Below, in pieces: positions 1 to 64,000 of a DNA stretch of 64,000 nucleotides. The DNA lies in contig JAQUWD010000008.1 of NCBI GenBank assembly GCA_028693055.1, positions 5,768 through 69,767 on the forward strand. The letters are read 5' to 3'. How positions within the stretch are numbered: position 1 is the stretch's first letter; each line of letters opens with the position of its first letter. The notes beneath the pieces were generated by a model that did no database searches, was not told where the DNA came from, and saw nothing but the letters and a program-made list of their open reading frames with translations. The stretch comes from Eubacteriales bacterium (GTDB lineage: Bacteria; Bacillota; Clostridia; Christensenellales; Aristaeellaceae). A program made the position numbers and the translations under genes.

Positions 1-80
1 ATGCGGGAAGTGACGCGTCTGCCCAAAGACTCCTTGAGCTATGAGACCTTTGTGCCCTGGCAGAATGCCCTGCCGGGTGA

Positions 81-542
81 TCTCCTCTCAGGTTTACAAC
101 CTTCTTCAATGAAGAAACCGGCGGACGGCTTGCGGCAAACCGCGCTTTCAATATAGAGCTGGCTGCCCGCCGCATACAGGCAGCCATCATCCAACAACAG
201 GAATCGTTTTCCTTTAACAGGCTCTGCGGTCCGTACAAAAAATCAAACGGATACCTGATGGCGCCCAATATCAGCAACGACGGAAAGGGCTACGGGGGCG
301 GCGTATGCCAGCTTTCCACAACATTATATAACGCGGCACTCGGACTGCCATTACGGATTGACCAATGGAGCGTGCATCGGGAAAGAGGAGTTGCTTATAT
401 TCCGCAATACTTTGATGCCGCGGTTGGCTCGTACAGTGACCTGGCGTTCACCAATCTGCTGCCCTATGCCATCACCTTGGACGTGCTGACTCAAAACGGT
501 GCGCTGACGGTTCTCATCCGACGTGCAGACGAAACGAACTGA
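81..542 (+). CDS. VanW-like domain protein, C-terminal part (5' end off window or disrupted near nt 80)
   Basis: Frame-3 translation FTTFFNEETGGRLAANRAFNIELAARRIQ...FSFNRLCGP...GYGGGVCQLSTTLYNAAL...IPQYFDAAV matches the conserved VanW core (GGGxCQxSTTLYNA). Frame 3 is closed by TGA at 78-80, and nt 1-155 are open only in frame 1. Confidence 0.6.
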   Translation, partial: SPLRFTTFFNEETGGRLAANRAFNIELAARRIQAAIIQQQESFSFNRLCGPYKKSNGYLMAPNISNDGKGYGGGVCQLSTTLYNAALGLPLRIDQWSVHRERGVAYIPQYFDAAVGSYSDLAFTNLLPYAITLDVLTQNGALTVLIRRADETN

Positions 543-721
543 GCCTGTGCGATTGGCTCATGGCTTTAGGCACTACCTTCCTGTCAGGAAAAAGGACAAT
601 GCAAGCCATGAAAGCCACAATCATTCATCCTCAGCTAACTTTACTGGCGCGTTGTCCGTATACTATATGAAAGCAAGTGATGCATCCGCGCTTTCCGAAA
701 GAAACTCCCAGAGGAGAAATC

Positions 722-1201
722 ATGATTTACGACGACCAATTCACCCGCGAAACGACAGCGCTGACCCCGACGCTCTACCGGATCTCCATGAGCATCCTGC
801 GGCATGAGGCCGACTGCCGGGACGCCGTGCAGCAAGCCCTGCTGAATGTGTGGGTGGCCCGCGGACGTTTGGAGGAAGCGCGGTTCCGCACATACCTGAC
901 GCGTGTCCTCATCAACGAATGCCGGAACATCCAGCGCAGGCGCCGGCGCGAGACCCCGGTGGATGAGATGCCGGACCTGGAATACGTCATGCAGCCGGAG
1001 CAGTCTGAACTGCGGGAGGCCATCGACCTCTTGCCGGAATCCCTTCGGACGCCCCTCCTGCTGCACTACATGGAACGTTTCAACGAAAAGGAAACCGCCG
1101 CCGCGCTTGGCATCACCGTCGTTGCTGTCAAAAACAGGATGTACCGCGCGCGAAAGGCACTGAAGCAACAGCTGAAGGAGTGGGAGGTCGCACCGCAATG
1201 A
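722..1201 (+). CDS. ECF-type RNA polymerase sigma-70 family factor
   Basis: Region 2-like RDAVQQALLNVW and region 4 HTH ETAAALGITVVAVKNRMYRARKAL. GAGGAG RBS lies 5 nt before the ATG at 722. The stop overlaps the next start (ATGA). Confidence 0.85.
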   Translation: MIYDDQFTRETTALTPTLYRISMSILRHEADCRDAVQQALLNVWVARGRLEEARFRTYLTRVLINECRNIQRRRRRETPVDEMPDLEYVMQPEQSELREAIDLLPESLRTPLLLHYMERFNEKETAAALGITVVAVKNRMYRARKALKQQLKEWEVAPQ

Positions 1202-3261
1202 AGAAGAACGCGCTGAACAACGAGCGCCTGCAAGCGCTGTTTCCCGAGACGCCCCAAGCTTTCAGCGATTTTGTTGAGCACAGGCTCAACGACCTGAAAG
1301 CAGGAAAGGAGACCCCTGTCGTGAAAAAGAAATTGAGTATGGGCCTTGTACTGGCTCTGGTATTGGTCCTGTTGGTGACTGCTGCCGCCGTAGCGGCCGT
1401 CATCTCCCCGACGGCTGAATTCTTTGGCTTCCTCTATGGCAAGGAGAAGCAAGAGGCGCTGCTCAAGGGCGACATCGCGGCCATTGGCCAGGTGCGTGCG
1501 GTTGGCGACCTGGAAGTGACCCTGGAGGATGTTGTTTACCAGTCGGAAGGCGATATGACCGGGCTGTACGGCACCGGTATCATTGCCCCGAAGGAAGGCA
1601 GCAAGGTGGTGCTGATTCCCGAGGATTACAGCCCCGCATCGCCTGCCGGATACACACTGCACTATGGCAAGGATGAGGAGGTGCCCGAGGACGCGCCTAC
1701 CTACCTTGAACAGGCCGAAAAGACCGGTTCCAAGCTTCTGCAGGTTTCGGTTCGACCGGACAGCCTTGTACAGGCCGACAAGCAGGTGGACGTTGACGTC
1801 GGAACCAGCCTGCTGCCCTTGCCCGACGGCCGCGTCCGCTTCGCGTTCGAGTTGGCAGGGCCCGGTGCGCTGCGCGCCAGCGAATATCTCCTGAAGATGG
1901 ACCTGGTCTGGCTTGAGCTGGACGGGCAGGGAGAACCGGTGAACGGCGTGAAGAGGGACAGCTGGGATGTTCATGTCGTGCCGCAGCTTTCTGAAACGGC
2001 TGAGGCCGCCATCGCATCCCAGACCCCGGTGCCCGAGCCCACGGCGGCTCCCACCGCGGCCCCCGGCGCCGTCCTGATGGTCGGCCAGCACTGGTCGGAG
2101 CATGAAAAATACACAGCCGCGCATCCCGAGCGCAGCGCCCAGAACATCGCTCTGGAATACGGCGAGTGGTACGACTTCATCGCGAACCCCGAAAACGTAT
2201 GGGACGTGGGCTTCTTCTTCCTGGAGGATGGCAGCCTGGACGCCCTGATCAAGGCCGGGCGCATCCTGGACCTTTCGGACAACGAAACCATCATGGCCAA
2301 GGTGAACGACCTCTATCCCAGGGTGCAGGAAGCCCTGGCCCGGGATGGCAAGACCTATGCCGTGCCCCACGCAGTCTTTGGGGGTCACAACGGCTTGGCA
2401 GCCATCGATGAGGACACATGGAAACAGTTTGGCTGGGATTTCAGCAAAGCGCCCGGGACCTTTGAAGAACTGGCCGCTCTGGCTGAGGAATACATGGCCC
2501 TGCCCCTGGAGACCCGCCGCGGCACCCGCTTCCTGGGAGAAGGGGAAACCGCCGCGGCGACCCGCCGCACGCTGCTCAGTGAACTTGTCAACATAGCCTA
2601 TGCGGAAGCCATGGCAAAGGGTGACCCCGGCGCCATTGACACCACGGCAATGCGGAAAGGCCTTGCGCAGATCGAAGCGGCCAGCAGGGTTCTGGGCGGA
2701 AAACAGGCGTCCAGGGACGCCAAGGGGAACATGCGCGTCCTCATCTTTGAAGGCTGGCCCTACGTGGATGCCCATGGCCGCAGGCAGCTGAGCCTTCACC
2801 TGGGAGAAGTGCCCGCCTTCACCCAGCGCCTGGGCGTGTGCGTCATCAACGCCGACGCCCCCAACAAAGAGGCCGCCATCCAGTACGTGGAGTGGCTTGT
2901 CGACAACACCAACGCCCAGTTCCTGCCCATGCTCAACGCCGTCATGACAGCGCCGGAAATCGCCAAAATGAGCGTTGAACAGAACATTTTGAGTTACAAC
3001 ATGAGCAGCCTTATCCAAGCCGGTATCAGCCAGGAAGACCTGGCCCAGGTTGAGAAGCTCAAGGGCATGCTGGCAAGCGGCGATGTCAGCAAATACGGCC
3101 CGGAGGAAGCCGGACTGGCCCGCTTCCGCCAGGAAGTCGCCCCCTATATGACCATCATGACAAGCCCCTACCCCGTGACCTATGACATCCAGCAGGACTA
3201 CCTGGACGGCAAGCTGGACGTGGACGCCTTCATCAAGGCGCTGCAGGAAGCGGCGAAGTAA
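1198..3261 (+). CDS. Putative membrane-anchored anti-sigma factor with a large extracellular solute-binding-protein-like domain
   Basis: Translationally coupled to the sigma gene. Short cytoplasmic N-terminus, one TM segment (LSMGLVLALVLVLLVTAAAVAAVI), a Pro/Ala/Thr linker, then ~400 aa resembling ABC-type extracellular solute-binding proteins (DGKTYAVPHAV...FEELAALAEEY). Confidence 0.6.
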   Translation: MKKNALNNERLQALFPETPQAFSDFVEHRLNDLKAGKETPVVKKKLSMGLVLALVLVLLVTAAAVAAVISPTAEFFGFLYGKEKQEALLKGDIAAIGQVRAVGDLEVTLEDVVYQSEGDMTGLYGTGIIAPKEGSKVVLIPEDYSPASPAGYTLHYGKDEEVPEDAPTYLEQAEKTGSKLLQVSVRPDSLVQADKQVDVDVGTSLLPLPDGRVRFAFELAGPGALRASEYLLKMDLVWLELDGQGEPVNGVKRDSWDVHVVPQLSETAEAAIASQTPVPEPTAAPTAAPGAVLMVGQHWSEHEKYTAAHPERSAQNIALEYGEWYDFIANPENVWDVGFFFLEDGSLDALIKAGRILDLSDNETIMAKVNDLYPRVQEALARDGKTYAVPHAVFGGHNGLAAIDEDTWKQFGWDFSKAPGTFEELAALAEEYMALPLETRRGTRFLGEGETAAATRRTLLSELVNIAYAEAMAKGDPGAIDTTAMRKGLAQIEAASRVLGGKQASRDAKGNMRVLIFEGWPYVDAHGRRQLSLHLGEVPAFTQRLGVCVINADAPNKEAAIQYVEWLVDNTNAQFLPMLNAVMTAPEIAKMSVEQNILSYNMSSLIQAGISQEDLAQVEKLKGMLASGDVSKYGPEEAGLARFRQEVAPYMTIMTSPYPVTYDIQQDYLDGKLDVDAFIKALQEAAK

Positions 3262-3324
3262 GGCACAGGAGAACCTGCTAAGGCCGAATCAGCCAGACAT
3301 TTGGGTTGACCTCGCAACATGACC

Positions 3325-3357
3325 AAGGGCTGCCAAGGGAAAAGGCAGCCCTTTTGC
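3325..3357 (+). terminator. Rho-independent terminator
   Basis: AAGGGCTGCC-(9 nt loop)-GGCAGCCCTT followed by TTT, 64 nt after the stop at 3261. Confidence 0.7.
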
Positions 3358-3883
3358 TACATCATTGGATCCCAATTTTAAGCCCGATAGAAACCAGTTC
3401 TTTCATCCTGCTTGCATAAAGCTATTTTACTCATTTGTTCATTTTTTTACTTATTTTTGTCTACGAACAAGGATATTGAGCAAATCAGCATCCCTAATCC
3501 TGCACAGTTTTCTTGTTACATTATATACCAATAGATAATATTGTCAATAATGCAATGATCACAGGAAGAACTATCGTATACGTAATGACCGAGTGCAGAG
3601 CAGAAGTTATCAAATGATATTTTCAGCTCGCCCGAGTCAACACACGATGCTGATGTCTAATAATTAATGAGGCTTGATACTGAATTTACGGTTAGAAAAA
3701 ATGTGTTACTTGGAATAGTTTCTGCACACATACACGATTCACCGTTTCAGAGTGCACCCACCGCCGATTGTATCAAAAACATAAGTATTTTCCAGTAAAG
3801 GACTCAGATATTGATACATTATCTGGGTCTTTTCATTTTTTGTTTTATCCCCTTCACCGCGCAAAGAAAACATTCGTATCCCC

Positions 3884-3912
3884 TTGACGTACAGTTCTGT
3901 CGGTGCTATACT
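3884..3912 (+). promoter_or_regulatory. Sigma-A type promoter of the infC-rpmI-rplT operon
   Basis: TTGACG (3884-3889), 17-nt spacer, TATACT (3907-3912). Confidence 0.65.
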
Positions 3913-4056
3913 CTACTTTGTAAGCAGAAGCTACCCGCTTCTCACCGCGCGAACATCTTGCGCTGGTCATGGCACGAAAGTCCATGGGGTGCGTACGGCG
4001 GGTAGTGTGCCCGGCGTTTTTTTATGTAAAAACGCCACGAACCAATTTGGAGGTGT
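3913..4056 (+). promoter_or_regulatory. infC operon leader with attenuator-like hairpin (L20-leader-like, by position)
   Basis: ~140-nt untranslated leader between promoter and infC. It contains CGGCGGG-tagtgtg-CCCGGCG followed by TTTTTTT, plus an overlapping GGCGTTTTT/AAAAACGCC hairpin. Firmicutes regulate this operon through an L20-binding leader. Confidence 0.45.
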
Positions 4057-4719
4057 ATGGATATCAACGAGCCGATGATTAACGAGGAAATCCGCGACAA
4101 AGAGGTACGTCTGATTGGCGCCGACGGGGCGCAGTTAGGCGTAATGCCCACCAAGAATGCGCTGGAAATGGCCGAGCAAGCTAATATGGATCTTGTTAAG
4201 ATCGTTTCTACGGCGCAACCCCCTGTATGTAAGCTGATGGACTACGATAAGCACCGTTACGAGCAGTCCAAACGCGAGCGCGACCTGCGCAAAAATCAGC
4301 GCATCGTGACGCTCAAGGAAGTGCAGCTTTCCGCCACCATTGAAGAGAACGACGTGCAAACCAAGTTTAAAAACGCCGTTAAATTTCTCGAGGACGGCGA
4401 CAAGGTGAAGGTGAGCATCCGCTTTCGGGGCCGTCAGATCGCCCACGCGGACATCGGCATGAACATCATGAGAGACTTTGCCAGCCGAATCGAGGAGTAC
4501 GGCACTGTCGAGCGCCGTCCCATGCTGGAAGGTCGCCACATGATTATGATTCTTGGGCCAAAAGCCGAGAAAAAGAGCTTCGCGGAAAAAAGTCAGGAGC
4601 GCAAGGAGAAGCATGCGGCCAAGCAGGCCGAGCAAACCACCGCGACGGATGTCTCCAGCGCCGAGCCGAAGCCCCAGCCCAAGAAGAAGGTCAAGCGCGA
4701 AAGCGAAAACATGATCTGA
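4057..4719 (+). CDS. infC: Translation initiation factor IF-3
   Basis: INEEIRDKEVRLIGADGAQLGVMPTKNALEMAEQANMDLVKI...VKVSIRFRGRQIAHADIG is typical IF-3. GGAGG RBS. Followed by rpmI and rplT. Lys-rich C-terminal extension. Confidence 0.95.
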   Translation: MDINEPMINEEIRDKEVRLIGADGAQLGVMPTKNALEMAEQANMDLVKIVSTAQPPVCKLMDYDKHRYEQSKRERDLRKNQRIVTLKEVQLSATIEENDVQTKFKNAVKFLEDGDKVKVSIRFRGRQIAHADIGMNIMRDFASRIEEYGTVERRPMLEGRHMIMILGPKAEKKSFAEKSQERKEKHAAKQAEQTTATDVSSAEPKPQPKKKVKRESENMI

Positions 4720-4798
4720 TTCTCAGTTACAGCCATCCCCACCCAGCGTTATGCGCCGGGGCGGTTCATGGATAGCACACGGAAGGAGGACAACCCCT

Positions 4799-4999
4799 AT
4801 GCCTAAGCAAAAATCCCATCGTGGAGCAGCAAAGCGCTTTTCCTTCACGAAGAACGGCAAAGTAAAGCATAAGCAGATGAACGCAAACCATCAGGTGCAT
4901 TTGAAAACCACCAAGCGCACCCGGCACCTGCGTGCCGACGGTGTGGTGGATAACGCCGCAGAGGCCCGCACCATCCACAAACTGCTGCCCTACAAATAA
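4799..4999 (+). CDS. rpmI: 50S ribosomal protein L35
   Basis: MPKQKSHRGAAKRFSFTKNGKVKHKQ...; GGAAGGAGG RBS; conserved operon position. Confidence 0.95.
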   Translation: MPKQKSHRGAAKRFSFTKNGKVKHKQMNANHQVHLKTTKRTRHLRADGVVDNAAEARTIHKLLPYK

Positions 5000-5030
5000 A
5001 CTTTGCTAGCGATTCAAGGAGGATAAGAAC

Positions 5031-5378
5031 ATGGCACGTATCAAAGGAGCCGTAAATGCCCACAAGAAGCGCCGCAAGGTGTTTAAGCTTGCCAAGGGCT
5101 ATTTTGGCGCAAAATCAAAGCAATACCGCGCTGCCAGCGAGCAGGTAGCCCGCAGCCTTCGTTATGCTTACGAAGGACGTAAAATGCGCAAGCGCGATTT
5201 CCGCCGTCTCTGGATCACCCGTATCAACGCGGCTGCTCGTCTTAACAACATGAGCTATTCCGTGCTGATGGATGGCCTGAAAAAGAAGAACATCCTGATT
5301 AACCGCAAGATGTTGGCTGACATCGCCGTCAACGATCCCGCTGGCTTCACCAAGCTGGTAGAAACCGTACGCGGTTAA
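5031..5378 (+). CDS. rplT: 50S ribosomal protein L20
   Basis: [35 protein letters not shown]...[11 protein letters not shown] is typical L20. Confidence 0.95.
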
Positions 5379-5390
5379 GGCTGTCTTTTG

Positions 5391-5431
5391 AAACCCCCTT
5401 GTGCGCCTCTTGAGCGTGCAGGGGGTTTTTG
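5391..5431 (+). terminator. Rho-independent terminator after rplT
   Basis: AAACCCCCT...AGGGGGTTTTT hairpin with T-run. Confidence 0.8.
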
Positions 5432-5456
5432 CATCACTTCGGAAGGGAGAAAAGCG

Positions 5457-6179
5457 ATGCCGTCTATTACAACCGAGGGCGTTGTGCTGCGCTATGCCAA
5501 TTACCGAGAGCACGACCGTATGTTGACGGTCATCAGCCCAGAATACGGCCGCATCGACGCGCTGTCCCGGGGCTGCCGCCGACCAAAAAGCCCGCTCATG
5601 CCCGCTAGTGAGCTATTCGTCAGCGGCGAGTTCGTATTCTATCAGAGCCACGACCATTTTACGCTGACCTCCTGCACCCTGCGAGATACCTTTTACCCCT
5701 TGCGTTTGGAGCCTTATCGCCTAACCTGCGCCAGCTATCAGGCTGCGCTTTGTGCAGCGGCTGTTCAGCCCAGTCAGGAGGCCGAAGGTCTATATCGCCT
5801 GTTGCTTCGAGGCTTATATTTGTTAGCCTACGATGACCGTGGAGACGCGTTGGAAATGACGTCCGCTTTCCTTTTACTCTTCGCCGACCAGATTGGCTAC
5901 CGACCTCGTCTTACCCGTTGCGCCCATTGCCGCGTTCCTCTTCCCACGCAGTCGAGCGGACGGTTCGACATAGAGGCAGGCGGACTATGCTGTGAAGGCT
6001 GCTCCTCTCGCAGTACCTATCCTCTATCAGCGGCGCAAATCCAATGGATGGCTGCAACCTTGAAGGACGGTCTCTCCGCCAAAGAAAAAAGCGAAGGAGC
6101 CGCCCTGTTTGAGCTGCTCCGCCGCTATGTGGAAAGCCGTATTGAATTTTCACCCAAGGTCAGCAAGCTGCTTCCCTAA
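5457..6179 (+). CDS. recO: DNA repair protein RecO
   Basis: N-terminal OB-fold signature GVVLRYANYREHDRMLTVISPEYGRIDALSRG and C-terminal CxxC...CxxC zinc motif (CAHCRVP...CCEGC). GGAAGGGAG RBS before the ATG at 5457. Confidence 0.85.
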   Translation: MPSITTEGVVLRYANYREHDRMLTVISPEYGRIDALSRGCRRPKSPLMPASELFVSGEFVFYQSHDHFTLTSCTLRDTFYPLRLEPYRLTCASYQAALCAAAVQPSQEAEGLYRLLLRGLYLLAYDDRGDALEMTSAFLLLFADQIGYRPRLTRCAHCRVPLPTQSSGRFDIEAGGLCCEGCSSRSTYPLSAAQIQWMAATLKDGLSAKEKSEGAALFELLRRYVESRIEFSPKVSKLLP

Positions 6180-6183
6180 CGCT

Positions 6184-7668
6184 TCATTCCAGCGCAAAAG
6201 GAGCCAGCGGCAAACCGTTTTCTCCAAACAAACGAGCCTTGCCGTAATTGACCCATGCGTATCGGGCCTTAACCGGAGCAGTGATCCCCTGTGCGCGAAG
6301 CCATAGCTCATCGCCCCGCAATTGGGCCTTCGCTGCGACGTATCGGCCGCGCTCATCAGCAATTTCAAGCAGCTCCGGCTCGCCGTTCACCATATGTGCA
6401 GGCCCGGAAAGCGTTACCACCAAAGCGTCTCCCTCCGTGCGTTTTTTCACCGCATATAGGGAGGATTGGCCTTCCTCATGGTACAACACCTGCAAGGCTT
6501 GCTGGTACAGCCGCAGCCCAACAGGCTCCTTATCGATAGGATGAATATTATCAAGCTCGCCCAAATCAATGGTTACCGCCAGCCCCGTATGGCGCAATGC
6601 GCGGTAAATGTTCCACTGCGCTTGACGGACAACCGGCCAGCTCCGGTCGTCCTCCTCATCCTCGCTGCGAAAGCAAGGCAGCTGCACGTTGAGAAAAGGC
6701 AGCTCCGAATTGAGAAAAAGCTCTCGCCATCGATAAATCATAGCAGTCAGCAGCTTTTCGTACCGTTGGGCATGAGCCGTATCCTCCTCTCCCTGATAGA
6801 ACAAGAAAGCAGTTAGGGTATACGGCGCCACTCGCTTCAACATCGTGTCGCATAGCCCAGCCGGACGATAAGGCGAAAAACGACCCATGGGCGGGGGCCA
6901 AGGGCAATGCCCTGCCTGTTGATGGATACGCTTCCAAGGAATATTGGGTTCCTTTTGGCGCAGTGCGTCCACATGCTGTTGCCAAGCCTCGCTTTCGATG
7001 GTGAAAGCCGCCAGCTCCTGCCGATACTGCTCGTCTGTTTGTTGATCCACTCGTTGATGGTATTCCTCTAGGTAAAGCCGCCCCTCGGCAAACGTATTTA
7101 ACGCTTCTTCATCCATCCAGCAGGACGCTGAGGTACCGCCCCAATAACAGTCGATCACCCCAACGGGCACCTTCAAATGAGCCCGTAGCCTTCTGGCAAA
7201 GAAATACGCCATCGCGCTTACGTTTTTCAATGCGCCCGGCGCCGCCCACGCCCAGCGCGTCAGGCCCTCGGCCTTCTCTGCCGCAGCATCCCAGCAGGCT
7301 TGCTTAGGCACATTCCAGAATCGCAGCTCATGATCGTCGTGGGCATCAATGGAGGACGGACCGTTCAATGCGTTTTGTAATTCCAGCTCCATATTGCTTT
7401 GGCCGCCGGCTAAAAACACCTCGCCGATAGCCACGTCACAATAGTCCAACCTATGCTTTCCATCCGACAAGGTCAGCGTAAGCCCGGACGCCGCCTCCAT
7501 GGGTGGCAGCAGCAAGCGAAAAGCTCCATCCCGGACTTTCGTCTGTCCACGGTAACCCGCCAGCTCGCCCGTAATCACCGAGTCGTTTTCCCCACGACCA
7601 AAAATGCAGATTTCCCGCCGACGGCAAAGAACCATATGATCCTGAAAAATAGCGGCTGGCTCAAACAT
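6184..7668 (-). CDS. Sialate O-acetylesterase-like SGNH/carbohydrate esterase
   Basis: GEVFLAGGQSNMELEL catalytic Ser block, DCYWGGTSA, and FLFYQGEEDT blocks typical of the 9-O-acetylesterase family. GGAGGA RBS before the ATG at 7668. Confidence 0.75.
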   Translation of the reverse strand: MFEPAAIFQDHMVLCRRREICIFGRGENDSVITGELAGYRGQTKVRDGAFRLLLPPMEAASGLTLTLSDGKHRLDYCDVAIGEVFLAGGQSNMELELQNALNGPSSIDAHDDHELRFWNVPKQACWDAAAEKAEGLTRWAWAAPGALKNVSAMAYFFARRLRAHLKVPVGVIDCYWGGTSASCWMDEEALNTFAEGRLYLEEYHQRVDQQTDEQYRQELAAFTIESEAWQQHVDALRQKEPNIPWKRIHQQAGHCPWPPPMGRFSPYRPAGLCDTMLKRVAPYTLTAFLFYQGEEDTAHAQRYEKLLTAMIYRWRELFLNSELPFLNVQLPCFRSEDEEDDRSWPVVRQAQWNIYRALRHTGLAVTIDLGELDNIHPIDKEPVGLRLYQQALQVLYHEEGQSSLYAVKKRTEGDALVVTLSGPAHMVNGEPELLEIADERGRYVAAKAQLRGDELWLRAQGITAPVKARYAWVNYGKARLFGENGLPLAPFALE

Positions 7669-7730
7669 ATCCGCATCCTCCAAACAGCAAAATTGTGATG
7701 AAAAAAGCAGCGTCGCCGCTGCATCATCGG

Positions 7731-8225
7731 TTAAGGAATTCTGGTTCGCATCGCCGTATCATAATAGGGCGCTCGGTTCAGCTTGATTTTGTAGTGATTC
7801 TGCATGGTATAGCAGTAGATATATTCCACATTGCCATTGATCAAGCGGACGCTTCTGCGATACAGGCGATAGTTCTTATGATCCCGGATCTTTGGCAGGC
7901 ATTCCTCCAACACAATGCGCATTGCATCCTGCTGCTCCGGGGTTAAATAGGGATATCCATAGTTTTTAACCAAAAAGGCGGTATGGCTACCGACCGGGGA
8001 TAAATAAGTAAAAAGAATCCCCGTTTTGTCAATAGAAATCTGCTCTACAGCACGCTTTCTGGAGCCTTTTAAAATAGGCAGAAGATCTTCAAAAAGCGGA
8101 GAAGCATAGATTTTTTTTACTCGCAGCTGCTCCCGCCGCCTTTGCTGATACTCCTGATAAATCGCATAGGAAAAATAGAAGAAGAGAATTAGACTCAGCA
8201 CGATTGGAAAAGCATGCTGCTCCAT
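7731..8225 (-). CDS. Hypothetical membrane-anchored protein
   Basis: ORF with an N-terminal TM segment (FPIVLSLILFFYFSYAIY). No recognisable family. Confidence 0.5.
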   Translation of the reverse strand: MEQHAFPIVLSLILFFYFSYAIYQEYQQRRREQLRVKKIYASPLFEDLLPILKGSRKRAVEQISIDKTGILFTYLSPVGSHTAFLVKNYGYPYLTPEQQDAMRIVLEECLPKIRDHKNYRLYRRSVRLINGNVEYIYCYTMQNHYKIKLNRAPYYDTAMRTRIP

Positions 8226-8465
8226 CCCTACCACCCATTTCTACAAAAGATGTTTCATTATACCATATCAAGTGTATGTTTACAACATTATCCACAAATT
8301 TAGTTTCCTTCACTAGATAAAGATATTGATGAATCAATCCGGTTACAGTAAGCCTCTCCAACTTTACAAAATACGTCTTTTGCGATAAGATAAACCAGAA
8401 GAGAAAACATTACTCCGCTCTTTTCCTTATTGATAAGGACAAAGCGACGATAGAAAGGCGATCCT

Positions 8466-10139
8466 ATGAATGTACAGGAAATGGCGCAATTTTGGGCCAC
8501 AGGAAAGGGCTTTGATCAGCCGACCCGTCAGGAAGCCCAGCGCATTCTAAGCGACCCGCAAGAGACCCTTGCATGCTTTGGCACGGAGCTTACCTTTGGC
8601 ACCGGCGGTTTACGTGGCGTTCTGGGAACTGGTACCGCTCGCATGAACCGCTATACGGTTGCCCGCGCCACGCTGGGTCTGGCTCGTTATCTTCTCAGCG
8701 CTCATCAGGAGCCCTCCGTCGTGATTGCCCACGACAGCCGCCATGGCTCCGATACCTTTACCGAAACCGCAGCCCAAGTGCTATGCGCTCAGGGCGTGAA
8801 GACATATGTCTTCCCCAAGTTGGAACCTACCCCCATGCTCTCCTATGCCGTGCGCGCATTGCACTGCGATGCGGGCGTTATGATCACCGCCAGCCATAAC
8901 CCGGCAGAATATAACGGTTACAAGGTTTACGGGGCGGACGGCTGCCAGATCACCGACCATGCCGCGGCGTTAATCACCGCTCAAATTGAGCAAGTAGCCT
9001 ACGATGAGGCTCCCTTCCTGCGAGAGAATGACGCCCGTCGTCGTGGATTGTGGCTTACCGTTTCCGATTCCATCGATCGCGATTTTGCCCAAGCCTGCCT
9101 GTTCTGCCGTCCCAATCCCAGCCTTTGCGAAGGGGTTCGCGTAGCCTACACACCCCTTTACGGCACCGGTCTCGTAGCCGTACGGGAGGTGCTGCGCCAC
9201 ATGCAGGGAATCCACCTCATCGAGGTAACAGAGCAATGCGAACCCGACGGTGATTTTCCTACCTGTCCCAAGCCAAATCCGGAATTGGATGCAGCGCTCC
9301 AGCTGGGCGTCGAAACAGCAAAAGCAGAAAATGCCGATCTGCTATTGGCAACCGACCCGGACTGCGACCGTGTAGGCGTTGTGGTACGGGACAGTGCAGG
9401 CTGCTTCCATCGTCTCAGCGGCAATGAAGTCGGTCTGTTGTTAAGCGAGTACATTCTCAGCACACGCCGTGAAACAGGCAGCATGCCCAAGCACCCGGTG
9501 GTGGTGAAAACCATCGTCACCTCCGACCTGCTCTTCCCCATCGCCAAGGAATACGGCGCGGAGGTTCGCGAGGTGCTTACCGGCTTTAAATACATCGGCG
9601 AGGTTATCGGTCAACTGGAAAAGCAACGAGACGAGGATCGTTTTGTTTTTGGGTTTGAGGAAAGCTGCGGCTATCTGGCAGGAACCCATGTGCGGGATAA
9701 GGACGGCGTGATGGCCTGCATGTTGGTTTGTGAAATGGCGCAGGCCTACGCCTCCAAAAGAATGACCTTGTGGGATGGCCTTTGCGCGCTCTATCGGCGT
9801 TATGGCTGCATGGGCACAGCCTTGATGAGCTTCGAAATTGCAGGCGCGCTTCCCATGGAGAAAATGGAGCGGCAAATGAAGGAGCTGCGCGCTCATCCCC
9901 CGGAGACGCTCTGCGGCTCGGCCATCTCAAACGTCAAGGATTATGCCGCAGGGATCGACGGGCTTCCCAAAAGCAATGTGCTCAGCTATTCCACCACAGA
10001 CGGCCTAAAGGCGATCGTGCGCCCATCCGGCACAGAGCCGAAAATCAAGGTCTACCTTTCCGCCAGATCCAAAACCGCCGAAGAGGCCGAAGCTCAAATC
10101 CAGCAAATAAAAAAGGAGATCACTCTCCTTATGGCATAA
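8466..10139 (+). CDS. pgcA: Phosphoglucomutase/phosphomannomutase family phospho-sugar mutase
   Basis: Active-site TASHNPAEYNGYKVY, metal loop ATDPDCDRVGV, sugar loop GFEESCGY, phosphate loop RPSGTEPKIKVY. Confidence 0.9.
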   Translation: MNVQEMAQFWATGKGFDQPTRQEAQRILSDPQETLACFGTELTFGTGGLRGVLGTGTARMNRYTVARATLGLARYLLSAHQEPSVVIAHDSRHGSDTFTETAAQVLCAQGVKTYVFPKLEPTPMLSYAVRALHCDAGVMITASHNPAEYNGYKVYGADGCQITDHAAALITAQIEQVAYDEAPFLRENDARRRGLWLTVSDSIDRDFAQACLFCRPNPSLCEGVRVAYTPLYGTGLVAVREVLRHMQGIHLIEVTEQCEPDGDFPTCPKPNPELDAALQLGVETAKAENADLLLATDPDCDRVGVVVRDSAGCFHRLSGNEVGLLLSEYILSTRRETGSMPKHPVVVKTIVTSDLLFPIAKEYGAEVREVLTGFKYIGEVIGQLEKQRDEDRFVFGFEESCGYLAGTHVRDKDGVMACMLVCEMAQAYASKRMTLWDGLCALYRRYGCMGTALMSFEIAGALPMEKMERQMKELRAHPPETLCGSAISNVKDYAAGIDGLPKSNVLSYSTTDGLKAIVRPSGTEPKIKVYLSARSKTAEEAEAQIQQIKKEITLLMA

Positions 10140-10140
10140 C

Positions 10141-10196
10141 AAAAAGCAGCAGCCGCGCCCAAGCATTCGGAGAAGGAGCGCGGCTGCTGCTTTTTG
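10141..10196. terminator. Bidirectional rho-independent terminator between convergent genes
   Basis: AAAAAGCAGCAGCCGCGC...GCGCGGCTGCTGCTTTTT; perfect 13-bp arms with an A-run and a T-run. Confidence 0.85.
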
Positions 10197-10197
10197 A

Positions 10198-11436
10198 TTA
10201 TTCTTTTTTGCGGATCACGATGGTCACTCCGTCAGAAGCTGCGTCGGCTCCGTCCGTCGCCTGCGGTTCATCCGTCGTTTCAGGATCGGCGGTATTCTCC
10301 GGCTGCGGGCTGGCGGTGGCGTCCGGCTCCTCCGTCTTGTTGGGCGTTACCGCCCCCCTTGAGGCGTTCTGCTCGTCGATGAAAGCCTTACGCTTCACCG
10401 GCGTACAGCTGGGGCACGGCTCCAGCTTGGCAAAATCGCCTGAATCCAGCTCGCCATAGGTAAAGGCAGCCAGCGGCAGATACTTCTCCCGGACGCTGTT
10501 ACAGGTAGCTGTACTGTGGTAATACTTGCCGCCCTCCGGGTTATAATAAAGCTCCTTGCTGTCCTCGGGATAGGGCAGCGCCCGTCCATAATCGTCCCAG
10601 ACAATGACCTTTGTGTTCAGCTTCACGTTGTCCCACAGCCATTGAATGGCAAGCCCATCATCGTTGGGAGTTTTAGCCGTACGCACGCAGCCATGGCTGG
10701 CCTTCTGCCCCAGCTGAGACTCCCATTTGGTAAAGCGCTTGCTGCCATCCGCCAGCAAAGTATAGGGTACCTGATGAATCATATCGCCGCCGTTGAAGCG
10801 CATAGCCATATCGCAAATCATGCCTTCGCTGTCAAAAGCACCTACACGGCTGACCATGAGATACTCTCCGGCTGCGGTTTCGTTATAGGGCTGCTCGTCA
10901 TTGGGCAAGCCCGTCGAAATGGCGCAGCTGGACCAGAGCTTTCCCTCCCTAAATACGTACAGCTTCTGGGTTAGCTTATCGATGATAATGCCGATATCGT
11001 CTCTGGGGGTCACGGTTTTGAGCAGCTTGGTTTTCACATAACCGCGAATGATGCGGTTGTAATAATCAACGCCCTCAATCAGCGTCCAGCCGTCCTCATC
11101 CTCCCCCAGCACATGCACAGCGGCGGACGCACCGTTGATGGTGCCGCCCAGCTTGTCCGTATTCACCTTGTCGCCGCCCGGTGTTTTTCTGGGCGCGATC
11201 ATCTCCTTCTGATCCGCGTCCAATACTGTAATGGGCTGCATTAACAGCTCCCAGCAAGCGGCTTCGTCGGTGATGTCGTAGGCAAAGTCGTCTCCGAACC
11301 ACTTTTCGCCCGTGTCATAGCCTTCCAGCCATTGCGCCACGGTTTTGGCGGACGCTTTTTCCGGCAGGATTGAAACGCAAATCAATACCGCCAGCAACAG
11401 CGCGGTGATTCTTCCGAGTGCCTTTGTCATTCCCAT
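10198..11436 (-). CDS. Secreted L,D-transpeptidase (YkuD) domain protein
   Basis: Signal peptide (LLLAVLICVSILPEKASA) and YkuD catalytic motif SHGCVRT. Acidic Pro/Thr-rich C-terminus. Confidence 0.8.
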   Translation of the reverse strand: MGMTKALGRITALLLAVLICVSILPEKASAKTVAQWLEGYDTGEKWFGDDFAYDITDEAACWELLMQPITVLDADQKEMIAPRKTPGGDKVNTDKLGGTINGASAAVHVLGEDEDGWTLIEGVDYYNRIIRGYVKTKLLKTVTPRDDIGIIIDKLTQKLYVFREGKLWSSCAISTGLPNDEQPYNETAAGEYLMVSRVGAFDSEGMICDMAMRFNGGDMIHQVPYTLLADGSKRFTKWESQLGQKASHGCVRTAKTPNDDGLAIQWLWDNVKLNTKVIVWDDYGRALPYPEDSKELYYNPEGGKYYHSTATCNSVREKYLPLAAFTYGELDSGDFAKLEPCPSCTPVKRKAFIDEQNASRGAVTPNKTEEPDATASPQPENTADPETTDEPQATDGADAASDGVTIVIRKKE

Positions 11437-11450
11437 ATTTCCTCCAATGC

Positions 11451-13124
11451 TCAGTGCTGATCCTTCTGCCGTAGCGCCACCCGACGGATTTTGCCGGAGA
11501 TCGTCTTGGGCAGCTCGTCCACAAATTCGATGATACGCGGGTATTTATAAGGCGCCGTCGTGTGCTTCACATGGTTTTGCAGCTCCTTCACCAGCTCGTC
11601 GCTGGCCGTATAGCCCGGCTTCAAAACGATGGTAGCCTTGACCACCTGCCCGCGCAGGGGATCGGGAGCCGCCGTAATAGCGGTTTCCAAAACCGCAGGG
11701 TGCTCCAGCAGAGCGCTTTCCACCTCGAACGGCCCGATGCGGTAGCCGCTGGACTTGATCACGTCGTCGGCACGGCCCACATACCAGTAATAGCCCCACT
11801 CATCCCGCCATGCCACGTCGCCGGTATGGTACAGATGATTGTCCCAAACCGTTTTGGTCAGCTCAGGATCGTTGTAATAGCCGCTGAACATACCGATGGG
11901 CAGCGCGTCTTGGTCCGTATGCAATACAATTTCACCCGAAACGCCAGCCGGGCAGCTATTGCCTTGATCGTCCACCAAATCCACGTCGAAGATTGGGCTA
12001 GGCTTCCCCATGCTACCGGGACAGGTTTTCATGAACGGGAAGGTCGCCAGCGTCACCACCAGCTCCGTTTGCCCGAAGGCCTCCAGCAATGGGATTCCCG
12101 TGCGCTTCAGCCATTCTTCGGCCATATCGGGGTTCAACGGTTCCCCCGCCACCGCGCAGTGCTTTAAGCTGCTGAGATCGAACTCAGCAAAATCCTCCTG
12201 CAGCATATAGCGGTACATGGTGGGCGGCGCGCAAAAGGTGGTTACCTGATGAGCGCTCATCTGCCGGAGTACGTCTTTAGCCACAAAACGCTCAAAGTCA
12301 TAAACAAACACCGCGCTGCCTGTCAGCCACTGCCCGTACAGCTTCCCCCATACGCTCTTGGCCCAGCCAGTTTCACTGATGGTAAAATGGAGTCCGCCGT
12401 CAATGCACTGCTGCCAATAAAGGCTGGTAACGATATGGCCCAGCGGATAGAAATGGTCATGAGTGACCATCTTGGGCATGCCCGTGGTTCCGCTGGTGAA
12501 GTAAAGGAGCAGCAAATCGTGATTGTGGGGATACGCTTCGCCCTCCGGCTTCTTCCATTCCTTGCTCTGCAGGGGCATTTCCTCTTCATAGCTATGGAAG
12601 CCTTCCCGCTTTCCCTTGAGAACGATCAGGCTTTCCAAACTGTCGCATTTCTGCCGGGCCGTCTCCGCCGCCGCCAAGACCCCTTCATCCTTATGGGAAA
12701 TGATCACCATCTTAATCTTAGCCGCATCCACCCGATAGATCACGTCTTTTTCTGTCAGCAGATGGGTTGCGGGTACGGCGATGGCGCCGATCTTGTGTAA
12801 AGCCATGACGATGGGCCAAAACTGAAGATGACGGCGAAGAATGAGCATCACCTTATCACCCTTGCGCACGCCTAAGGACCAGAACAGGTTGGCAGCCCGA
12901 TCGCTCTCCTCCTTGAGCTCTCCAAAGGTATAACGAATGCAAGCGCCGGTTTCATCCGTCCATAGCACCGCTAGCCGTTCCGGCTCCTGACGGGCGATTT
13001 CATCGGCGATATCGTAGGCAAAGTTAAAGCTTTCCGGCCTCGTGATTTTAAATTTCTTGTTGAAATCATCGTAGGTAGCGTACTGGGTAGGGCAATTGAG
13101 GTAATGCAGATATAACGGTTTCAT
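11451..13124 (-). CDS. AMP-forming acyl-CoA synthetase/ligase
   Basis: AMP-binding signature LLYFTSGTTGMPKMV, YHTGDVAWRDEWGYYWYVGRADDVIKSSGYRIGPFEVE, and terminal LPKTISGKIRR. Confidence 0.9.
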   Translation of the reverse strand: MKPLYLHYLNCPTQYATYDDFNKKFKITRPESFNFAYDIADEIARQEPERLAVLWTDETGACIRYTFGELKEESDRAANLFWSLGVRKGDKVMLILRRHLQFWPIVMALHKIGAIAVPATHLLTEKDVIYRVDAAKIKMVIISHKDEGVLAAAETARQKCDSLESLIVLKGKREGFHSYEEEMPLQSKEWKKPEGEAYPHNHDLLLLYFTSGTTGMPKMVTHDHFYPLGHIVTSLYWQQCIDGGLHFTISETGWAKSVWGKLYGQWLTGSAVFVYDFERFVAKDVLRQMSAHQVTTFCAPPTMYRYMLQEDFAEFDLSSLKHCAVAGEPLNPDMAEEWLKRTGIPLLEAFGQTELVVTLATFPFMKTCPGSMGKPSPIFDVDLVDDQGNSCPAGVSGEIVLHTDQDALPIGMFSGYYNDPELTKTVWDNHLYHTGDVAWRDEWGYYWYVGRADDVIKSSGYRIGPFEVESALLEHPAVLETAITAAPDPLRGQVVKATIVLKPGYTASDELVKELQNHVKHTTAPYKYPRIIEFVDELPKTISGKIRRVALRQKDQH

Positions 13125-13702
13125 TATGCCTTCGCCCCTTCCTTGACCACTACCGCGATGAACTGGCAGTCTCCCTCCACGGCGTACATCACATGGGGCA
13201 AAGCGCTATCGTAGTACAGGCTGTCCCCTTCCCTGAGGTACAGCTCGTTCCCGCCCAGCACGATTTTCAGCGTCCCCTTCAGCACATAGTCAAACTCCTG
13301 ACCTTCATGGCTGTGCGCCTGCTTTACCGTATCCGGCTTGTCCTCCTCCACGGTTACGATGAAGGGCTCCGCCAGCTTGTCCCGGAAGTTGTAGGCGAGA
13401 TGATGGTACACATATTGGCTGCGACGGTTAAACTTAAGGCCCTGTCCGCTGCGCGTCAGCACATAGCCGTGAAGCTTCGGGCTTTCGCCGGTCAGCAAAT
13501 CGCTGATGTCCACCTCCAGCGCTTCGGCAATATTAAAAAGGTGAGAAAACGAAAAATCTACAGTTCCACCTTCATAGGCTTCATATTCCTTAAGCTCAAT
13601 TCCCGTTTTTTCCGACATTTCAATCGTACTTAAGCCCTGAATATCCCGTAGCTCCCGAATTCGCATTGCGATTTGCTTGATCTGTTCCCCGTTTTCCGTC
13701 AT
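13124..13702 (-). CDS. XRE-family HTH regulator with C-terminal cupin domain
   Basis: HTH IRELRDIQGLSTIEMSEKTGIELKEYEAYE, then a cupin-like HSHEGQEFDYVLKG...GDSLYYDSALPH. 1-nt overlap with the downstream ligase gene. Confidence 0.8.
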   Translation of the reverse strand: MTENGEQIKQIAMRIRELRDIQGLSTIEMSEKTGIELKEYEAYEGGTVDFSFSHLFNIAEALEVDISDLLTGESPKLHGYVLTRSGQGLKFNRRSQYVYHHLAYNFRDKLAEPFIVTVEEDKPDTVKQAHSHEGQEFDYVLKGTLKIVLGGNELYLREGDSLYYDSALPHVMYAVEGDCQFIAVVVKEGAKA

Positions 13703-13825
13703 GGACGAGGCCTCCCTCCGGCCGACCATTGTCGGTCTTCTCTTTCTATATATACACAGAAAAGAGAATAGCAAAACCCGTAATCGCTGTCAAGATTACG
13801 GGCGTTTTTAGATTGTATCAATTTG

Positions 13826-16689
13826 TCAATACTGATCATCATACTCCTTTTCGCACAGCGGCTTGGAGAAATAGTAGCCTTGTATGATATAGCCGCCAAT
13901 CGAGCGCAGAAACTCCACCTGTTCCCGGCTTTCCACGCCCTCAAACACCATTTCCTTATCCAGCGCGTTCAGCATCTTGACCACCTCGGTCATAATGATC
14001 GCCTGCGCAGCGGAAACCGTCGCATTGAGCATCAGCCCTCGGTCAATTTTGACAATATCAAAATCGATCGCTGAAAAAATGCCAAGGGAGGAGTAGCCCG
14101 AGCCGAAATCATCGATGGATACGGAATAACCCTCCGCCGCCAAGCGCTCGGTCTGCTTCTTCACAAGCTCCATGTCCTCCACGGCTACCGTTTCCGTTAC
14201 CTCGATCTCCAGCAGCGAATGAGGAAGGCTGTACTGATCGACAATTTGGTTCAGTCTTTCCACAAAATTTTGATTGGTCAGATGCAGGCGGGAAAAATTG
14301 CAGGAGATCGGATAAACGCGCTTGTTCCGCGCCATTCGACTTGCTTGATATCGACAGGTCTGCTCAAAAACAAACAAATCAGTTTTCAGCACAAATCGGT
14401 TCTTTTCAAATAAGGGAATAAATTCACCGGGCGAAACAAGCCCATAATCCGGCATGCGCCATCGAATCAACGCCTCTGCTCCCACTGCGTCGTTATGCAG
14501 GCTATGAATTTTGGGCTGAAAAAAAACCTCAAACTCTCCGTTTTTTAGGGCGTCCTCCATTCGGTTTTCCATTATGCGTTCTCTGTGCAGCTTCTGCTCC
14601 AATTCATCGGAATAGATAACCAAATCCCCATTAGAGCCGTTAAGCACTTGACGGTACGCGTCGTTAGCCCGGTCCATAACAGCGTTGATATCCTTGTCGT
14701 CCGCGCGGATCGGCGCAGCGCCCGCTACCATATGCAGCTTATAAAGGCTCTGTTCTCCCCAGCGAACCCTGAAAAGCGGCGGTTCAGCTCCTCAAAGCGC
14801 TGTTGCAGCGCACTGCTTCCGTCGTATTGAAGCACCACCGCGAAGCGATCCGCGTAAACCCGCGTATAGCCTTCATTCTCCATCAGCGCTGCTTTGATCT
14901 CGTTGCTTAAAAAGCGCAGCACCTCGTCTCCCACAGCATAGCCGTACATGGAGTTGACGTCCTTAAAACGGCTCAGGTTCATATACAGCAGCGCATAGTC
15001 TCTGGTGCGGGGAGAGCTCAGCCGTCTCAATGCTCTGCTTTGGAAACAGTACAAGCTTGGCGCGCCGGTCAGCGCATCCACATTAAGCATTCGGCTTACG
15101 TTCTCAGCATAGCGCATCTTGCCAATCAGCATCACAAGCAAAAGGGCCAAAATGAGAAGCACCGATCCGCCAATCAATAGCGCATACTGCAAAGGGTTTT
15201 GATTAAACAAATCCAGTAGGCTAGTTTTCCGATAGCTTACAGTCTGCGCAATCAAAAACTCCGAAATTTGCTCGCCGGTAACGCAAGCCAGCGCCTTATC
15301 CAAAACGGAGCGCAATAGGGGCTTTTCCCTTTCATCAACCCCCACACAATAATCAACCGTTACATTGTTGAGCGTAACGACGGTGAACGCAGAGTAATGG
15401 GAATCCAACAGGATTTCCCTCGCCATCAGCTCGTTTATAAACGTTGCGTCCGCTTTGCCGTCCAGCATGGCCTTCAAGCAGGCAGTAACGGTTGGATACT
15501 CCTCAAACGTATATTCCGGAAAGCGTTCCCGCACCAGCCGGGTCACATAATGCTCCTGGGGCATCGCTATGGTTTGAATCTCCGTCGATTCATCCACAGA
15601 GGAAATCATCACAATGGGGCAGGTAATAAAAGGCTGCGTCATTTGCAGGTTGTGCTCTGCGGACCAATTGCCGTCATAGGCGGTGCTGGAAATGATGGAC
15701 ACGTCTCCCCTGCTCAGTTCATCATAGATTGCCATATAGTTGTCAGCCGGTATGTATTGGAAGGTAAGCCCGGTAAGCTCAGAGAGCAATCCAAAAAGCC
15801 TCGCGCTAACGCCGCAATATTCCCCCGTATCCGGATCGGAATATTCCAGCGGTTTCCAATCGCGGTTATAGACGACGGTAATTGGCCCCGCATTTTGGAT
15901 ATAGTCAAGCTCCTCCCGGGTGAGCATGGGCGTATCACCGGGCACGGCGGAAAAATAACGCTGCCAAAGCTCCAGCTCATAATTGGGCTGATAAAGCTTG
16001 ATATCCTCCAAGGCTTTTTCCAGTTGGACGATAAAGTCGCCGCTGCCCCTTGCGCCCATAATATAGCAATCCTTGTAGGCAAACGCCGCTATACAACGAA
16101 CGTTTGCGTAGCGGGAGGCGCTAAACGAGCATACAGCCTCGATTTCGCCCGAGAAAAGCGCTTGGAGCATTTCCTCCTCCCGATCGTAGGTTTGAATCTT
16201 CATCGTGATTCCATTACGCTCGCAATAGGCTAGCAAATCCTGCTGCATCGCCATGTTTTCCAGCACTCCGACGACCATACCGTCAAAATGCTCCGCATCC
16301 CCATAAATATATTGATCGTTTGAGGAGCTTACATATAGACTGACGCATATTTCCGCGCAGTCGTACATTGGAAATTCAAATTGTTCTTCTCTTTCGGGCG
16401 TTTTTTGGATGCCGCCCATCAAATCCAGCTCGCCCTTGGTAATTTTTTCAAGACAGTCTGAAAAGCTGCCTGTGTAGAACTCGTATTGCCAGCCTGTATA
16501 CTTGGCGATTTCCTGATAATAGTCGTACATATAGCCGGATAATTCGCCGTTTTCGTCCACATTCTGAAAGCCCAGTATGGGGTAAAAGCCAACCCGGACA
16601 GTCTGCGCCTGATCATCCTCTGCCAAAGCGGCAGTGCATAACAGCACAGCCAGAACGAGCAGGATAAAGCACGCGAATTTCTTGGTCAT
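13826..16689 (-). pseudogene. Frameshifted sensor protein: signal peptide, 2x periplasmic SBP (family 3-like), TM, degenerate GGDEF, EAL phosphodiesterase
   Basis: Two abutting ORFs (14725-16689 and 13826-14731) in different frames. The upstream one ends inside a GGDEF-like domain (YADRF in place of GGDEF). The downstream frame continues that domain (YKLHMVAGAAPI...MDRANDAYRQ) and carries an intact EAL domain (GAEALIRW, DDFGSGYSS, EGVES). The frame change must lie within ~14728-14795, next to an A4/T4 run at 14772-14775. Confidence 0.65.
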
Positions 16690-16722
16690 GGACGTCCCCC
16701 ATTTCGCTAGTACAACGTTTCC

Positions 16723-18030
16723 TTATGCCTGTCTCTCCAGCTGTTCCTCCAATTGTTCCTCCGGCGGCAGCCCAATGTGCCACAGCGCCACGCCCAACGC
16801 TAAGCCTCCCAAGGTAAGTATTAAATTAAGCACAAAGGGCAGCGTACGGTTCATTTCCGCCAGCATACCGGCCACCGTGGTTAAAGGCGAGGTAACCAGC
16901 ATGCACAGCGCGTAAAAGAAGCCAAGCATCCGCGCCCTCTCCTCCCGATCGATATTGATCATCTGCAAGGAGGTGGACAGGGGGTTGAGCATGGAAAGCG
17001 CGACGGCTTCCAAAATCACCATTAAAAACACCAGCGGATATTGCTGCCCCGGCATCAGCAGCATACCCACCTCCTGCACCACAAAAAGGCTCAAGCCGAT
17101 CAGCAGGGGATTACGAAAGCGCTTCAAATCCAGCCTTGGTACGATTACAAAATAACACACCAGCATCAAAAGTGAGCGCAGGGTGGAAAATAGAGATAGG
17201 TTTTCTGCGGGAATTCCCAGCTTTTCCGTTACCAGCAGCGGCCAAAACGCATCGTTAATGTTTTTCATGCCCGTATAGCAAGCCATAAAAGCCACTGTGA
17301 TCATAATCCGGCGGTCATGGAGCATCCTGACCAGCACCTTGCGGCTGTCCCACAAATGAGCCAGCACGCTGACATTCTTCGTCTCCTCCATCCTGCGCAG
17401 CCCAACGGAGGTTTCCTTGCTCAGAAAATAAAGGGTAACGAACTTGGTGGTCATCATCACAAAGGTAATGCCATAAAGCACTCGCATGGTTGGTACCACC
17501 GAATACTTCTGCACGAAGAAATAAGCCACCGGCGCAATAAAGCCGGCAATCAGCCCGGCGATACTGGTGATGGAATACATGTGGATCAGCTTATCGCTAG
17601 GCGCGTCCTCAATCAAAAGCAGTCCCCAGGAGGTTTCCGTCACCCGCCACGCGCCGTTAAACAGAGCGGCTACCACAAACCATGTAAAGTTCTGGGAGCA
17701 CATCCACAGAAAAGACGGCACCGACCAGCTGAGCACATCAAAAATAATGGTGCAGGTACGTCTGCCCAGCTTATCCGTCAGCACGCCGCTCAACAGCGAC
17801 CACACCATTTGGGAAGCAAGAAAAATGGTGCTTACAAGTCCGATCTGCGTGGGCGACATCCCCAGCGCCGCCATAAACACCGATACAAAGGGAACATATA
17901 AATTGTAGGGAATCCCCCATAGCGGCTCGGTATACAGGCAGGCGCGTTGATTGCCCCGCAGGCTAACGATGGTGTCGATCATGGGATTGGCGCGAAGGCG
18001 CTTCATCAGTGACATGGTATAAAACCTCAT
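16723..18030 (-). CDS. MFS-type transporter
   Basis: ~12 predicted TM segments and an MFS loop motif LTDKLGRR. Confidence 0.75.
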   Translation of the reverse strand: MRFYTMSLMKRLRANPMIDTIVSLRGNQRACLYTEPLWGIPYNLYVPFVSVFMAALGMSPTQIGLVSTIFLASQMVWSLLSGVLTDKLGRRTCTIIFDVLSWSVPSFLWMCSQNFTWFVVAALFNGAWRVTETSWGLLLIEDAPSDKLIHMYSITSIAGLIAGFIAPVAYFFVQKYSVVPTMRVLYGITFVMMTTKFVTLYFLSKETSVGLRRMEETKNVSVLAHLWDSRKVLVRMLHDRRIMITVAFMACYTGMKNINDAFWPLLVTEKLGIPAENLSLFSTLRSLLMLVCYFVIVPRLDLKRFRNPLLIGLSLFVVQEVGMLLMPGQQYPLVFLMVILEAVALSMLNPLSTSLQMINIDREERARMLGFFYALCMLVTSPLTTVAGMLAEMNRTLPFVLNLILTLGGLALGVALWHIGLPPEEQLEEQLERQA

Positions 18031-18036
18031 TTGCGT

Positions 18037-18918
18037 TTATTCTTGTAGCAAGCGTTCCAATTCCTCCGGCAACGGGCTTACCCGCTCAATCCATTCCCCG
18101 GTGACGGGGTGTCGCAGACGGCAGTGGCAGCTATGCAGGGCAAAACGCCCGGCTAACGTGTCAAGCTCTGTACCATAGAGAAAATCTCCCGCAACCGGGC
18201 ATCCCAGCGCGCTGGCATGCACCCGAATCTGATGGGTTCGCCCGGTGTCTAGTCGAAACCCGGCAAGGGTTCGGCTCTCCGTTTCCCGAAGCGTCCAATA
18301 GAAGGTTCGCGCCGCCTTGCCGCAGGGGTTTACCTCCCGGCGTACCGTGGCTCCCTCCGCCTTGGCGATAGGAAGCTCGATCACTCCGCTTTTCTTAGGA
18401 AGCTTTCCTTCCAGCACAGCCAGATATTCCCTCACAAAATCGTCCGTATGCAGGCTCATTTGCATAAGATGCTGCACATGGGCGGTCTTGGCAACCACCA
18501 TCAGACCGCTGGTGCCCTTATCCAGCCGATTCACCGGCCGGTAAACAAAGGGCGTTGGACTGCCTAAATAGCGATATACCGCGTTTTCCAACGTAGGCTG
18601 GCTCTGTCTGGCAGACGAGGCTGACGGCAGAGGCGCGGGCTTGTCCACCAGAAGCAGATACTCATCCTCAAAGGCAACCTCAAGCGGCAGTTCACAGGGC
18701 TCCGGCGGCGTATTTTCCTTTTCCGGAATTCTCAGCTCCAAGAGCTGTCCCTCCCGAAGCCGGGCATTCGCCATTGCAGGCGTTCCGTCCAGCAGCACCT
18801 GTCCATGAAATTTTGCGCGTTTATACTGTCCGCTGGATAATTGCAGCCCATACAGCACGGCATGGCGCACCGTTGAGCCGTCCATTTCCCGGGAAATCAT
18901 CAAACGATAGGCAGGCAT
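18037..18918 (-). CDS. RluA-family pseudouridine synthase
   Basis: S4-like N-terminus, catalytic NRLDKGTSGLMVVAK, and conserved GRTHQIRVH. Confidence 0.9.
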   Translation of the reverse strand: MPAYRLMISREMDGSTVRHAVLYGLQLSSGQYKRAKFHGQVLLDGTPAMANARLREGQLLELRIPEKENTPPEPCELPLEVAFEDEYLLLVDKPAPLPSASSARQSQPTLENAVYRYLGSPTPFVYRPVNRLDKGTSGLMVVAKTAHVQHLMQMSLHTDDFVREYLAVLEGKLPKKSGVIELPIAKAEGATVRREVNPCGKAARTFYWTLRETESRTLAGFRLDTGRTHQIRVHASALGCPVAGDFLYGTELDTLAGRFALHSCHCRLRHPVTGEWIERVSPLPEELERLLQE

Positions 18919-19022
18919 ATCCTATCCCCTTCCAACCAAGAGTATATCATGCCTTGGGAGCCTTGCCAAGCCGGAGTTTTCCTGCTAAGATAAGGGCGAT
19001 TCAATCCTATGGGAGGCCTGTT

Positions 19023-19574
19023 ATGTCTTTTTTCATGCCCCTTTTTTCCCGCCCCGCCGCGCTTAAAACGCTTCGAAACGCTTACGAGTTGATTGGCGAG
19101 CTTACCCCGCTCAAAACCAATTGCGGAAAGCTCTGCGGCGGAGCCTGCTGCCAGAGTGACGAAAGCGGGGAAAACGGTATGCTGCTGTTTCCCTATGAGG
19201 AATGGTTCTATCGCAAGCCCATCGATGGCTTTGCCTTTCATCTCGCGGACGACGATTCTCTTTATAAGGGCGGCAAACGCCTCGTCTGTGAAGGAACCTG
19301 TCCCCGCGCGTATCGTCCGCTGGCCTGTCGGCTCTTTCCCCTGCGGATTCGTCTCCAGTCAGACCCGCAGGGCGTTCACACCGAGGTCATACCCGAAATT
19401 GATCCCCGGGCTTGGTGCTGCTGTCCTTTACCAGAGCAAGGCGGTCTTCGGGCTATGAGCGGAGATTTCATCGAGGCGGTCAAGCAAGCCGGACAGCAGC
19501 TGATCAAGAACGATGATATGTTGGAAGCGCTGTATAACGAGCAGCGTCTGCTGGATGAAATGAGGAAGCTGTAA
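19023..19574 (+). CDS. YkgJ-like CxxCxxCC zinc/iron-chelating domain protein
   Basis: NCGKLCGGACC motif and a second Cys cluster (CEGTCP...C). The ATG at 19023 avoids overlap with rluA on the opposite strand. Confidence 0.55.
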   Translation: MSFFMPLFSRPAALKTLRNAYELIGELTPLKTNCGKLCGGACCQSDESGENGMLLFPYEEWFYRKPIDGFAFHLADDDSLYKGGKRLVCEGTCPRAYRPLACRLFPLRIRLQSDPQGVHTEVIPEIDPRAWCCCPLPEQGGLRAMSGDFIEAVKQAGQQLIKNDDMLEALYNEQRLLDEMRKL

Positions 19575-20845
19575 TGGACACGCTGATTATCGGCGGCGGC
19601 GCAGCCGGTGCGGCGGCAGCGATTGCGGCGGCGGAGAAAGGCAGCCGAGTCACCGTGCTGGAGCGAAACCGCAAGGCGCTGAAAAAGCTTGGCGTTACTG
19701 GCAACGGTCGAGGCAATCTGCAAAACGAGGGAGCGCCGCGCTATTACGGAGACGTGCCCTTTGCCCAGCAGGTGCTGTCTGCAGCTCCCCCCAAGGCGCT
19801 GCGGGAATGGTGGTCACAGCTGGGGGTTCCCCTGTGCACGGAGGAAGAGGGACGCGTTTATCCCTCCTCTCTGTTGGCTGCCAGCGCCGTGGACGCTTTG
19901 CTGTTCCGTATGGCAGAGCTTGGCGTACGGATTCTGCCCAATCTGCGCGTCACCGCCCTTACCCACACCTCCAAAGGCTTTTTCGTGGATGGGCTAGAGT
20001 CGGTCTACGGCGATGATCGCTCCAAGGCTAATGGCAAAATCAAAAAAGGAGAGCTGCTTGCGGAACGTCCCGTCCATTTTCAAGCGGATCGCGTAATCGT
20101 GACGGCTGGCGGCAAAGCCGCGCCCACCCACGGAACCGACGGCACAGCCTACACGCTGCTTCAAGGGCTGGGGCATTCGCTGGTGGAGCCTCGCCCCGCT
20201 CTTTGCGCCCTGCTCACGGATACTGCGCCCGTCAAAGGACTAAGCGGTCAGCGGGTTCGCGCCAAACTGACCTTATGCTCTCGGAAAGGCTCGGTTCTCC
20301 ACCAAAGCCAAGGCGAGGCACTTTTTGCCGACGACGGCGTCAGCGGAATCGCCGCCATGCAGCTCGCCCGTTTTATCGAGGTCGGCTCTATGCTAGAGCT
20401 GGATTTGCGGGAAGCCCTTTGGGGCAACCCGGAAGGCGACTGTGAACAGGCTCTCCGCAGTCGCATAGAGCTCCTGCCGTCAAGAACGCTGGCTTCCTTT
20501 TTCACGGGCGCGACGACCGACGCGTTGTCTTGGGCGATCCTAAAGGCAGCCGACCTGACGGAACGAAATCGTTCCGTCCTCAGCCTGACTGCCGGGGAAG
20601 TGTCGCGCCTAGCCAGCGCCATTACAGCCTTTCCGCTATCCGTCTTGGGCACGCGCGGCTTTGACGCTGCGCAGGTCACTGCGGGCGGCATTTCTACCGA
20701 CGAATTTGACCCAGCCACCATGGAAAGCAGATTGGTACCCGGCCTATACGCTGCCGGTGAAATCCTAAACGTTGACGGCGACTGCGGCGGTTACAACCTG
20801 ATGTTTGCATTTTCTAGCGGTCTCTTAGCCGGAGGGGCATTATGA
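19574..20845 (+). CDS. BaiN/HI0933-like FAD-dependent oxidoreductase
   Basis: Dinucleotide fold LIIGGGAAGAAAAIAAAEKGSRVTVLERN, GVTGNGRGNL, and C-terminal AAGEILNVDGDCGGYNL. Confidence 0.85.
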   Translation: MDTLIIGGGAAGAAAAIAAAEKGSRVTVLERNRKALKKLGVTGNGRGNLQNEGAPRYYGDVPFAQQVLSAAPPKALREWWSQLGVPLCTEEEGRVYPSSLLAASAVDALLFRMAELGVRILPNLRVTALTHTSKGFFVDGLESVYGDDRSKANGKIKKGELLAERPVHFQADRVIVTAGGKAAPTHGTDGTAYTLLQGLGHSLVEPRPALCALLTDTAPVKGLSGQRVRAKLTLCSRKGSVLHQSQGEALFADDGVSGIAAMQLARFIEVGSMLELDLREALWGNPEGDCEQALRSRIELLPSRTLASFFTGATTDALSWAILKAADLTERNRSVLSLTAGEVSRLASAITAFPLSVLGTRGFDAAQVTAGGISTDEFDPATMESRLVPGLYAAGEILNVDGDCGGYNLMFAFSSGLLAGGAL

Positions 20846-20860
20846 CGAGAAATGATTAAA

Positions 20861-20893
20861 ACCGAGTGGACAATGCCCACTCGGTATCTTTTT
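20861..20893. terminator. Hairpin terminator between convergent genes
   Basis: CCGAGTGG-(7 nt)-CCACTCGG followed by TATCTTTTT. Confidence 0.7.
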
Positions 20894-21022
20894 ACCATAG
20901 ATTATTCGATTGTGTGACCTGCTCGACCCCGGAATCGTCTACCCTTTATATTCGCGGCTTCCGCCGGTTATGGGGATTACTGAGAATCCAATGGTCGTTT
21001 CGTTTACCCTCGAAAATCAGGT

Positions 21023-21418
21023 TCAGTCTTCGTCGGTTTCCTCGTCAGATTCAAAGTCAGCCTGTACCACTTCAATGAGTTTTTCGAGCAGGTCGTCATC
21101 CTCTACGGGAACGAAGGATTCCATGTCCTCGCCGTCTTCCTCGGACTCCACAACCTTCATGATATACAAATTGACGGCGCTTTCTTCCTCGTCTTCGTTA
21201 TCTTCTTCGTTCTCGTGATCGCAATGTTCGCATTCACAGCAGCTGCAGTCGCATTCGTCTTCTTGGGTCTCGCCCAAAACTACATATTCTTCGCCGTTGT
21301 AGAAAAAATAACGAACGACCTCCAGCAGAACATTGTTACCATCCTCATCCACACCCTCGATGAGGTCACGTTCTTGATCGGCGGCTTCGCCGCCCAGAGA
21401 CTGATCTTTTTCGTCCAA
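21023..21418 (-). CDS. DUF1292-family acidic protein
   Basis: Core DEDGNNVLLEVVRYFFYNGEEYVVL with very acidic tails. Apparent TTG start. Confidence 0.7.
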   Translation of the reverse strand: MDEKDQSLGGEAADQERDLIEGVDEDGNNVLLEVVRYFFYNGEEYVVLGETQEDECDCSCCECEHCDHENEEDNEDEEESAVNLYIMKVVESEEDGEDMESFVPVEDDDLLEKLIEVVQADFESDEETDED

Positions 21419-21718
21419 TGGAATCGCCCTACTTTCTTCGCATCATTTCCCAGCGCAACCAACGCGCTTCTCAGGAGAACCAGCAGGAACAACCGAAGTT
21501 GGCTTCCTGTGAATCCCGGTTCCATACCGCCGTGTCAACACAGCCTGCGGTTCTGGGAGAACCTCCGGGATGGGAGGCGGGTTTCCTCGAACCTTAACCC
21601 TTTTCTTGGCTCGTCCTTATTATAACCGAAAGGTCGGAAATAAACAAGGCTTTTTGTGCAAATAAAATCGTTGATTTTTGGGTATTTTTGAGGTAAAATA
21701 AATCTGTTGGGCAAGCGA

Positions 21719-21931
21719 TCAGCGCTTGTCCGCTTTCTTTTGGAGAGGCGTTAAGGAACCGTCCTTTTCCTGAATCCGCACGTTTTGGAGCACCTGCTCC
21801 ATGTTAGACCGAAAGCCCGCCAAATACTCCGCGTGCAGGGCCTTGCGCTCCGCCTCCTCCTCCGGGGTCAGCAGACGCTCCTTCTTTGCGCGGGCTAAGG
21901 CGTTGATTCGTTCTATCTTTTCCGTTTCCAT
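21719..21931 (-). CDS. DUF896 (UPF0291) family small protein
   Basis: EKIERINALARAKKERLLTPEEEAERKALHAEYLAGFRSNMEQVL is typical of the family. ATG at 21931. Confidence 0.75.
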   Translation of the reverse strand: METEKIERINALARAKKERLLTPEEEAERKALHAEYLAGFRSNMEQVLQNVRIQEKDGSLTPLQKKADKR

Positions 21932-21961
21932 CCTACGCACCCTTTCTTTGGAGGTTCGATT

Positions 21962-22432
21962 ATGGTTCAAGGTAAATGGTTTCCCATGGGCGCGGAGATC
22001 TCCGAGCCCCTTGCCGTCCGTCAACAGGTCTTTGGCCGCCAGCGAGATGCTCTGGATTCCAGCGCCCAGCAGGTGGTCGTCTATAAGGAAAACCGTCCGG
22101 TGGGCGCAGGCCGCCTATGGTGGTCGGAGGGCGCGTTTATGCTGGGAGAGGTGGGCGTACTTGAAAGCGAACGTGGGCAAGGCTTTGGCGATCTACTGGT
22201 ACGCCTTCTCCTGTTTAAAGCCTTGACCCACAGTGCGGGAACCATTCAGCTGGACGCGCCCAAAGCCATAGCGCCCTTTTTTGCCCGTTATGGCTTTGCT
22301 CCCCTTCAAGAAAGCGGAGACGTCCTTCGCATGTCCATCGCGGGTAAGGACGTACAGCTCAGCCACTGCGGCGGTAATTGCGCGGAGTGCGCCCATCCCT
22401 CGGAGGAATGTGTGCCCAAGGCGCTTCGGTAA
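21962..22432 (+). CDS. GNAT-family N-acetyltransferase with C-terminal CX3CX2C tail
   Basis: Acetyl-CoA motif VLESERGQGFGDLLVRLL. C-terminal HCGGNCAECAHPSEEC. Confidence 0.8.
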   Translation: MVQGKWFPMGAEISEPLAVRQQVFGRQRDALDSSAQQVVVYKENRPVGAGRLWWSEGAFMLGEVGVLESERGQGFGDLLVRLLLFKALTHSAGTIQLDAPKAIAPFFARYGFAPLQESGDVLRMSIAGKDVQLSHCGGNCAECAHPSEECVPKALR

Positions 22433-22435
22433 TCC

Positions 22436-23575
22436 TTACTTCGGTTGGTTTTCCTCGATGAGCTTTTTGGGGAAAACCCATTTGCGCTGCAAGTAGTAGC
22501 TCAGGAAAAACAGCGCGATATCCACGGGAATCTTCGCCGTGTTGTCGCTCCAGCCCAGCCAGAGATGCATGCTGCTGGTCAGCCCAGCCGAGAGCAGCAT
22601 AATCAAGAAGAAAACGCCCAGATACCGGGGAAAGCTTTTTCGGTTGGACCCCTTATAGCGAAAGACCACCTTGAAATTCAGAAAATAATTCACCGTGCCG
22701 GAAACGATTCGCGCTGCGATGGTAGCCAGCGCAATCCGGGAGATCACCGATATAAACAAAAACCGAAACTGATGCTCAAGGGCCGGTACGTAAGCCTTGA
22801 ATAGATTGTTCAGCAATAGATACAAAAGATAATCCACCAAAAAGCTGATGAGCGAAGTGCTGATAAAGCGGAAGAAGCCCGCAAAGATTACGCCGTAAAT
22901 ACGAGCGCTATCCTGTAGCACACGGAAATGCGTTCCCTCGTTGTTATTTTCATAAACGGTCTCGATGGTCAAAGGCCGAATGGGAAGCTTCAAGCCCGCG
23001 CACTCGATCAGCTCATTCATCTCGTATTCATAGCGGTCGCCCTTGACAGCCAGCATCGAAGGCAAAATAGCGCGATCAAAGCCCCGCAGGCCGGTTTGGG
23101 TGTCCCCCACCCAACGCCCATAAAGCAGCTTGAAGATGACGGAGGTGATCCGGTTGCCCATGCGGCTCTTCGGCGGAACGTTGCTGCCGGAAAAATCTCG
23201 GCTGCCCAGCAGCATTCCCTCGTGATTTTCGTCCAGCGCTTCCGCCATACGAATCACGTCCTTTACCGTATGCTGTCCGTCGCTGTCCGCCGTTACGATA
23301 AAGCGCTGCTCCGGGCAGCAATCCTTCACGTAGGTCATTCCCGCCCGCAGCGCCACGCCCTTGCCGCCGTTTGGCATATAGGAAATGACATGAACCGTTT
23401 CATCCTGCTCCATGCTATTAAAAATTGGTGCAAAGCCCTCGCCGCTGCCGTCGTCTACCACAATCACCTTGCCAAAGCCCGCGTCCTTCAACGCCTTTAC
23501 ATAAGGCGGAAGCCGATCGTCCGGCTTGTAAGCCGGGATGACGATAGCCGTTTCTTTTGCTAGCCGTAAATCCAT
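22436..23575 (-). CDS. Family-2 glycosyltransferase fused to a GtrA-like membrane domain
   Basis: N-terminal IVIPAYKPDD...VVDDGS...TADSDGQH (GT2 DxD), and C-terminal 4-TM GtrA-like segment ending in YYLQRKWVF. Confidence 0.8.
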   Translation of the reverse strand: MDLRLAKETAIVIPAYKPDDRLPPYVKALKDAGFGKVIVVDDGSGEGFAPIFNSMEQDETVHVISYMPNGGKGVALRAGMTYVKDCCPEQRFIVTADSDGQHTVKDVIRMAEALDENHEGMLLGSRDFSGSNVPPKSRMGNRITSVIFKLLYGRWVGDTQTGLRGFDRAILPSMLAVKGDRYEYEMNELIECAGLKLPIRPLTIETVYENNNEGTHFRVLQDSARIYGVIFAGFFRFISTSLISFLVDYLLYLLLNNLFKAYVPALEHQFRFLFISVISRIALATIAARIVSGTVNYFLNFKVVFRYKGSNRKSFPRYLGVFFLIMLLSAGLTSSMHLWLGWSDNTAKIPVDIALFFLSYYLQRKWVFPKKLIEENQPK

Positions 23576-23609
23576 CTCTATCCATCCTTTCGTATAGGAG
23601 GTCTGGCGC

Positions 23610-25103
23610 TTACTTCATTTCCGTATCCAGATAGTCCACCATCAGCGGTTCGTAATCCTCTCCCGTAAGCGCTGTCAAAAGCGCCGTAAAGTCCGCCCGA
23701 GACGCGCGTCCAAAGGCATAGCGCTGATAATACCCGCGCAGAAAATCGTTGAGTCCGCCGCCCATCATCTCATCAAGCGCGCAGAGCATAGCGGTAGCCC
23801 GATTGTATGCCAAGATGACATATTGCCCCATGGAGCTAAAATAATCAAGGGGTGCGCCGGGCGTTACCCCGGAAGGAATCGTAACCCTCATTGAGGGAGC
23901 GACGCGGCTTTCATAAAGCGCCTCTCGCTCTCCCGCGCCGTAACGCTGCCCCACATAGGTCAAAAGGCTGTACTCGCATAAGGCTTCATCCTGCCATGCA
24001 TCGCTAATGGAATCACTGCCCACCACCGCATACCACCACTGGTGAGCCACCTCATGCACAACGGCATATTCCAGCTCTCTTCCCCCCGCCGCAACGGTAT
24101 CGGAGCCGAGCATCACCATGGCCGGGTATTCCATTCCTGCGTCGGGGCAGACGATTTCGCCTACCGACAGGCTTTGGTAGGGATAAGCACCGTACAGACC
24201 TTCGAAGGTCTCTAGCGCCTTTTTCACATACCCGGCGATTTCCTCTGACCTATCGCTGCTGAGTATGTTTAGCAACGTATCTCCTGCCATGGCCTGTGCC
24301 TGTTGAAGGTGAGGCCCGATGACCATCGCAAAATCCCGTACCGCCAGCGAGCGAAAGCGATAGATCGTTTTCTCTCCGTCCGCTTCCTCCTCGGCATATC
24401 CCGTGGCAGCGCAGCGATATCCCTTGGGGACGGTGAGCGTAACGGTATAATTGGCTACATCGCTCAGGAAGGGATCGCCTATGGAGCCGTATGCGTCCGT
24501 GCGATAGGCTCCATTTTCCCAAACGGCGGGAATGATAAAGGCATTGCCCAAAGCGAAGGTATCCTCTTGCAATCCAAAGCGATAGGCTGCTTTGGGTACG
24601 ACAATTCCATAGGTCAAGGTAACGGTTACCTGCTCGCCCGTCCTCCACGGCTCCTCCAGCGGAAGCATGAGCATGGTTTTAGCCTCGTCGGTATAACGGT
24701 ATTGCACAGCTCGGGCTTCTTGACCCGATTTTGCCACCAGCGCCTCTGAAATGACCAGCGCTCCCGAGGAGAAGCCAGTGGGATAGTAGCGCTCGTTCTG
24801 GTCGTCCATTGCACAGGGCGAGCCGTCCAACGACTGAAACGCGTTGGGATAGGTTCGCAGCACCAGCTGATCTCGGCTTTCCTCTACTGTAGAGGTCAGC
24901 CGCAACGTTTGGTGAACCTCCAACGTGCGAGCGTCCGGCAGTAGCGTTGCCTCGATCTCTATCTCATCCAATCCCTGAGCCGCCTTTAGCAGCTCCTGTC
25001 CCGGCGGCTTCAGCGCCGGTTTGGGCTGGCTGACCCACAAAGCGACGGCAATCAAAGCGACTACCAGCACGCCTGCAAGCCATAGGAGCTTTTTCTTTTT
25101 CAA
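23610..25103 (-). CDS. M1-family zinc metallopeptidase, membrane-anchored
   Basis: HEVAHQWWY zinc motif with a downstream WQDEALCEY glutamate. N-terminal signal/anchor. Confidence 0.85.
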
Positions 25104-26164
25104 ATCAGCGACCCCACATTGGTTAACAGTCGAAGCATCTGATCCAGCACAACGTTCATCAGGCTACCGCCTGCCAAGCCCATAATCAGCAACGACGCTG
25201 CGATGGAAATGACAAAGCATACGGCCTTGGCGTGAAAAAGCTGAGCGTCGTCCCGTCCCGTTAAATAGCTGAGCAGCGCGCCCAATTGTAAATAATTGAT
25301 CACCACACCGCAAAGAATGCAGACCAAGGAAAGCCAGGGGGTCAGCAACGAAAGCAGCATGGAAAGCAGCGCCGCCGCCACCGTCACAAAACTGGGAATG
25401 GCGATCAAGCCCAGCGCCGCGGGCCACGAGAAGCGAAGCTTGCACAGGAAGGTCAGATATACCGTGGTTACGATGGTGGGTACGAGCATAGCAATCAGCT
25501 GGCACAGCGCGGCAATCCCGCCCACCGAAGGCGCGATCCGCCCCGCCACATAGTTGATGCCCTGATTCATGGAGCTTGCATCGCTGGCCATGGTAACGCC
25601 CGTCAGCGTAGATACCAGTGAAAAGACGGTACCTACAACGCCCCGCATGACCGTCATACCGCATAAAAAGCTGACCAGCAATACCACTCCCGCTACAATC
25701 GGGCAGGTGAAGGTATCGTTACGCTCCAACAATTCACGCATAAGTCCAGCGGGAGAGCGAATGCTGCTCATGAAGGAATGGGGCAGCTCGCTAATGGCCG
25801 TCAAAAGCGGATTGGCATTGGGGCGCTGCTCCCCGTAGGTATAGGGTTGTTGATAGCCCTGCGGCTCAAAGGGCGTTTGATAGCCCTGTGGACCCGGATA
25901 GCCCGGATTGACCGGAGGATACCCTCCCGCTCCCTGTTGAGGATAGCCCTGTTGAGGAAAGCCCTGCTGGGGGAAGCTCTGCTGAGGATAGCCCTGCTGA
26001 GGAAAACCTTGCTGATACCCCGTCGGAAAGCCCTGCGGCGGGTACGTCGGCTGCTGCTCGGGATAGCCTTGAGGAGCGGTATAGCCCGCCGCCACAGGCT
26101 CGTTACACACCGGGCAAAAAAGTGCGCCGGGGGCAAGGACGCTGCCACATTTTGGACAATTCAT
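25100..26164 (-). CDS. Zinc-ribbon / Pro-Gln-rich repeat / Yip1-like multi-pass membrane protein
   Basis: [10 protein letters not shown]...CPVC zinc ribbon, ~80 aa of [10 protein letters not shown]-type repeats, then 5 TM segments. Confidence 0.65.
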
Positions 26165-26226
26165 GAAAGCCTCCTGAATTCATAAGCTAAAAGTACGGCT
26201 TATCATAGCACGCCGCTTTCACTCCG

Positions 26227-28470
26227 TCAATCCTCCGTCCGCTTCGCAAGAGCGCTACGGGCTGCGGGAATCAGAGAACGATCCAACAGATACAGCCGCA
26301 TGGTATCCGTTTCCACCACCTGTTCCTCAGGCAGCGTTTGCAGCCAAGCGTGCAGCGTAGTCAGCGGGAAATAGCGTTCATCCCAGAAGGCGGGCTCCGT
26401 AGCGATCATTCCCACCTGTAATCTTTCCAATTCGCCAGGGATTTCATCCTCGGTCATGTTCAAAATCGGCACAATCGGATTGGAGAGCAGCAGGTAACCC
26501 TTTCCCTGAATGGCATACTGATAGCCTACCCGGGTTAGCAATATCTTCTCATTCTCCGGCACCGCCTCCGCCACAGCCCTCAGCAGATCGTACCGTTCCC
26601 GAAACCCGTTGTCCAAAAGGATGCTTTCGCTCTCCATCACGTTCCGGCTGTCCCGATAAAAGCTGGTGGTATAGCCCGTTTGATTGGTGCCCTTCACAAA
26701 GCCCAGCACACACAAAAGAGCGCAAAGCCATAGCGGCAGCGCACGCACCCAGCGATCCAGCTTTCCTTTCCCGTCATGGCGCTCAAGCCATGCCCATTTC
26801 CGCTTCCGCACAGCGTCGCAAAAGCGGGGCCACCCCTGCGCTACCGCCGCCAGCAAAGCGCAAATCATCACCGCCGCCAGCATAAACCATTGCAGCGTAT
26901 AGCGCGGCAGCTTCAAAAACGAGCCGGAAAAGCTGTATAGCTTACTATCCAGCAAGCCCGTCATGGGAGCCAGCGTAAGCAAGGTCAACAGCGTTCCGTA
27001 TAAAAGCCTTGACGCGTTGGCCATGGGCGCATCCTCCGGAGCGGTCAGCCGCACGGCGGCTGGGTCGGTTCCCATTCCTGAGGCTCTGGCTTCAATCAAA
27101 ATCGTTTGCTCTTGCTTTTTAATTTGAGCCCGCCTGTAAAACAGCCAAACCGCCACTCCCACCAGCGCCGTCACCGCCAGCCAAAAACCCCAAAAGCCTA
27201 TGGGCGTTGCATAGCTGAGCAGAATATCATCCTTCGCCTGCCAAAAGCTCAGGTGAGTGGTGGTCTCGTCCAGCTTATACTCGATATCCATATACATGGA
27301 ATACCAAGGCGCAGTGGTATAGGTGGTCATCAGCCGCCAAGGAGACATCTCTCCCCATTTGAAGAAGCACCAAAGGTTGCCCAAATAGGCAGTAACCGTG
27401 CCCGCCGCGCCAAAAAGGGCAATGCCCAGCGCGGAAAAGGCGGTGGGCAGCGCCGTACGGTCTCGCCGCATCAACGCCTCGCCCCAACGCCAGAGCACCC
27501 AAGCCGCCACCACAAAGGGCAGCACTACAAAGCTGACCACATGAGTGCTCATCACCGTGAAGCATACGCCAAAGCTCAAAAGCAGCTTGCCAATATATGC
27601 CTTTGCCTTTCCCAATGGACGAATGCCGTAAAACACCAGCATGCTGATCAAAATACCCACGATGCGCCAGATATCCCGAGGCGCGGCGGCTACGGAATCA
27701 TATAGATTCGGCACCAGATTCACCAGTACCAAGCCCAGCAGCACGAAAGCCTTACGCTCTTTGCAAAGGATTAGCAGCAGCGCGGCATAGGCTGCCAATG
27801 CATAGAAAATCAACATTCCGATTCCCGTAAAGGCGGCTTTATCGTTTGGGTAGCCATAAGCCTGACCGGGAGCGTGAAACAGGCCGTAGCTCATATACAA
27901 TTCCAGCGATGGAAAATGGCTGTGGCCGCGAAAATGGCCGACGGTTTCTTCTTTTTCCAACAGGTTGCCAATGCTGCGGTCATTGCAGTAGCGCTCAGCC
28001 AGCGCCATGTACTCTCCCGCGTCTCCACCCTGAATGGAGTTCATGCTGGACAGAAAGCGCACACAGGGCGGCAATAGCAAAATCATTACGCACAAGGCAA
28101 AGCACAGGCAGATCAGGCTGGGCTTATCAAAGCGGCAAAGGCGGCGCACAAACAACCCGCCCCGATGAAGCAGCGCCTTGAGTCTCTTCATTCTGCGAAG
28201 GGTCATCCCAAGCAGCAAAAGCAACGAAAGCGCGGGAAGCGCCCCGATATACAAAAGCTTGGGAGCCGTCGGCCACGAAAAGGAGAGCAGCAGCATCCAC
28301 AGGTACTGTACCAGCGGCGTTGCTGCCACGCCGGTCAGAAAGCAGGCTGCCGGGCTTTCCCGGGCAAACCAGCGCCGAGCCGTAAACAAAGCGCCCAGCG
28401 CCAGCGCCTGTATCCCACAGGAAAGCAAGAATATATTTCGCCAGCCGTTGCCAACATCCAGCCACGTCAT
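26227..28470 (-). CDS. Large polytopic membrane protein (747 aa), function unknown, in glycan cluster
   Basis: Long ORF with >12 hydrophobic segments and a soluble C-terminal domain. ATGA overlap with the upstream gene. Confidence 0.6.
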   Translation of the reverse strand: MTWLDVGNGWRNIFLLSCGIQALALGALFTARRWFARESPAACFLTGVAATPLVQYLWMLLLSFSWPTAPKLLYIGALPALSLLLLLGMTLRRMKRLKALLHRGGLFVRRLCRFDKPSLICLCFALCVMILLLPPCVRFLSSMNSIQGGDAGEYMALAERYCNDRSIGNLLEKEETVGHFRGHSHFPSLELYMSYGLFHAPGQAYGYPNDKAAFTGIGMLIFYALAAYAALLLILCKERKAFVLLGLVLVNLVPNLYDSVAAAPRDIWRIVGILISMLVFYGIRPLGKAKAYIGKLLLSFGVCFTVMSTHVVSFVVLPFVVAAWVLWRWGEALMRRDRTALPTAFSALGIALFGAAGTVTAYLGNLWCFFKWGEMSPWRLMTTYTTAPWYSMYMDIEYKLDETTTHLSFWQAKDDILLSYATPIGFWGFWLAVTALVGVAVWLFYRRAQIKKQEQTILIEARASGMGTDPAAVRLTAPEDAPMANASRLLYGTLLTLLTLAPMTGLLDSKLYSFSGSFLKLPRYTLQWFMLAAVMICALLAAVAQGWPRFCDAVRKRKWAWLERHDGKGKLDRWVRALPLWLCALLCVLGFVKGTNQTGYTTSFYRDSRNVMESESILLDNGFRERYDLLRAVAEAVPENEKILLTRVGYQYAIQGKGYLLLSNPIVPILNMTEDEIPGELERLQVGMIATEPAFWDERYFPLTTLHAWLQTLPEEQVVETDTMRLYLLDRSLIPAARSALAKRTED

Positions 28471-29525
28471 CAGCCTTTCCTCCCCGCCTGAACCAGCCGC
28501 TCCATCTCCGCCATATAATAGCGGTTGATATCCATCTTTTCACTCAGCAGCTTTTGCTGCTTTTCCCGTCCCTTTTGAACCAGCTCCGGGTCGTTCAGCA
28601 GTTCCTCCGCCTTCCGGGTCGCCCGCTCGTAGCGGTCCTCCCCGTCGTTAAAATTGTACAGGAGGTGGAAACGCTCGCTTTGCTCCTGCGTGCTTCCGCT
28701 TTTAATCACATTCACATACAGCGCGTGGGTTCCCAGCACCACAGCCTCGCTGGCCATGGTCGCCCCCTCGCTATACACCAATTTGGCAAAAGCCAACACA
28801 TGATGCACCAGCTCGTAGGGGGTCTTGAGCAGGTTCGGCTCCAGCGCCTTGGGAACGTCGCCCTCGGCGCTTACATACACCTTGCCGTATTTCGATAAAC
28901 GCCTGACCAAATCGATCTTTCCATCGTCGTCCAAGCCTTTTTTGCCGATGTCATGGCTGGCGTTCCATGCCACAAAGCGCACCAGAATATAGTCCTCGTC
29001 CGGCAAAAAGCCCGCGTCCCGCAGCACCTGTCGATCCGGCGTAAATACGGAGGGATGGAGATAGAACAGCTCCTTATAGGTGTCCAGCCGCTCCTGCTTT
29101 TTGCCCAGCTCCGTTAAAAAAGTGCGTGGGGTAAGTATCTTTGTAGACAGGCGCTTGCATATGCGAAGGCTGAATTTGCTGACCTCCGTATCCTCATAGA
29201 CCAAATGCGGCTTGCCCGTTACAAAAGCCGCTATGGCCATCATCGGCGAGGCTCGGCCAATGAAAATATCCGGCTGGAAGCGCAGCGCTTCCCAGATAAA
29301 GCGAAAGGTAAGACCGATGAACAGCCCCCCTTTTTCCACCACATTGGTGCCCGTGGAACGGGAGCAGCGCACGTAAGGAATATGGAAGCGTTCAAGAAGC
29401 ATGCTATTGCCGTCCTTCTCCGCAACCAACGTGCGTACGGCGTTACCCATCTTCGTTTCCTGATCAATAATATAGTGAAACTGATGCACCCACGCAGGAT
29501 GTTGAATACAAATCATGGCTTTCAT
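28470..29525 (-). CDS. DUF354-like (GT-B/epimerase-like fold) protein
   Basis: The N-terminus MKAMICIQHPAWVHQFHYII resembles the DUF354 start (ITHPAHVHFF-type). Size ~350 aa. Lies in the glycan cluster. Confidence 0.5.
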   Translation of the reverse strand: MKAMICIQHPAWVHQFHYIIDQETKMGNAVRTLVAEKDGNSMLLERFHIPYVRCSRSTGTNVVEKGGLFIGLTFRFIWEALRFQPDIFIGRASPMMAIAAFVTGKPHLVYEDTEVSKFSLRICKRLSTKILTPRTFLTELGKKQERLDTYKELFYLHPSVFTPDRQVLRDAGFLPDEDYILVRFVAWNASHDIGKKGLDDDGKIDLVRRLSKYGKVYVSAEGDVPKALEPNLLKTPYELVHHVLAFAKLVYSEGATMASEAVVLGTHALYVNVIKSGSTQEQSERFHLLYNFNDGEDRYERATRKAEELLNDPELVQKGREKQQKLLSEKMDINRYYMAEMERLVQAGRKG

Positions 29526-29546
29526 AGCAAGGCCCTCTCTCGCAGC

Positions 29547-30779
29547 TTAATCACAGCGGAACAAATCCCGGGTATAAACCTTGTCCGCCACCTCTTCCAG
29601 CTCGGCGGTAAAGCGGTTGGCAACGATGACCGTGCATTCCCGTTTAAACTGTTCCAGATCGTTGACTACCTTGCTGCCAAAGAACTCCTCGCCGTCCGGC
29701 AGCGTCGGCTCGTAAACAATCAGCGTCGCGCCCTTGGCCTTTAGCCGCTTCATCACGCCCTGTATGCTGGACTGACGGAAGTTGTCCGAGTTTGCCTTCA
29801 TGGTCAGGCGGTAAATTCCGATGGTCAAATTTTTGGGAGCCATCGCCATGTAGCCGCCTTCGTCCGTATACATGCCGGCTTTTCGTAAAATCTGCTGGGC
29901 GATGAAGTCCTTCCGGGTTACGTTGGAATCTACAATCGCCTCGATGATATTTTCCGGCACATCCTGATAGTTCGCCAGCAGCTGCTTGGTGTCCTTAGGC
30001 AGACAGTACCCACCATAGCCAAAGGAAGGATTGTTATAATGCTTGCCCACCCGGGGATCCAAGCAAACCCCGTCGATAATTTGCCGCGCGTCCAGATGCC
30101 GAAGCTCGGCATAGGTGTCCAGCTCGTTAAAAAAGCAGACGCGGAGTGCCAGATAGGTATTGGCGAAAAGCTTGATGGCCTCCGCCTCGGTGGAGCCTAC
30201 GTGGAGCACGGGAACCTCTTCGTCGATCGCCCCTTCCTTAAGGAGCCCGCCAAATACCTGCGCCGCTTCCTGCAGTCGTTCGGAAGGCGCGCCTACCACG
30301 ATACGGCTGGGATGCAGATTGTCGTACAGGGCGCGGCCCTCTCGAAGAAATTCGGGCGAAAACAGCAGATTAGGGTATTGCTCGCTCATGTGGGCGGTAA
30401 AGCCCACCGGCACCGTGGATTTAATCACCACCACCGCACGGGGGTTTATCTCGGCCGCCATGTGAATGACCGACTCCACGGAGCTGGTATTAAAATAGTT
30501 TTTCACCGGATCGTAATCCGTGGGCGTAGACACAATGACAAAGTCAGCGTCCCGGAAGGCGGCCGCCGCGTCGCAGGTAGCGGTGAGGTTCAGGGGCTGA
30601 TGGGCCAGATATTCCTTGATTTCTTTGTCCTCCAGCGGAGAAACTCTTTGGTTGATCTGGTCTACGCGGCTTTGCTGAATGTCCGTGGCTACTACCTCAT
30701 GGCGCATGCTTAACAGCACCGCGTTTGAAAGCCCCACATAGCCGATGCCCGCCACCGCAATTCGTAGCTTCTTTTCCAT
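29547..30779 (-). CDS. ugd: UDP-glucose/nucleotide-sugar 6-dehydrogenase
   Basis: Rossmann [14 protein letters not shown], catalytic region [11 protein letters not shown] (here [12 protein letters not shown]). Typical length of 410 aa. Confidence 0.9.
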
Positions 30780-30800
30780 AAGCCAACCTCCTATGTCCTT

Positions 30801-31766
30801 TTACTCTTCTGTTTTTTCCGCTTTTTGCCCGCATTCCAGCTTGCGGACGCGGTATTGCACGTCCTCTAAAAGCTTGCGATTATCACTGATGATATCCGCC
30901 TGTACCCCGGCGATAAAAATCTGCACGCCAATCATCAGCAAAGCGGCGCAGAGAATTAACGACTGTATGTGGCCGCTGCCGGAGCCTGTGGTGATGGCGA
31001 GGATCACAAAGCGAATGCCTAGCAGCAAGCCAGCTCCAAAAAATACGGAGCCGATGATGCCGAAAAAGCGCATCGGCTTATACATGGCGAAGGAGCGCAA
31101 AATCACCCCGGTGGAGCGTTTCATATAACGCGCCATGCTGCTAAACAGCCGGGACGGGCGAAGCTCCGGATTGGTCCGTACCGGCACGCTGGTCATGGGC
31201 GTGCGATTCCACCCCGCTTGAATAATCGTTTCCAGCGTATAGGTGTAATCGTTGACCACGTTTAGCCGCAGCGCCGCCTCCTTGCTATAGGCGCGGAAAC
31301 CGCTGGGCGCGTCGGGAATGTCGGAATTAGAAGCCACGCGCACCACCCAGCTGCCCAAATGCTGGAACAGCTTCTTTCGACGGGAAAAATGCTCGGTTTC
31401 ATCAATGGGACGTTCCCCAATGACGATATCCGCCTGCTCGTCCAGAATCGGGCGCACCAGCTTTTCGATATCGTCGCCGCAGTACTGATCGTCCGCGTCG
31501 GTATTGACAATAATGTCAGCCCCCAGATGAAGGCATGCGTCCACGCCTGCCATAAAGCCCCGTGCCAGCCCCTTATTCTGCTTAAAGGAAACGATATGGT
31601 TCACGCCCCATTCCCGGGCCACCTTGACCGTATCGTCCCGGGAGCCGTCGTTGACGACGAGCACCTCAATCTGATCGATTCCGTCGATCTGCTTTGGCAG
31701 ATGATCCAGCGCCACATGGAGCGTATCCGCTTCGTTATAACAGGGGATTTGAATAATCAGCTTCAT
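30801..31766 (-). CDS. Family-2 glycosyltransferase (polyprenol-phosphate sugar transferase-like) with C-terminal TM helices
   Basis: IQIPCYNE...VVNDGSRDDT...NTDADDQY motifs and two C-terminal TM segments. The ATG at 31766 overlaps the upstream stop (ATGA). Confidence 0.8.
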   Translation of the reverse strand: MKLIIQIPCYNEADTLHVALDHLPKQIDGIDQIEVLVVNDGSRDDTVKVAREWGVNHIVSFKQNKGLARGFMAGVDACLHLGADIIVNTDADDQYCGDDIEKLVRPILDEQADIVIGERPIDETEHFSRRKKLFQHLGSWVVRVASNSDIPDAPSGFRAYSKEAALRLNVVNDYTYTLETIIQAGWNRTPMTSVPVRTNPELRPSRLFSSMARYMKRSTGVILRSFAMYKPMRFFGIIGSVFFGAGLLLGIRFVILAITTGSGSGHIQSLILCAALLMIGVQIFIAGVQADIISDNRKLLEDVQYRVRKLECGQKAEKTEE

Positions 31767-33580
31767 TGTACTTTCCTTTCTTCCGTAGGGCACAGTCGCT
31801 GTGCGCAAAGCCACAAAAGCAGCGGCGCGCACAGATACAGGGGCATGGCGTAACGGAAATAACCGTTCACCGCCGACAATAGACAGCCAGCCAGCGAGAA
31901 AAGCGATGGCACCGCCGCAATCAGCAGCCGTCGCCTGCGGCCGCGCAACAAAACCGTAATGGCAAACAGGCAGATCCATCCATACAAACCCGGAGCGATC
32001 CAGATACGGTACAGTGGATTTTGCGCCAGCTGATCGGTAAAGCTCTTCAGCGTCTCTGCCCTTGGATTGACGCTGTAATCAAACACCGCCTCCACCTCCG
32101 GGGTGGAACGCTTTTGACGGCCAATCAGCAGCGTAGGCTTGATCAGGCTCATATAGCCCGGATACAAATATCCGTAGGTGTTATGGAAGGTAGCGCTCAA
32201 GCAGGTGGAGGGATATTTAGCCGCAAGGGAGCGCCATGTCCTAAAAAAAGCTGACTTTTGCGCTTCCGTAGCCCCGTCCTGCCACAATTGCTTTACCGGA
32301 TCGCTCAGCTCCGGGTTATATACGTCCTTCAACTGATCGATCGGAAGCACCGCGTCAATGGTTTTCGCTTCCTCATGGGTCAGCTCATGGGTGGAGGCCA
32401 CCCGCGCCGTCTGCTGCAAGGGCAGCGACCAGTTTTCCGTTTCCGGCATAGGCGCAATTCCCAGCCGAGGAATCAGCAGCAGGTGAAGCGACGCATAAAC
32501 CAAGACAACGGACAGTATCGCTCCAAAGGGCGCAACCCATTGACCGCTGCGATGCCGCGGGCGCTTCAGCGTCCAGCACAGCAGCATAAACAGCGTTAGC
32601 AGCGCTAGATAAACGCCGGGATTGCGCAGCAGCGTGCACATCACCCCCGCTAGGCAGAGGCTGATGACATTTGCCGCCCCCAGCCGTTGATCCGGCTGTA
32701 ACCGTATCAGACGAACCGCGCTTAACGACAGCCACAATACCGCCATTGAGAAATTGGTGTCCTTCCCCATGCAAAAAGCAAACAAGGGAAACACCGGGCA
32801 AAGGGCGTAAAAAGCAAAGGAAAGATACCGCAGCCAACGGGGCGCGCCATCCCGCGCCATATCCGCCAGCAATCCTCCCATCAGCCACGCCAGCAGCAAC
32901 GCCTGCAAGCCGCAATAAAGGAACACTCCTGCGTCCGCGCTATTCAGCGCCACGCCAATCCCGCGAAAAAGATAGACCAGCGCCGTCTGAAAAATCGGAT
33001 TCGCGTTTCCAAGGGGCTCCACGCCAATGATTTCCATCACCTGCGTAACGCTATCATTGCTTACGGTACCCGGAAAAATATAAATGAGCCAAGGTATCCA
33101 GCAGAGAAGCAGCCCGCCGCCCAGCCATAACGATCGCCCTCTCTTTCCTCCGACAGGGCCGCGCTTTGCCAAAGCCGCGCATAATAGCTTCATAACGGCA
33201 AAATAAAGAACGGCCCGTCCCACGACGGAGAGAAGCGACAGCGCTTTGTTTCCCGTCACCAGTTCCATGGCGCCCGATAGCAAATAGCTTTTGCCGCAGG
33301 TTATCATTACGGCAAAAAAAAGGGACAATAGCCAAAGCGGCGCTCCAAAGAAGGGCTCCGGCAGCTTTAGCCACAGCGCGTAAAGCAGCACAAGCACAGC
33401 CGGCAGCACACTCCACTGGATCCAGTCCCAAACGGAAAAGCCTGCGAACATCGCCCATAATTCAATTTGTCCGGGAATCTCCGTCATTGCCGCCGTCAGC
33501 GCATAGGCCGAAAAACTGATGAGCCCCAGCAAAAGGGCAATCGGCACCCGGGGAATGGAACGATTTGCTGTCTGCGACAA
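31763..33580 (-). CDS. Large polytopic membrane protein (605 aa), function unknown
   Basis: Long ORF, almost entirely hydrophobic segments plus one periplasmic-type domain. Translationally coupled to the GT2 gene. Confidence 0.6.
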   Translation of the reverse strand: MSQTANRSIPRVPIALLLGLISFSAYALTAAMTEIPGQIELWAMFAGFSVWDWIQWSVLPAVLVLLYALWLKLPEPFFGAPLWLLSLFFAVMITCGKSYLLSGAMELVTGNKALSLLSVVGRAVLYFAVMKLLCAALAKRGPVGGKRGRSLWLGGGLLLCWIPWLIYIFPGTVSNDSVTQVMEIIGVEPLGNANPIFQTALVYLFRGIGVALNSADAGVFLYCGLQALLLAWLMGGLLADMARDGAPRWLRYLSFAFYALCPVFPLFAFCMGKDTNFSMAVLWLSLSAVRLIRLQPDQRLGAANVISLCLAGVMCTLLRNPGVYLALLTLFMLLCWTLKRPRHRSGQWVAPFGAILSVVLVYASLHLLLIPRLGIAPMPETENWSLPLQQTARVASTHELTHEEAKTIDAVLPIDQLKDVYNPELSDPVKQLWQDGATEAQKSAFFRTWRSLAAKYPSTCLSATFHNTYGYLYPGYMSLIKPTLLIGRQKRSTPEVEAVFDYSVNPRAETLKSFTDQLAQNPLYRIWIAPGLYGWICLFAITVLLRGRRRRLLIAAVPSLFSLAGCLLSAVNGYFRYAMPLYLCAPLLLWLCAQRLCPTEERKVQ

Positions 33581-33670
33581 AACATCAGTCCTTCCAGCGG
33601 AAATACGCCTAAAAATTACATCTAATCATAGCGTTTTTTGTCTTGAGTGTCAATTAGGCGCGAAAGCTCT

Positions 33671-34840
33671 TCACTTGGCTTCGGCAGGCTCCCGCTCCTT
33701 CGCAGCCGATTTGTCCTTTCCCCAATCCAACAGGGTATGCCCATTTCGGGCGGCGTTAGGCAAAATCATGCGCACGACCTCCGACGCGCCCGTAGAAAAC
33801 AGGGAGTGCAGCATGGTACGCACATTCTTACGCATTTCAGGGTCAATTTCGCGGAGCGCTTCCAGCGCTTTCATAGCCGTGTCCCGCCAGTCGTCGCTCA
33901 GGTCGGTCACCAGCTCGGCCTGAGACGCGTCCACCACCTGATACAGCGTTTTCACCAGCGTGCGGCGGTCGTTGCCGTCCATGGTAGCCAGCCATGTATG
34001 GAGGGTTTCATCGGTGATTTTACCGGTCATGTCCAACCCTTCCAGCTGCACAAAGTCGCCGTTTTCCACCTGCCACGTCATCGCGTCATGCTGTAAAATA
34101 CCAACGGAATGGGCGCGCACCACTGTATAAACCGGATGATAATTCATCAGCATCCCCACTACGCTGCTTTGGGGAATAAAGCTCTGAATACGATCCTTAA
34201 CGCGGTTATATTCCTCGCTTTGTAAGAATTCCTCATACATGCCGGGGCCGTCAAAGCTATAGACCGCCTGCAGCCTGCGCTGTACCTCAGGGTTGCAAAA
34301 GGCTCCGGAATAAACCGACAGATTCCCGCCCTTGCTATGACCGCATACCGACAGCGGCCGTTCGTCTACGGCCGCGATGCGCTCCAAATAGGTTACCGCT
34401 TCCTTTTGCGCGGGTACCACCATATAGGACATGTTAAAATCCTCTTTCCAGCCCGCGATGGTTAAATCGGTGCCGCGAAAGCTGACCGCGCTGCTTCCGT
34501 CCTCCATATCATAGGTTGCAGCGCAGAACTGGGTTTCCAGCTCGTCGTCAATATGGTTCACATAATCGTGCATCATCCAGCTTTGGTAGCGCTTCAGCCC
34601 AGCGCACACCTCGCTTAAGCGGTAGCGCTTCTGCTGGAACTGATCCAACCGCTGGGGGTCGCAATGCTCCCGAAGGAACGCCCACGCTTCCTTCACGGTC
34701 AGCCTTTCGCCGTTATCCATTCCGCCCTCCATGGGCATATAAATCAATTGGGACAAAATCAGGCTATCCAGCGCGTCGAAGGGGCGTTGCTCCAGCGTAA
34801 GCTCCCCAACCGCGACGGCATGCTCTTGAATCGTAGCCAT
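33671..34840 (-). CDS. DUF2974 (Mbeg1-like) alpha/beta-hydrolase/lipase-like protein
   Basis: Nucleophile elbow CGHSKGGNL and FRGTDLTIAGWKEDF block. GGAGG RBS 6 nt before the ATG at 34840. Confidence 0.65.
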   Translation of the reverse strand: MATIQEHAVAVGELTLEQRPFDALDSLILSQLIYMPMEGGMDNGERLTVKEAWAFLREHCDPQRLDQFQQKRYRLSEVCAGLKRYQSWMMHDYVNHIDDELETQFCAATYDMEDGSSAVSFRGTDLTIAGWKEDFNMSYMVVPAQKEAVTYLERIAAVDERPLSVCGHSKGGNLSVYSGAFCNPEVQRRLQAVYSFDGPGMYEEFLQSEEYNRVKDRIQSFIPQSSVVGMLMNYHPVYTVVRAHSVGILQHDAMTWQVENGDFVQLEGLDMTGKITDETLHTWLATMDGNDRRTLVKTLYQVVDASQAELVTDLSDDWRDTAMKALEALREIDPEMRKNVRTMLHSLFSTGASEVVRMILPNAARNGHTLLDWGKDKSAAKEREPAEAK

Positions 34841-34982
34841 AGGCAACCTCCAGCATTCAGGATACCTTTAGTATATCCCATTTGAAGGGATGGACGCAAG
34901 CCACCAAAGATCTTGGGCTATGCAAAGCCCAGAAAGTCATGATATAATGAATCATCTGTGCGTCAAGGAGGTATGTGGAAAC

Positions 34983-36149
34983 ATGCTGATCGGTGAATTC
35001 TGCGAAACTTTTCCGCCGTCGTTGGACGGCGTAGGACGCGTCATGCTCAGCTACTGTCAGATGCTGGATCAGTTGGGACATCGCGCCATTTATATAGCCC
35101 CCGAAAACCCGGCCTACTCCGACGATGTTGGTTGCGAAACGATTCTCTATGGTGGAATACGCGTGCCCAACGAACCGTACTATGTAGGGTCGCCCCGGTT
35201 TAGCGCTTTTTACCGCAAGGCCATCCGTCCGCTTTCCTTTGACGTTGTCCACGCTCACAGCCCCTTTTTAGCCGGACGCGCGGCTCAACGCATCGCTAAG
35301 AAACGAAACATTCCACTGGTTGCTACCTTTCACAGCAAATATTACGACGATTTTTATCGCGCCACAGGCTCCAAAACGTTGGCTAGGCTGGGAATCCGTT
35401 ATATTCTATCCTTTTACAAAGCCTGCGACGAGGTGTGGGCAGTGAACGAAAAAACCGCCGATGTACTGCGCGGCTATGGCTTTCAAGGAGAAATCATCAC
35501 CATGCCCAATGGCACGGACTGCGAGGCGCTATCGGAGGACGAATATGCCGACGCTCTCCGTCCCTATGCCCTGCCGAAGGACATACCCATTTTTCTCTTT
35601 GTGGGGCAGCAGGATTTTAAAAAGAATACCAAAAGTATTCTGGAAGCCTGCGGACTGCTTAAGAAGCGCGGCATGGATTTTAGGCTGCTGATGGTGGGGG
35701 GAGGGCAGGATCTTCGGCGGCTGATGGCCCTTTCACAGACGCTTGGGCTATCGGATCAAGTGATTTTTACCGGCTTCATCAGCGACCGACGCACCACGCT
35801 GGCTTTGCATCGACGGGCGGATTTGCTCGTCTTTCCCTCCATTTACGACAACGCGCCGATGGTGGTGCGGGAAGCCGCCGCCATGGGTACCCCCTCCTTG
35901 CTGATTGAAAACACCTGCGCCGCCGAAGGCGTTATCCATGGGGAAAACGGTTACCTTTGCCAAAACAGCCCGCAAAGCATTGCAGACGGCATTGCCGCCG
36001 CTCTGCCGACCGTACGTCAGGTGGGCGAACGGGCCCGTCAAACCATTCCCATTCCATGGCTGACCATTGTTCAAAACGCCCTTGCCCGCTATACCGACCT
36101 TGCCGCAGCCAAGTCGAAAGGAGCCGTCCATGAAACCAGCCGTGCGTAA
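34983..36149 (+). CDS. GT4-family (GT-B) glycosyltransferase
   Basis: N-terminal PPSLDGVGRV, and C-terminal FPSIYDNAPMVVREAAAMGTPSL (E-x7-E region). AAGGAGG RBS. Confidence 0.85.
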   Translation: MLIGEFCETFPPSLDGVGRVMLSYCQMLDQLGHRAIYIAPENPAYSDDVGCETILYGGIRVPNEPYYVGSPRFSAFYRKAIRPLSFDVVHAHSPFLAGRAAQRIAKKRNIPLVATFHSKYYDDFYRATGSKTLARLGIRYILSFYKACDEVWAVNEKTADVLRGYGFQGEIITMPNGTDCEALSEDEYADALRPYALPKDIPIFLFVGQQDFKKNTKSILEACGLLKKRGMDFRLLMVGGGQDLRRLMALSQTLGLSDQVIFTGFISDRRTTLALHRRADLLVFPSIYDNAPMVVREAAAMGTPSLLIENTCAAEGVIHGENGYLCQNSPQSIADGIAAALPTVRQVGERARQTIPIPWLTIVQNALARYTDLAAAKSKGAVHETSRA

Positions 36150-37176
36150 AGTGCTGAACCTTCTCTTTATCGTCGCCACATTAGCCATCATTATTGCGAT
36201 CGCTTTCAGCAATAATGAAATGCTCAACGCGTGGGACACGCTATTTACCCTAAATCCTTTCTGGCTGTGCTTAGCAGTGGTCAGCTTGGGCTGTTACGTG
36301 CTTTTCGACGCGTTGGGCTACCATTTCTTCCTCATCAAGCAAAAGTGTCCCATCACCCTGCGCCACTCCCTTTACGTATCCTTGATGGGGCTTTATTATG
36401 GAAATATCACCCCGGGCGCCAGCGGCGGACAGCCCATGCAGGTATATGCCATGAGCAAGATGAACGTGCCGGTGGGGGTGGGAACCTCCGCCGTCTCCCT
36501 TCGCTTGTTCTGCAATCAGCTCATGGTGGTATTGCTCGCGTCCGTTCTGTGGATCTGTAACGCGGACTTCGTGAACGCTCAGCTGGGTGGCGTTCGCTGG
36601 GCGATCATCATCGGTTGGGTCATCAACTTTGCCGCCGTGCCGCTGGTGCTACTGGCGGCGCTCCATCGACCGCTGGTGCAGGCCGTCATCCATTTTTTCA
36701 TCAAAATCGGCGCGAAGCTTCGCTTGGTGAAGGATGTGGACGCAGCCCGCGTCCGCATGGACGCTGTGCTGGATACCTACCATTCCAGCATTTTACGGCT
36801 TGGCCGCCACCCCAAGCAAATCCTGATTCAGCTTCTGCTAGCCGGGTTAAGCATGCTGGGGCTGATGGGCGTGACCGTATTTCTCTACAGCGCCTTCGGT
36901 CAAAGCGGCGTACCGTGGTATCGCACGCTGACCGTCTCCTTCCTGCTGTTCTTGAGCGCTAGCTATACGCCCTTGCCCGGCGCAAGCGGCGCGCAGGAGG
37001 GCGGCTTTCTGGTCTACTATCGCGGCCTATTCACCGAAGGCACCATCGGCTTGGCGCTGCTGGTTTGGCGCTTTATCACCTATTATTCTTTTTTGCTGCT
37101 GGGGGCCTTCGTCACCATCTTACACAACCTTCGCTCCTCTCGAAAGAAGCGCGTATCTCCCGGGGCGGAAAACTGA
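36130..37176 (+). CDS. Lysylphosphatidylglycerol-synthase-TM-like (UPF0104, flippase-like) membrane protein
   Basis: 8 TM segments and the conserved ITPGASGGQPMQVYAM motif. 20-nt overlap with the GT4 gene. Confidence 0.7.
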   Translation: MKPAVRKVLNLLFIVATLAIIIAIAFSNNEMLNAWDTLFTLNPFWLCLAVVSLGCYVLFDALGYHFFLIKQKCPITLRHSLYVSLMGLYYGNITPGASGGQPMQVYAMSKMNVPVGVGTSAVSLRLFCNQLMVVLLASVLWICNADFVNAQLGGVRWAIIIGWVINFAAVPLVLLAALHRPLVQAVIHFFIKIGAKLRLVKDVDAARVRMDAVLDTYHSSILRLGRHPKQILIQLLLAGLSMLGLMGVTVFLYSAFGQSGVPWYRTLTVSFLLFLSASYTPLPGASGAQEGGFLVYYRGLFTEGTIGLALLVWRFITYYSFLLLGAFVTILHNLRSSRKKRVSPGAEN

Positions 37177-37266
37177 CAACACGTACTTTTCACTTATCCA
37201 TCATCAAACGCGCATGCGATGCGGTTATACTCTGACTGTATAAAATACAAGAAAGGGATGTAACCC

Positions 37267-37809
37267 ATGAAATACAAACGATTTGCCCTCATTCTTGCCC
37301 TTGCCCTCTGCTTATGGATTCCTTCCGCTTTCGCCCAGACGTATACGGCCGGTAGCTATTTTACCGTTACCTATGACAGCGATGTTTATACCTTGGACGA
37401 TGTTACCTATGAAAGCGAGAATACCTCGGATGATTCCCACTGGTTTTTCATTCTATACAACGATGAAATCATGTTCGACGTCAGCATGGTGAAGCTGGAG
37501 GAATACGAAAGCCTAAGCCTGACGACAGCCGACGATACGGCGAAGCAAAGCTATATCGACGACACACTGGATTATTACAGCGACGAAAACGCGACGCTCC
37601 TGACCTCTTTGGCAGCAGGCACGAAAAGCATTCCGTTCTATGTATATTCCTTCCAAAACGAGGACGGCCCCTACCTCATGGCAGAGACCGTGCAAAAGGG
37701 ATATGCCATCGATTTTATGGCGTACTACAACGATGCGTCCGTCCCTGTAGACGATGCGCTAGCCAAAGAGCTTTCCACCCTTCTTGGCACCTTTGAGCCG
37801 GTCATGTGA
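37267..37809 (+). CDS. Secreted hypothetical protein
   Basis: Signal peptide MKYKRFALILALALCLWIPSAFA. No family recognised. Confidence 0.55.
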   Translation: MKYKRFALILALALCLWIPSAFAQTYTAGSYFTVTYDSDVYTLDDVTYESENTSDDSHWFFILYNDEIMFDVSMVKLEEYESLSLTTADDTAKQSYIDDTLDYYSDENATLLTSLAAGTKSIPFYVYSFQNEDGPYLMAETVQKGYAIDFMAYYNDASVPVDDALAKELSTLLGTFEPVM

Positions 37810-38143
37810 TTGAGTGTCAAAAAGGCGCTTCGCGCATTTTCGCCAGTTACGGGTAGTGTTTGCAGCTATGCCGCAAACTGCCCGCCCGACCGGCGTAGCC
37901 GGTCGATACGAATGCAGTCGGGGGTGCCTGCGGGCTCCCCCAACGTCCCCTCATGGAGTGTCAGTCTCTGCCGGTCATGTGACAGAGTGTCAAAAAGTGC
38001 TTCGCGCTTTTTCGCCAGTTACGGGTAGTGTTTGCGGCTATGCCGCAAACTGCCCGTCAGACCGGCATAGCCGGTCGATACGAATGCAGTCGGGGGAGCT
38101 AGCAGGCATCCCCGACGCCCCCTTTGGGGGGTGATAGTCTCAA
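37798..38143 (+). repeat. Two tandem copies (period 173 bp) of a structured multi-hairpin repeat element
   Basis: 37798-37970 and 37971-38143 align along their whole length. Each contains the hairpins AAAAAGCGC/GCGCTTTTT, GTTTGCGGC/GCCGCAAAC and GACCGGC/GCCGGTC. The first unit starts inside the last 4 codons of the preceding CDS. Confidence 0.85.
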
Positions 38144-38197
38144 GGGGCTGTTGCACAAGCGAATGATAAAAAATCATGCTTGTTCAACAGCCTTTTT

Positions 38198-38659
38198 TTA
38201 TTTTTCGAGGGGCACATCCTTCACCATCTGGCGATAACCCAGCACGTGATAGCCCAGTCTGCCGTAAAGCTTCTCTGCCTCCTCGTTATCCGGCTCCACC
38301 TCCAGCCGAAAGCGTCCGCAGTGGGGGTATGCCTCCTCGATAAATTGCAAAAGCCGGGTGCCAATCCCCTGCCCCTGAAACTCCGGCTTTATATATATCT
38401 CTTCCACCCAAACAGCCTGCCCGCCCACCTCTTGGGAAAAGGTTTTAGCCAGCAACGCATAGCCCATCACCTCGCCCATATCGCTGATGGGCAAGTAACC
38501 GTCCGCATAAACATCGGAGCGAATCACCTCGTCAAAGGCTCGCGTTAAATAGCAATCGGGTACCGGGTGCAGCACTGCCGGAGAATGATAAAACGTCCAC
38601 GCCATTTGCAAATAGGCGTCACGATCCTTTTCCTCCATTCGCCTGATGAACATAATCAC
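38198..38659 (-). CDS. GNAT-family N-acetyltransferase
   Basis: Acetyl-CoA binding motif IKPEFQGQGIGTRLL. Confidence 0.85.
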   Translation of the reverse strand: MIMFIRRMEEKDRDAYLQMAWTFYHSPAVLHPVPDCYLTRAFDEVIRSDVYADGYLPISDMGEVMGYALLAKTFSQEVGGQAVWVEEIYIKPEFQGQGIGTRLLQFIEEAYPHCGRFRLEVEPDNEEAEKLYGRLGYHVLGYRQMVKDVPLEK

Positions 38660-38801
38660 TTCTCCCTTTCTTCATTTATCCGCTCCATCCAAAGAGCAGA
38701 ATCTTTATTATACCCAAAGGTCGGCTGGAAGTAAACCTCCTTGCTTTTGATCCGGGAATAGCGTATCATAAACGGCAGCACAACGAAGGAGGAGCCCGCA
38801 G

Positions 38802-39773
38802 ATGAGCGCCGTACCCAACATAACAGGCCGGAAAGCCACCTTTCGCTTGGACCAGTATCCCGCGGTTGAGGAGCTAGCCCATGCGCTGGGTACGGAGCTA
38901 CGGCTTCACATCATGCAGCTGGTGGGCGAACGCCCCCTAAGCGTCGCAGAGCTGGCGGAAAAGCTAGGCGTGCCCGTATCCACCTGCTCGCTTAACGTGC
39001 AGGTGCTGGAAAGCGCAAAGCTTTTGCGCTGCGAACGCTTACCCGGTCAACGCGGAACCGCAAAAATCTGTTCACGTCGGCTGGATCAGGTCACCTTCGA
39101 TTTACGGCTTCCCTCCGAAATGAAAAAAGAGGTGCAAGCCCTTGAAATCCCCGTGGGCTGTTACAGCAGCGTTGGTGAAATCACCGCCACCTGCGGCATG
39201 ACAGATCACGTGAGCCTGAATAAGTACTTTGACAACCCCGCCTGCTTTCTGCACCCCTACCATTTTACAGCCGGGCTGATCTGGATGCATTCCGGGTATG
39301 TGGAGTATACCATTCCTCCCTTTGAAAACCTGCCAGAGCTGCGGGAGCTGGAAATTACCTTTGAAGCCTGCGCCGAGGCTCCCTCCTACTGCAACGATTG
39401 GCCATCGGATATTTATGTGGAGGTAAACGGCTGCGAGCTGGGCGTCTGGCGCTGCCCGGGAGATTACGGCGGTCGGCGCGGATTGCTGAATCCCGATTGG
39501 TGGTCGGATCTGGACACTCAATACGGCGAGCTGAAAAGCTGGCGGGTGCTGCAAGGCTGCACCAAGCTAAACGGCGAATACCTATCCTCCGTTCGTTTGG
39601 AGGATTTGCATTTAGACAGTCCTGCGGGGGTAAGCATTCGTCTGGGCGTGCATGCCGACGCAAAATGCGTTGGCGGAATGAACCTCTTTGGCGCTTCCTT
39701 TGGCGACCATCCCCAAGGAATCGTTGTGCGCTCCTATTATGAGCCTATAGGCGATAAAGCTTCGGTCGACTGA
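38802..39773 (+). CDS. ArsR-family winged-helix regulator with a ~220-aa C-terminal domain of unknown function
   Basis: HTH RLHIMQLVGERPLSVAELAEKLGVPVSTCSLNVQVLESAKLL. Confidence 0.7.
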   Translation: MSAVPNITGRKATFRLDQYPAVEELAHALGTELRLHIMQLVGERPLSVAELAEKLGVPVSTCSLNVQVLESAKLLRCERLPGQRGTAKICSRRLDQVTFDLRLPSEMKKEVQALEIPVGCYSSVGEITATCGMTDHVSLNKYFDNPACFLHPYHFTAGLIWMHSGYVEYTIPPFENLPELRELEITFEACAEAPSYCNDWPSDIYVEVNGCELGVWRCPGDYGGRRGLLNPDWWSDLDTQYGELKSWRVLQGCTKLNGEYLSSVRLEDLHLDSPAGVSIRLGVHADAKCVGGMNLFGASFGDHPQGIVVRSYYEPIGDKASVD

Positions 39774-39925
39774 GCGAGCCTCCTTCCCTTTTTCACGGCA
39801 AAAAGAAAGTGCCACACAAAATGATGGGTGATTTCCAAAAGTGATTTCACAGGGAAGTTATTTAAAGAATTAACCATAATGAATCGGCTTTACTGATAGC
39901 GAAACTGATTCCATAAAAATTATGC

Positions 39926-39954
39926 TTGCATTTTCTATAAATGTTTGTTATAAT
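39926..39954 (+). promoter_or_regulatory. Sigma-A promoter for tRNA-Arg
   Basis: TTGCAT (39926-39931), 17-nt spacer, TATAAT (39949-39954), ~37 nt upstream of the tRNA. Confidence 0.7.
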
Positions 39955-39990
39955 AGTGAAGTTGATTTTGAGCAGTGCTTAAAATCACGT

Positions 39991-40067
39991 GGGCTCGTAG
40001 CTCAGCTGGATAGAGTGTTTGACTACGAATCAAAAGGTCGTGGGTTCGAATCCCGCCGGGCTCACCA
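39991..40067 (+). tRNA. tRNA-Arg (anticodon ACG)
   Basis: Hand-folded cloverleaf. Acceptor GGGCTCG/CGGGCTC with two G-U pairs. D-arm GCTC-AGCTGGATA-GAGT. Anticodon stem TTTGA/TCAAA with loop CTACGAA. T-arm GTGGG-TTCGAAT-CCCGC. Encoded CCA. Confidence 0.9.
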
Positions 40068-40117
40068 TGAAGCAATCTTCGGATTGCTTCTTTTTTTGTG
40101 GTTTTTGGGGCAATTTT
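40023..40117 (+). repeat. attL: 95-bp direct repeat (3' part of tRNA-Arg plus terminator)
   Basis: Identical to 62906-63000 except for one T/C difference in the terminator stem. Confidence 0.9.
40069..40097 (+). terminator. Rho-independent terminator after tRNA-Arg
   Basis: GAAGCAATC-TTCG-GATTGCTTC followed by T7. Confidence 0.85.
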
Positions 40118-40304
40118 TGACTTGTATGGTTGATGATGCGACCGTATATTGCATGAATTTTCGCTTTTTGACGCAAGACTGATTCGCACATGGTGACGTC
40201 CGCTCCCTTCGAATTGGGTGAAAAAAAGGGTCAAAATACGCTTTTTCACCGATTATCACGCCCTATTACAGGGCGTCGGGGTTCAAACGGGGTTCAAAAA
40301 GGGG

Positions 40305-41504
40305 TCAGACTCCGTGCCCCGAATCGACCATAAATGGCGGGTTTGAGGACATGGCAGTCGATTCGCTTGTTGAAATTTGCCGACTCATAAAGGCTGCCAG
40401 CCTCAGCGCGTCCTTTTCCTCCCGCTCCTGAGAAAGTTTTGCGTAGACGGACATGATCATCGTGTGGTCCGCATGACCCATCCATGCTTGCAGCGTCTTG
40501 ACCGGAATGCCTGCTTCGTAAGCCTGCATGCAGAAGTCCACGCGGAAATCGTGGCAGCGGATGTTGACTTCCTTCCAAGGCGGCAACTCTTTTCCTTCAG
40601 CAAGCAACGCCTTGTGAGCTTTCGTCTTGCCGTACCAACCTTTCTGGCATCCATTGACCGTCGTTTCCAGATAAGCTAGGTAGGAGTCGTACTTCCGCTT
40701 GAAGGCAGTCTCCATCATCAAGCCGCCATCCTCCTTCGTGCAGAGCAGGCCAGGATGCCCTCTCAGCGCTTCGGCAAGAGGTTCGACAAGCGGAATCTTT
40801 CGCCGTGCAGCACAGGTCTTGCCTGCGGTAACAACAGGCTGGTTTCCACTCGGGAACGAAAGCGCTTCGCGAACGGTCAATGTTCTGGCCTCGAAGTCCA
40901 CATCACGATCCACATTGATGGATAGTGCCTCGCCTCTGCGGAGACCTGCAAACATCATGGTCATCGCCATCAAGCCGAAGTCGTGTCCTTTGTAGGTCGC
41001 AGCGACCAATTCACGCTCCCACGGAGCCAGCGCACGATGTCCCTCGCACTTTTTTGTCTTGGGGCGCTTCACGCCATCCATCGGATTGCGCAGAATCGCG
41101 CCATCTGATACGGCTGTTCGGAACACACCGCGCAGGGTGGTCATGAACTTGCTCACATACGATGTCGAATAGGAGGACATCGTGTTGCACAACGCTTGAA
41201 GATCAGTAGCGGTGATATCTTTGATCATGGCTTTGCCGACATTTTCCGCTGCATAGGTCATCATGTTGAAATATTGCTTCTACTGTGCAGAACCGCAATC
41301 AATTCGGTATACACCAACCCATTGCTGGCTGTAGTCAAGGAATGTGGTGTTCTCCGTGCTGTGGTTGAAACCAAGATGCTCTTGCTTGATCCATTCATCG
41401 CGCTTGCGGAGCGCCTCAGCCTGCGTTTTGCCGTAGAACTGTTTTCCTTGGTACTTGCAGCGGAATCGGTTATCTTCTCGCTACATCAATTTTTGTCGGG
41501 GCAT
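40305..41504 (-). pseudogene. int: Tyrosine recombinase/integrase interrupted by two in-frame TAG codons
   Basis: Catalytic domain with RRGEAL...HDFRVDF...GHADHTMIMSVYAK (R..H-x-x-R..H..Y). The same frame continues upstream to a GGAGG-preceded ATG at 41504 and encodes an AP2-like arm-binding N-terminus (REDNRFRCKYQGKQFYGKTQAEA). It is broken only by TAG at 41481-41483 and 41280-41282. Confidence 0.8.
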
Positions 41505-41657
41505 ATTTATTCCTCCTAAAAATGCCCCATGCTATATCAAAAGATTCAGTTATCAAGGTGCAGGCCCCTGTCAAGGGGTCCATGCTGATGATAGCAGTCT
41601 TTTGTACATGCGGCAATAGTCATTCAGGTTTATGGGCGTTTATTTACACATCATGAA

Positions 41658-41924
41658 TCAAGCAGCGTGTTCTAAGCATTGCCGGTCGATCCAGCGCTGC
41701 AGTCCTTCACGATTGACCAGGATTCTGTTGCCGATACGGAAAGCAGGAAATCCTTCTTGCTTGACAAGATCATAAGCCGTTTTGCGAGAAATGTTCAGCT
41801 CGGTCATCATGGCTTCGACTGTCATGGTCATCGGTGGAAACATGGGGATCGGCTGTTTGCAGGCGGTTGGCTCTTCCTGCGGTGTGGATAAGATCGGGTT
41901 CGGAAGCGCTCTTTTGAACATCAT
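41658..41924 (-). CDS. xis: Excisionase-family (MerR-like) HTH DNA-binding protein
   Basis: MTVEAMMTELNISRKTAYDLVKQEGFPAFRIGNRILVNREGLQRWI. AAGGAG RBS before the ATG at 41924. Confidence 0.75.
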   Translation of the reverse strand: MMFKRALPNPILSTPQEEPTACKQPIPMFPPMTMTVEAMMTELNISRKTAYDLVKQEGFPAFRIGNRILVNREGLQRWIDRQCLEHAA

Positions 41925-41967
41925 ATCAACTCCTTCTTGGGTCGTTTGGTAAATGCGAAGTTTGCCT

Positions 41968-42283
41968 GACAACGAAGTGCCGACAACCAACGCAAAACAT
42001 TTGATTTGATAAATCCGGCTCGGAAAGTAGGTTCTTATTTATTATTGGATCTTTTTGAAAAGTTGGTTGCTTTGGTTGTCAGTGAGCACATGAGCAGAGC
42101 AAAAGCCTGACAGGACAACACTTTGCAAGCATGAAGTCTGACAACCAAGTCGACAACCTACCGGCAACCAACTAGGCAACGAAACGTGTTTTTTTGCGTG
42201 CGAGCAATGTTTGCCACACGTTTCGGCTTACGCATCGCATCACGACGCTAAATCACGAACTTCGTTGTCGACCGTTGGTTGTC
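41968..42283. repeat. Iteron cluster (G/C-R-CAACC) flanking an AT-rich core; candidate island replication origin
   Basis: GACAAC(C)/GGCAAC(C) at 41968, 41982, 42114, 42140, 42152, 42163 and 42175. Inverted copies at 42065, 42074, 42264 and 42277. AT-rich stretch at 42001-42060. Confidence 0.5.
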
Positions 42284-43451
42284 GGGGAATCGCAAACCAT
42301 TCCGCAGGCATTCCCATTTCGTGGGCTTCCTCGTCAGGAATCGGCCATTCCTGTTGCTCCACATGAATATCAGATTCGGGAAGCCTTAATGGTGTGTCCG
42401 CGTCGAGGTCTTTTTCTACGACCCTTTCCCAGCCCTTTTGCCTGCCATATCGAATGCCGAAATTGCGTGGGTTGCTGAATGCCTTCCATTCGTCCCGAAG
42501 CGAATTGCGCATGATGTCGCCGATTTCGCGCAGCTCCCAGCGTTTCGGCTCGTCAAAACGATGCAGCGCTTCTTCAAACAGCTGGCGCGTGCAAACCTTG
42601 TCGCCGTCGTAACGCTCGAGATACTCAATAATTTTTCCGGCTTTCTCGTCTTCGGGCATGCAGTCGCGCTGCACGTTCAGGAGCTGATCGCGGATTGCCT
42701 TATCGAATTTCATGCTGTACTTGCCGCTGTGATAGATTGCCATCGCCTCTGCCCAAACTTGCAGGATGTAAGCACGGGATGCGGCCTCGTCGTCCAGAAT
42801 GTGAACCTCGGGCGGCTCGACCTCCGTCATCACAGGCAAGAAGCGACGATTGCCTGCACGATCCAGTGGCAAAAAATCCATCGAATTGGACGTGCCACCA
42901 AACACGCATTGGCGCGGTCTGTCCTTCGGTTGCGCCTCGTAAGGAGTACGATAGGTGTCCTTCTGCCGAGAGAAGAACGAGCGGCTTTCCTCAACGCTCT
43001 TGGCGTTGTTGGTGGCGAGCATTTCGCTCATTTCGATGATCCAATGCCCCTGCAAGCGCTGGAACACCTTGTCGTCATCCAATCGCCGGATGTCATCGCT
43101 GAACCAGTCGTCGTTGATCGCCAAAAAGCGGAAGAAGGTCGATTTGCCAATGCCTTGACCGCCGACCAAGCAAAGAATTTCCTCATACTTGCAGCCTGGC
43201 TTGAACACGCGCAGAATCGCGCCCAGCAGAAAATGCAAGAGCATGGCCTCGGTGTAATCATCCTCGGCAGCGCCGAGAAAGTGCCGAAGACAGCTACGGA
43301 TGCGAGGCGTACCATCCCAGACGAGCCCCTCTAACACTTCACGAATTGGATGAAAACGATAGTCGCTGGCAACCACCTTGAGCGCACGATCCAGCTTTTT
43401 GTCACTGCCCAGTCCATAATATTTTTCGATGTAGAGGATCAAGTAGTTCAT
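42240..43451 (-). CDS. VirE (virulence-associated protein E)-family P-loop primase/helicase-like protein, probably 5'-truncated
   Basis: Walker A LVGGQGIGKSTFF and Walker B WIIEMSEM. FHPIREVLEGLVWDGTPRI is typical of the family. There is no SD before the ATG at 43451. An SD-preceded ATG lies 39 nt upstream in another frame. Confidence 0.7.
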   Translation of the reverse strand: MNYLILYIEKYYGLGSDKKLDRALKVVASDYRFHPIREVLEGLVWDGTPRIRSCLRHFLGAAEDDYTEAMLLHFLLGAILRVFKPGCKYEEILCLVGGQGIGKSTFFRFLAINDDWFSDDIRRLDDDKVFQRLQGHWIIEMSEMLATNNAKSVEESRSFFSRQKDTYRTPYEAQPKDRPRQCVFGGTSNSMDFLPLDRAGNRRFLPVMTEVEPPEVHILDDEAASRAYILQVWAEAMAIYHSGKYSMKFDKAIRDQLLNVQRDCMPEDEKAGKIIEYLERYDGDKVCTRQLFEEALHRFDEPKRWELREIGDIMRNSLRDEWKAFSNPRNFGIRYGRQKGWERVVEKDLDADTPLRLPESDIHVEQQEWPIPDEEAHEMGMPAEWFAIPRQPTVDNEVRDLAS

Positions 43452-43730
43452 GTCGAGATCGTCAAAGGTACGTTGTCAAATATGCTCATAGATTCTCCTT
43501 TCTCAAAAAAAGGTAAAAGAAAGGACTGCGGATGCCAAAGCATGCTCGCAGCCCATGAGGGGGATGGATCGTCGTTATGCGGAATCATCGGGATCGTGTC
43601 GGTCGTTAGGACGCGGACGATCGCGGGGGCGGTTTGAGCTGCGTATCATAAGAGTCCTCTCTTTCGTTGATGATGAAGGGCAATAAAAAAGACAGTCTGC
43701 ATCAGACTGCCACAGGCTGTCGAAAAACTC

Positions 43731-43873
43731 CCTTAAGAGGGTGTCGGGGGAGCCCGCAGGCTACCCTGACTAAATTCGCATCGACCGGCTTTGCCGGTCG
43801 GGCGGGCAGTTTGCGGCAAAGCCGCAAGCATTACCCGTAACTGGCGAAAAAGCGCGTAGCGCTTTTTTGACAC
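43731..43873 (-). repeat. Third copy (inverted) of the structured repeat element, flanked by 21-bp direct repeats
   Basis: The reverse complement aligns with 37812-37960. GACAGTCTGCATCAGACTGCC occurs at 43691-43711 and 43879-43899. Confidence 0.8.
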
Positions 43874-44304
43874 GCTGAGACAGTCTGCATCAGACTGCCT
43901 TATGGGGAATATATTGGTTTGAGGGACCGAATCAGGAGCAATGCTCACGGTCTACCTTTGACACCATACAGTATAACATCTTTTTGTGTCAACCGCTGTC
44001 TCTTGCTGTCTCTTGTTGTCTCTTTTTCGCAATGACCTTCGAGGAAAGCTGTTCTACCATCTCCGACAGCTTACATTATATCACTGATCAAATGTTTGAT
44101 CTCGTCTCAGAATTTAACTTTTTTTGGCTCAATGAAGGCTACCTACCCGAAGGAGCAAACCATTTCTCGTGCTATCCAACCGCAATCGATTCTGTTTCTT
44201 GCGCATCCCAGACGAATATGCTAAAATGGTTTTGGATAACATATGATCCGTATCAATCAGTTTAAGGCAAATACAGCTAATATATAATCCATTGAGGTGA
44301 TTAT

Positions 44305-44580
44305 ATGGGATTCGTCTGGGAAACACCGGAGGAGATCAATCAAGCTTTGGCAAAGCGACTGGTTCGCATTCGCAAACGGCAGTGTCTCTCACAGCAGCAG
44401 TTGAGTGAAAAAAGCAACGTGAGCTTTGGAAGTATCAAGCGTTTCGAAACAAGCGGACAGATTTCACTGCTGTCATTGACGAAGCTCTGCGTCGCTTTGG
44501 ACTGCGTGAACGAGATCAAGAATCTGTTCACCGATGTTGCGTACAACAGCATCGAGGAGGTTTTCCGTGAAAGAACGTAA
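44305..44580 (+). CDS. hipB: XRE-family HTH antitoxin (HipB-like)
   Basis: HTH LVRIRKRQCLSQQQLSEKSNVSFGSIKRFE. Overlaps the hipA-like start. Confidence 0.75.
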   Translation: MGFVWETPEEINQALAKRLVRIRKRQCLSQQQLSEKSNVSFGSIKRFETSGQISLLSLTKLCVALDCVNEIKNLFTDVAYNSIEEVFRERT

Positions 44581-45688
44581 GTTGGAAGTGTTTATGGAAG
44601 ATCGACACGTTGGGACGTTGGCGGCAACCGACGATCATCGTGTCGCCTTTGCCTACTCCGATGCCTGGCTCGAGAACGGCTTTGCCATCAGTCCATTTTC
44701 TCTGCCGGTGGAGCGAAAAGTGTTCGTCCCATCGGGACAGGCTTTTCATGGCATGTGGGGTGTATTTGACGACAGTTTGCCGGACGCTTGGGGTCAACTG
44801 CTGGTTGACCGTATGCTCAAAAGCCGCGGGCTGGATTACGCCACCCCTTTGGAGCGCCTAGCAATCGTAGGCAACAGCGGCATGGGCGCACTTCGCTATC
44901 ATCCCGCATGGGAGGCGCATCAGGAAGCAGAACCAAGTGATCTGGATGAACTTTCCGCGCAATGTCAAGCATTGCTGAGCCATGCGGATGTTTCCGATTT
45001 AGACGATCTTTTTCAGATGGGCGGAAGCTCCGGCGGTGCTCGTCCGAAGATCATGACCGATTCATGGGTCATCAAATTTCCTGCGTCAGGCGACATGGTG
45101 GATGTGGGATTGATGGAAAAAGAATACATGGATTGCGCCGCGGCGTGCGGGATTATCGTTCCCGAAACGAAGCTCCTTCCTTCCAAGAAATGCAGCGGAT
45201 ATTTCGCTTGCCGTCGGTTTGATCGTGAAGAAGCGGAAGGACGCATAACTGCGCGTCCTATGCTGACAGCAGCCGCCATTTTGGAGACAGACTGGCGCAC
45301 GGTCGCGATGGACTATCATACCCTCATGAAGCTGACGCGCATCCTATCCCGAAGCAACGAAGCGGATCTCCGGCAGATGTACCGCGTGATGTGCTTCAAT
45401 GTGTTCACGCACAACCGAGACGATCACGCGAAGAATTTCAGCTGGATTTATGATCCCCAGCTGGATTGCTGGCATCCGTCGCCTGCCTACGATCTCACAT
45501 GGAGCACTACTTATTTTGGCGAGCATACCACGACCGTTGACGGTAACGGCAAAGACCCCGGGATGAACGAGCTGCTTGCCGTGGGGAAAGTAGCGGGAGT
45601 TGCCCCCAAAGACTGCCGACGGATGGCGGACGAAGTCAAAGAGACGGCAGGTTATCTGGCTGAAAAGTATCAAGGGATGCGTTCATAA
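44567..45688 (+). CDS. hipA: HipA-family serine/threonine kinase toxin (full length, N- and C-terminal domains)
   Basis: N-terminal coupling domain (LEVFMEDRHVGTLA...FAYSDAW), GGSSGGARPK P-loop-like motif, and catalytic NRDDHAKNFS. GAGGAGG RBS before the GTG at 44567. Confidence 0.85.
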   Translation: MKERKLEVFMEDRHVGTLAATDDHRVAFAYSDAWLENGFAISPFSLPVERKVFVPSGQAFHGMWGVFDDSLPDAWGQLLVDRMLKSRGLDYATPLERLAIVGNSGMGALRYHPAWEAHQEAEPSDLDELSAQCQALLSHADVSDLDDLFQMGGSSGGARPKIMTDSWVIKFPASGDMVDVGLMEKEYMDCAAACGIIVPETKLLPSKKCSGYFACRRFDREEAEGRITARPMLTAAAILETDWRTVAMDYHTLMKLTRILSRSNEADLRQMYRVMCFNVFTHNRDDHAKNFSWIYDPQLDCWHPSPAYDLTWSTTYFGEHTTTVDGNGKDPGMNELLAVGKVAGVAPKDCRRMADEVKETAGYLAEKYQGMRS

Positions 45689-46016
45689 GGATTTTCGGTT
45701 CTGCTTGTGATAGAGCGGACTACGGTTCTTCTTTGCATGGCATTCTCACTTTCTACATGATTTCAAAATAGGTAGCCTATTTCGGGCTGCCGTTTGGTTG
45801 GTACTTTTATCGACTCATTTACAGGCAACAAAAATGGGAGGAAGATTTGCTTCCACCCATTTCCAGCTTATAGTATAGCACAAGAAAATTTCTCTTTTTG
45901 CTGCACTTTGGTGTGCACAAGTGCATATAAGTGCATTCATATGGCCAATTTTCGTTGATCATCAGTCGCAGATGCCGTATCATTGCAAAAGAGCCTTGAA
46001 GAAAGGATGATGCCGA

Positions 46017-46457
46017 ATGCCACTAAAGTACGCTGAAGCCCGTAAGTTTCTGGGACAGGTCCAAGAACTTCATAGCAGAATTGACAGAAGCCTGCACCGG
46101 TTTGAGCTCATGGCAGAGCATACAGACAAAATGCGCCGCATGGTCGCCGGAATCGGGATTGAGTATGATTCAAAAAGCTCGCTCGAAAAGTACTCTAATG
46201 AGCTGATGCAACGCAACGATTTACTGTGCGATCAGCTACGTGAAGCGACAAGAGAAATCGAAGAAACGATTCTTGCTGCAACAAGCGGGAGTGTTGCTGA
46301 GATGTTGGAAGAACGTTATCTCTGCTGCCGCTTGATGGAGGAAATTGAAAAGCATTGTCACTGGAGCAGACGATGGGTCATTCGACTCCACATGCAGGGC
46401 TTGGAGGCAGTGCAAAACTATTTGGCAACAAGGAAACAAGATACTAGTGCAACTTGA
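46017..46457 (+). CDS. DUF1492-like / sigma-70 region-4-like putative transcriptional regulator
   Basis: The C-terminal MLEERYLCCRLMEEIEKHCHWSRRWVIRLHMQGLEAV resembles sigma region 4 of phage/island regulators. Confidence 0.5.
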   Translation: MPLKYAEARKFLGQVQELHSRIDRSLHRFELMAEHTDKMRRMVAGIGIEYDSKSSLEKYSNELMQRNDLLCDQLREATREIEETILAATSGSVAEMLEERYLCCRLMEEIEKHCHWSRRWVIRLHMQGLEAVQNYLATRKQDTSAT

Positions 46458-46475
46458 GACATACCATGTTGCCTG

Positions 46476-46733
46476 CTATTCTTCTTCGGTGTGAATGGTC
46501 AACCCTTCAAAAAAGGCATCGAAGGTACAACCGTAGACTTCTTTCAACGCTAGCACCACGCTGATTCGGATGTTGAGCTCACCCGATTCATATTTTTCAT
46601 AAGTGGTACGGCCAATATCGCACCCCAGCATTTGCAGCTTGACACACAGCTTCTCCTGTGACAGCTTGTGTGACAAGCGCATTTTTTTGAGATTTGCACC
46701 CATCCAGCGATCACGACGCAGCTTCTGCTCCAT
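46476..46733 (-). CDS. XRE-family HTH regulator (cI-like, divergent pair)
   Basis: HTH NLKKMRLSHKLSQEKLCVKLQMLGCDIGRTTYEKYESG. RBS GGGTGGTGGG. TAG stop. Confidence 0.75.
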   Translation of the reverse strand: MEQKLRRDRWMGANLKKMRLSHKLSQEKLCVKLQMLGCDIGRTTYEKYESGELNIRISVVLALKEVYGCTFDAFFEGLTIHTEEE

Positions 46734-46856
46734 TAGCCCACCACCCTTTCCATAAAATTGACCAGTATTGGTTGCAACTGGCTTCATTTTTGCTATGCTG
46801 GGCAAAATGATTGACCGTTATACTGGTCGAACAATGCAGAGCAATGAGGTGTTATC

Positions 46857-47171
46857 ATGGAAGTAGATTGGCGAGACGTTGGCAGGCGCATTCGCCAGGC
46901 CCGAAAGAAACTTGATTGGACACAAGAATTGCTTGCTGAAAAGGCGGATAGTTCCACTTCATTTCTTGGGCATATCGAACGTGGAACGCACCAAGCCAGT
47001 GCAGATACACTGTATCGCCTTTGCCAACAGCTTCGAATTTCAATGGATTCTCTTTTTCCCACACAAGAAAACAGCTCCAATCCTTCTCTTGGAAAGTCAG
47101 AAAGAGAAAAGGCTTTGGAACTGTTGAAGTATGCGATTGAAATAGCGACAAATGATGAAATGACTCATTAG
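46857..47171 (+). CDS. XRE-family HTH regulator (Cro-like, divergent pair)
   Basis: HTH IRQARKKLDWTQELLAEKADSSTSFLGHIERG. TAG stop. Confidence 0.75.
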   Translation: MEVDWRDVGRRIRQARKKLDWTQELLAEKADSSTSFLGHIERGTHQASADTLYRLCQQLRISMDSLFPTQENSSNPSLGKSEREKALELLKYAIEIATNDEMTH

Positions 47172-47220
47172 GCATGGAAATCAACCTTGCAACCACGACG
47201 AAACTCTTGGATCCACTACG

Positions 47221-47697
47221 TCACATCACCAGTTGATTGGTCTTGCGCAGCGCCTTGGCGGGAATGGCTTCCTTGAGCTTGAGCAGAATGTTCATGGGCC
47301 GCTCGCCTGTGTGGCTGACATACGCCGCTTCGCCAAAGAACGTATACGGGCTGGCTCCGTAGCCCTTCTCCTGCTTGTATTCACGAACGAACAGCAAGAT
47401 GCGCGTGCCCATTTCCGCATGGTGGATGTAACGCCGACCTGTGGCGCTGTCCGCCGACGTGGTGGACTGGCTCTGCCAATGAAACAGCGTGGAGCTGACG
47501 GAATAATCGTTGTACATGGTCGTGGGCGAATAATCCTTGTCGGCCTTGTTCAGCGTCACGAAGAACACGTCCGTCTTTTGCTCCGGCAGCCATTTCACGC
47601 CTTCACGAACGGTGGACGGCTTCATGAAATCCAGCGCCACCAAGGCTTGATCGCGGGTGTAGGTGCAATGCACATCCAGCGGACACGCCCCGCCCAA
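47221..47697 (-). pseudogene. C-terminal remnant of a DUF3427-containing (helicase/nuclease-associated) protein
   Basis: VREGVKWLPEQKTDVFFVTLNKADKDYSPTTMYNDYSVSSTLFHWQSQSTTS...LLFVREYK matches the DUF3427 core. That domain normally sits at the end of ~900-1000-aa proteins, and no upstream helicase part is present. Confidence 0.6.
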
Positions 47698-47822
47698 CGG
47701 TATGACAGCGTCCGCTCCGCATTGAATGAGTTTGCAGATAGCCTTTCTACCGACGAAAAGCTATTGATTCTTGCGAACCTGATGCTCCATGTGAACGAGT
47801 GAACAAGAGAGGAGGAAATACG

Positions 47823-48965
47823 ATGATTTATTTGGACAATGCTGCTACCACCGGTCAGAAGCCCGAAGGAGTTATTGACGCTGTTACAGAAGCCATGCGA
47901 TCACTTTCGGTCAATGCTGGTCGTGGAAGCTATGCAGCCGCACGGAAAGCCGTCCAGATCATAGAAGAATGTAAAAGCAATCTGTTTGAAATCGGAAGAA
48001 TGAATGCGGGGTATCATGTGTATTTCGCTCCTAGCGCCACCATTGCACTCAATCAGATCATTCTGGGGGAAGAATTTGACTGCTACTCCAATATCTATGT
48101 TACTCCCTTTGAACATAATGCTGTCATGCGCCCGCTTAACGCAGTATGCACCAAGACAAATGCGAAGCTACGTGCGTTACATTTCAATCGAGAGGATTGG
48201 TCTCTTGACACGGCTGATGCTGAGGCAGCCTTTCTAGCCTATCCGCCGAAGTATGTCTTTCTCTCGATGGTGAGCAATACCACTGGCTATGTATTGCCTG
48301 TCAAGGAGATCGTGGACATGGCGCATACGTATGGAGCAAAGGTCATCGTGGATTGTGCACAGGCCTTTGGCGCAGTGAATGCTGATCTTTCTGCGATTGG
48401 TGCTGATGCTTATGTATTTGCCAGCCACAAAACGCTTTATGGCCCTTATGGCATTGCCGGTTTCATCGTGAAAGATACCTTCTCGGTCAGCCCTGGTCTG
48501 TTCGGCGGAACGGGTTCGGATTCACTCAATTTGGTGATGCCATCTGCTAATGCAGGAGGCCTTGAACCCGGAAGCGCCAATATTCCCGCCATCTGCGGAT
48601 TGAACGAAGCTGTCAAATGGCTTCAAAGAACCGGTGTACAGGCCATTCAAGCGCACGAAAGCGGGCTCGTAGGCAGATTGGTCGAGGGCTTGCAGCGCAT
48701 GGAAAAGCTCCATCTGTATGTCCCCCCAACGGATCGACACAGCGGCATCGTAGCTTTTACCGTCGATGGGTATCAAAGTCATGATGTCGGCGAGATCCTC
48801 GATGATGAATTTGACATTGCTGTACGAACCGGCTATCAATGCGCTCCACTCGTACACGATTGGCTGGGTTCGAAGCCCTATGGCGGTATCGTCAGAGCTT
48901 CTGTAAGCTACTTCAATACAAAGGATGATATGGACTGTTTGATCGAAGCACTTAAGACATTATGA
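47823..48965 (+). CDS. Class-V aminotransferase-fold PLP enzyme, cysteine desulfurase-like (SufS/CsdA-type)
   Basis: IYLDNAATT start, PLP-lysine motif ASHKTLYGPYG, GGTGSDS and EPGSANIPAICGL blocks, and a candidate persulfide cysteine in RTGYQCAPL. GAGGAGG RBS. Confidence 0.85.
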   Translation: MIYLDNAATTGQKPEGVIDAVTEAMRSLSVNAGRGSYAAARKAVQIIEECKSNLFEIGRMNAGYHVYFAPSATIALNQIILGEEFDCYSNIYVTPFEHNAVMRPLNAVCTKTNAKLRALHFNREDWSLDTADAEAAFLAYPPKYVFLSMVSNTTGYVLPVKEIVDMAHTYGAKVIVDCAQAFGAVNADLSAIGADAYVFASHKTLYGPYGIAGFIVKDTFSVSPGLFGGTGSDSLNLVMPSANAGGLEPGSANIPAICGLNEAVKWLQRTGVQAIQAHESGLVGRLVEGLQRMEKLHLYVPPTDRHSGIVAFTVDGYQSHDVGEILDDEFDIAVRTGYQCAPLVHDWLGSKPYGGIVRASVSYFNTKDDMDCLIEALKTL

Positions 48966-48979
48966 GAGGGTGAATTACG

Positions 48980-50653
48980 GTGACAGCTTCCTATGCGAAT
49001 CCGTTTGTGGACTATCTGAACTCTTTGCACAACGGAAATGCTGCCAATCAAAATGCGATCGGTGAGATGCAGATCTCGTCGCCTTTTTTCGATGACACGC
49101 AGGTCAAGCGGCCTTTGGTCAGCTTCCTTCAAGCCAAGGTCGAGAAGGGAGATTTCATCATTCTGACCGGTCATGCGGGGGACGGCAAAACGACACTGCT
49201 TGCGCAGGTGCTTGATGCAATAGGCTCGAAGCAGCAGCGTCTGCTGCCTTTTGCGGATATTGATTGTGGCTGTCAGCAAGTTCACTATGTCAAGGATTTC
49301 AGCGAGTTGACAAAGGTTGAGCAGGATTCCGAACTGCAGAGCTGCTTTTCTCGCCGCAATGCTTCGATACTGATTGCTAACACAGGCCCGCTTTTGAGCG
49401 CTTTCAATAGGCTCGATAGTAATGGTCATGAGGCGGACCTACTGGATCTGATGGATCTCCCCTGCGGTGGTTATCTTAGCGTGGAGGAGAACGGCAGGGC
49501 ATTCGTGCTGAACATCGCCCGTGTAGACAATACAGACTTTATCAAACCCTACTTGCAGAACCTCGTTGCCACGCCGCATTGGTCTGCTTGCGCAGCATGT
49601 CCGAGTGCCGAAAGATGCCCGATCTACTTCAATCGAAATATGCTCATTGAAAAAATCGATCGGGCCTCGGGCTTTATTGAGAAGGCATACATCTGGTTGC
49701 AAGAATACGATCATCGTGCCACCATTCGTCAGATCACTGCACACTTGACCTATGCCATGACAGGGGGACTTCATTGTAATAGTGTAGCTTCGCATTGTGC
49801 GGACAGTTGGCGATACCGTTACCTTTTTTCAAATCTGTTCTTTGGCTGTGAAGGAAACGACTTCAGAGAGGGTGCAAAGCAGATCCATGGTATTCGACTC
49901 GTTACGGAGGCAAAATTCGACATCCGCCCAACCTGTGTGGACTATGAGCTGTTTAACAAGAATCAATATGAGGCGTTCTATCCTGCCCCTTTAGCTGGGG
50001 TTTTTGATGAAGCCTTCAATCAGCATAGGCACCGTGATACCGGTATCGTTCAAACGATACTGAAGCGTGCTTATCTTTTCTTTGGGCAAAACACGAATGA
50101 AGTGGATCAAGCGCAGGAAAAAGAAACATTTTCAGAATGGTTTGACCTGTATTTGCGGATCCGTAACAAGGGTGAAAAGCCCAAAGATTCGTTTAAAAAA
50201 TCGATCTGCAGCGCGATTAACACTTTGTTTGTGGGGGAGACGCTCGGAGAATTCTCCGATCATATCGATTTGACATTGCGGCGAAATAATGAGCAAACAA
50301 GTAATGTGCAACTATTGTCCGGGCGAATCGCGATCGACAATATTGCCCTCAAGTGTGAACCCTATGACACCGTCTCGGGACAAAAGCAATATCATCTCGT
50401 TTTCTGTACCGGTAAAATGAAATACCGAATCTCTTTGCCATTACTGAATTACTTCTGCGAGATCTATCACGGCATCATCATCACAGATATTGATCCCATG
50501 CTGAGCAACGGTATTGATAGCCTCAAAGCGCAGCTGCTTTCAAACGATCAAACTACGGTTGATGAGAACGAAGTGCCACTTGTATTTCTATCCGGTAACA
50601 GATGGGTCAAACGAAAGCTCATCATCGGCGAGCATAGCATTGATCATGATTGA
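48980..50653 (+). CDS. P-loop NTPase with Cys cluster (DptF/DndF-like by size, position and N-terminal Walker A)
   Basis: Walker A ILTGHAGDGKTTLL near residue 70. CAACPSAERCP cluster. GTG start 14 nt after the desulfurase stop, with a GAGAGGG RBS. Confidence 0.6.
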   Translation: MTASYANPFVDYLNSLHNGNAANQNAIGEMQISSPFFDDTQVKRPLVSFLQAKVEKGDFIILTGHAGDGKTTLLAQVLDAIGSKQQRLLPFADIDCGCQQVHYVKDFSELTKVEQDSELQSCFSRRNASILIANTGPLLSAFNRLDSNGHEADLLDLMDLPCGGYLSVEENGRAFVLNIARVDNTDFIKPYLQNLVATPHWSACAACPSAERCPIYFNRNMLIEKIDRASGFIEKAYIWLQEYDHRATIRQITAHLTYAMTGGLHCNSVASHCADSWRYRYLFSNLFFGCEGNDFREGAKQIHGIRLVTEAKFDIRPTCVDYELFNKNQYEAFYPAPLAGVFDEAFNQHRHRDTGIVQTILKRAYLFFGQNTNEVDQAQEKETFSEWFDLYLRIRNKGEKPKDSFKKSICSAINTLFVGETLGEFSDHIDLTLRRNNEQTSNVQLLSGRIAIDNIALKCEPYDTVSGQKQYHLVFCTGKMKYRISLPLLNYFCEIYHGIIITDIDPMLSNGIDSLKAQLLSNDQTTVDENEVPLVFLSGNRWVKRKLIIGEHSIDHD

Positions 50654-50671
50654 GGAAGGAGATGCAGTAGC

Positions 50672-52165
50672 GTGTTTCCACCAAACGCTGACATAGGCCG
50701 AAAAGAGGATAACCTAGGCATCGCACTCTTAGGAAATCGTATTTACTGTGATCAGACACTCGTAGAATACCTTATTGAGTTTCTACTTGTATTTACGAGC
50801 GCAAAAAATGCAGACGGCGATGGCAGACTTCGCTTTCATTCTGCTTCAGAGATCTCTATCAACAGGATGACCTATCACGTTGCACCGAACACCGCTTTGC
50901 GTCGTTTCATTTTCTACAACAATAGTAAGCAGGAAAGCCGCTCAACAATCGATACAAAAGCGAATGCAGAACTATGGAAGTGCCTGCGCGATACGACACA
51001 GAACGGTGAAGAGGACATTGACTTGATCCACGATCTGCTACATAGCTATGCTATTGTTACCAGAAATCGCGGATGGTACGCACAAGCACTTCTCCCCGTT
51101 GCGCCCGAGTTGCTCTTGACAGACCTGCAGGGGATCAAGAAACGTCAAAAAGCAGATTGGCCATTATTTGATCCGCAAGTGGACAACGGATTTGATTTTG
51201 ATAAGCACAATTTTCTTGCTCGAGGAGGACAAGTCCTTTATCTTCATCTGCTCCAAGGGCTGCTGCATTCGGACGAGCAAGAGAAAGATGATCGGGAAGT
51301 GATTGAGAAGCTGCTTCGAAATATGCTACGTTGCTCGGGCGGAGAGGTTGGACTTCTCGCAAATTTTGTTCAAAACGAATGGGAATATCATCGGGAAGAT
51401 GTAGATTTTAGGCTACGTGCATTTAACATGGGGTATATTCAAGATGCTTTTGACATCCGTTCGGCTCGGTTTGTTCAAGAGATTCGCTGCTTCCTGAGCT
51501 GTGATATCCATCCGATCGCGAGAATTGAACTGCTTTCTCAGGGGCTGATATTGGCGTTGCTCCGAGCGATTCAGATCGTTGCTGCACACAAGATCGATCC
51601 TTCAGGGAGAGAGCCTCTTTGGGTCATGGATATGAGCGAGATGGGCGGCACATCAAATATTGCAAAGCTGGCTGCTGCAAGCTACGCGACAGCCTATGAT
51701 TCCTTTCTTTCGGCCATGTCGATTCTATTCGATGAGCGTTCATTCGATGGTGATAAACGATTTGAGATGCTGCAAAAGAGCAAGCAGAACACCGCAGATG
51801 TCTTCAAAAACCTTGGGAAAGAAATGAAGCTGGTCATTCCCCCGCGAGGTGGACACGAAAGATTCTCCCTGTCTGAGGCACTTGCACGGTACCTTGTTCT
51901 TGCCATCGTAAAGCCCGGCAGAAAGATCACGCTCGATACCTTTCTTGACCGTTTGTATGATCATTACCGAATCATCATCGCACCTGCACAGTACCGAAGA
52001 GCCATTGCTGACGGGAGCTGGAAAGACAGTGAAAACATGGCCGACTATTTCGAGATCAATGCGCGCTGTTTCCAGGACTTCTTGAAGCAGTGTGGCTTCG
52101 TTCGAGATCTTTCCGATGCAACAGCAATTGTTGAAAACCCATATAAGGAGGTAACACTCGAATGA
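50672..52165 (+). CDS. Hypothetical 497-aa protein (DptG/DndG-like by position; no motif recognised)
   Basis: Long ORF with a GGAAGGAG RBS. 4-nt ATGA overlap with the next ORF. Confidence 0.55.
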   Translation: MFPPNADIGRKEDNLGIALLGNRIYCDQTLVEYLIEFLLVFTSAKNADGDGRLRFHSASEISINRMTYHVAPNTALRRFIFYNNSKQESRSTIDTKANAELWKCLRDTTQNGEEDIDLIHDLLHSYAIVTRNRGWYAQALLPVAPELLLTDLQGIKKRQKADWPLFDPQVDNGFDFDKHNFLARGGQVLYLHLLQGLLHSDEQEKDDREVIEKLLRNMLRCSGGEVGLLANFVQNEWEYHREDVDFRLRAFNMGYIQDAFDIRSARFVQEIRCFLSCDIHPIARIELLSQGLILALLRAIQIVAAHKIDPSGREPLWVMDMSEMGGTSNIAKLAAASYATAYDSFLSAMSILFDERSFDGDKRFEMLQKSKQNTADVFKNLGKEMKLVIPPRGGHERFSLSEALARYLVLAIVKPGRKITLDTFLDRLYDHYRIIIAPAQYRRAIADGSWKDSENMADYFEINARCFQDFLKQCGFVRDLSDATAIVENPYKEVTLE

Positions 52166-54087
52166 AGCAGCTGGCAGATTATATCTTCAAAGATATTGTT
52201 CACAGCCTCCGGCGTAATAGCGATAAACAAGTGATTCGCGTGGATGGCTTCGAAAATCTCGGGTTGTACCTTCGTTTGTGCAGGAAGACTCAAGAGTTGT
52301 GCGCAAAGCAAGGCTATTCCTTGATCGCGAAGCTGAGCTGCAACAAATTTGAGCAGTTTGTTGCAGCCGGGAAATGGCCTGCCGAAGTATCCGCAATGCG
52401 CATGAACGATTGGGTGGATGAAGAGGATCATATGACGAGCTATCGGAACATGCTGCCCGATAGCGGGAAGCGGCTGGTCGTTTTACTGCTCGGTACAGAT
52501 ATGGTGGATGACAAAGGCGGCCTCAATGACTTTTTCGCCATTACACCTAACAAGATTGATGTGGAGATCGGAAATAAGTTTTCCAAGCTCATCAGCCAAG
52601 AACTACATGATGCCTTTGACAATGCGCAGATTGACGATGTGGTGGACCGTTTCTTTGGGGATCTGTTTTCTTGTACACCCAAAAACCTTTCGCAGGTCAG
52701 CGATATTCTTGACGGCTGGCTCAATGAGACGCCCACAGTAAAAGAAGCCATGGTGGATTTGTTCACCATGCTACCCCAATGGAATATTCCCATGATACAA
52801 GATGCAGCAGAGAAACTTACGCCTGTAAAGTTCATCTCTGCTCGCGGAAAGAGCAGTCTGGTACTGAAAGCTAGTAACTTTATTCGCGGAAAAACGTATG
52901 CGAGGATCACCAAATCCACGATAGCAAATATGAAAAAGAAGTTTGAACAGTACCGTGGTGAGGATGGTAAGCAGCCGGGAAAATACTATATGGAGTATCC
53001 TACCGGGCAAAAAATTACTTCTCTTGCCCAGCTTGAAGCAGCTGCAATATCTTATGTCATGGGCGACCATAGCGAAGATTTATGTGACACGCTCATTCAT
53101 ACAGATTTTTCGATTCTTGATGACGTCCTGAACATCAAGTTGACCACGAAAAAGTCGACAGACAAGATCATCAAGGTCGAAGGAATGCCGCTATCAGTCT
53201 TTCTGATGGCATTTCTAAGCGCGCTTGATGACAACGAGATGGGAATCGATGCCGTTAGGTTCAACTGGCAGCAGGCTAGGCTTTGTGGCATTCCTTCTAA
53301 TGTGGAAGTTGCCGACGCATCCGAAAAAGACGCCCTTCTGCTTGACTCGTGGAATGCGATCACTCGCTTCACAGGCGGCATCGGCGAATACATCTCCCAA
53401 GAAAACTGGCAAGGGCACGATGGCGAGCCTATTTCGCTCTGTATGGAGCCGTCCGATTTTTTCCTCCCCAGTGCAGGAAAAAGTCTCGTCGAGTCTGGGT
53501 TGGTGACGACCGGATCAGGCGCAAAGCATAAGATCAACTTTACCATTGAAGCACTGTGCAACGACACAACCATCGCCACAGAGGATTTTGTTTGGGAGAT
53601 CGACCCAATGGAAGCATGGCTCCTTGCTTTCCGAGATCTGGATGACATGCCTGAGGAGGAAACGTGTTATCTTCCTTTTGAGACGTCTGCTGAGATGAAC
53701 ACGGCCTATTCGCTGAAGGATGAAGACGGTTTTGCGTACTGGATCACCCATACAGATGTGAAACCTTTAGTTGGAAATAGCAGCCTTTGGAATACGCTCG
53801 ATCGCGAGTTGCAGCAGGCTGAGGAGGATATGGAGCAAGCACGATTCTTTAAACTGGGGAAGTGTTTCCAAAACTTCAGAAAACAAGTGATGAAAGAAGG
53901 GTTCTTTGCTAGCATCAACAGCTCCGCCAGCATTTTTTTAAACGAGTATCTTGCATTAGTCGATCACATAGCAACCTGTCCGGTATATGTGGGAAAACTT
54001 CACACTCTCGTTGGAAAGGAAAGATCGTCCAGCACTATGCCATTGCGGGGCAGTTGCCGATCAATCCCTTCAAGCGTCAGCCGCTGA
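52162..54087 (+). CDS. Hypothetical 641-aa protein, probably the N-terminal part of a DptH-like/HerA-like ATPase
   Basis: AAGGAGG RBS. No catalytic motif recognised. The last ~30 residues look non-native, and the ORF overlaps the next one in a different frame. Confidence 0.55.
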   Translation: MKQLADYIFKDIVHSLRRNSDKQVIRVDGFENLGLYLRLCRKTQELCAKQGYSLIAKLSCNKFEQFVAAGKWPAEVSAMRMNDWVDEEDHMTSYRNMLPDSGKRLVVLLLGTDMVDDKGGLNDFFAITPNKIDVEIGNKFSKLISQELHDAFDNAQIDDVVDRFFGDLFSCTPKNLSQVSDILDGWLNETPTVKEAMVDLFTMLPQWNIPMIQDAAEKLTPVKFISARGKSSLVLKASNFIRGKTYARITKSTIANMKKKFEQYRGEDGKQPGKYYMEYPTGQKITSLAQLEAAAISYVMGDHSEDLCDTLIHTDFSILDDVLNIKLTTKKSTDKIIKVEGMPLSVFLMAFLSALDDNEMGIDAVRFNWQQARLCGIPSNVEVADASEKDALLLDSWNAITRFTGGIGEYISQENWQGHDGEPISLCMEPSDFFLPSAGKSLVESGLVTTGSGAKHKINFTIEALCNDTTIATEDFVWEIDPMEAWLLAFRDLDDMPEEETCYLPFETSAEMNTAYSLKDEDGFAYWITHTDVKPLVGNSSLWNTLDRELQQAEEDMEQARFFKLGKCFQNFRKQVMKEGFFASINSSASIFLNEYLALVDHIATCPVYVGKLHTLVGKERSSSTMPLRGSCRSIPSSVSR

Positions 54088-54893
54088 ATATTCCTGGGCT
54101 TCCTGAGGGAATGCTGGAGCAATCGACCAACGTTGCAAGCCGATTTTCTGCGATCATGAAGCACGTATATGCCTTTGGCGAGCAACAATCCTCAGCGCTT
54201 TATCAAGCATGCAAAGAAGGTATTGACCATTTTGGAGATCAGATGGACTTCGAGAAGCTGCGGCAGCTGCTAGGGGGACAAACCAGCACATATTCCAAGA
54301 CTGTCTTATCCAAAATGCAGCAGCTTTTTGACCTTAACCTGTTTGATACGCAGCATGCCTTTGATTGGTCCAAGATCACACAGCGTGATGGAAAGGTAAC
54401 AGTCATCCAGCTCACGAGTCTTGATCGAGAGATCCAAACCGTCATTACCGAGATGTTGATGTGGGATGCATGGTACAGTCTCGTGAAGTATGGCGACAAG
54501 TCAAGACCTTTCGTTGTTGTGCTTGATGAAGCTCAAAACCTTTCTATTAGCGATGGTTCCCCTGCGCAAAAGATCCTGCAGGAGGGACGGAAATACGGGT
54601 GGTCGGCATGGTTTGCTACACAGTTTATGAAGGGTGCATTGTCGTCGGACGAGATCTCCAGATTGCAGCAGGCGGCTGAAACGCTGAATTTCAAACCCTC
54701 CGCAGAGGAGATCGGGTCTGTGGCATCTATGCTTTCGGATAGCAACACATCTGCCTCAGAATGGACCGAGATCATCAAACAGATGCAGAAGGGGCATTGC
54801 ATCGTAAAGGGTGATCGCATTCGTCCTAACAATACATTCGGTGCTGCGCCTGCAGTGCTTGTGAAGGTGAGTAGCTTTGAAGAAAGAAATTGA
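54054..54893 (+). CDS. HerA/FtsK-like (DUF87-type) ATPase C-terminal module without a recognisable Walker A
   Basis: Walker B PFVVVLDEAQNL and EGRKYGWSAWFATQ (sensor/Arg-finger block), then GHCIVKG. No ATG or SD at its 5' end. The frame is open from 53913. Confidence 0.55.
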   Translation: MPINPFKRQPLNIPGLPEGMLEQSTNVASRFSAIMKHVYAFGEQQSSALYQACKEGIDHFGDQMDFEKLRQLLGGQTSTYSKTVLSKMQQLFDLNLFDTQHAFDWSKITQRDGKVTVIQLTSLDREIQTVITEMLMWDAWYSLVKYGDKSRPFVVVLDEAQNLSISDGSPAQKILQEGRKYGWSAWFATQFMKGALSSDEISRLQQAAETLNFKPSAEEIGSVASMLSDSNTSASEWTEIIKQMQKGHCIVKGDRIRPNNTFGAAPAVLVKVSSFEERN

Positions 54894-55677
54894 CTTCGGT
54901 GTAAACTTCCATCAGACATTCCCTCCGACGCCTGCCTATATTGGCCGCATTCTAGCGATTGCAGAGGGCAAAAAGATGTCATCTCGTGAGATATCTGATC
55001 TAACAGGCATTCCACAAGGTGAGTCCTCCGGCAAGGTTGTTCCCCATCTCAAGTACGCTGCCTATATGGGATTGATCGAGCCGGATGTGACGATCCCGAC
55101 GCGAACCCCACTCGGGGATATTGTACTTCAGGAGGACAGATCATGCAGCGAGGCCTTGACCCAATGGCTGATGCACAGTAATCTGACATCCTCTACAGGC
55201 GCACCCATGTGGCATTTCCTTATTCGGGAGTTGCTGTTTCAAAATCGTGAGGGCACCACCAAGGAATACTTGTCTATGCAGATGCAAGCAGTATTCAAGA
55301 CGGAGAAGTATACCCCCGTATTGACCACATACAATGAGTTTTCCAGCATGACATACCTATCTGTTGATAAACCAACGGGCAAAGTATCGATCTTTCCTCA
55401 GAGAATCGAACGTGAACTTCTTTACCTCTATGGCTATTCACTGATGCACGAATGGGATGCAAGATTCCCAAGCACACCTGAGATTACTGTCTACGAAATG
55501 AATGGTTTTGCCTGCGTTACCTGCTTCGGCTTCACGGATAATCAATGGTTTGACGTGCTAGAACAGCTGTCTGCACTAGAAATCATACGCATGAATAAAC
55601 AGTTGTCACCTTACACAATTGTTCACCTTACATCCGCACAGACTCTTGTCCCAAAGCTTTACTCTTTACTGATCTGA
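54877..55677 (+). CDS. DUF4007-like winged-helix protein (SspB/PbeA-like by architecture)
   Basis: N-terminal FHQTFPPTPAYIGRIL...MSSREISDLTGIPQGESSGKVVPHLKYAAYMGLIE resembles the DUF4007 N-terminal pattern. Apparent TTG start that overlaps the previous ORF by 17 nt. Confidence 0.5.
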   Translation: MKKEIDFGVNFHQTFPPTPAYIGRILAIAEGKKMSSREISDLTGIPQGESSGKVVPHLKYAAYMGLIEPDVTIPTRTPLGDIVLQEDRSCSEALTQWLMHSNLTSSTGAPMWHFLIRELLFQNREGTTKEYLSMQMQAVFKTEKYTPVLTTYNEFSSMTYLSVDKPTGKVSIFPQRIERELLYLYGYSLMHEWDARFPSTPEITVYEMNGFACVTCFGFTDNQWFDVLEQLSALEIIRMNKQLSPYTIVHLTSAQTLVPKLYSLLI

Positions 55678-55695
55678 CACTTGGAGGAAGCATCC

Positions 55696-58600
55696 ATGAC
55701 ACAGTTGAAGGATCTAGTCGTTTTCCGTGATGATCTCTACTTTGAGGGTGCTGTTCAAGCAGACTGGTTCTATCAGTCGCGTCAAGTGGAAGCAGTAGCA
55801 AGGAGTTTCGTCTTTCACGGACCAAAGAACCATGCTGTCTCCCAGAATGATTTCGGCGGCCACAGCTTGCTTGATACCGCCTCTTTCACACTACGCCTTG
55901 CGCAAAAGATGGACAGCCCGGAGGACTATAACCCATTGACCCTTGCAATTGCCGGTTATGGTACGGGTAAATCACACCTTGCGGTGACATTGTCTACCCT
56001 TTTCAGCGGTGAGCAATGGAAGCCGGTGCTTCACAACAAGATCCTGCAAAACATCGCCCGAGCTGATACAGGCATTGAAGCGCAGCTGCGTCCATTGGTT
56101 CGCAAACCCAAACTCGTTCTTACGCTGAACGGTATGCGTGATTTCAACCTGCATTATGAATTGCTTCGCACCGCAGAAAAAGCCTTGAAGCTCTACGGAT
56201 CCGACCTTGATGTACTGGCGAAGCTCAACAAGGTGAAAGAAACCGCCACGACCTTTATCGAACGCTCCTATGAGCTGCTAGAGGAGCGGTTTGTGCAAAC
56301 GGCGAAAAGCAAGGGAATCCAGGTTGCGGGAGAGCAGCTGAAGCAGCACCTACTTCAATCGCTTGACTGTGAGGCCGGTGTCGAGTTCGACGTGATCAAC
56401 GCGGTCTATATGGACTTCAACGGACACCCCATACGTATGGATGAGGGCGTGTCGGCGAGTCTTGTGCTTGATACGCTTTTGCAGGAGTGTTGCGGGCTTC
56501 ACGGCCAATTTGATGGACTCGTCATTCTGTTTGACGAATTCGGACGCTTCCTTGAATATGTTTCGGCAAATCCTACAGCAGCTGGTGATTCAGCGCTCCA
56601 GCAGATCTTTGAGTCTGTGCAGAATGCGGCGGGCGAAATCCAATTCGTAGGGTTTATCCAATCGGATATCAAGAGCTACCTACAGCGTGTGGATAAATCC
56701 AGTAATATCAGCCGCTATATTGACCGATTTGATGCCAGCGAAAAAATTTATCTCAGTTCAAACCTCGAAACGATCTTCGCAAATCTGCTAGAGAAGAAGG
56801 ACCGAGCAGCTTATGATCGTGAGGTCACGGCGCGTTTTCGTGCTGATGAGCATAAACAGCACGCTTTGTTCGACGATTTGCAAAAATGGGTTCCTCTGCA
56901 TGGAATCTGGAACAACTGGAGTGACTACAGCCGTATCATTCTTGAAGAGATCTATCCGCTTCATCCCATCTCGACATACTTGCTCTGCAATTTGACAAAC
57001 TGGCTGCAAAGTCGATCGTCCTTAACGCTGCTCAGTGAAAAAGTCCGATTGATCGGAAATCAGATTGTGGATGCTTCATCCCCTCTGCCGCTGATCTATC
57101 CAGTCGAATTACTGAAAGGCGCTTTCTTTAGTGAGCTTCTCAATGCAGAGGAGCAAGGAAGGCAAAATAGCCAGTTCTGCATTCTTCTCAATAGTATCTA
57201 TCGAAAGCTGGATACGAAACTCACAGACGAAACGCGGAATGTCCTGCTTGCAAACTTGATTTTGCGGATCTGCCGCTTTCACTTCGAGACGCGAGTAGAA
57301 CTCTTATCCGCTATCGGTGAATGCTCAGGACTGTCCTCCACACAAGTTGATGCTGCACTTCAGCTTCTGGAGAATGAGTACGCCGTATTGAGCTATGATG
57401 ATCGGCTGATCTGCTTTGACTTCATTGCAGATTCGGTTGGCGCAAATGAATTCCGAAATTTCTTAAAGACTGCGCAGAATCGTCGTGCTTTCCACCCGGA
57501 GATGCTGGCCCAAAATGATATTCTGGATTTCGCCGAGACCCTAAAGCCGATTGAGACAGACTTCGGTTCCAAGCATGGCATTCAAACGAGAGAATGGCAA
57601 TTCGTGCAGCAGATCGAACCGGTCCAAAGCATGGACAGCAGGACTGTCAGCAGCGTTTATAAAGAGCTTCAAACGCGAACCTTGCCAAACACAGAGCGGG
57701 GCATGTTGCTGTGGGTCTATCTGCCCAAAGATGCAGACATCATGAAGCTCGACCAGCTTATCACATCCGTTCAAGCCGTTGAGCATGATCAGGCGCTTGT
57801 GGTTTTTGTCCTAGATGATTCTGACAACGCTTTGCAGGAGGCGATTCTTGCATATCGTGTCCTGTCCGATATGCAACCTGAGGAAAAGCTTCACTTCAAG
57901 CATTTCTACGATGATGCTTTAGTGAAAGCACAGGAGCGCGTTCGCAGCATATTCGCTGCCCTGAAGCAGCAGCGCAAAGCCATTACAGCAGAAGGCATTA
58001 CGCCTATCGACAAGCGCCTGAAGGTATACCTCACATCGATCTTTGAAAATGTGTATCCGAAGGCGATATCTTTTGACTTTGATGGCTTTGATGCAAAGGG
58101 CGCAAATGGCGCTCCATACAAGAACTTCTGCACGATCATGAAATGGATCTTGATGGATGGGATGTCTTATGTTGCACTTAAGTCGCAGTCATCTGATGTA
58201 AAGAACCGCGTCGACTCGCTTCTTGGCCCGCATGGACTATTCTCATGGCGTGCACTCAACAGTGATTATAAGATTGTTTCCCCCACAAATGGAGCGGTTG
58301 CCAAAATCTTTGCTTCGCTTGAGAGCATACTGAATACAAAAAGAGTTCTTTCGTTCAGACAGGTTTCAACGCTGCTGACTTCCGCCCCTTATGGTATGAA
58401 TGAGTATGTAGCATTTATGTTGTTGGGATTATTTAACGAACTGTTTTCATATACAACCCGGCTTGTGCTAAACGATTCTAAGTATTCTACTCATACCTGG
58501 GCTGAGGAAGTGCTACAGGACAAAAAGTTTGATGTGAAACTCTTTGGCAAAACCAAACTTTTGCTGGTTGATGCAGAAGAAACTACAGGAAAGTATCGTA

Positions 58601-59928
58601 ATGTTTACAGCAGAATAAAGAAAAACTCGTATTTTATACGCGTGGAAGCTTTACGAGAGGAACTCGATAAGTTAAAGCTAGAAGATCCTGTTCCAGAAGC
58701 ATTAGAGGCAGAGGATGACCTCGCTTCCATGTTGCTTGCCGACGGGGACAAAGCAAGAAGGTATTATGTGGAGCAGATCATGACGATCGATGGAAATTTA
58801 CAGAAAGCCAAGCGCGTTTTAAACCCCTATAATGCATTGTTGGTTGCGCTTGATGCTCAGAAGCTCTCGATGGAAACATATTCAAACGGGCGCTATTCCT
58901 ATGCACCCGAGCAAACAGAGGAGATGACGGCCTATGTTGAAGCTGCCAAAAAAATAGCTTCTGCAGCATTCGCTGACGGATGGGTCAAACGTTACTATTG
59001 CGCAGACGCAGAAAAGATCGGGAGCTATAAACACTTTGCCGAAAAAGCCTGCGATCTGTTTAACCGATATGGCTATGCAAGGGAAGCGCTTGAACTTACT
59101 GCAATCGTAACAAAGGAAGTTGCAAGGATCCAATTGCTGATTGATCAGGAAGCATTTATTAATTCCTGTGAAAATTATCTATTGACCAGTCAGGTTCGGG
59201 TAGGCATGACACAGAAGAACCTCGTCGCATTTCAAGAGCAGGGAAATGAACTTGTTAAAGGCTTTGAGAAGTTTGATTTTGAAGTGGATAAGCGCTTTGT
59301 CGATCTGCGACTTCGTGTACTAAAGCAGATTGACGTGCTAAATGCCGCTCTTGTGGAGTTTAAGGAAAAACTGGATAGCATTTGGAATGCGGCATATGAC
59401 ATCTCTTGCCTTGATGATGTGCGACATGTGCATGCGCGGATCGAAGCAGTACTCGGAAGTGGACTTACGGACCGAGACCGAGACGATTTGGAGAACATTG
59501 ACCATGAAATGACGAAATTCATCGAATACATGACCGAATTTGTTGGGCGTGAGTATTCACGCGATGAACTTCAGACAGCCTATCAAGAAGCTCAAACGCT
59601 GTTTGAAGGCGGCGAACTGGATCTGTCCCAAGTGCTTGATAAATCCTATGCTGATATGCTGGAAAAGATGGATAGTCAAGAAAAGCAATGGATCGATCAT
59701 TACCTGACGATCTCTCCTTCCGAGATGGGACAACAGGAGCTGGATAAATGGAAGCGAGACACACTCCCACTTCCGGTTTTCCTTTCAAGCGACACTGCAA
59801 CAAGACATCAAGCAATGCTCGATCATGTGGAAACAGAATTGGCGAAAAGGCGGGTAAGCTATATTACTATGCTATTTAGTCAGCTTTCTGATGAAGAGAA
59901 AAAGATGGTTCTTGCTCAAATCCAATAA
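55696..59928 (+). CDS. 1410-aa BrxC/PglY-like P-loop ATPase with long helical C-terminal region
   Basis: Walker A IAGYGTGKSHLAV (compare GFFGSGKSH of BrxC) and Walker B LVILFDEFGRFLEY. GGAGGAAG RBS before the ATG at 55696. Confidence 0.65.
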   Translation: MTQLKDLVVFRDDLYFEGAVQADWFYQSRQVEAVARSFVFHGPKNHAVSQNDFGGHSLLDTASFTLRLAQKMDSPEDYNPLTLAIAGYGTGKSHLAVTLSTLFSGEQWKPVLHNKILQNIARADTGIEAQLRPLVRKPKLVLTLNGMRDFNLHYELLRTAEKALKLYGSDLDVLAKLNKVKETATTFIERSYELLEERFVQTAKSKGIQVAGEQLKQHLLQSLDCEAGVEFDVINAVYMDFNGHPIRMDEGVSASLVLDTLLQECCGLHGQFDGLVILFDEFGRFLEYVSANPTAAGDSALQQIFESVQNAAGEIQFVGFIQSDIKSYLQRVDKSSNISRYIDRFDASEKIYLSSNLETIFANLLEKKDRAAYDREVTARFRADEHKQHALFDDLQKWVPLHGIWNNWSDYSRIILEEIYPLHPISTYLLCNLTNWLQSRSSLTLLSEKVRLIGNQIVDASSPLPLIYPVELLKGAFFSELLNAEEQGRQNSQFCILLNSIYRKLDTKLTDETRNVLLANLILRICRFHFETRVELLSAIGECSGLSSTQVDAALQLLENEYAVLSYDDRLICFDFIADSVGANEFRNFLKTAQNRRAFHPEMLAQNDILDFAETLKPIETDFGSKHGIQTREWQFVQQIEPVQSMDSRTVSSVYKELQTRTLPNTERGMLLWVYLPKDADIMKLDQLITSVQAVEHDQALVVFVLDDSDNALQEAILAYRVLSDMQPEEKLHFKHFYDDALVKAQERVRSIFAALKQQRKAITAEGITPIDKRLKVYLTSIFENVYPKAISFDFDGFDAKGANGAPYKNFCTIMKWILMDGMSYVALKSQSSDVKNRVDSLLGPHGLFSWRALNSDYKIVSPTNGAVAKIFASLESILNTKRVLSFRQVSTLLTSAPYGMNEYVAFMLLGLFNELFSYTTRLVLNDSKYSTHTWAEEVLQDKKFDVKLFGKTKLLLVDAEETTGKYRNVYSRIKKNSYFIRVEALREELDKLKLEDPVPEALEAEDDLASMLLADGDKARRYYVEQIMTIDGNLQKAKRVLNPYNALLVALDAQKLSMETYSNGRYSYAPEQTEEMTAYVEAAKKIASAAFADGWVKRYYCADAEKIGSYKHFAEKACDLFNRYGYAREALELTAIVTKEVARIQLLIDQEAFINSCENYLLTSQVRVGMTQKNLVAFQEQGNELVKGFEKFDFEVDKRFVDLRLRVLKQIDVLNAALVEFKEKLDSIWNAAYDISCLDDVRHVHARIEAVLGSGLTDRDRDDLENIDHEMTKFIEYMTEFVGREYSRDELQTAYQEAQTLFEGGELDLSQVLDKSYADMLEKMDSQEKQWIDHYLTISPSEMGQQELDKWKRDTLPLPVFLSSDTATRHQAMLDHVETELAKRRVSYITMLFSQLSDEEKKMVLAQIQ

Positions 59929-60032
59929 TTATGTGTTCTAACGAAATAGCATCACACCTGCCTGAATGATCAGAATCATCAAGCATACATCTGCTTCCGG
60001 TTGCTACGGCCAAAGCATATCGTGCAATCACA

Positions 60033-60266
60033 TCACGGAAGTGCCCCTCCATGCTGACGGCATATGATCTCCAGATCGTCTAACGCGTCATCTATGAAAA
60101 GCGTATGTTCAATATCATAGCAGTCCCGCAGAAAAGAAATCCCATCATGTTGGTAAAGATACAAAAACGCTTCGCTCGGATGGATGTGTTTGCGTTCCGC
60201 AAATCCATTGACACATGCAACCGTATAATTGATCTGTTTACGCACATTATCCAGCAAATCTCCCAC
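60033..60266 (-). CDS. DUF3791-family small protein
   Basis: FAERKHIHPSEAFLYLYQHDGISFLRDCYDIEHT fits the DUF3791 pattern. No DUF3990 partner is adjacent. Confidence 0.55.
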   Translation of the reverse strand: MGDLLDNVRKQINYTVACVNGFAERKHIHPSEAFLYLYQHDGISFLRDCYDIEHTLFIDDALDDLEIICRQHGGALP

Positions 60267-60315
60267 CCCATCACAATGATTCCATCTTCCACTCGCGAAA
60301 TAGCGCTGTTGCTTA

Positions 60316-61263
60316 TCAAAAGATGCCAGCCCGCGCTTCCATCAGCTCCACAAGCTGTTCCGCCATCTCACTCGGCAGCGTGGATTCGCTGCAAAGCGTA
60401 ACCCACGTCGGCACACAGCTAACAAGCTGCCTGATCATCTTCTCCGCTGTCTTGCGGGCAATGCCGCAGGTCTCCGCAAAAACCAGAAAATCCTTTCGAT
60501 GAAGATGCTGCTTCTTTCCATTCATCGTCAGCGCAAATTCCTCGATATCCTCCGGGAGAATCACGTTCACGGGGAGCAGATCATAAGCTGGAGAAAGCAC
60601 GTACTCCCGGCTTCCCGGTGCTGTTTCGATGAGCGAGAAGTTCTTGAGGTGCATATCCGAGTTGCCGGTCAGAAAAGAAAAAACCAGCCGCATGAACAGC
60701 TCCGTCAGATCCAAGCCTTTTCGCGCAGAATAACGCTCGATGACTTTCGCACAGCGCTCATAGGAGCCACGGTATTTATCGCGCGTCAGGCGAAGATCCA
60801 GCTGGCAGAAATCTTCCATAGCCAAGCGTTGAATGCCACCGTCAGCGGTTTTTACGCGGTCAACACGCTTCGTGATGTACGCCACATGGTCGCCAAGCTG
60901 GATCAGCGCATGAGGAACAGTTGCAATGCCCGCCTTGTCAGCCATCGACATCACAAGGTGCTCGGCTTCGGGCATGCAGCGGTATTCGTCTACCTGCGGC
61001 TTCAGGATGAAGCCAGCGGGATAGTCCACGATGGTGAGTCTCGGATGCTGCTCTTCGGTCAGGTGAAGCGATAGTTTTTTCTGAACGCCGGGGACGGTGT
61101 AGCCCTTCGCGACGGATTGCGTTGCCAGCTGTCCCAGCGCATTGCTGGATAGATCGCTCTCCGGCAGAGTCTTTGTCCCGAAGAATTTTCTGATGCAGGC
61201 GGGATGCCAGCCTGACACAGCTCGTTCGGCTGATACTTCCTTACCGCAGCACAAGCACTTCAT
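60316..61263 (-). CDS. hipT: HipT-like kinase (HipA C-terminal kinase domain only)
   Basis: PGVQKKLSL, catalytic GNSDMHLKNFSL, and N-terminal CxCC...H..C. The ATG at 61263 overlaps the stop of the upstream gene (ATGA). Confidence 0.8.
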   Translation of the reverse strand: MKCLCCGKEVSAERAVSGWHPACIRKFFGTKTLPESDLSSNALGQLATQSVAKGYTVPGVQKKLSLHLTEEQHPRLTIVDYPAGFILKPQVDEYRCMPEAEHLVMSMADKAGIATVPHALIQLGDHVAYITKRVDRVKTADGGIQRLAMEDFCQLDLRLTRDKYRGSYERCAKVIERYSARKGLDLTELFMRLVFSFLTGNSDMHLKNFSLIETAPGSREYVLSPAYDLLPVNVILPEDIEEFALTMNGKKQHLHRKDFLVFAETCGIARKTAEKMIRQLVSCVPTWVTLCSESTLPSEMAEQLVELMEARAGIF

Positions 61264-61592
61264 GCGCCCACCTCCTGACGAATGCTGACATTGCCGATGC
61301 AGTCCTTGCATGCGAGAAGCAGCAAGCCAAAGCGGTCGGTTTGATCGATCTTCCAATTGTGCGTCACGACGTTCAGAAGCCAGCCCTCCGGGATCAACCC
61401 GTCAAAAAAGGGGAATAGCGTTGTTGAGGTGTAAGGCTCTGTGCGAAGCGGTAATGTCAGCGAAACAGGTGCGGCCTTGCCGCTTGCGAGGTAGGTTGCG
61501 TCATAAACAAACTCGTACCCCGCGTCTGTTTCGGAGAGGCGACCGGCATAGCTCTCATTCACAAAGACGCTGGCTGTTCGAAAAGCACTCAT
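61260..61592 (-). CDS. hipS: HipS-like protein (stand-alone HipA N-terminal subdomain)
   Basis: VFVNESYAGRLSE...YEFVYDATY...FFDGLIPEGW corresponds to the HipA N-terminal coupling domain as a separate 110-aa ORF. ATGA overlaps on both sides. Confidence 0.75.
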   Translation of the reverse strand: MSAFRTASVFVNESYAGRLSETDAGYEFVYDATYLASGKAAPVSLTLPLRTEPYTSTTLFPFFDGLIPEGWLLNVVTHNWKIDQTDRFGLLLLACKDCIGNVSIRQEVGA

Positions 61593-61816
61593 TTCTGCTC
61601 CTCTCTGCGACCAGGCACCGCTTCCATGCCGAACATGGCCAAGGCCTGATTCACCTTATCCATGCGAACGGTTTCCTTCCCTTCTTCAAGCTCGCGCACA
61701 AAGCGCAGCCCAAGCCCGGACCGCATGGCAAACTCGGCTTGCGTCAAACCGGCAGCCTTCCGCTCATGCTTGATATAAGCCGCAATGCTGTTTTTCCCCA
61801 ACCAGCTCACCTCCAT
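61589..61816 (-). CDS. hipB: XRE-family HTH protein (HipB of the tripartite module)
   Basis: HTH IKHERKAAGLTQAEFAMRSGLGLRFVRELEEG. ATG at 61816 is preferred over the TTG at 61855, which would overlap operator site 1. Confidence 0.7.
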   Translation of the reverse strand: MEVSWLGKNSIAAYIKHERKAAGLTQAEFAMRSGLGLRFVRELEEGKETVRMDKVNQALAMFGMEAVPGRREEQK

Positions 61817-61829
61817 ACATTGAATTTTA

Positions 61830-61924
61830 ATCCCTTTCGGGTATAAAGTCAACAAGCATAGAAAATTTCATCCCGAACGGGTATATTTTAATTTGTGCAA
61901 TTTGTATGGTTCCCGATCGGGTGT
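61830..61924. promoter_or_regulatory. Three operator-like imperfect palindromes with exact 40-bp phasing upstream of hipB-hipS-hipT
   Basis: ATCCCTTTCGGGTAT (61830-61844), ATCCCGAACGGGTAT (61870-61884) and TTCCCGATCGGGTGT (61910-61924). Confidence 0.55.
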
Positions 61925-62364
61925 ATTTTTATTCGATTTATATACCGATCACAGGAACTTTATGCCGTTGAAAACTTACCTGATAATCCGGCTAACCGTT
62001 CAATGGATCTTTCATTGGGCAGCATCGGTCATGTCCTCTGAACTTTTGCTTACGTTCCGCTAAAGATCAACGCTCTCTTCTGATGATCGGTGTGAGCATA
62101 GCACGCTGGCTGCCATCAGCAGTACCTCTTTAATCTTTTGTTGACTGGATTATTGGGCATTTCTATGATATATGCTCCGCATTCACATGGAAACTTATGG
62201 CGACAAGAAGAAACTCGCTGAGTTGGTTGATGCCTGCCGAGAAGTTCCTTACCTTCAGGAAGCGATCATCGCTGCAGAAAAATACCTATAAGCGATGAAA
62301 AAATCGACCAGCAAAGCAACAGGGAGCCGACCACAGTATGTGGAGCGGCTCCCTATTGCTTCCG

Positions 62365-62739
62365 TTAAACGTAGATCAGTTCGCAAAGGACGATTTCTTC
62401 CGCACAAGCTCGAATGTTGTTCATGAGCCCGACCCACTTCATCTGATCGCGGGCCTTGAGTTCTTCCGTGATGCTCTCGCTTGCCTGCATCTGCTGAACA
62501 ATGCACTCCATCCTCGTCTGCGCCTGCTCGTCGAGCGTTTCCAGATAGCTCTGCAGCTTACCCGAGAAAAGCAGCTCGCGGTACAGGCTGCGGTTGTTCT
62601 CCTTGATGTAGGCCAGGTGCATCTGTGCCCAGCGCCCGAGCGAATCAGGGTTGAAGTCGAAGTCGGGAAAGTAGTAGTCGCCCTGTAATGTATAGCGGAT
62701 TCCATTGCTGATGATCTCCATCGGAAGTTCATTTTTCAT
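62365..62739 (-). CDS. tnpV: TnpV-family protein
   Basis: RWAQMHLAYIKENNRSLYRELLFSGKL...DQMKWVGLMNNIRACAEEIVLCELIY closely follows the TnpV pattern known from clostridial mobilisable transposons. Confidence 0.75.
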   Translation of the reverse strand: MKNELPMEIISNGIRYTLQGDYYFPDFDFNPDSLGRWAQMHLAYIKENNRSLYRELLFSGKLQSYLETLDEQAQTRMECIVQQMQASESITEELKARDQMKWVGLMNNIRACAEEIVLCELIYV

Positions 62740-62905
62740 ATTGCCCTCCTATATCTCAGTGGAAAAGAGAATTTCTGAATCTGATGATATAGACATGGGA
62801 GAATGCGTTTGGGGGTCAAACGGGGGTCAAATCACATCGGTTTTACCTCTGAAAAACGTGTCAACGTGTTGATTTTACTAGGCTTCTGGGCGTTAGGCTT
62901 AAGAT

Positions 62906-63000
62906 CTACGAATCAAAAGGTCGTGGGTTCGAATCCCGCCGGGCTCACCATGAAGCAATCTTCGGATCGCTTCTTTTTTTGTGGTTTTTGGGGCAATTTT
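62906..63000 (+). repeat. attR: duplicated 3' part of tRNA-Arg plus terminator
   Basis: 95 bp identical to 40023-40117 except for one position. It lacks the 5' 32 nt of the tRNA, so it is not a functional tRNA. Confidence 0.9.
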
Positions 63001-63333
63001 AGCATTATATGGTTATTTTTATGGCCATATATCACATTAAAATGGGCTTTTTGACATCAGTACAAAAATGCGACTAATCTCCCGTTTACTTGGTTCATTC
63101 GCATTTTGCGCCTTTTCTGGTTTGCTTTAACTAACATTGTTCGTTTTCGTTCCTTGCTCTGGCGTTTTATTTTTTGTCGATATTTGTGCTTCTTATCCTT
63201 CTTCGTTTCCTAGACACCTAGACAGCGAAACTGATTCGGCCTAGCATCGGCTTGTTTGATCTTTCCTATCTGTGGTATAATAGAAAATAGAATATCCGGG
63301 CGGGCGAAAGCCAATCAGCCCACAGGAGGTTCC

Positions 63334-64000
63334 ATGAGCGACCAAGCCAAGCCTTCGGTATTGTTGGTGGATGGCTATAGCCTGATTTTTCGCGGTTTTC
63401 ACGCGCTGCCGCTGCTGACCAGCCCTGACGGTACCTATACCAACGCCGTTCACGGCTTTTTCAGCATGCTGCTGAAAGCGCTGGGCGATTATCGGCCGGA
63501 CGCGCTTTGCGTGATGCTGGATATGCACGCGCCCACCTTCCGCCATACGATTTTTGAGGACTATAAAGGAACCCGCAAGCCCATGCCGGAGGAGCTGCGC
63601 CCCCAGCTGCCGCTGGTGAGGGAAATTCTCAAGGCGATGAGTGTACAGACGTTTGAAGTAGAAGGCTACGAGGCGGACGACCTGCTAGGTACGGCGGCGC
63701 GGCTAGCCAACGAGGAAGGGCGTAGCGCCTACATCCTCACCGGCGACAGGGACAGCCTCCAGCTGGCGGGCGGCGATACCCGCATTATCCTGACCAAAAC
63801 GGGCATTACGGAAAGCTTGCTGCTGGATGCAGACGGGGTAAAGGAAACCTACGGCTACACCCCGGAGCAGGTACCCGACATGAAGGGGCTCATGGGAGAC
63901 AGCAGCGATAATATCCCCGGCATTCCCGGCGTGGGAGAAAAAACCGCGCTGAAGCTGATCACCGAATATAGCACGCTGGATCAGGTGCTGGAGCACGCCG
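63334..64000 (+). CDS. polA: DNA polymerase I, N-terminal 5'-3' exonuclease domain (3' end off window)
   Basis: LLVDGYSLIFRGFHAL...FEDYKGTRKPMPEEL...EGYEADDLLGT...LTGDRDSLQL...MGDSSDNIPGIPGVGEKTA. AGGAGG RBS before the ATG at 63334. Open to the window end. Confidence 0.9.
   Translation, partial: MSDQAKPSVLLVDGYSLIFRGFHALPLLTSPDGTYTNAVHGFFSMLLKALGDYRPDALCVMLDMHAPTFRHTIFEDYKGTRKPMPEELRPQLPLVREILKAMSVQTFEVEGYEADDLLGTAARLANEEGRSAYILTGDRDSLQLAGGDTRIILTKTGITESLLLDADGVKETYGYTPEQVPDMKGLMGDSSDNIPGIPGVGEKTALKLITEYSTLDQVLEHA

Follow-up and report, generated by a model that had tools for sequence, protein, structure and literature searches.

The operon analysed here lies on the forward strand of one MAG contig, within an integrative island. 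In what follows, the window is the whole 64-kb stretch of DNA that was examined, L019 and other L numbers are related loci used for comparison, and B′ and C′ are names coined here for the two genes located 3′ of sspH. The features of the window are as follows.

39991-40067: tRNA-Arg(ACG), found with ARAGORN.
40023-40117, forward strand: attL, the left direct repeat of 95 bp, identical to 62906-63000 except for one mismatch; it takes in the 3′ 45 nt of the tRNA gene and sequence downstream of it.
40305-41264, reverse strand: tyrosine integrase of the island (Pfam Phage_integrase 2e-12).
47221-47697, reverse strand: C-terminal fragment of a DUF3427-domain gene (Pfam DUF3427 1e-22, profile positions 126-275 of 280).
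47701-47802, forward strand: 3′ end of sspC, of which the final 31 codons (YDSV...LMLHVNE) and the stop codon are left.
47823-48965, forward strand: sspA, intact, 380 aa, a PLP cysteine desulfurase of class V; of the two candidate starts (47799 and 47823) the second matches L019.
48980-50653, forward strand: sspF, intact, a P-loop protein of 557 aa (PADLOC SspF 5e-34).
50672-52165, forward strand: sspG, intact, 497 aa (PADLOC SspG 1e-26, C-terminal part only).
52162-54018, forward strand: 5′ fragment of sspH, codons 1 to ~619 of ~1757, listed as part of a fourth open reading frame (52162-54087).
54018-54893, forward strand, in another frame: 3′ fragment of sspH, residues ~1466-1757, listed as a fifth open reading frame of 279 aa (54054-54893).
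54877-55677, forward strand: B′, intact, 266 aa, a remote SspB/DUF4007 paralogue, not canonical sspB.
55696-59928, forward strand: C′, intact, a remote SspC/BrxC-like AAA+ ATPase of 1410 aa, not canonical sspC; candidate starts at 55681 and 55696.
62906-63000, forward strand: attR, the right direct repeat, which pairs with attL.

The island measures ~22.9 kb, and its cargo also includes an HTH_17 protein, a VapE-like gene and the two Hip modules that had been pointed out in an earlier, sequence-only reading of this DNA. The tRNA-Arg gene, the direct repeats and the integrase bear out the tRNA-integrated island proposed there. The same reading had described seven co-directional, tightly packed open reading frames. 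The packing was found as described, with a gap of 14 nt between sspA and sspF, a gap of 18 nt between sspF and sspG, and an ATGA overlap of sspG with the fourth frame at 52162. The coordinates of the seven frames are correct, but the number of genes is six, because the fourth and fifth frames are the two parts of one broken sspH; what had been taken for a gene overlap at 54054-54087 is a product of this break. Of the six genes, five (sspA, sspF, sspG, B′ and C′) have kept their full length, and this would be compatible also with a residual function.

SspA matched Pfam Aminotran_5 (2e-74) and the PADLOC models SspA (5e-33) and DndA (5e-31), and scored 324 bits against NCBIfam TIGR01977, under the cut-off of 377. 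Its motifs (G/S)HKTLYGP, which contains the PLP lysine, and RTGxxC(A/S)P, which contains the catalytic cysteine, are conserved in its relatives, and the gene thus encodes a desulfurase having both residues. SspF and SspG are 77% and 81% identical to their L019 orthologues, and both are full length in comparison with orthologues. The Walker A sequence GHAGDGKT(S/T) and the CxxC...C(H/P) cluster of SspF are kept in its relatives. PADLOC matches confirmed the earlier assignment of frames 1-3 and 5 to SspA/DndA-like, SspF, SspG and the C-terminus of DndH/SspH, and all motifs quoted in support were present and conserved in relatives.

The break in sspH was located with tblastn and blastn searches and with a three-way alignment. 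The 5′ fragment is 70% identical to residues 1-639 of SspH of L006 and L019 (tblastn), and the blastn block ends at 54018. The 3′ fragment, which encodes the Walker-B half of the HerA/FtsK ATPase, matched PADLOC DndH (3e-45, model positions 1436-1640 of 1715) and is 93% identical to residues 1463-1756 of the L006 protein (tblastn). Between them ~2.5 kb (~850 codons, residues ~620-1466) are absent and the frame is shifted, which is why the two fragments appear as separate genes; the fourth frame, 641 aa as listed, extends past the junction to an out-of-frame stop at 54087. The junction was placed at 54,014-54,024 (~54,018), in an 8-10-nt microhomology, GGnAAnAT. The missing part comprises the region matched by SspH models and the HerA Walker A sequence GGSGQGKT (residue ~1419 in L019). 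An intact SspH with a HerA/FtsK-like ATPase is therefore not encoded in the operon, as Walker A is gone. Compared with L019 the 3′ fragment has 93.6% protein and 78.9% DNA identity, and its synonymous divergence is the same as that of the intact genes. The signature of purifying selection is still present in the two fragments, indicating that the break is recent.

The operon is truncated also at its 5′ end. Homology between the window and L019 starts at 47701 (blastn), corresponding to position 7614 of L019, which is within sspC of that locus (4224-7715), and peptide comparison showed that the C-terminal SspC peptide is preserved at 47701-47802. At ~47,700 this stump abuts the truncated DUF3427 gene, both being cut at the same point, and the two unrelated genes have no repeat in common. 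The 5′ deletion took sspD, sspB and ~97% of sspC, leaving 31 codons. The operon has thus lost its native 5′ end, and with it any promoter upstream of sspD. Besides B′ and C′, no homologue of sspD, sspB or sspC was detected by tblastn in the 64-kb window of this one MAG: a PAPS-reductase/PP-loop ATP pyrophosphatase of the SspD type was not found there, the only DUF4007-like protein left is the remote paralogue B′ and not canonical SspB, and of the SspC ATPase (~1050-1200 aa) the last 31 codons remain, C′ being a distant paralogue. A regular-expression search for SGGxDS-type motifs in six frames of the window and of the first six loci gave no match. The lack of a PP-loop (SGGxDS) enzyme reported for the island thus holds for the whole window, but the enzyme is missing because its gene was deleted; its lack is a scar and not a design feature.

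The genes lost were identified from related loci. In all loci with visible DNA upstream of the desulfurase (42 of 42) sspC lies directly 5′ of sspA. In the 12 loci reaching far enough upstream, among them the three closest relatives (SspF identity 60-77%), sspD-sspB-sspC was complete without exception, and another 30 loci from metagenomes have sspC, or the tail of it, immediately before sspA. The sspD products (~570 aa) matched PAPS_reduct (PF01507, 1e-29 to 1e-32) together with Fer4_7, a ferredoxin-like 4Fe-4S domain; they scored highest with PADLOC BrxP (1e-82) and also matched the SspD model. The sspB products matched DUF4007 (1e-83) and the sspC products PADLOC SspC (1e-107). As read from these loci, the intact gene order is sspD-sspB-sspC-sspA-sspF-sspG-sspH-B′-C′. 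This nine-gene form is widespread among the Clostridia that were sampled, of which many come from gut metagenomes; a Fusobacterium has it as well. Intestinibacter bartlettii (L003) and Paludicola sp. MB14-C6 (CP133133.1) are candidate isolates with the intact form, their loci as sampled beginning within sspA.

B′ and C′ had been compared with SspB and SspC in the sequence-only reading. The remote homology was confirmed but the identity was not, as the real sspB and sspC were situated further 5′, in the part that was lost. B′ matched Pfam DUF4007 at 1e-4, below the gathering score, and PADLOC SspB at 2e-3; alignment of its profile with the SspB proteins of the same operons by hhalign gave 98.4% (E 4e-15, 226 columns). 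A PDB profile search found no solved relative of B′. C′ matched PADLOC SspC at 1e-15 in residues 274-439 only, whereas hhalign aligned residues 62-937 with residues 35-903 of SspC (99.8%, E 3e-30). The C′ motifs xYGTGKSH and hhFDEFG are conserved in relatives. At least 993 homologues of C′ with conserved Walker motifs exist, all of them unnamed and outside any Pfam family; the best 120 of these are ~1410 aa long. On plasmids C′ gave three weak tblastn matches (~22% identity). The deposited C′ protein (P0001) starts at the ATG five codons 3′ of the TTG start, and the 1415-aa form starting at TTG has no exact match on record. A relationship of B′ to SspG/DndG was also considered and rejected (hhalign probability 0.4%).

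Taken together, the locus is very probably a copy of an Ssp-type phosphorothioate (PT) defence operon of nine genes, and one that decayed recently. Decay of an Ssp-type system had been one of two possibilities offered earlier, and the sspC stump, the broken sspH and the full gene set of the relatives bear it out. The working of the intact system can be outlined by analogy with published Ssp and SspFGH work. SspA would draw sulfur from cysteine as a persulfide, and SspD, an ATP pyrophosphatase of the PAPS-reductase type that also has a 4Fe-4S domain, would insert it in the DNA backbone. The sites would be chosen by SspB, a DUF4007 protein with a triple wHTH, together with the Orc/Cdc6-like ATPase SspC. 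SspF, SspG and SspH would damage unmarked DNA, and B′ and C′ are probably an extra DNA-scanning or site-localising unit. In the window copy one deletion took sspD, sspB and nearly all of sspC, and a second, microhomology-flanked deletion took the middle of sspH and with it the Walker A of the translocase; with both, this copy can neither write the mark nor restrict DNA. On its gene content, then, the modification and restriction arms of this copy are both dead. Their joint loss can be attributed to the toxicity of SspFGH alone to PT-free cells (PMC8092258).

Alternatively, the remnant may be functional: the sspA, sspF, sspG, B′ and C′ products could work with an sspDBC or dnd set elsewhere, or B′ and C′ alone could keep a defence or regulatory role. 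The full length of these five genes, their conserved catalytic and Walker motifs and the retention of B′ and C′ in loci having other cassettes instead of SspFGH are consistent with this. However, recent deletions would leave intact frames in any case, all three SspFGH genes are essential in the published system (PMC8092258) while sspH here lacks Walker A, and the 5′ end of the operon with any promoter is gone. We consider such a function improbable.

A further alternative is that assembly or binning of the metagenome produced the two deletions artificially, for example by chimeric joins, the true genome carrying an intact nine-gene operon. The source is one MAG contig, and the deleted form is known from a single assembly (cluster sizes of 1) and absent from any second sample. 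The microhomology at the sspH junction is, however, far below assembler k-mers in length, which is typical of biological deletion, the 5′ junction joins unrelated truncated genes that share no repeat, and a broken sspH recurs in independent assemblies (L005, L040, L071/L073 and L094). An artefact is thus very improbable. The other possibility offered earlier, a new sulfur-linked defence architecture working without any PP-loop/PAPS-reductase enzyme, could appeal to the five intact genes and to the lack of a PP-loop motif or sspD homologue within the window, but is refuted by the standard sspD adjoining the operon in homologous loci, the finding named beforehand as decisive: sspD-sspB-sspC lies beside sspA in all of those reaching far enough upstream, the 31-codon sspC stump lies at the breakpoint, sspH is broken, and C′, the sole over-length protein, appears from modelling to have no enzyme-like extra domain. 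This reading retains hardly any likelihood.

The search for such a domain in C′ was directed at its C-terminal region (~500 aa). An AlphaFold2 model of the C-terminal 510 aa (pLDDT 89.7) was predicted to be all-helical, Foldseek gave no PDB match below E 0.1 for it, and a profile search of C′ against PDB returned coiled-coil noise only. A hidden PP-loop or adenylating domain was rejected on the basis of the negative motif search, the helical prediction and the lack of a fold match.

The B′/C′ pair is the only part of the locus that may be new. Both genes are conserved in all relatives, and C′ sits in the ssp operon in every locus examined. They are kept 3′ of a swappable restriction cassette, which is SspFGH, a PbeA/PbeC-like set or a helicase-HATPase-PLD module. 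Since they persist where other cassettes replace SspFGH, they do not strictly depend on it. Searches of the literature on SspFGH, DUF4007 and SspABCD/SspBCD brought up neither the nine-gene form nor a second SspB/SspC-like pair, nor a paper testing this exact gene set. Tentatively, and with somewhat less than even confidence, B′ and C′ may be a new component of PT defence, either a second writer of site specificity sharing SspD and SspA or a scanner/reader directing or licensing the restriction cassette.

Among the closest known systems is SspABCD-SspFGH of Vibrio anguillarum FF-93 (Wang et al. 2021, PMC8092258). The parts in common are the desulfurase, the PAPS-reductase-type SspD, the DUF4007 protein SspB, the SspC ATPase and the SspF/G/H module, F and G matching PADLOC SspF and SspG and the middle of intact H matching SspH models. 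The Clostridial operon differs in that its nine genes, an sspA of its own included, form one unit, in its long, BrxP-like SspD, in the HerA half of H, which scores best with DndH models, and in the conserved B′ and C′, which are absent from the published system; the window copy differs further by the loss of sspD, sspB and sspC and by the broken sspH. BREX type 4 (BrxP-BrxC-PglZ-BrxL) also makes PT (Yuan et al. 2026, PMC12914056). It shares a PAPS reductase, a DUF4007 protein, a BrxC/SspC-like ATPase and an optional cysteine desulfurase with the Ssp operon, and the SspD of the relatives resembles BrxP, as their PADLOC scores show. PglZ and BrxL, however, gave no match among the seven frames (PADLOC, Pfam) or among precomputed Pfam matches in the flanks of the relatives, DUF4007 is a separate gene in the Ssp operon, unfused to the PAPS reductase, and the restriction arm here is SspFGH. 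Of the Dnd proteins, DndC, the ABC ATPase DndD and DndE had no PADLOC match among the seven frames; the DndH models are matched by the HerA half of H alone. Finally, triple-wHTH proteins and Orc/Cdc6 ATPases occur in DndFGH and "HerA/FtsK capture" systems (Rakesh, Aravind & Krishnan 2024, PMC10853773). H, C′ and B′ follow the same theme, but the capture systems have REase and inactive-REase domains, either within the Orc/Cdc6 protein or next to it, and no tie to an Ssp modification module, whereas the modelled C-terminal 510 aa of C′ appear to contain no nuclease-like domain and C′ is always in an ssp operon.

The locus is thus best described as an Ssp operon, now pseudogenised, that sits on an integrative island and involves no new sulfur chemistry, and as a clear natural case of PT modification and restriction arms lost together. 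Surveys anchored on sspBCD or dndC would score the nine-gene form as ordinary Ssp and miss B′ and C′. If these two were needed for PT writing or for control of restriction, they would bear on self/non-self discrimination under partial site modification. The window holds an intact copy of the pair inside an otherwise dead operon.

The operon comprises the following ORFs, all co-directional:

47799/47823-48965, A (sspA, desulfurase), 380 aa counted from the ATG
48980-50653, F (sspF), 557 aa
50672-52165, G (sspG), 497 aa
52162-54087, ORF4, 641 aa
54054-54893, ORF5, 279 aa
54877-55677, B′ (ORF6), 266 aa
55681/55696-59928, C′ (ORF7), 1410 aa counted from the ATG

These coordinates agree with the ORF spacing described in the sequence-only reading, and the motifs quoted there are present and conserved in relatives. 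PADLOC identified A as SspA (5e-33) or DndA (5e-31), F as SspF (5e-34), G as SspG (1e-26, the match being confined to the C-terminal part) and ORF5 as the C-terminus of DndH (3e-45, model positions 1436-1640 of 1715). B′ matched SspB weakly (2e-3), the match of C′ to SspC (1e-15) was limited to residues 274-439, and ORF4 gave no PADLOC match. In Pfam, A was assigned to Aminotran_5, B′ had a sub-threshold match to DUF4007, and G, ORF4 and C′ had no match. The nearest NCBIfam model for A was TIGR01977, with a score under the cut-off.

A search for C′ homologues returned at least 993 proteins, with the window's own protein ('MAG: Eubacteriales bacterium') on top. The best 120 of these were nearly all ~1410 aa long and unnamed, and their source, where named, was Clostridia. 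Around three C′ homologues the gene order was conserved, namely desulfurase (~380 aa), ~560 aa, ~500 aa, ~1760 aa (DUF87), ~270 aa and ~1413 aa. A G alignment, used to scan species-representative genomes, yielded 12 loci (Lachnospiraceae, Tyzzerella, Anaerobutyricum, Ruminococcus, Mobilitalea, Alkalibaculum and one Fusobacterium), and every locus with upstream DNA had three extra genes 5′ of the desulfurase gene. The first (sspD) encodes ~580 aa with a PAPS_reduct domain (1e-29 to 1e-32) and usually a 4Fe-4S ferredoxin domain; it matches BrxP in PADLOC (1e-82), and SspD and DndC also match. The second (~290 aa) is a canonical DUF4007/SspB gene (1e-83), and the third (~1200 aa) encodes SspC (PADLOC, 1e-107). 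The three closest relatives of the window, found by a search for F homologues (77%, 75% and 60% identity), all carry sspD, sspB and sspC directly 5′ of sspA. The presence of sspD-sspB-sspC in 12/12 loci extending far enough upstream refutes the idea of a new architecture using sulfur in a different way. Another 30 loci, from metagenomes scanned with aligned B′ sequences, have sspC or its tail immediately 5′ of sspA. Two loci, L095 and L096, have F-G-H-B′-C′ ahead of sspB-sspC-sspD, and two others, L091 and L092, have an upstream sspD on the other strand. The intact operon of the closest relative has WYL-domain genes in its flanks (L019, 682-1629; L006, 15166-16155), one of them directly upstream of sspD; by analogy, they may be regulators comparable to the BrxR-type WYL regulators of BREX.

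A PP-loop enzyme is absent from the window, as had been noticed earlier for the island: no copy of sspD, nor of sspB, was found anywhere in the 64 kb. The left boundary originally assigned to the operon was wrong, its 5′ end being cut. At the DNA level, homology to the closest relative starts within the 3′ part of sspC, at 47701, and positions 47701-47802 still encode ...YDSVRSALNEFADSLSTDEKLLILANLMLHVNE*, the conserved SspC C-terminus. The same breakpoint truncates an opposite-strand DUF3427 gene (47221-47697, minus), of which only the C-terminal half (Pfam positions 126-275 of 280) is left. The shared breakpoint indicates that a single deletion fused the interior of the neighbouring gene to the sspC tail. 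By this comparison the deletion took sspD, sspB and about 97% of sspC, and the window evidently lacks a PP-loop gene because the operon was cut and the enzyme gene lost. Two neighbouring defence-type genes were thus probably destroyed together.

The count of seven genes also proved incorrect. When aligned with the 1757-aa H of the closest relative, residues 1-639 matched window 52162-54063 and residues 1463-1756 matched 54006-54887 in a different frame, identifying ORF4 and ORF5, at the sequence level, as the two ends of one broken gene, sspH. The 2.54 kb separating the two blocks in the relative is absent, and the blocks meet at 54018 at the DNA level. A three-way alignment placed the junction at ~54,014-54,024, within a GGnAAnAT microhomology found at both deletion edges in the relative. 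In intact H, SspH models cover residues 760-1228 and DndH/HerA models residues 1308-1733, with Walker A (GGSGQGKT) at ~1419. In the window all of these regions, Walker A included, are deleted apart from the Walker-B half. Other assemblies also have a broken sspH: it is split in L005 (3884-9163) and L071/L073 (4697-9960), interrupted by a ~3-kb insertion in L040 (1769-9980) and fragmented in L094. Some of these cases could be sequencing errors; breakage in several independent assemblies suggests that the restriction gene has been inactivated repeatedly.

The intact genes share 66-81% protein identity with the closest relative, and about 53-60% of the codons with identical amino acids differ in DNA. 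The two pieces of sspH follow suit; the C-terminal one has 93.6% protein and 78.9% DNA identity, with 53% of conserved codons differing. This suggests that purifying selection acted on the fragments during nearly the whole period after the split, which would make the break recent. In published experiments SspFGH by itself was harmful to cells without phosphorothioate (PT), and SspF, SspG and SspH were all needed (PMC8092258). Given these results, cells that had lost sspDBC would be under selection to lose sspH as well, or sspDBC would no longer be needed once sspH had gone; either order would be compatible with the locus.

With an sspC stump and a broken sspH, the alternative reading of a decaying Ssp-type system was correct. 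The locus resembles the SspABCD-SspFGH system in its working and descends from it; the window copy, which fails on SspD, SspB, SspC and intact SspH, is a remnant and not a functional member. This verdict is based on one MAG assembly and a 64-kb window, and PT in the nine-gene operon type is predicted. Without PglZ and BrxL the locus is not a BREX type 4 system, although its relatives encode a BrxP-like SspD, and without DndC, DndD and DndE it is not a Dnd system either, although H resembles DndH in its HerA half.

The assignment of ORF6 and ORF7 to SspB and SspC held as remote homology; the intact operon has a separate SspB and SspC. In profile-profile comparison B′ matched the SspB proteins of the same operons (98.4%, E 4e-15, 226 columns) and C′ 62-937 matched SspC 35-903 (99.8%, E 3e-30), so the intact operon has two SspB/SspC-like pairs. 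Walker A and Walker B of C′ are kept in all 32 sequences examined. Its C-terminal ~510 residues are confidently predicted to form long helices (pLDDT 89.7) and had no significant PDB match by fold or sequence, so the region hides no PP-loop. B′-C′ follows sspH in 13/13 genome/ENA loci and nearly all metagenome loci. The pair is retained where SspFGH is replaced: by PbeA-like (3e-247) and PbeC/DndD-like (1e-163) genes with a 172-aa ORF between sspA and B′ in L089 (5204-9955) and L103 (3729-8480), and by helicase, GHKL ATPase and PLD nuclease genes in L093 (5565-9971). From gene order, the space between sspA and B′ looks like a swappable restriction slot between constant Ssp genes. L099 (61-7885), at a contig start, has a B′ homologue with MatE and cytidylate-kinase-like genes after it and no C′; it may be a further decayed copy. 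No description of a second SspB/SspC-like pair or of the nine-gene form was found in the literature. Published surveys anchor on dndC, sspD or sspBCD (PMC12914056; PMC8092258) and would score the intact form as ordinary Ssp. The nearest published idea is a general coupling of HerA/FtsK proteins to SspB/DndG-like wHTH proteins and Orc/Cdc6 ATPases; in that proposal the ATPase positions the restriction apparatus on DNA (PMC10853773). The locus leaves B′/C′ as a moderate lead, a conserved pair that seems not to have been described before.

The tRNA-integrated island and its two Hip toxin modules, both recognised earlier, were located as follows:

39991-40067, tRNA-Arg(ACG)
40023-40117 and 62906-63000, 95-bp direct repeats with one mismatch
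44305-45688, classical two-gene Hip module, HipB (HTH_3) and full-length HipA (Couple_hipA + HipA_C)
60316-61356, minus, HipA kinase-domain protein (HipA_C 1e-47)
61260-61592, minus, 110-aa protein with the HipA N-terminal domain only (Couple_hipA 1e-26)
61589-61855, minus, HTH HipB-like gene, first of the module at 60316-61855

The island has a G+C content below that of its flanks and encodes a tyrosine integrase, adjoined by HTH_17 excisionase-like and VapE-like (primase/helicase-associated) genes (41658-43451, minus). At ~23 kb and with defence and toxin cargo, the island looks like a small element of the integrative mobilisable or satellite-like kind. The segment 60316-61855 looks like a three-gene module of HipB-like, N-terminal-domain and kinase genes and not like a broken HipA. 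The stop codon of the 110-aa gene is overlapped by the probable start of the kinase gene, an ATG near 61263, and the layout resembles that of HipB-HipS-HipT.
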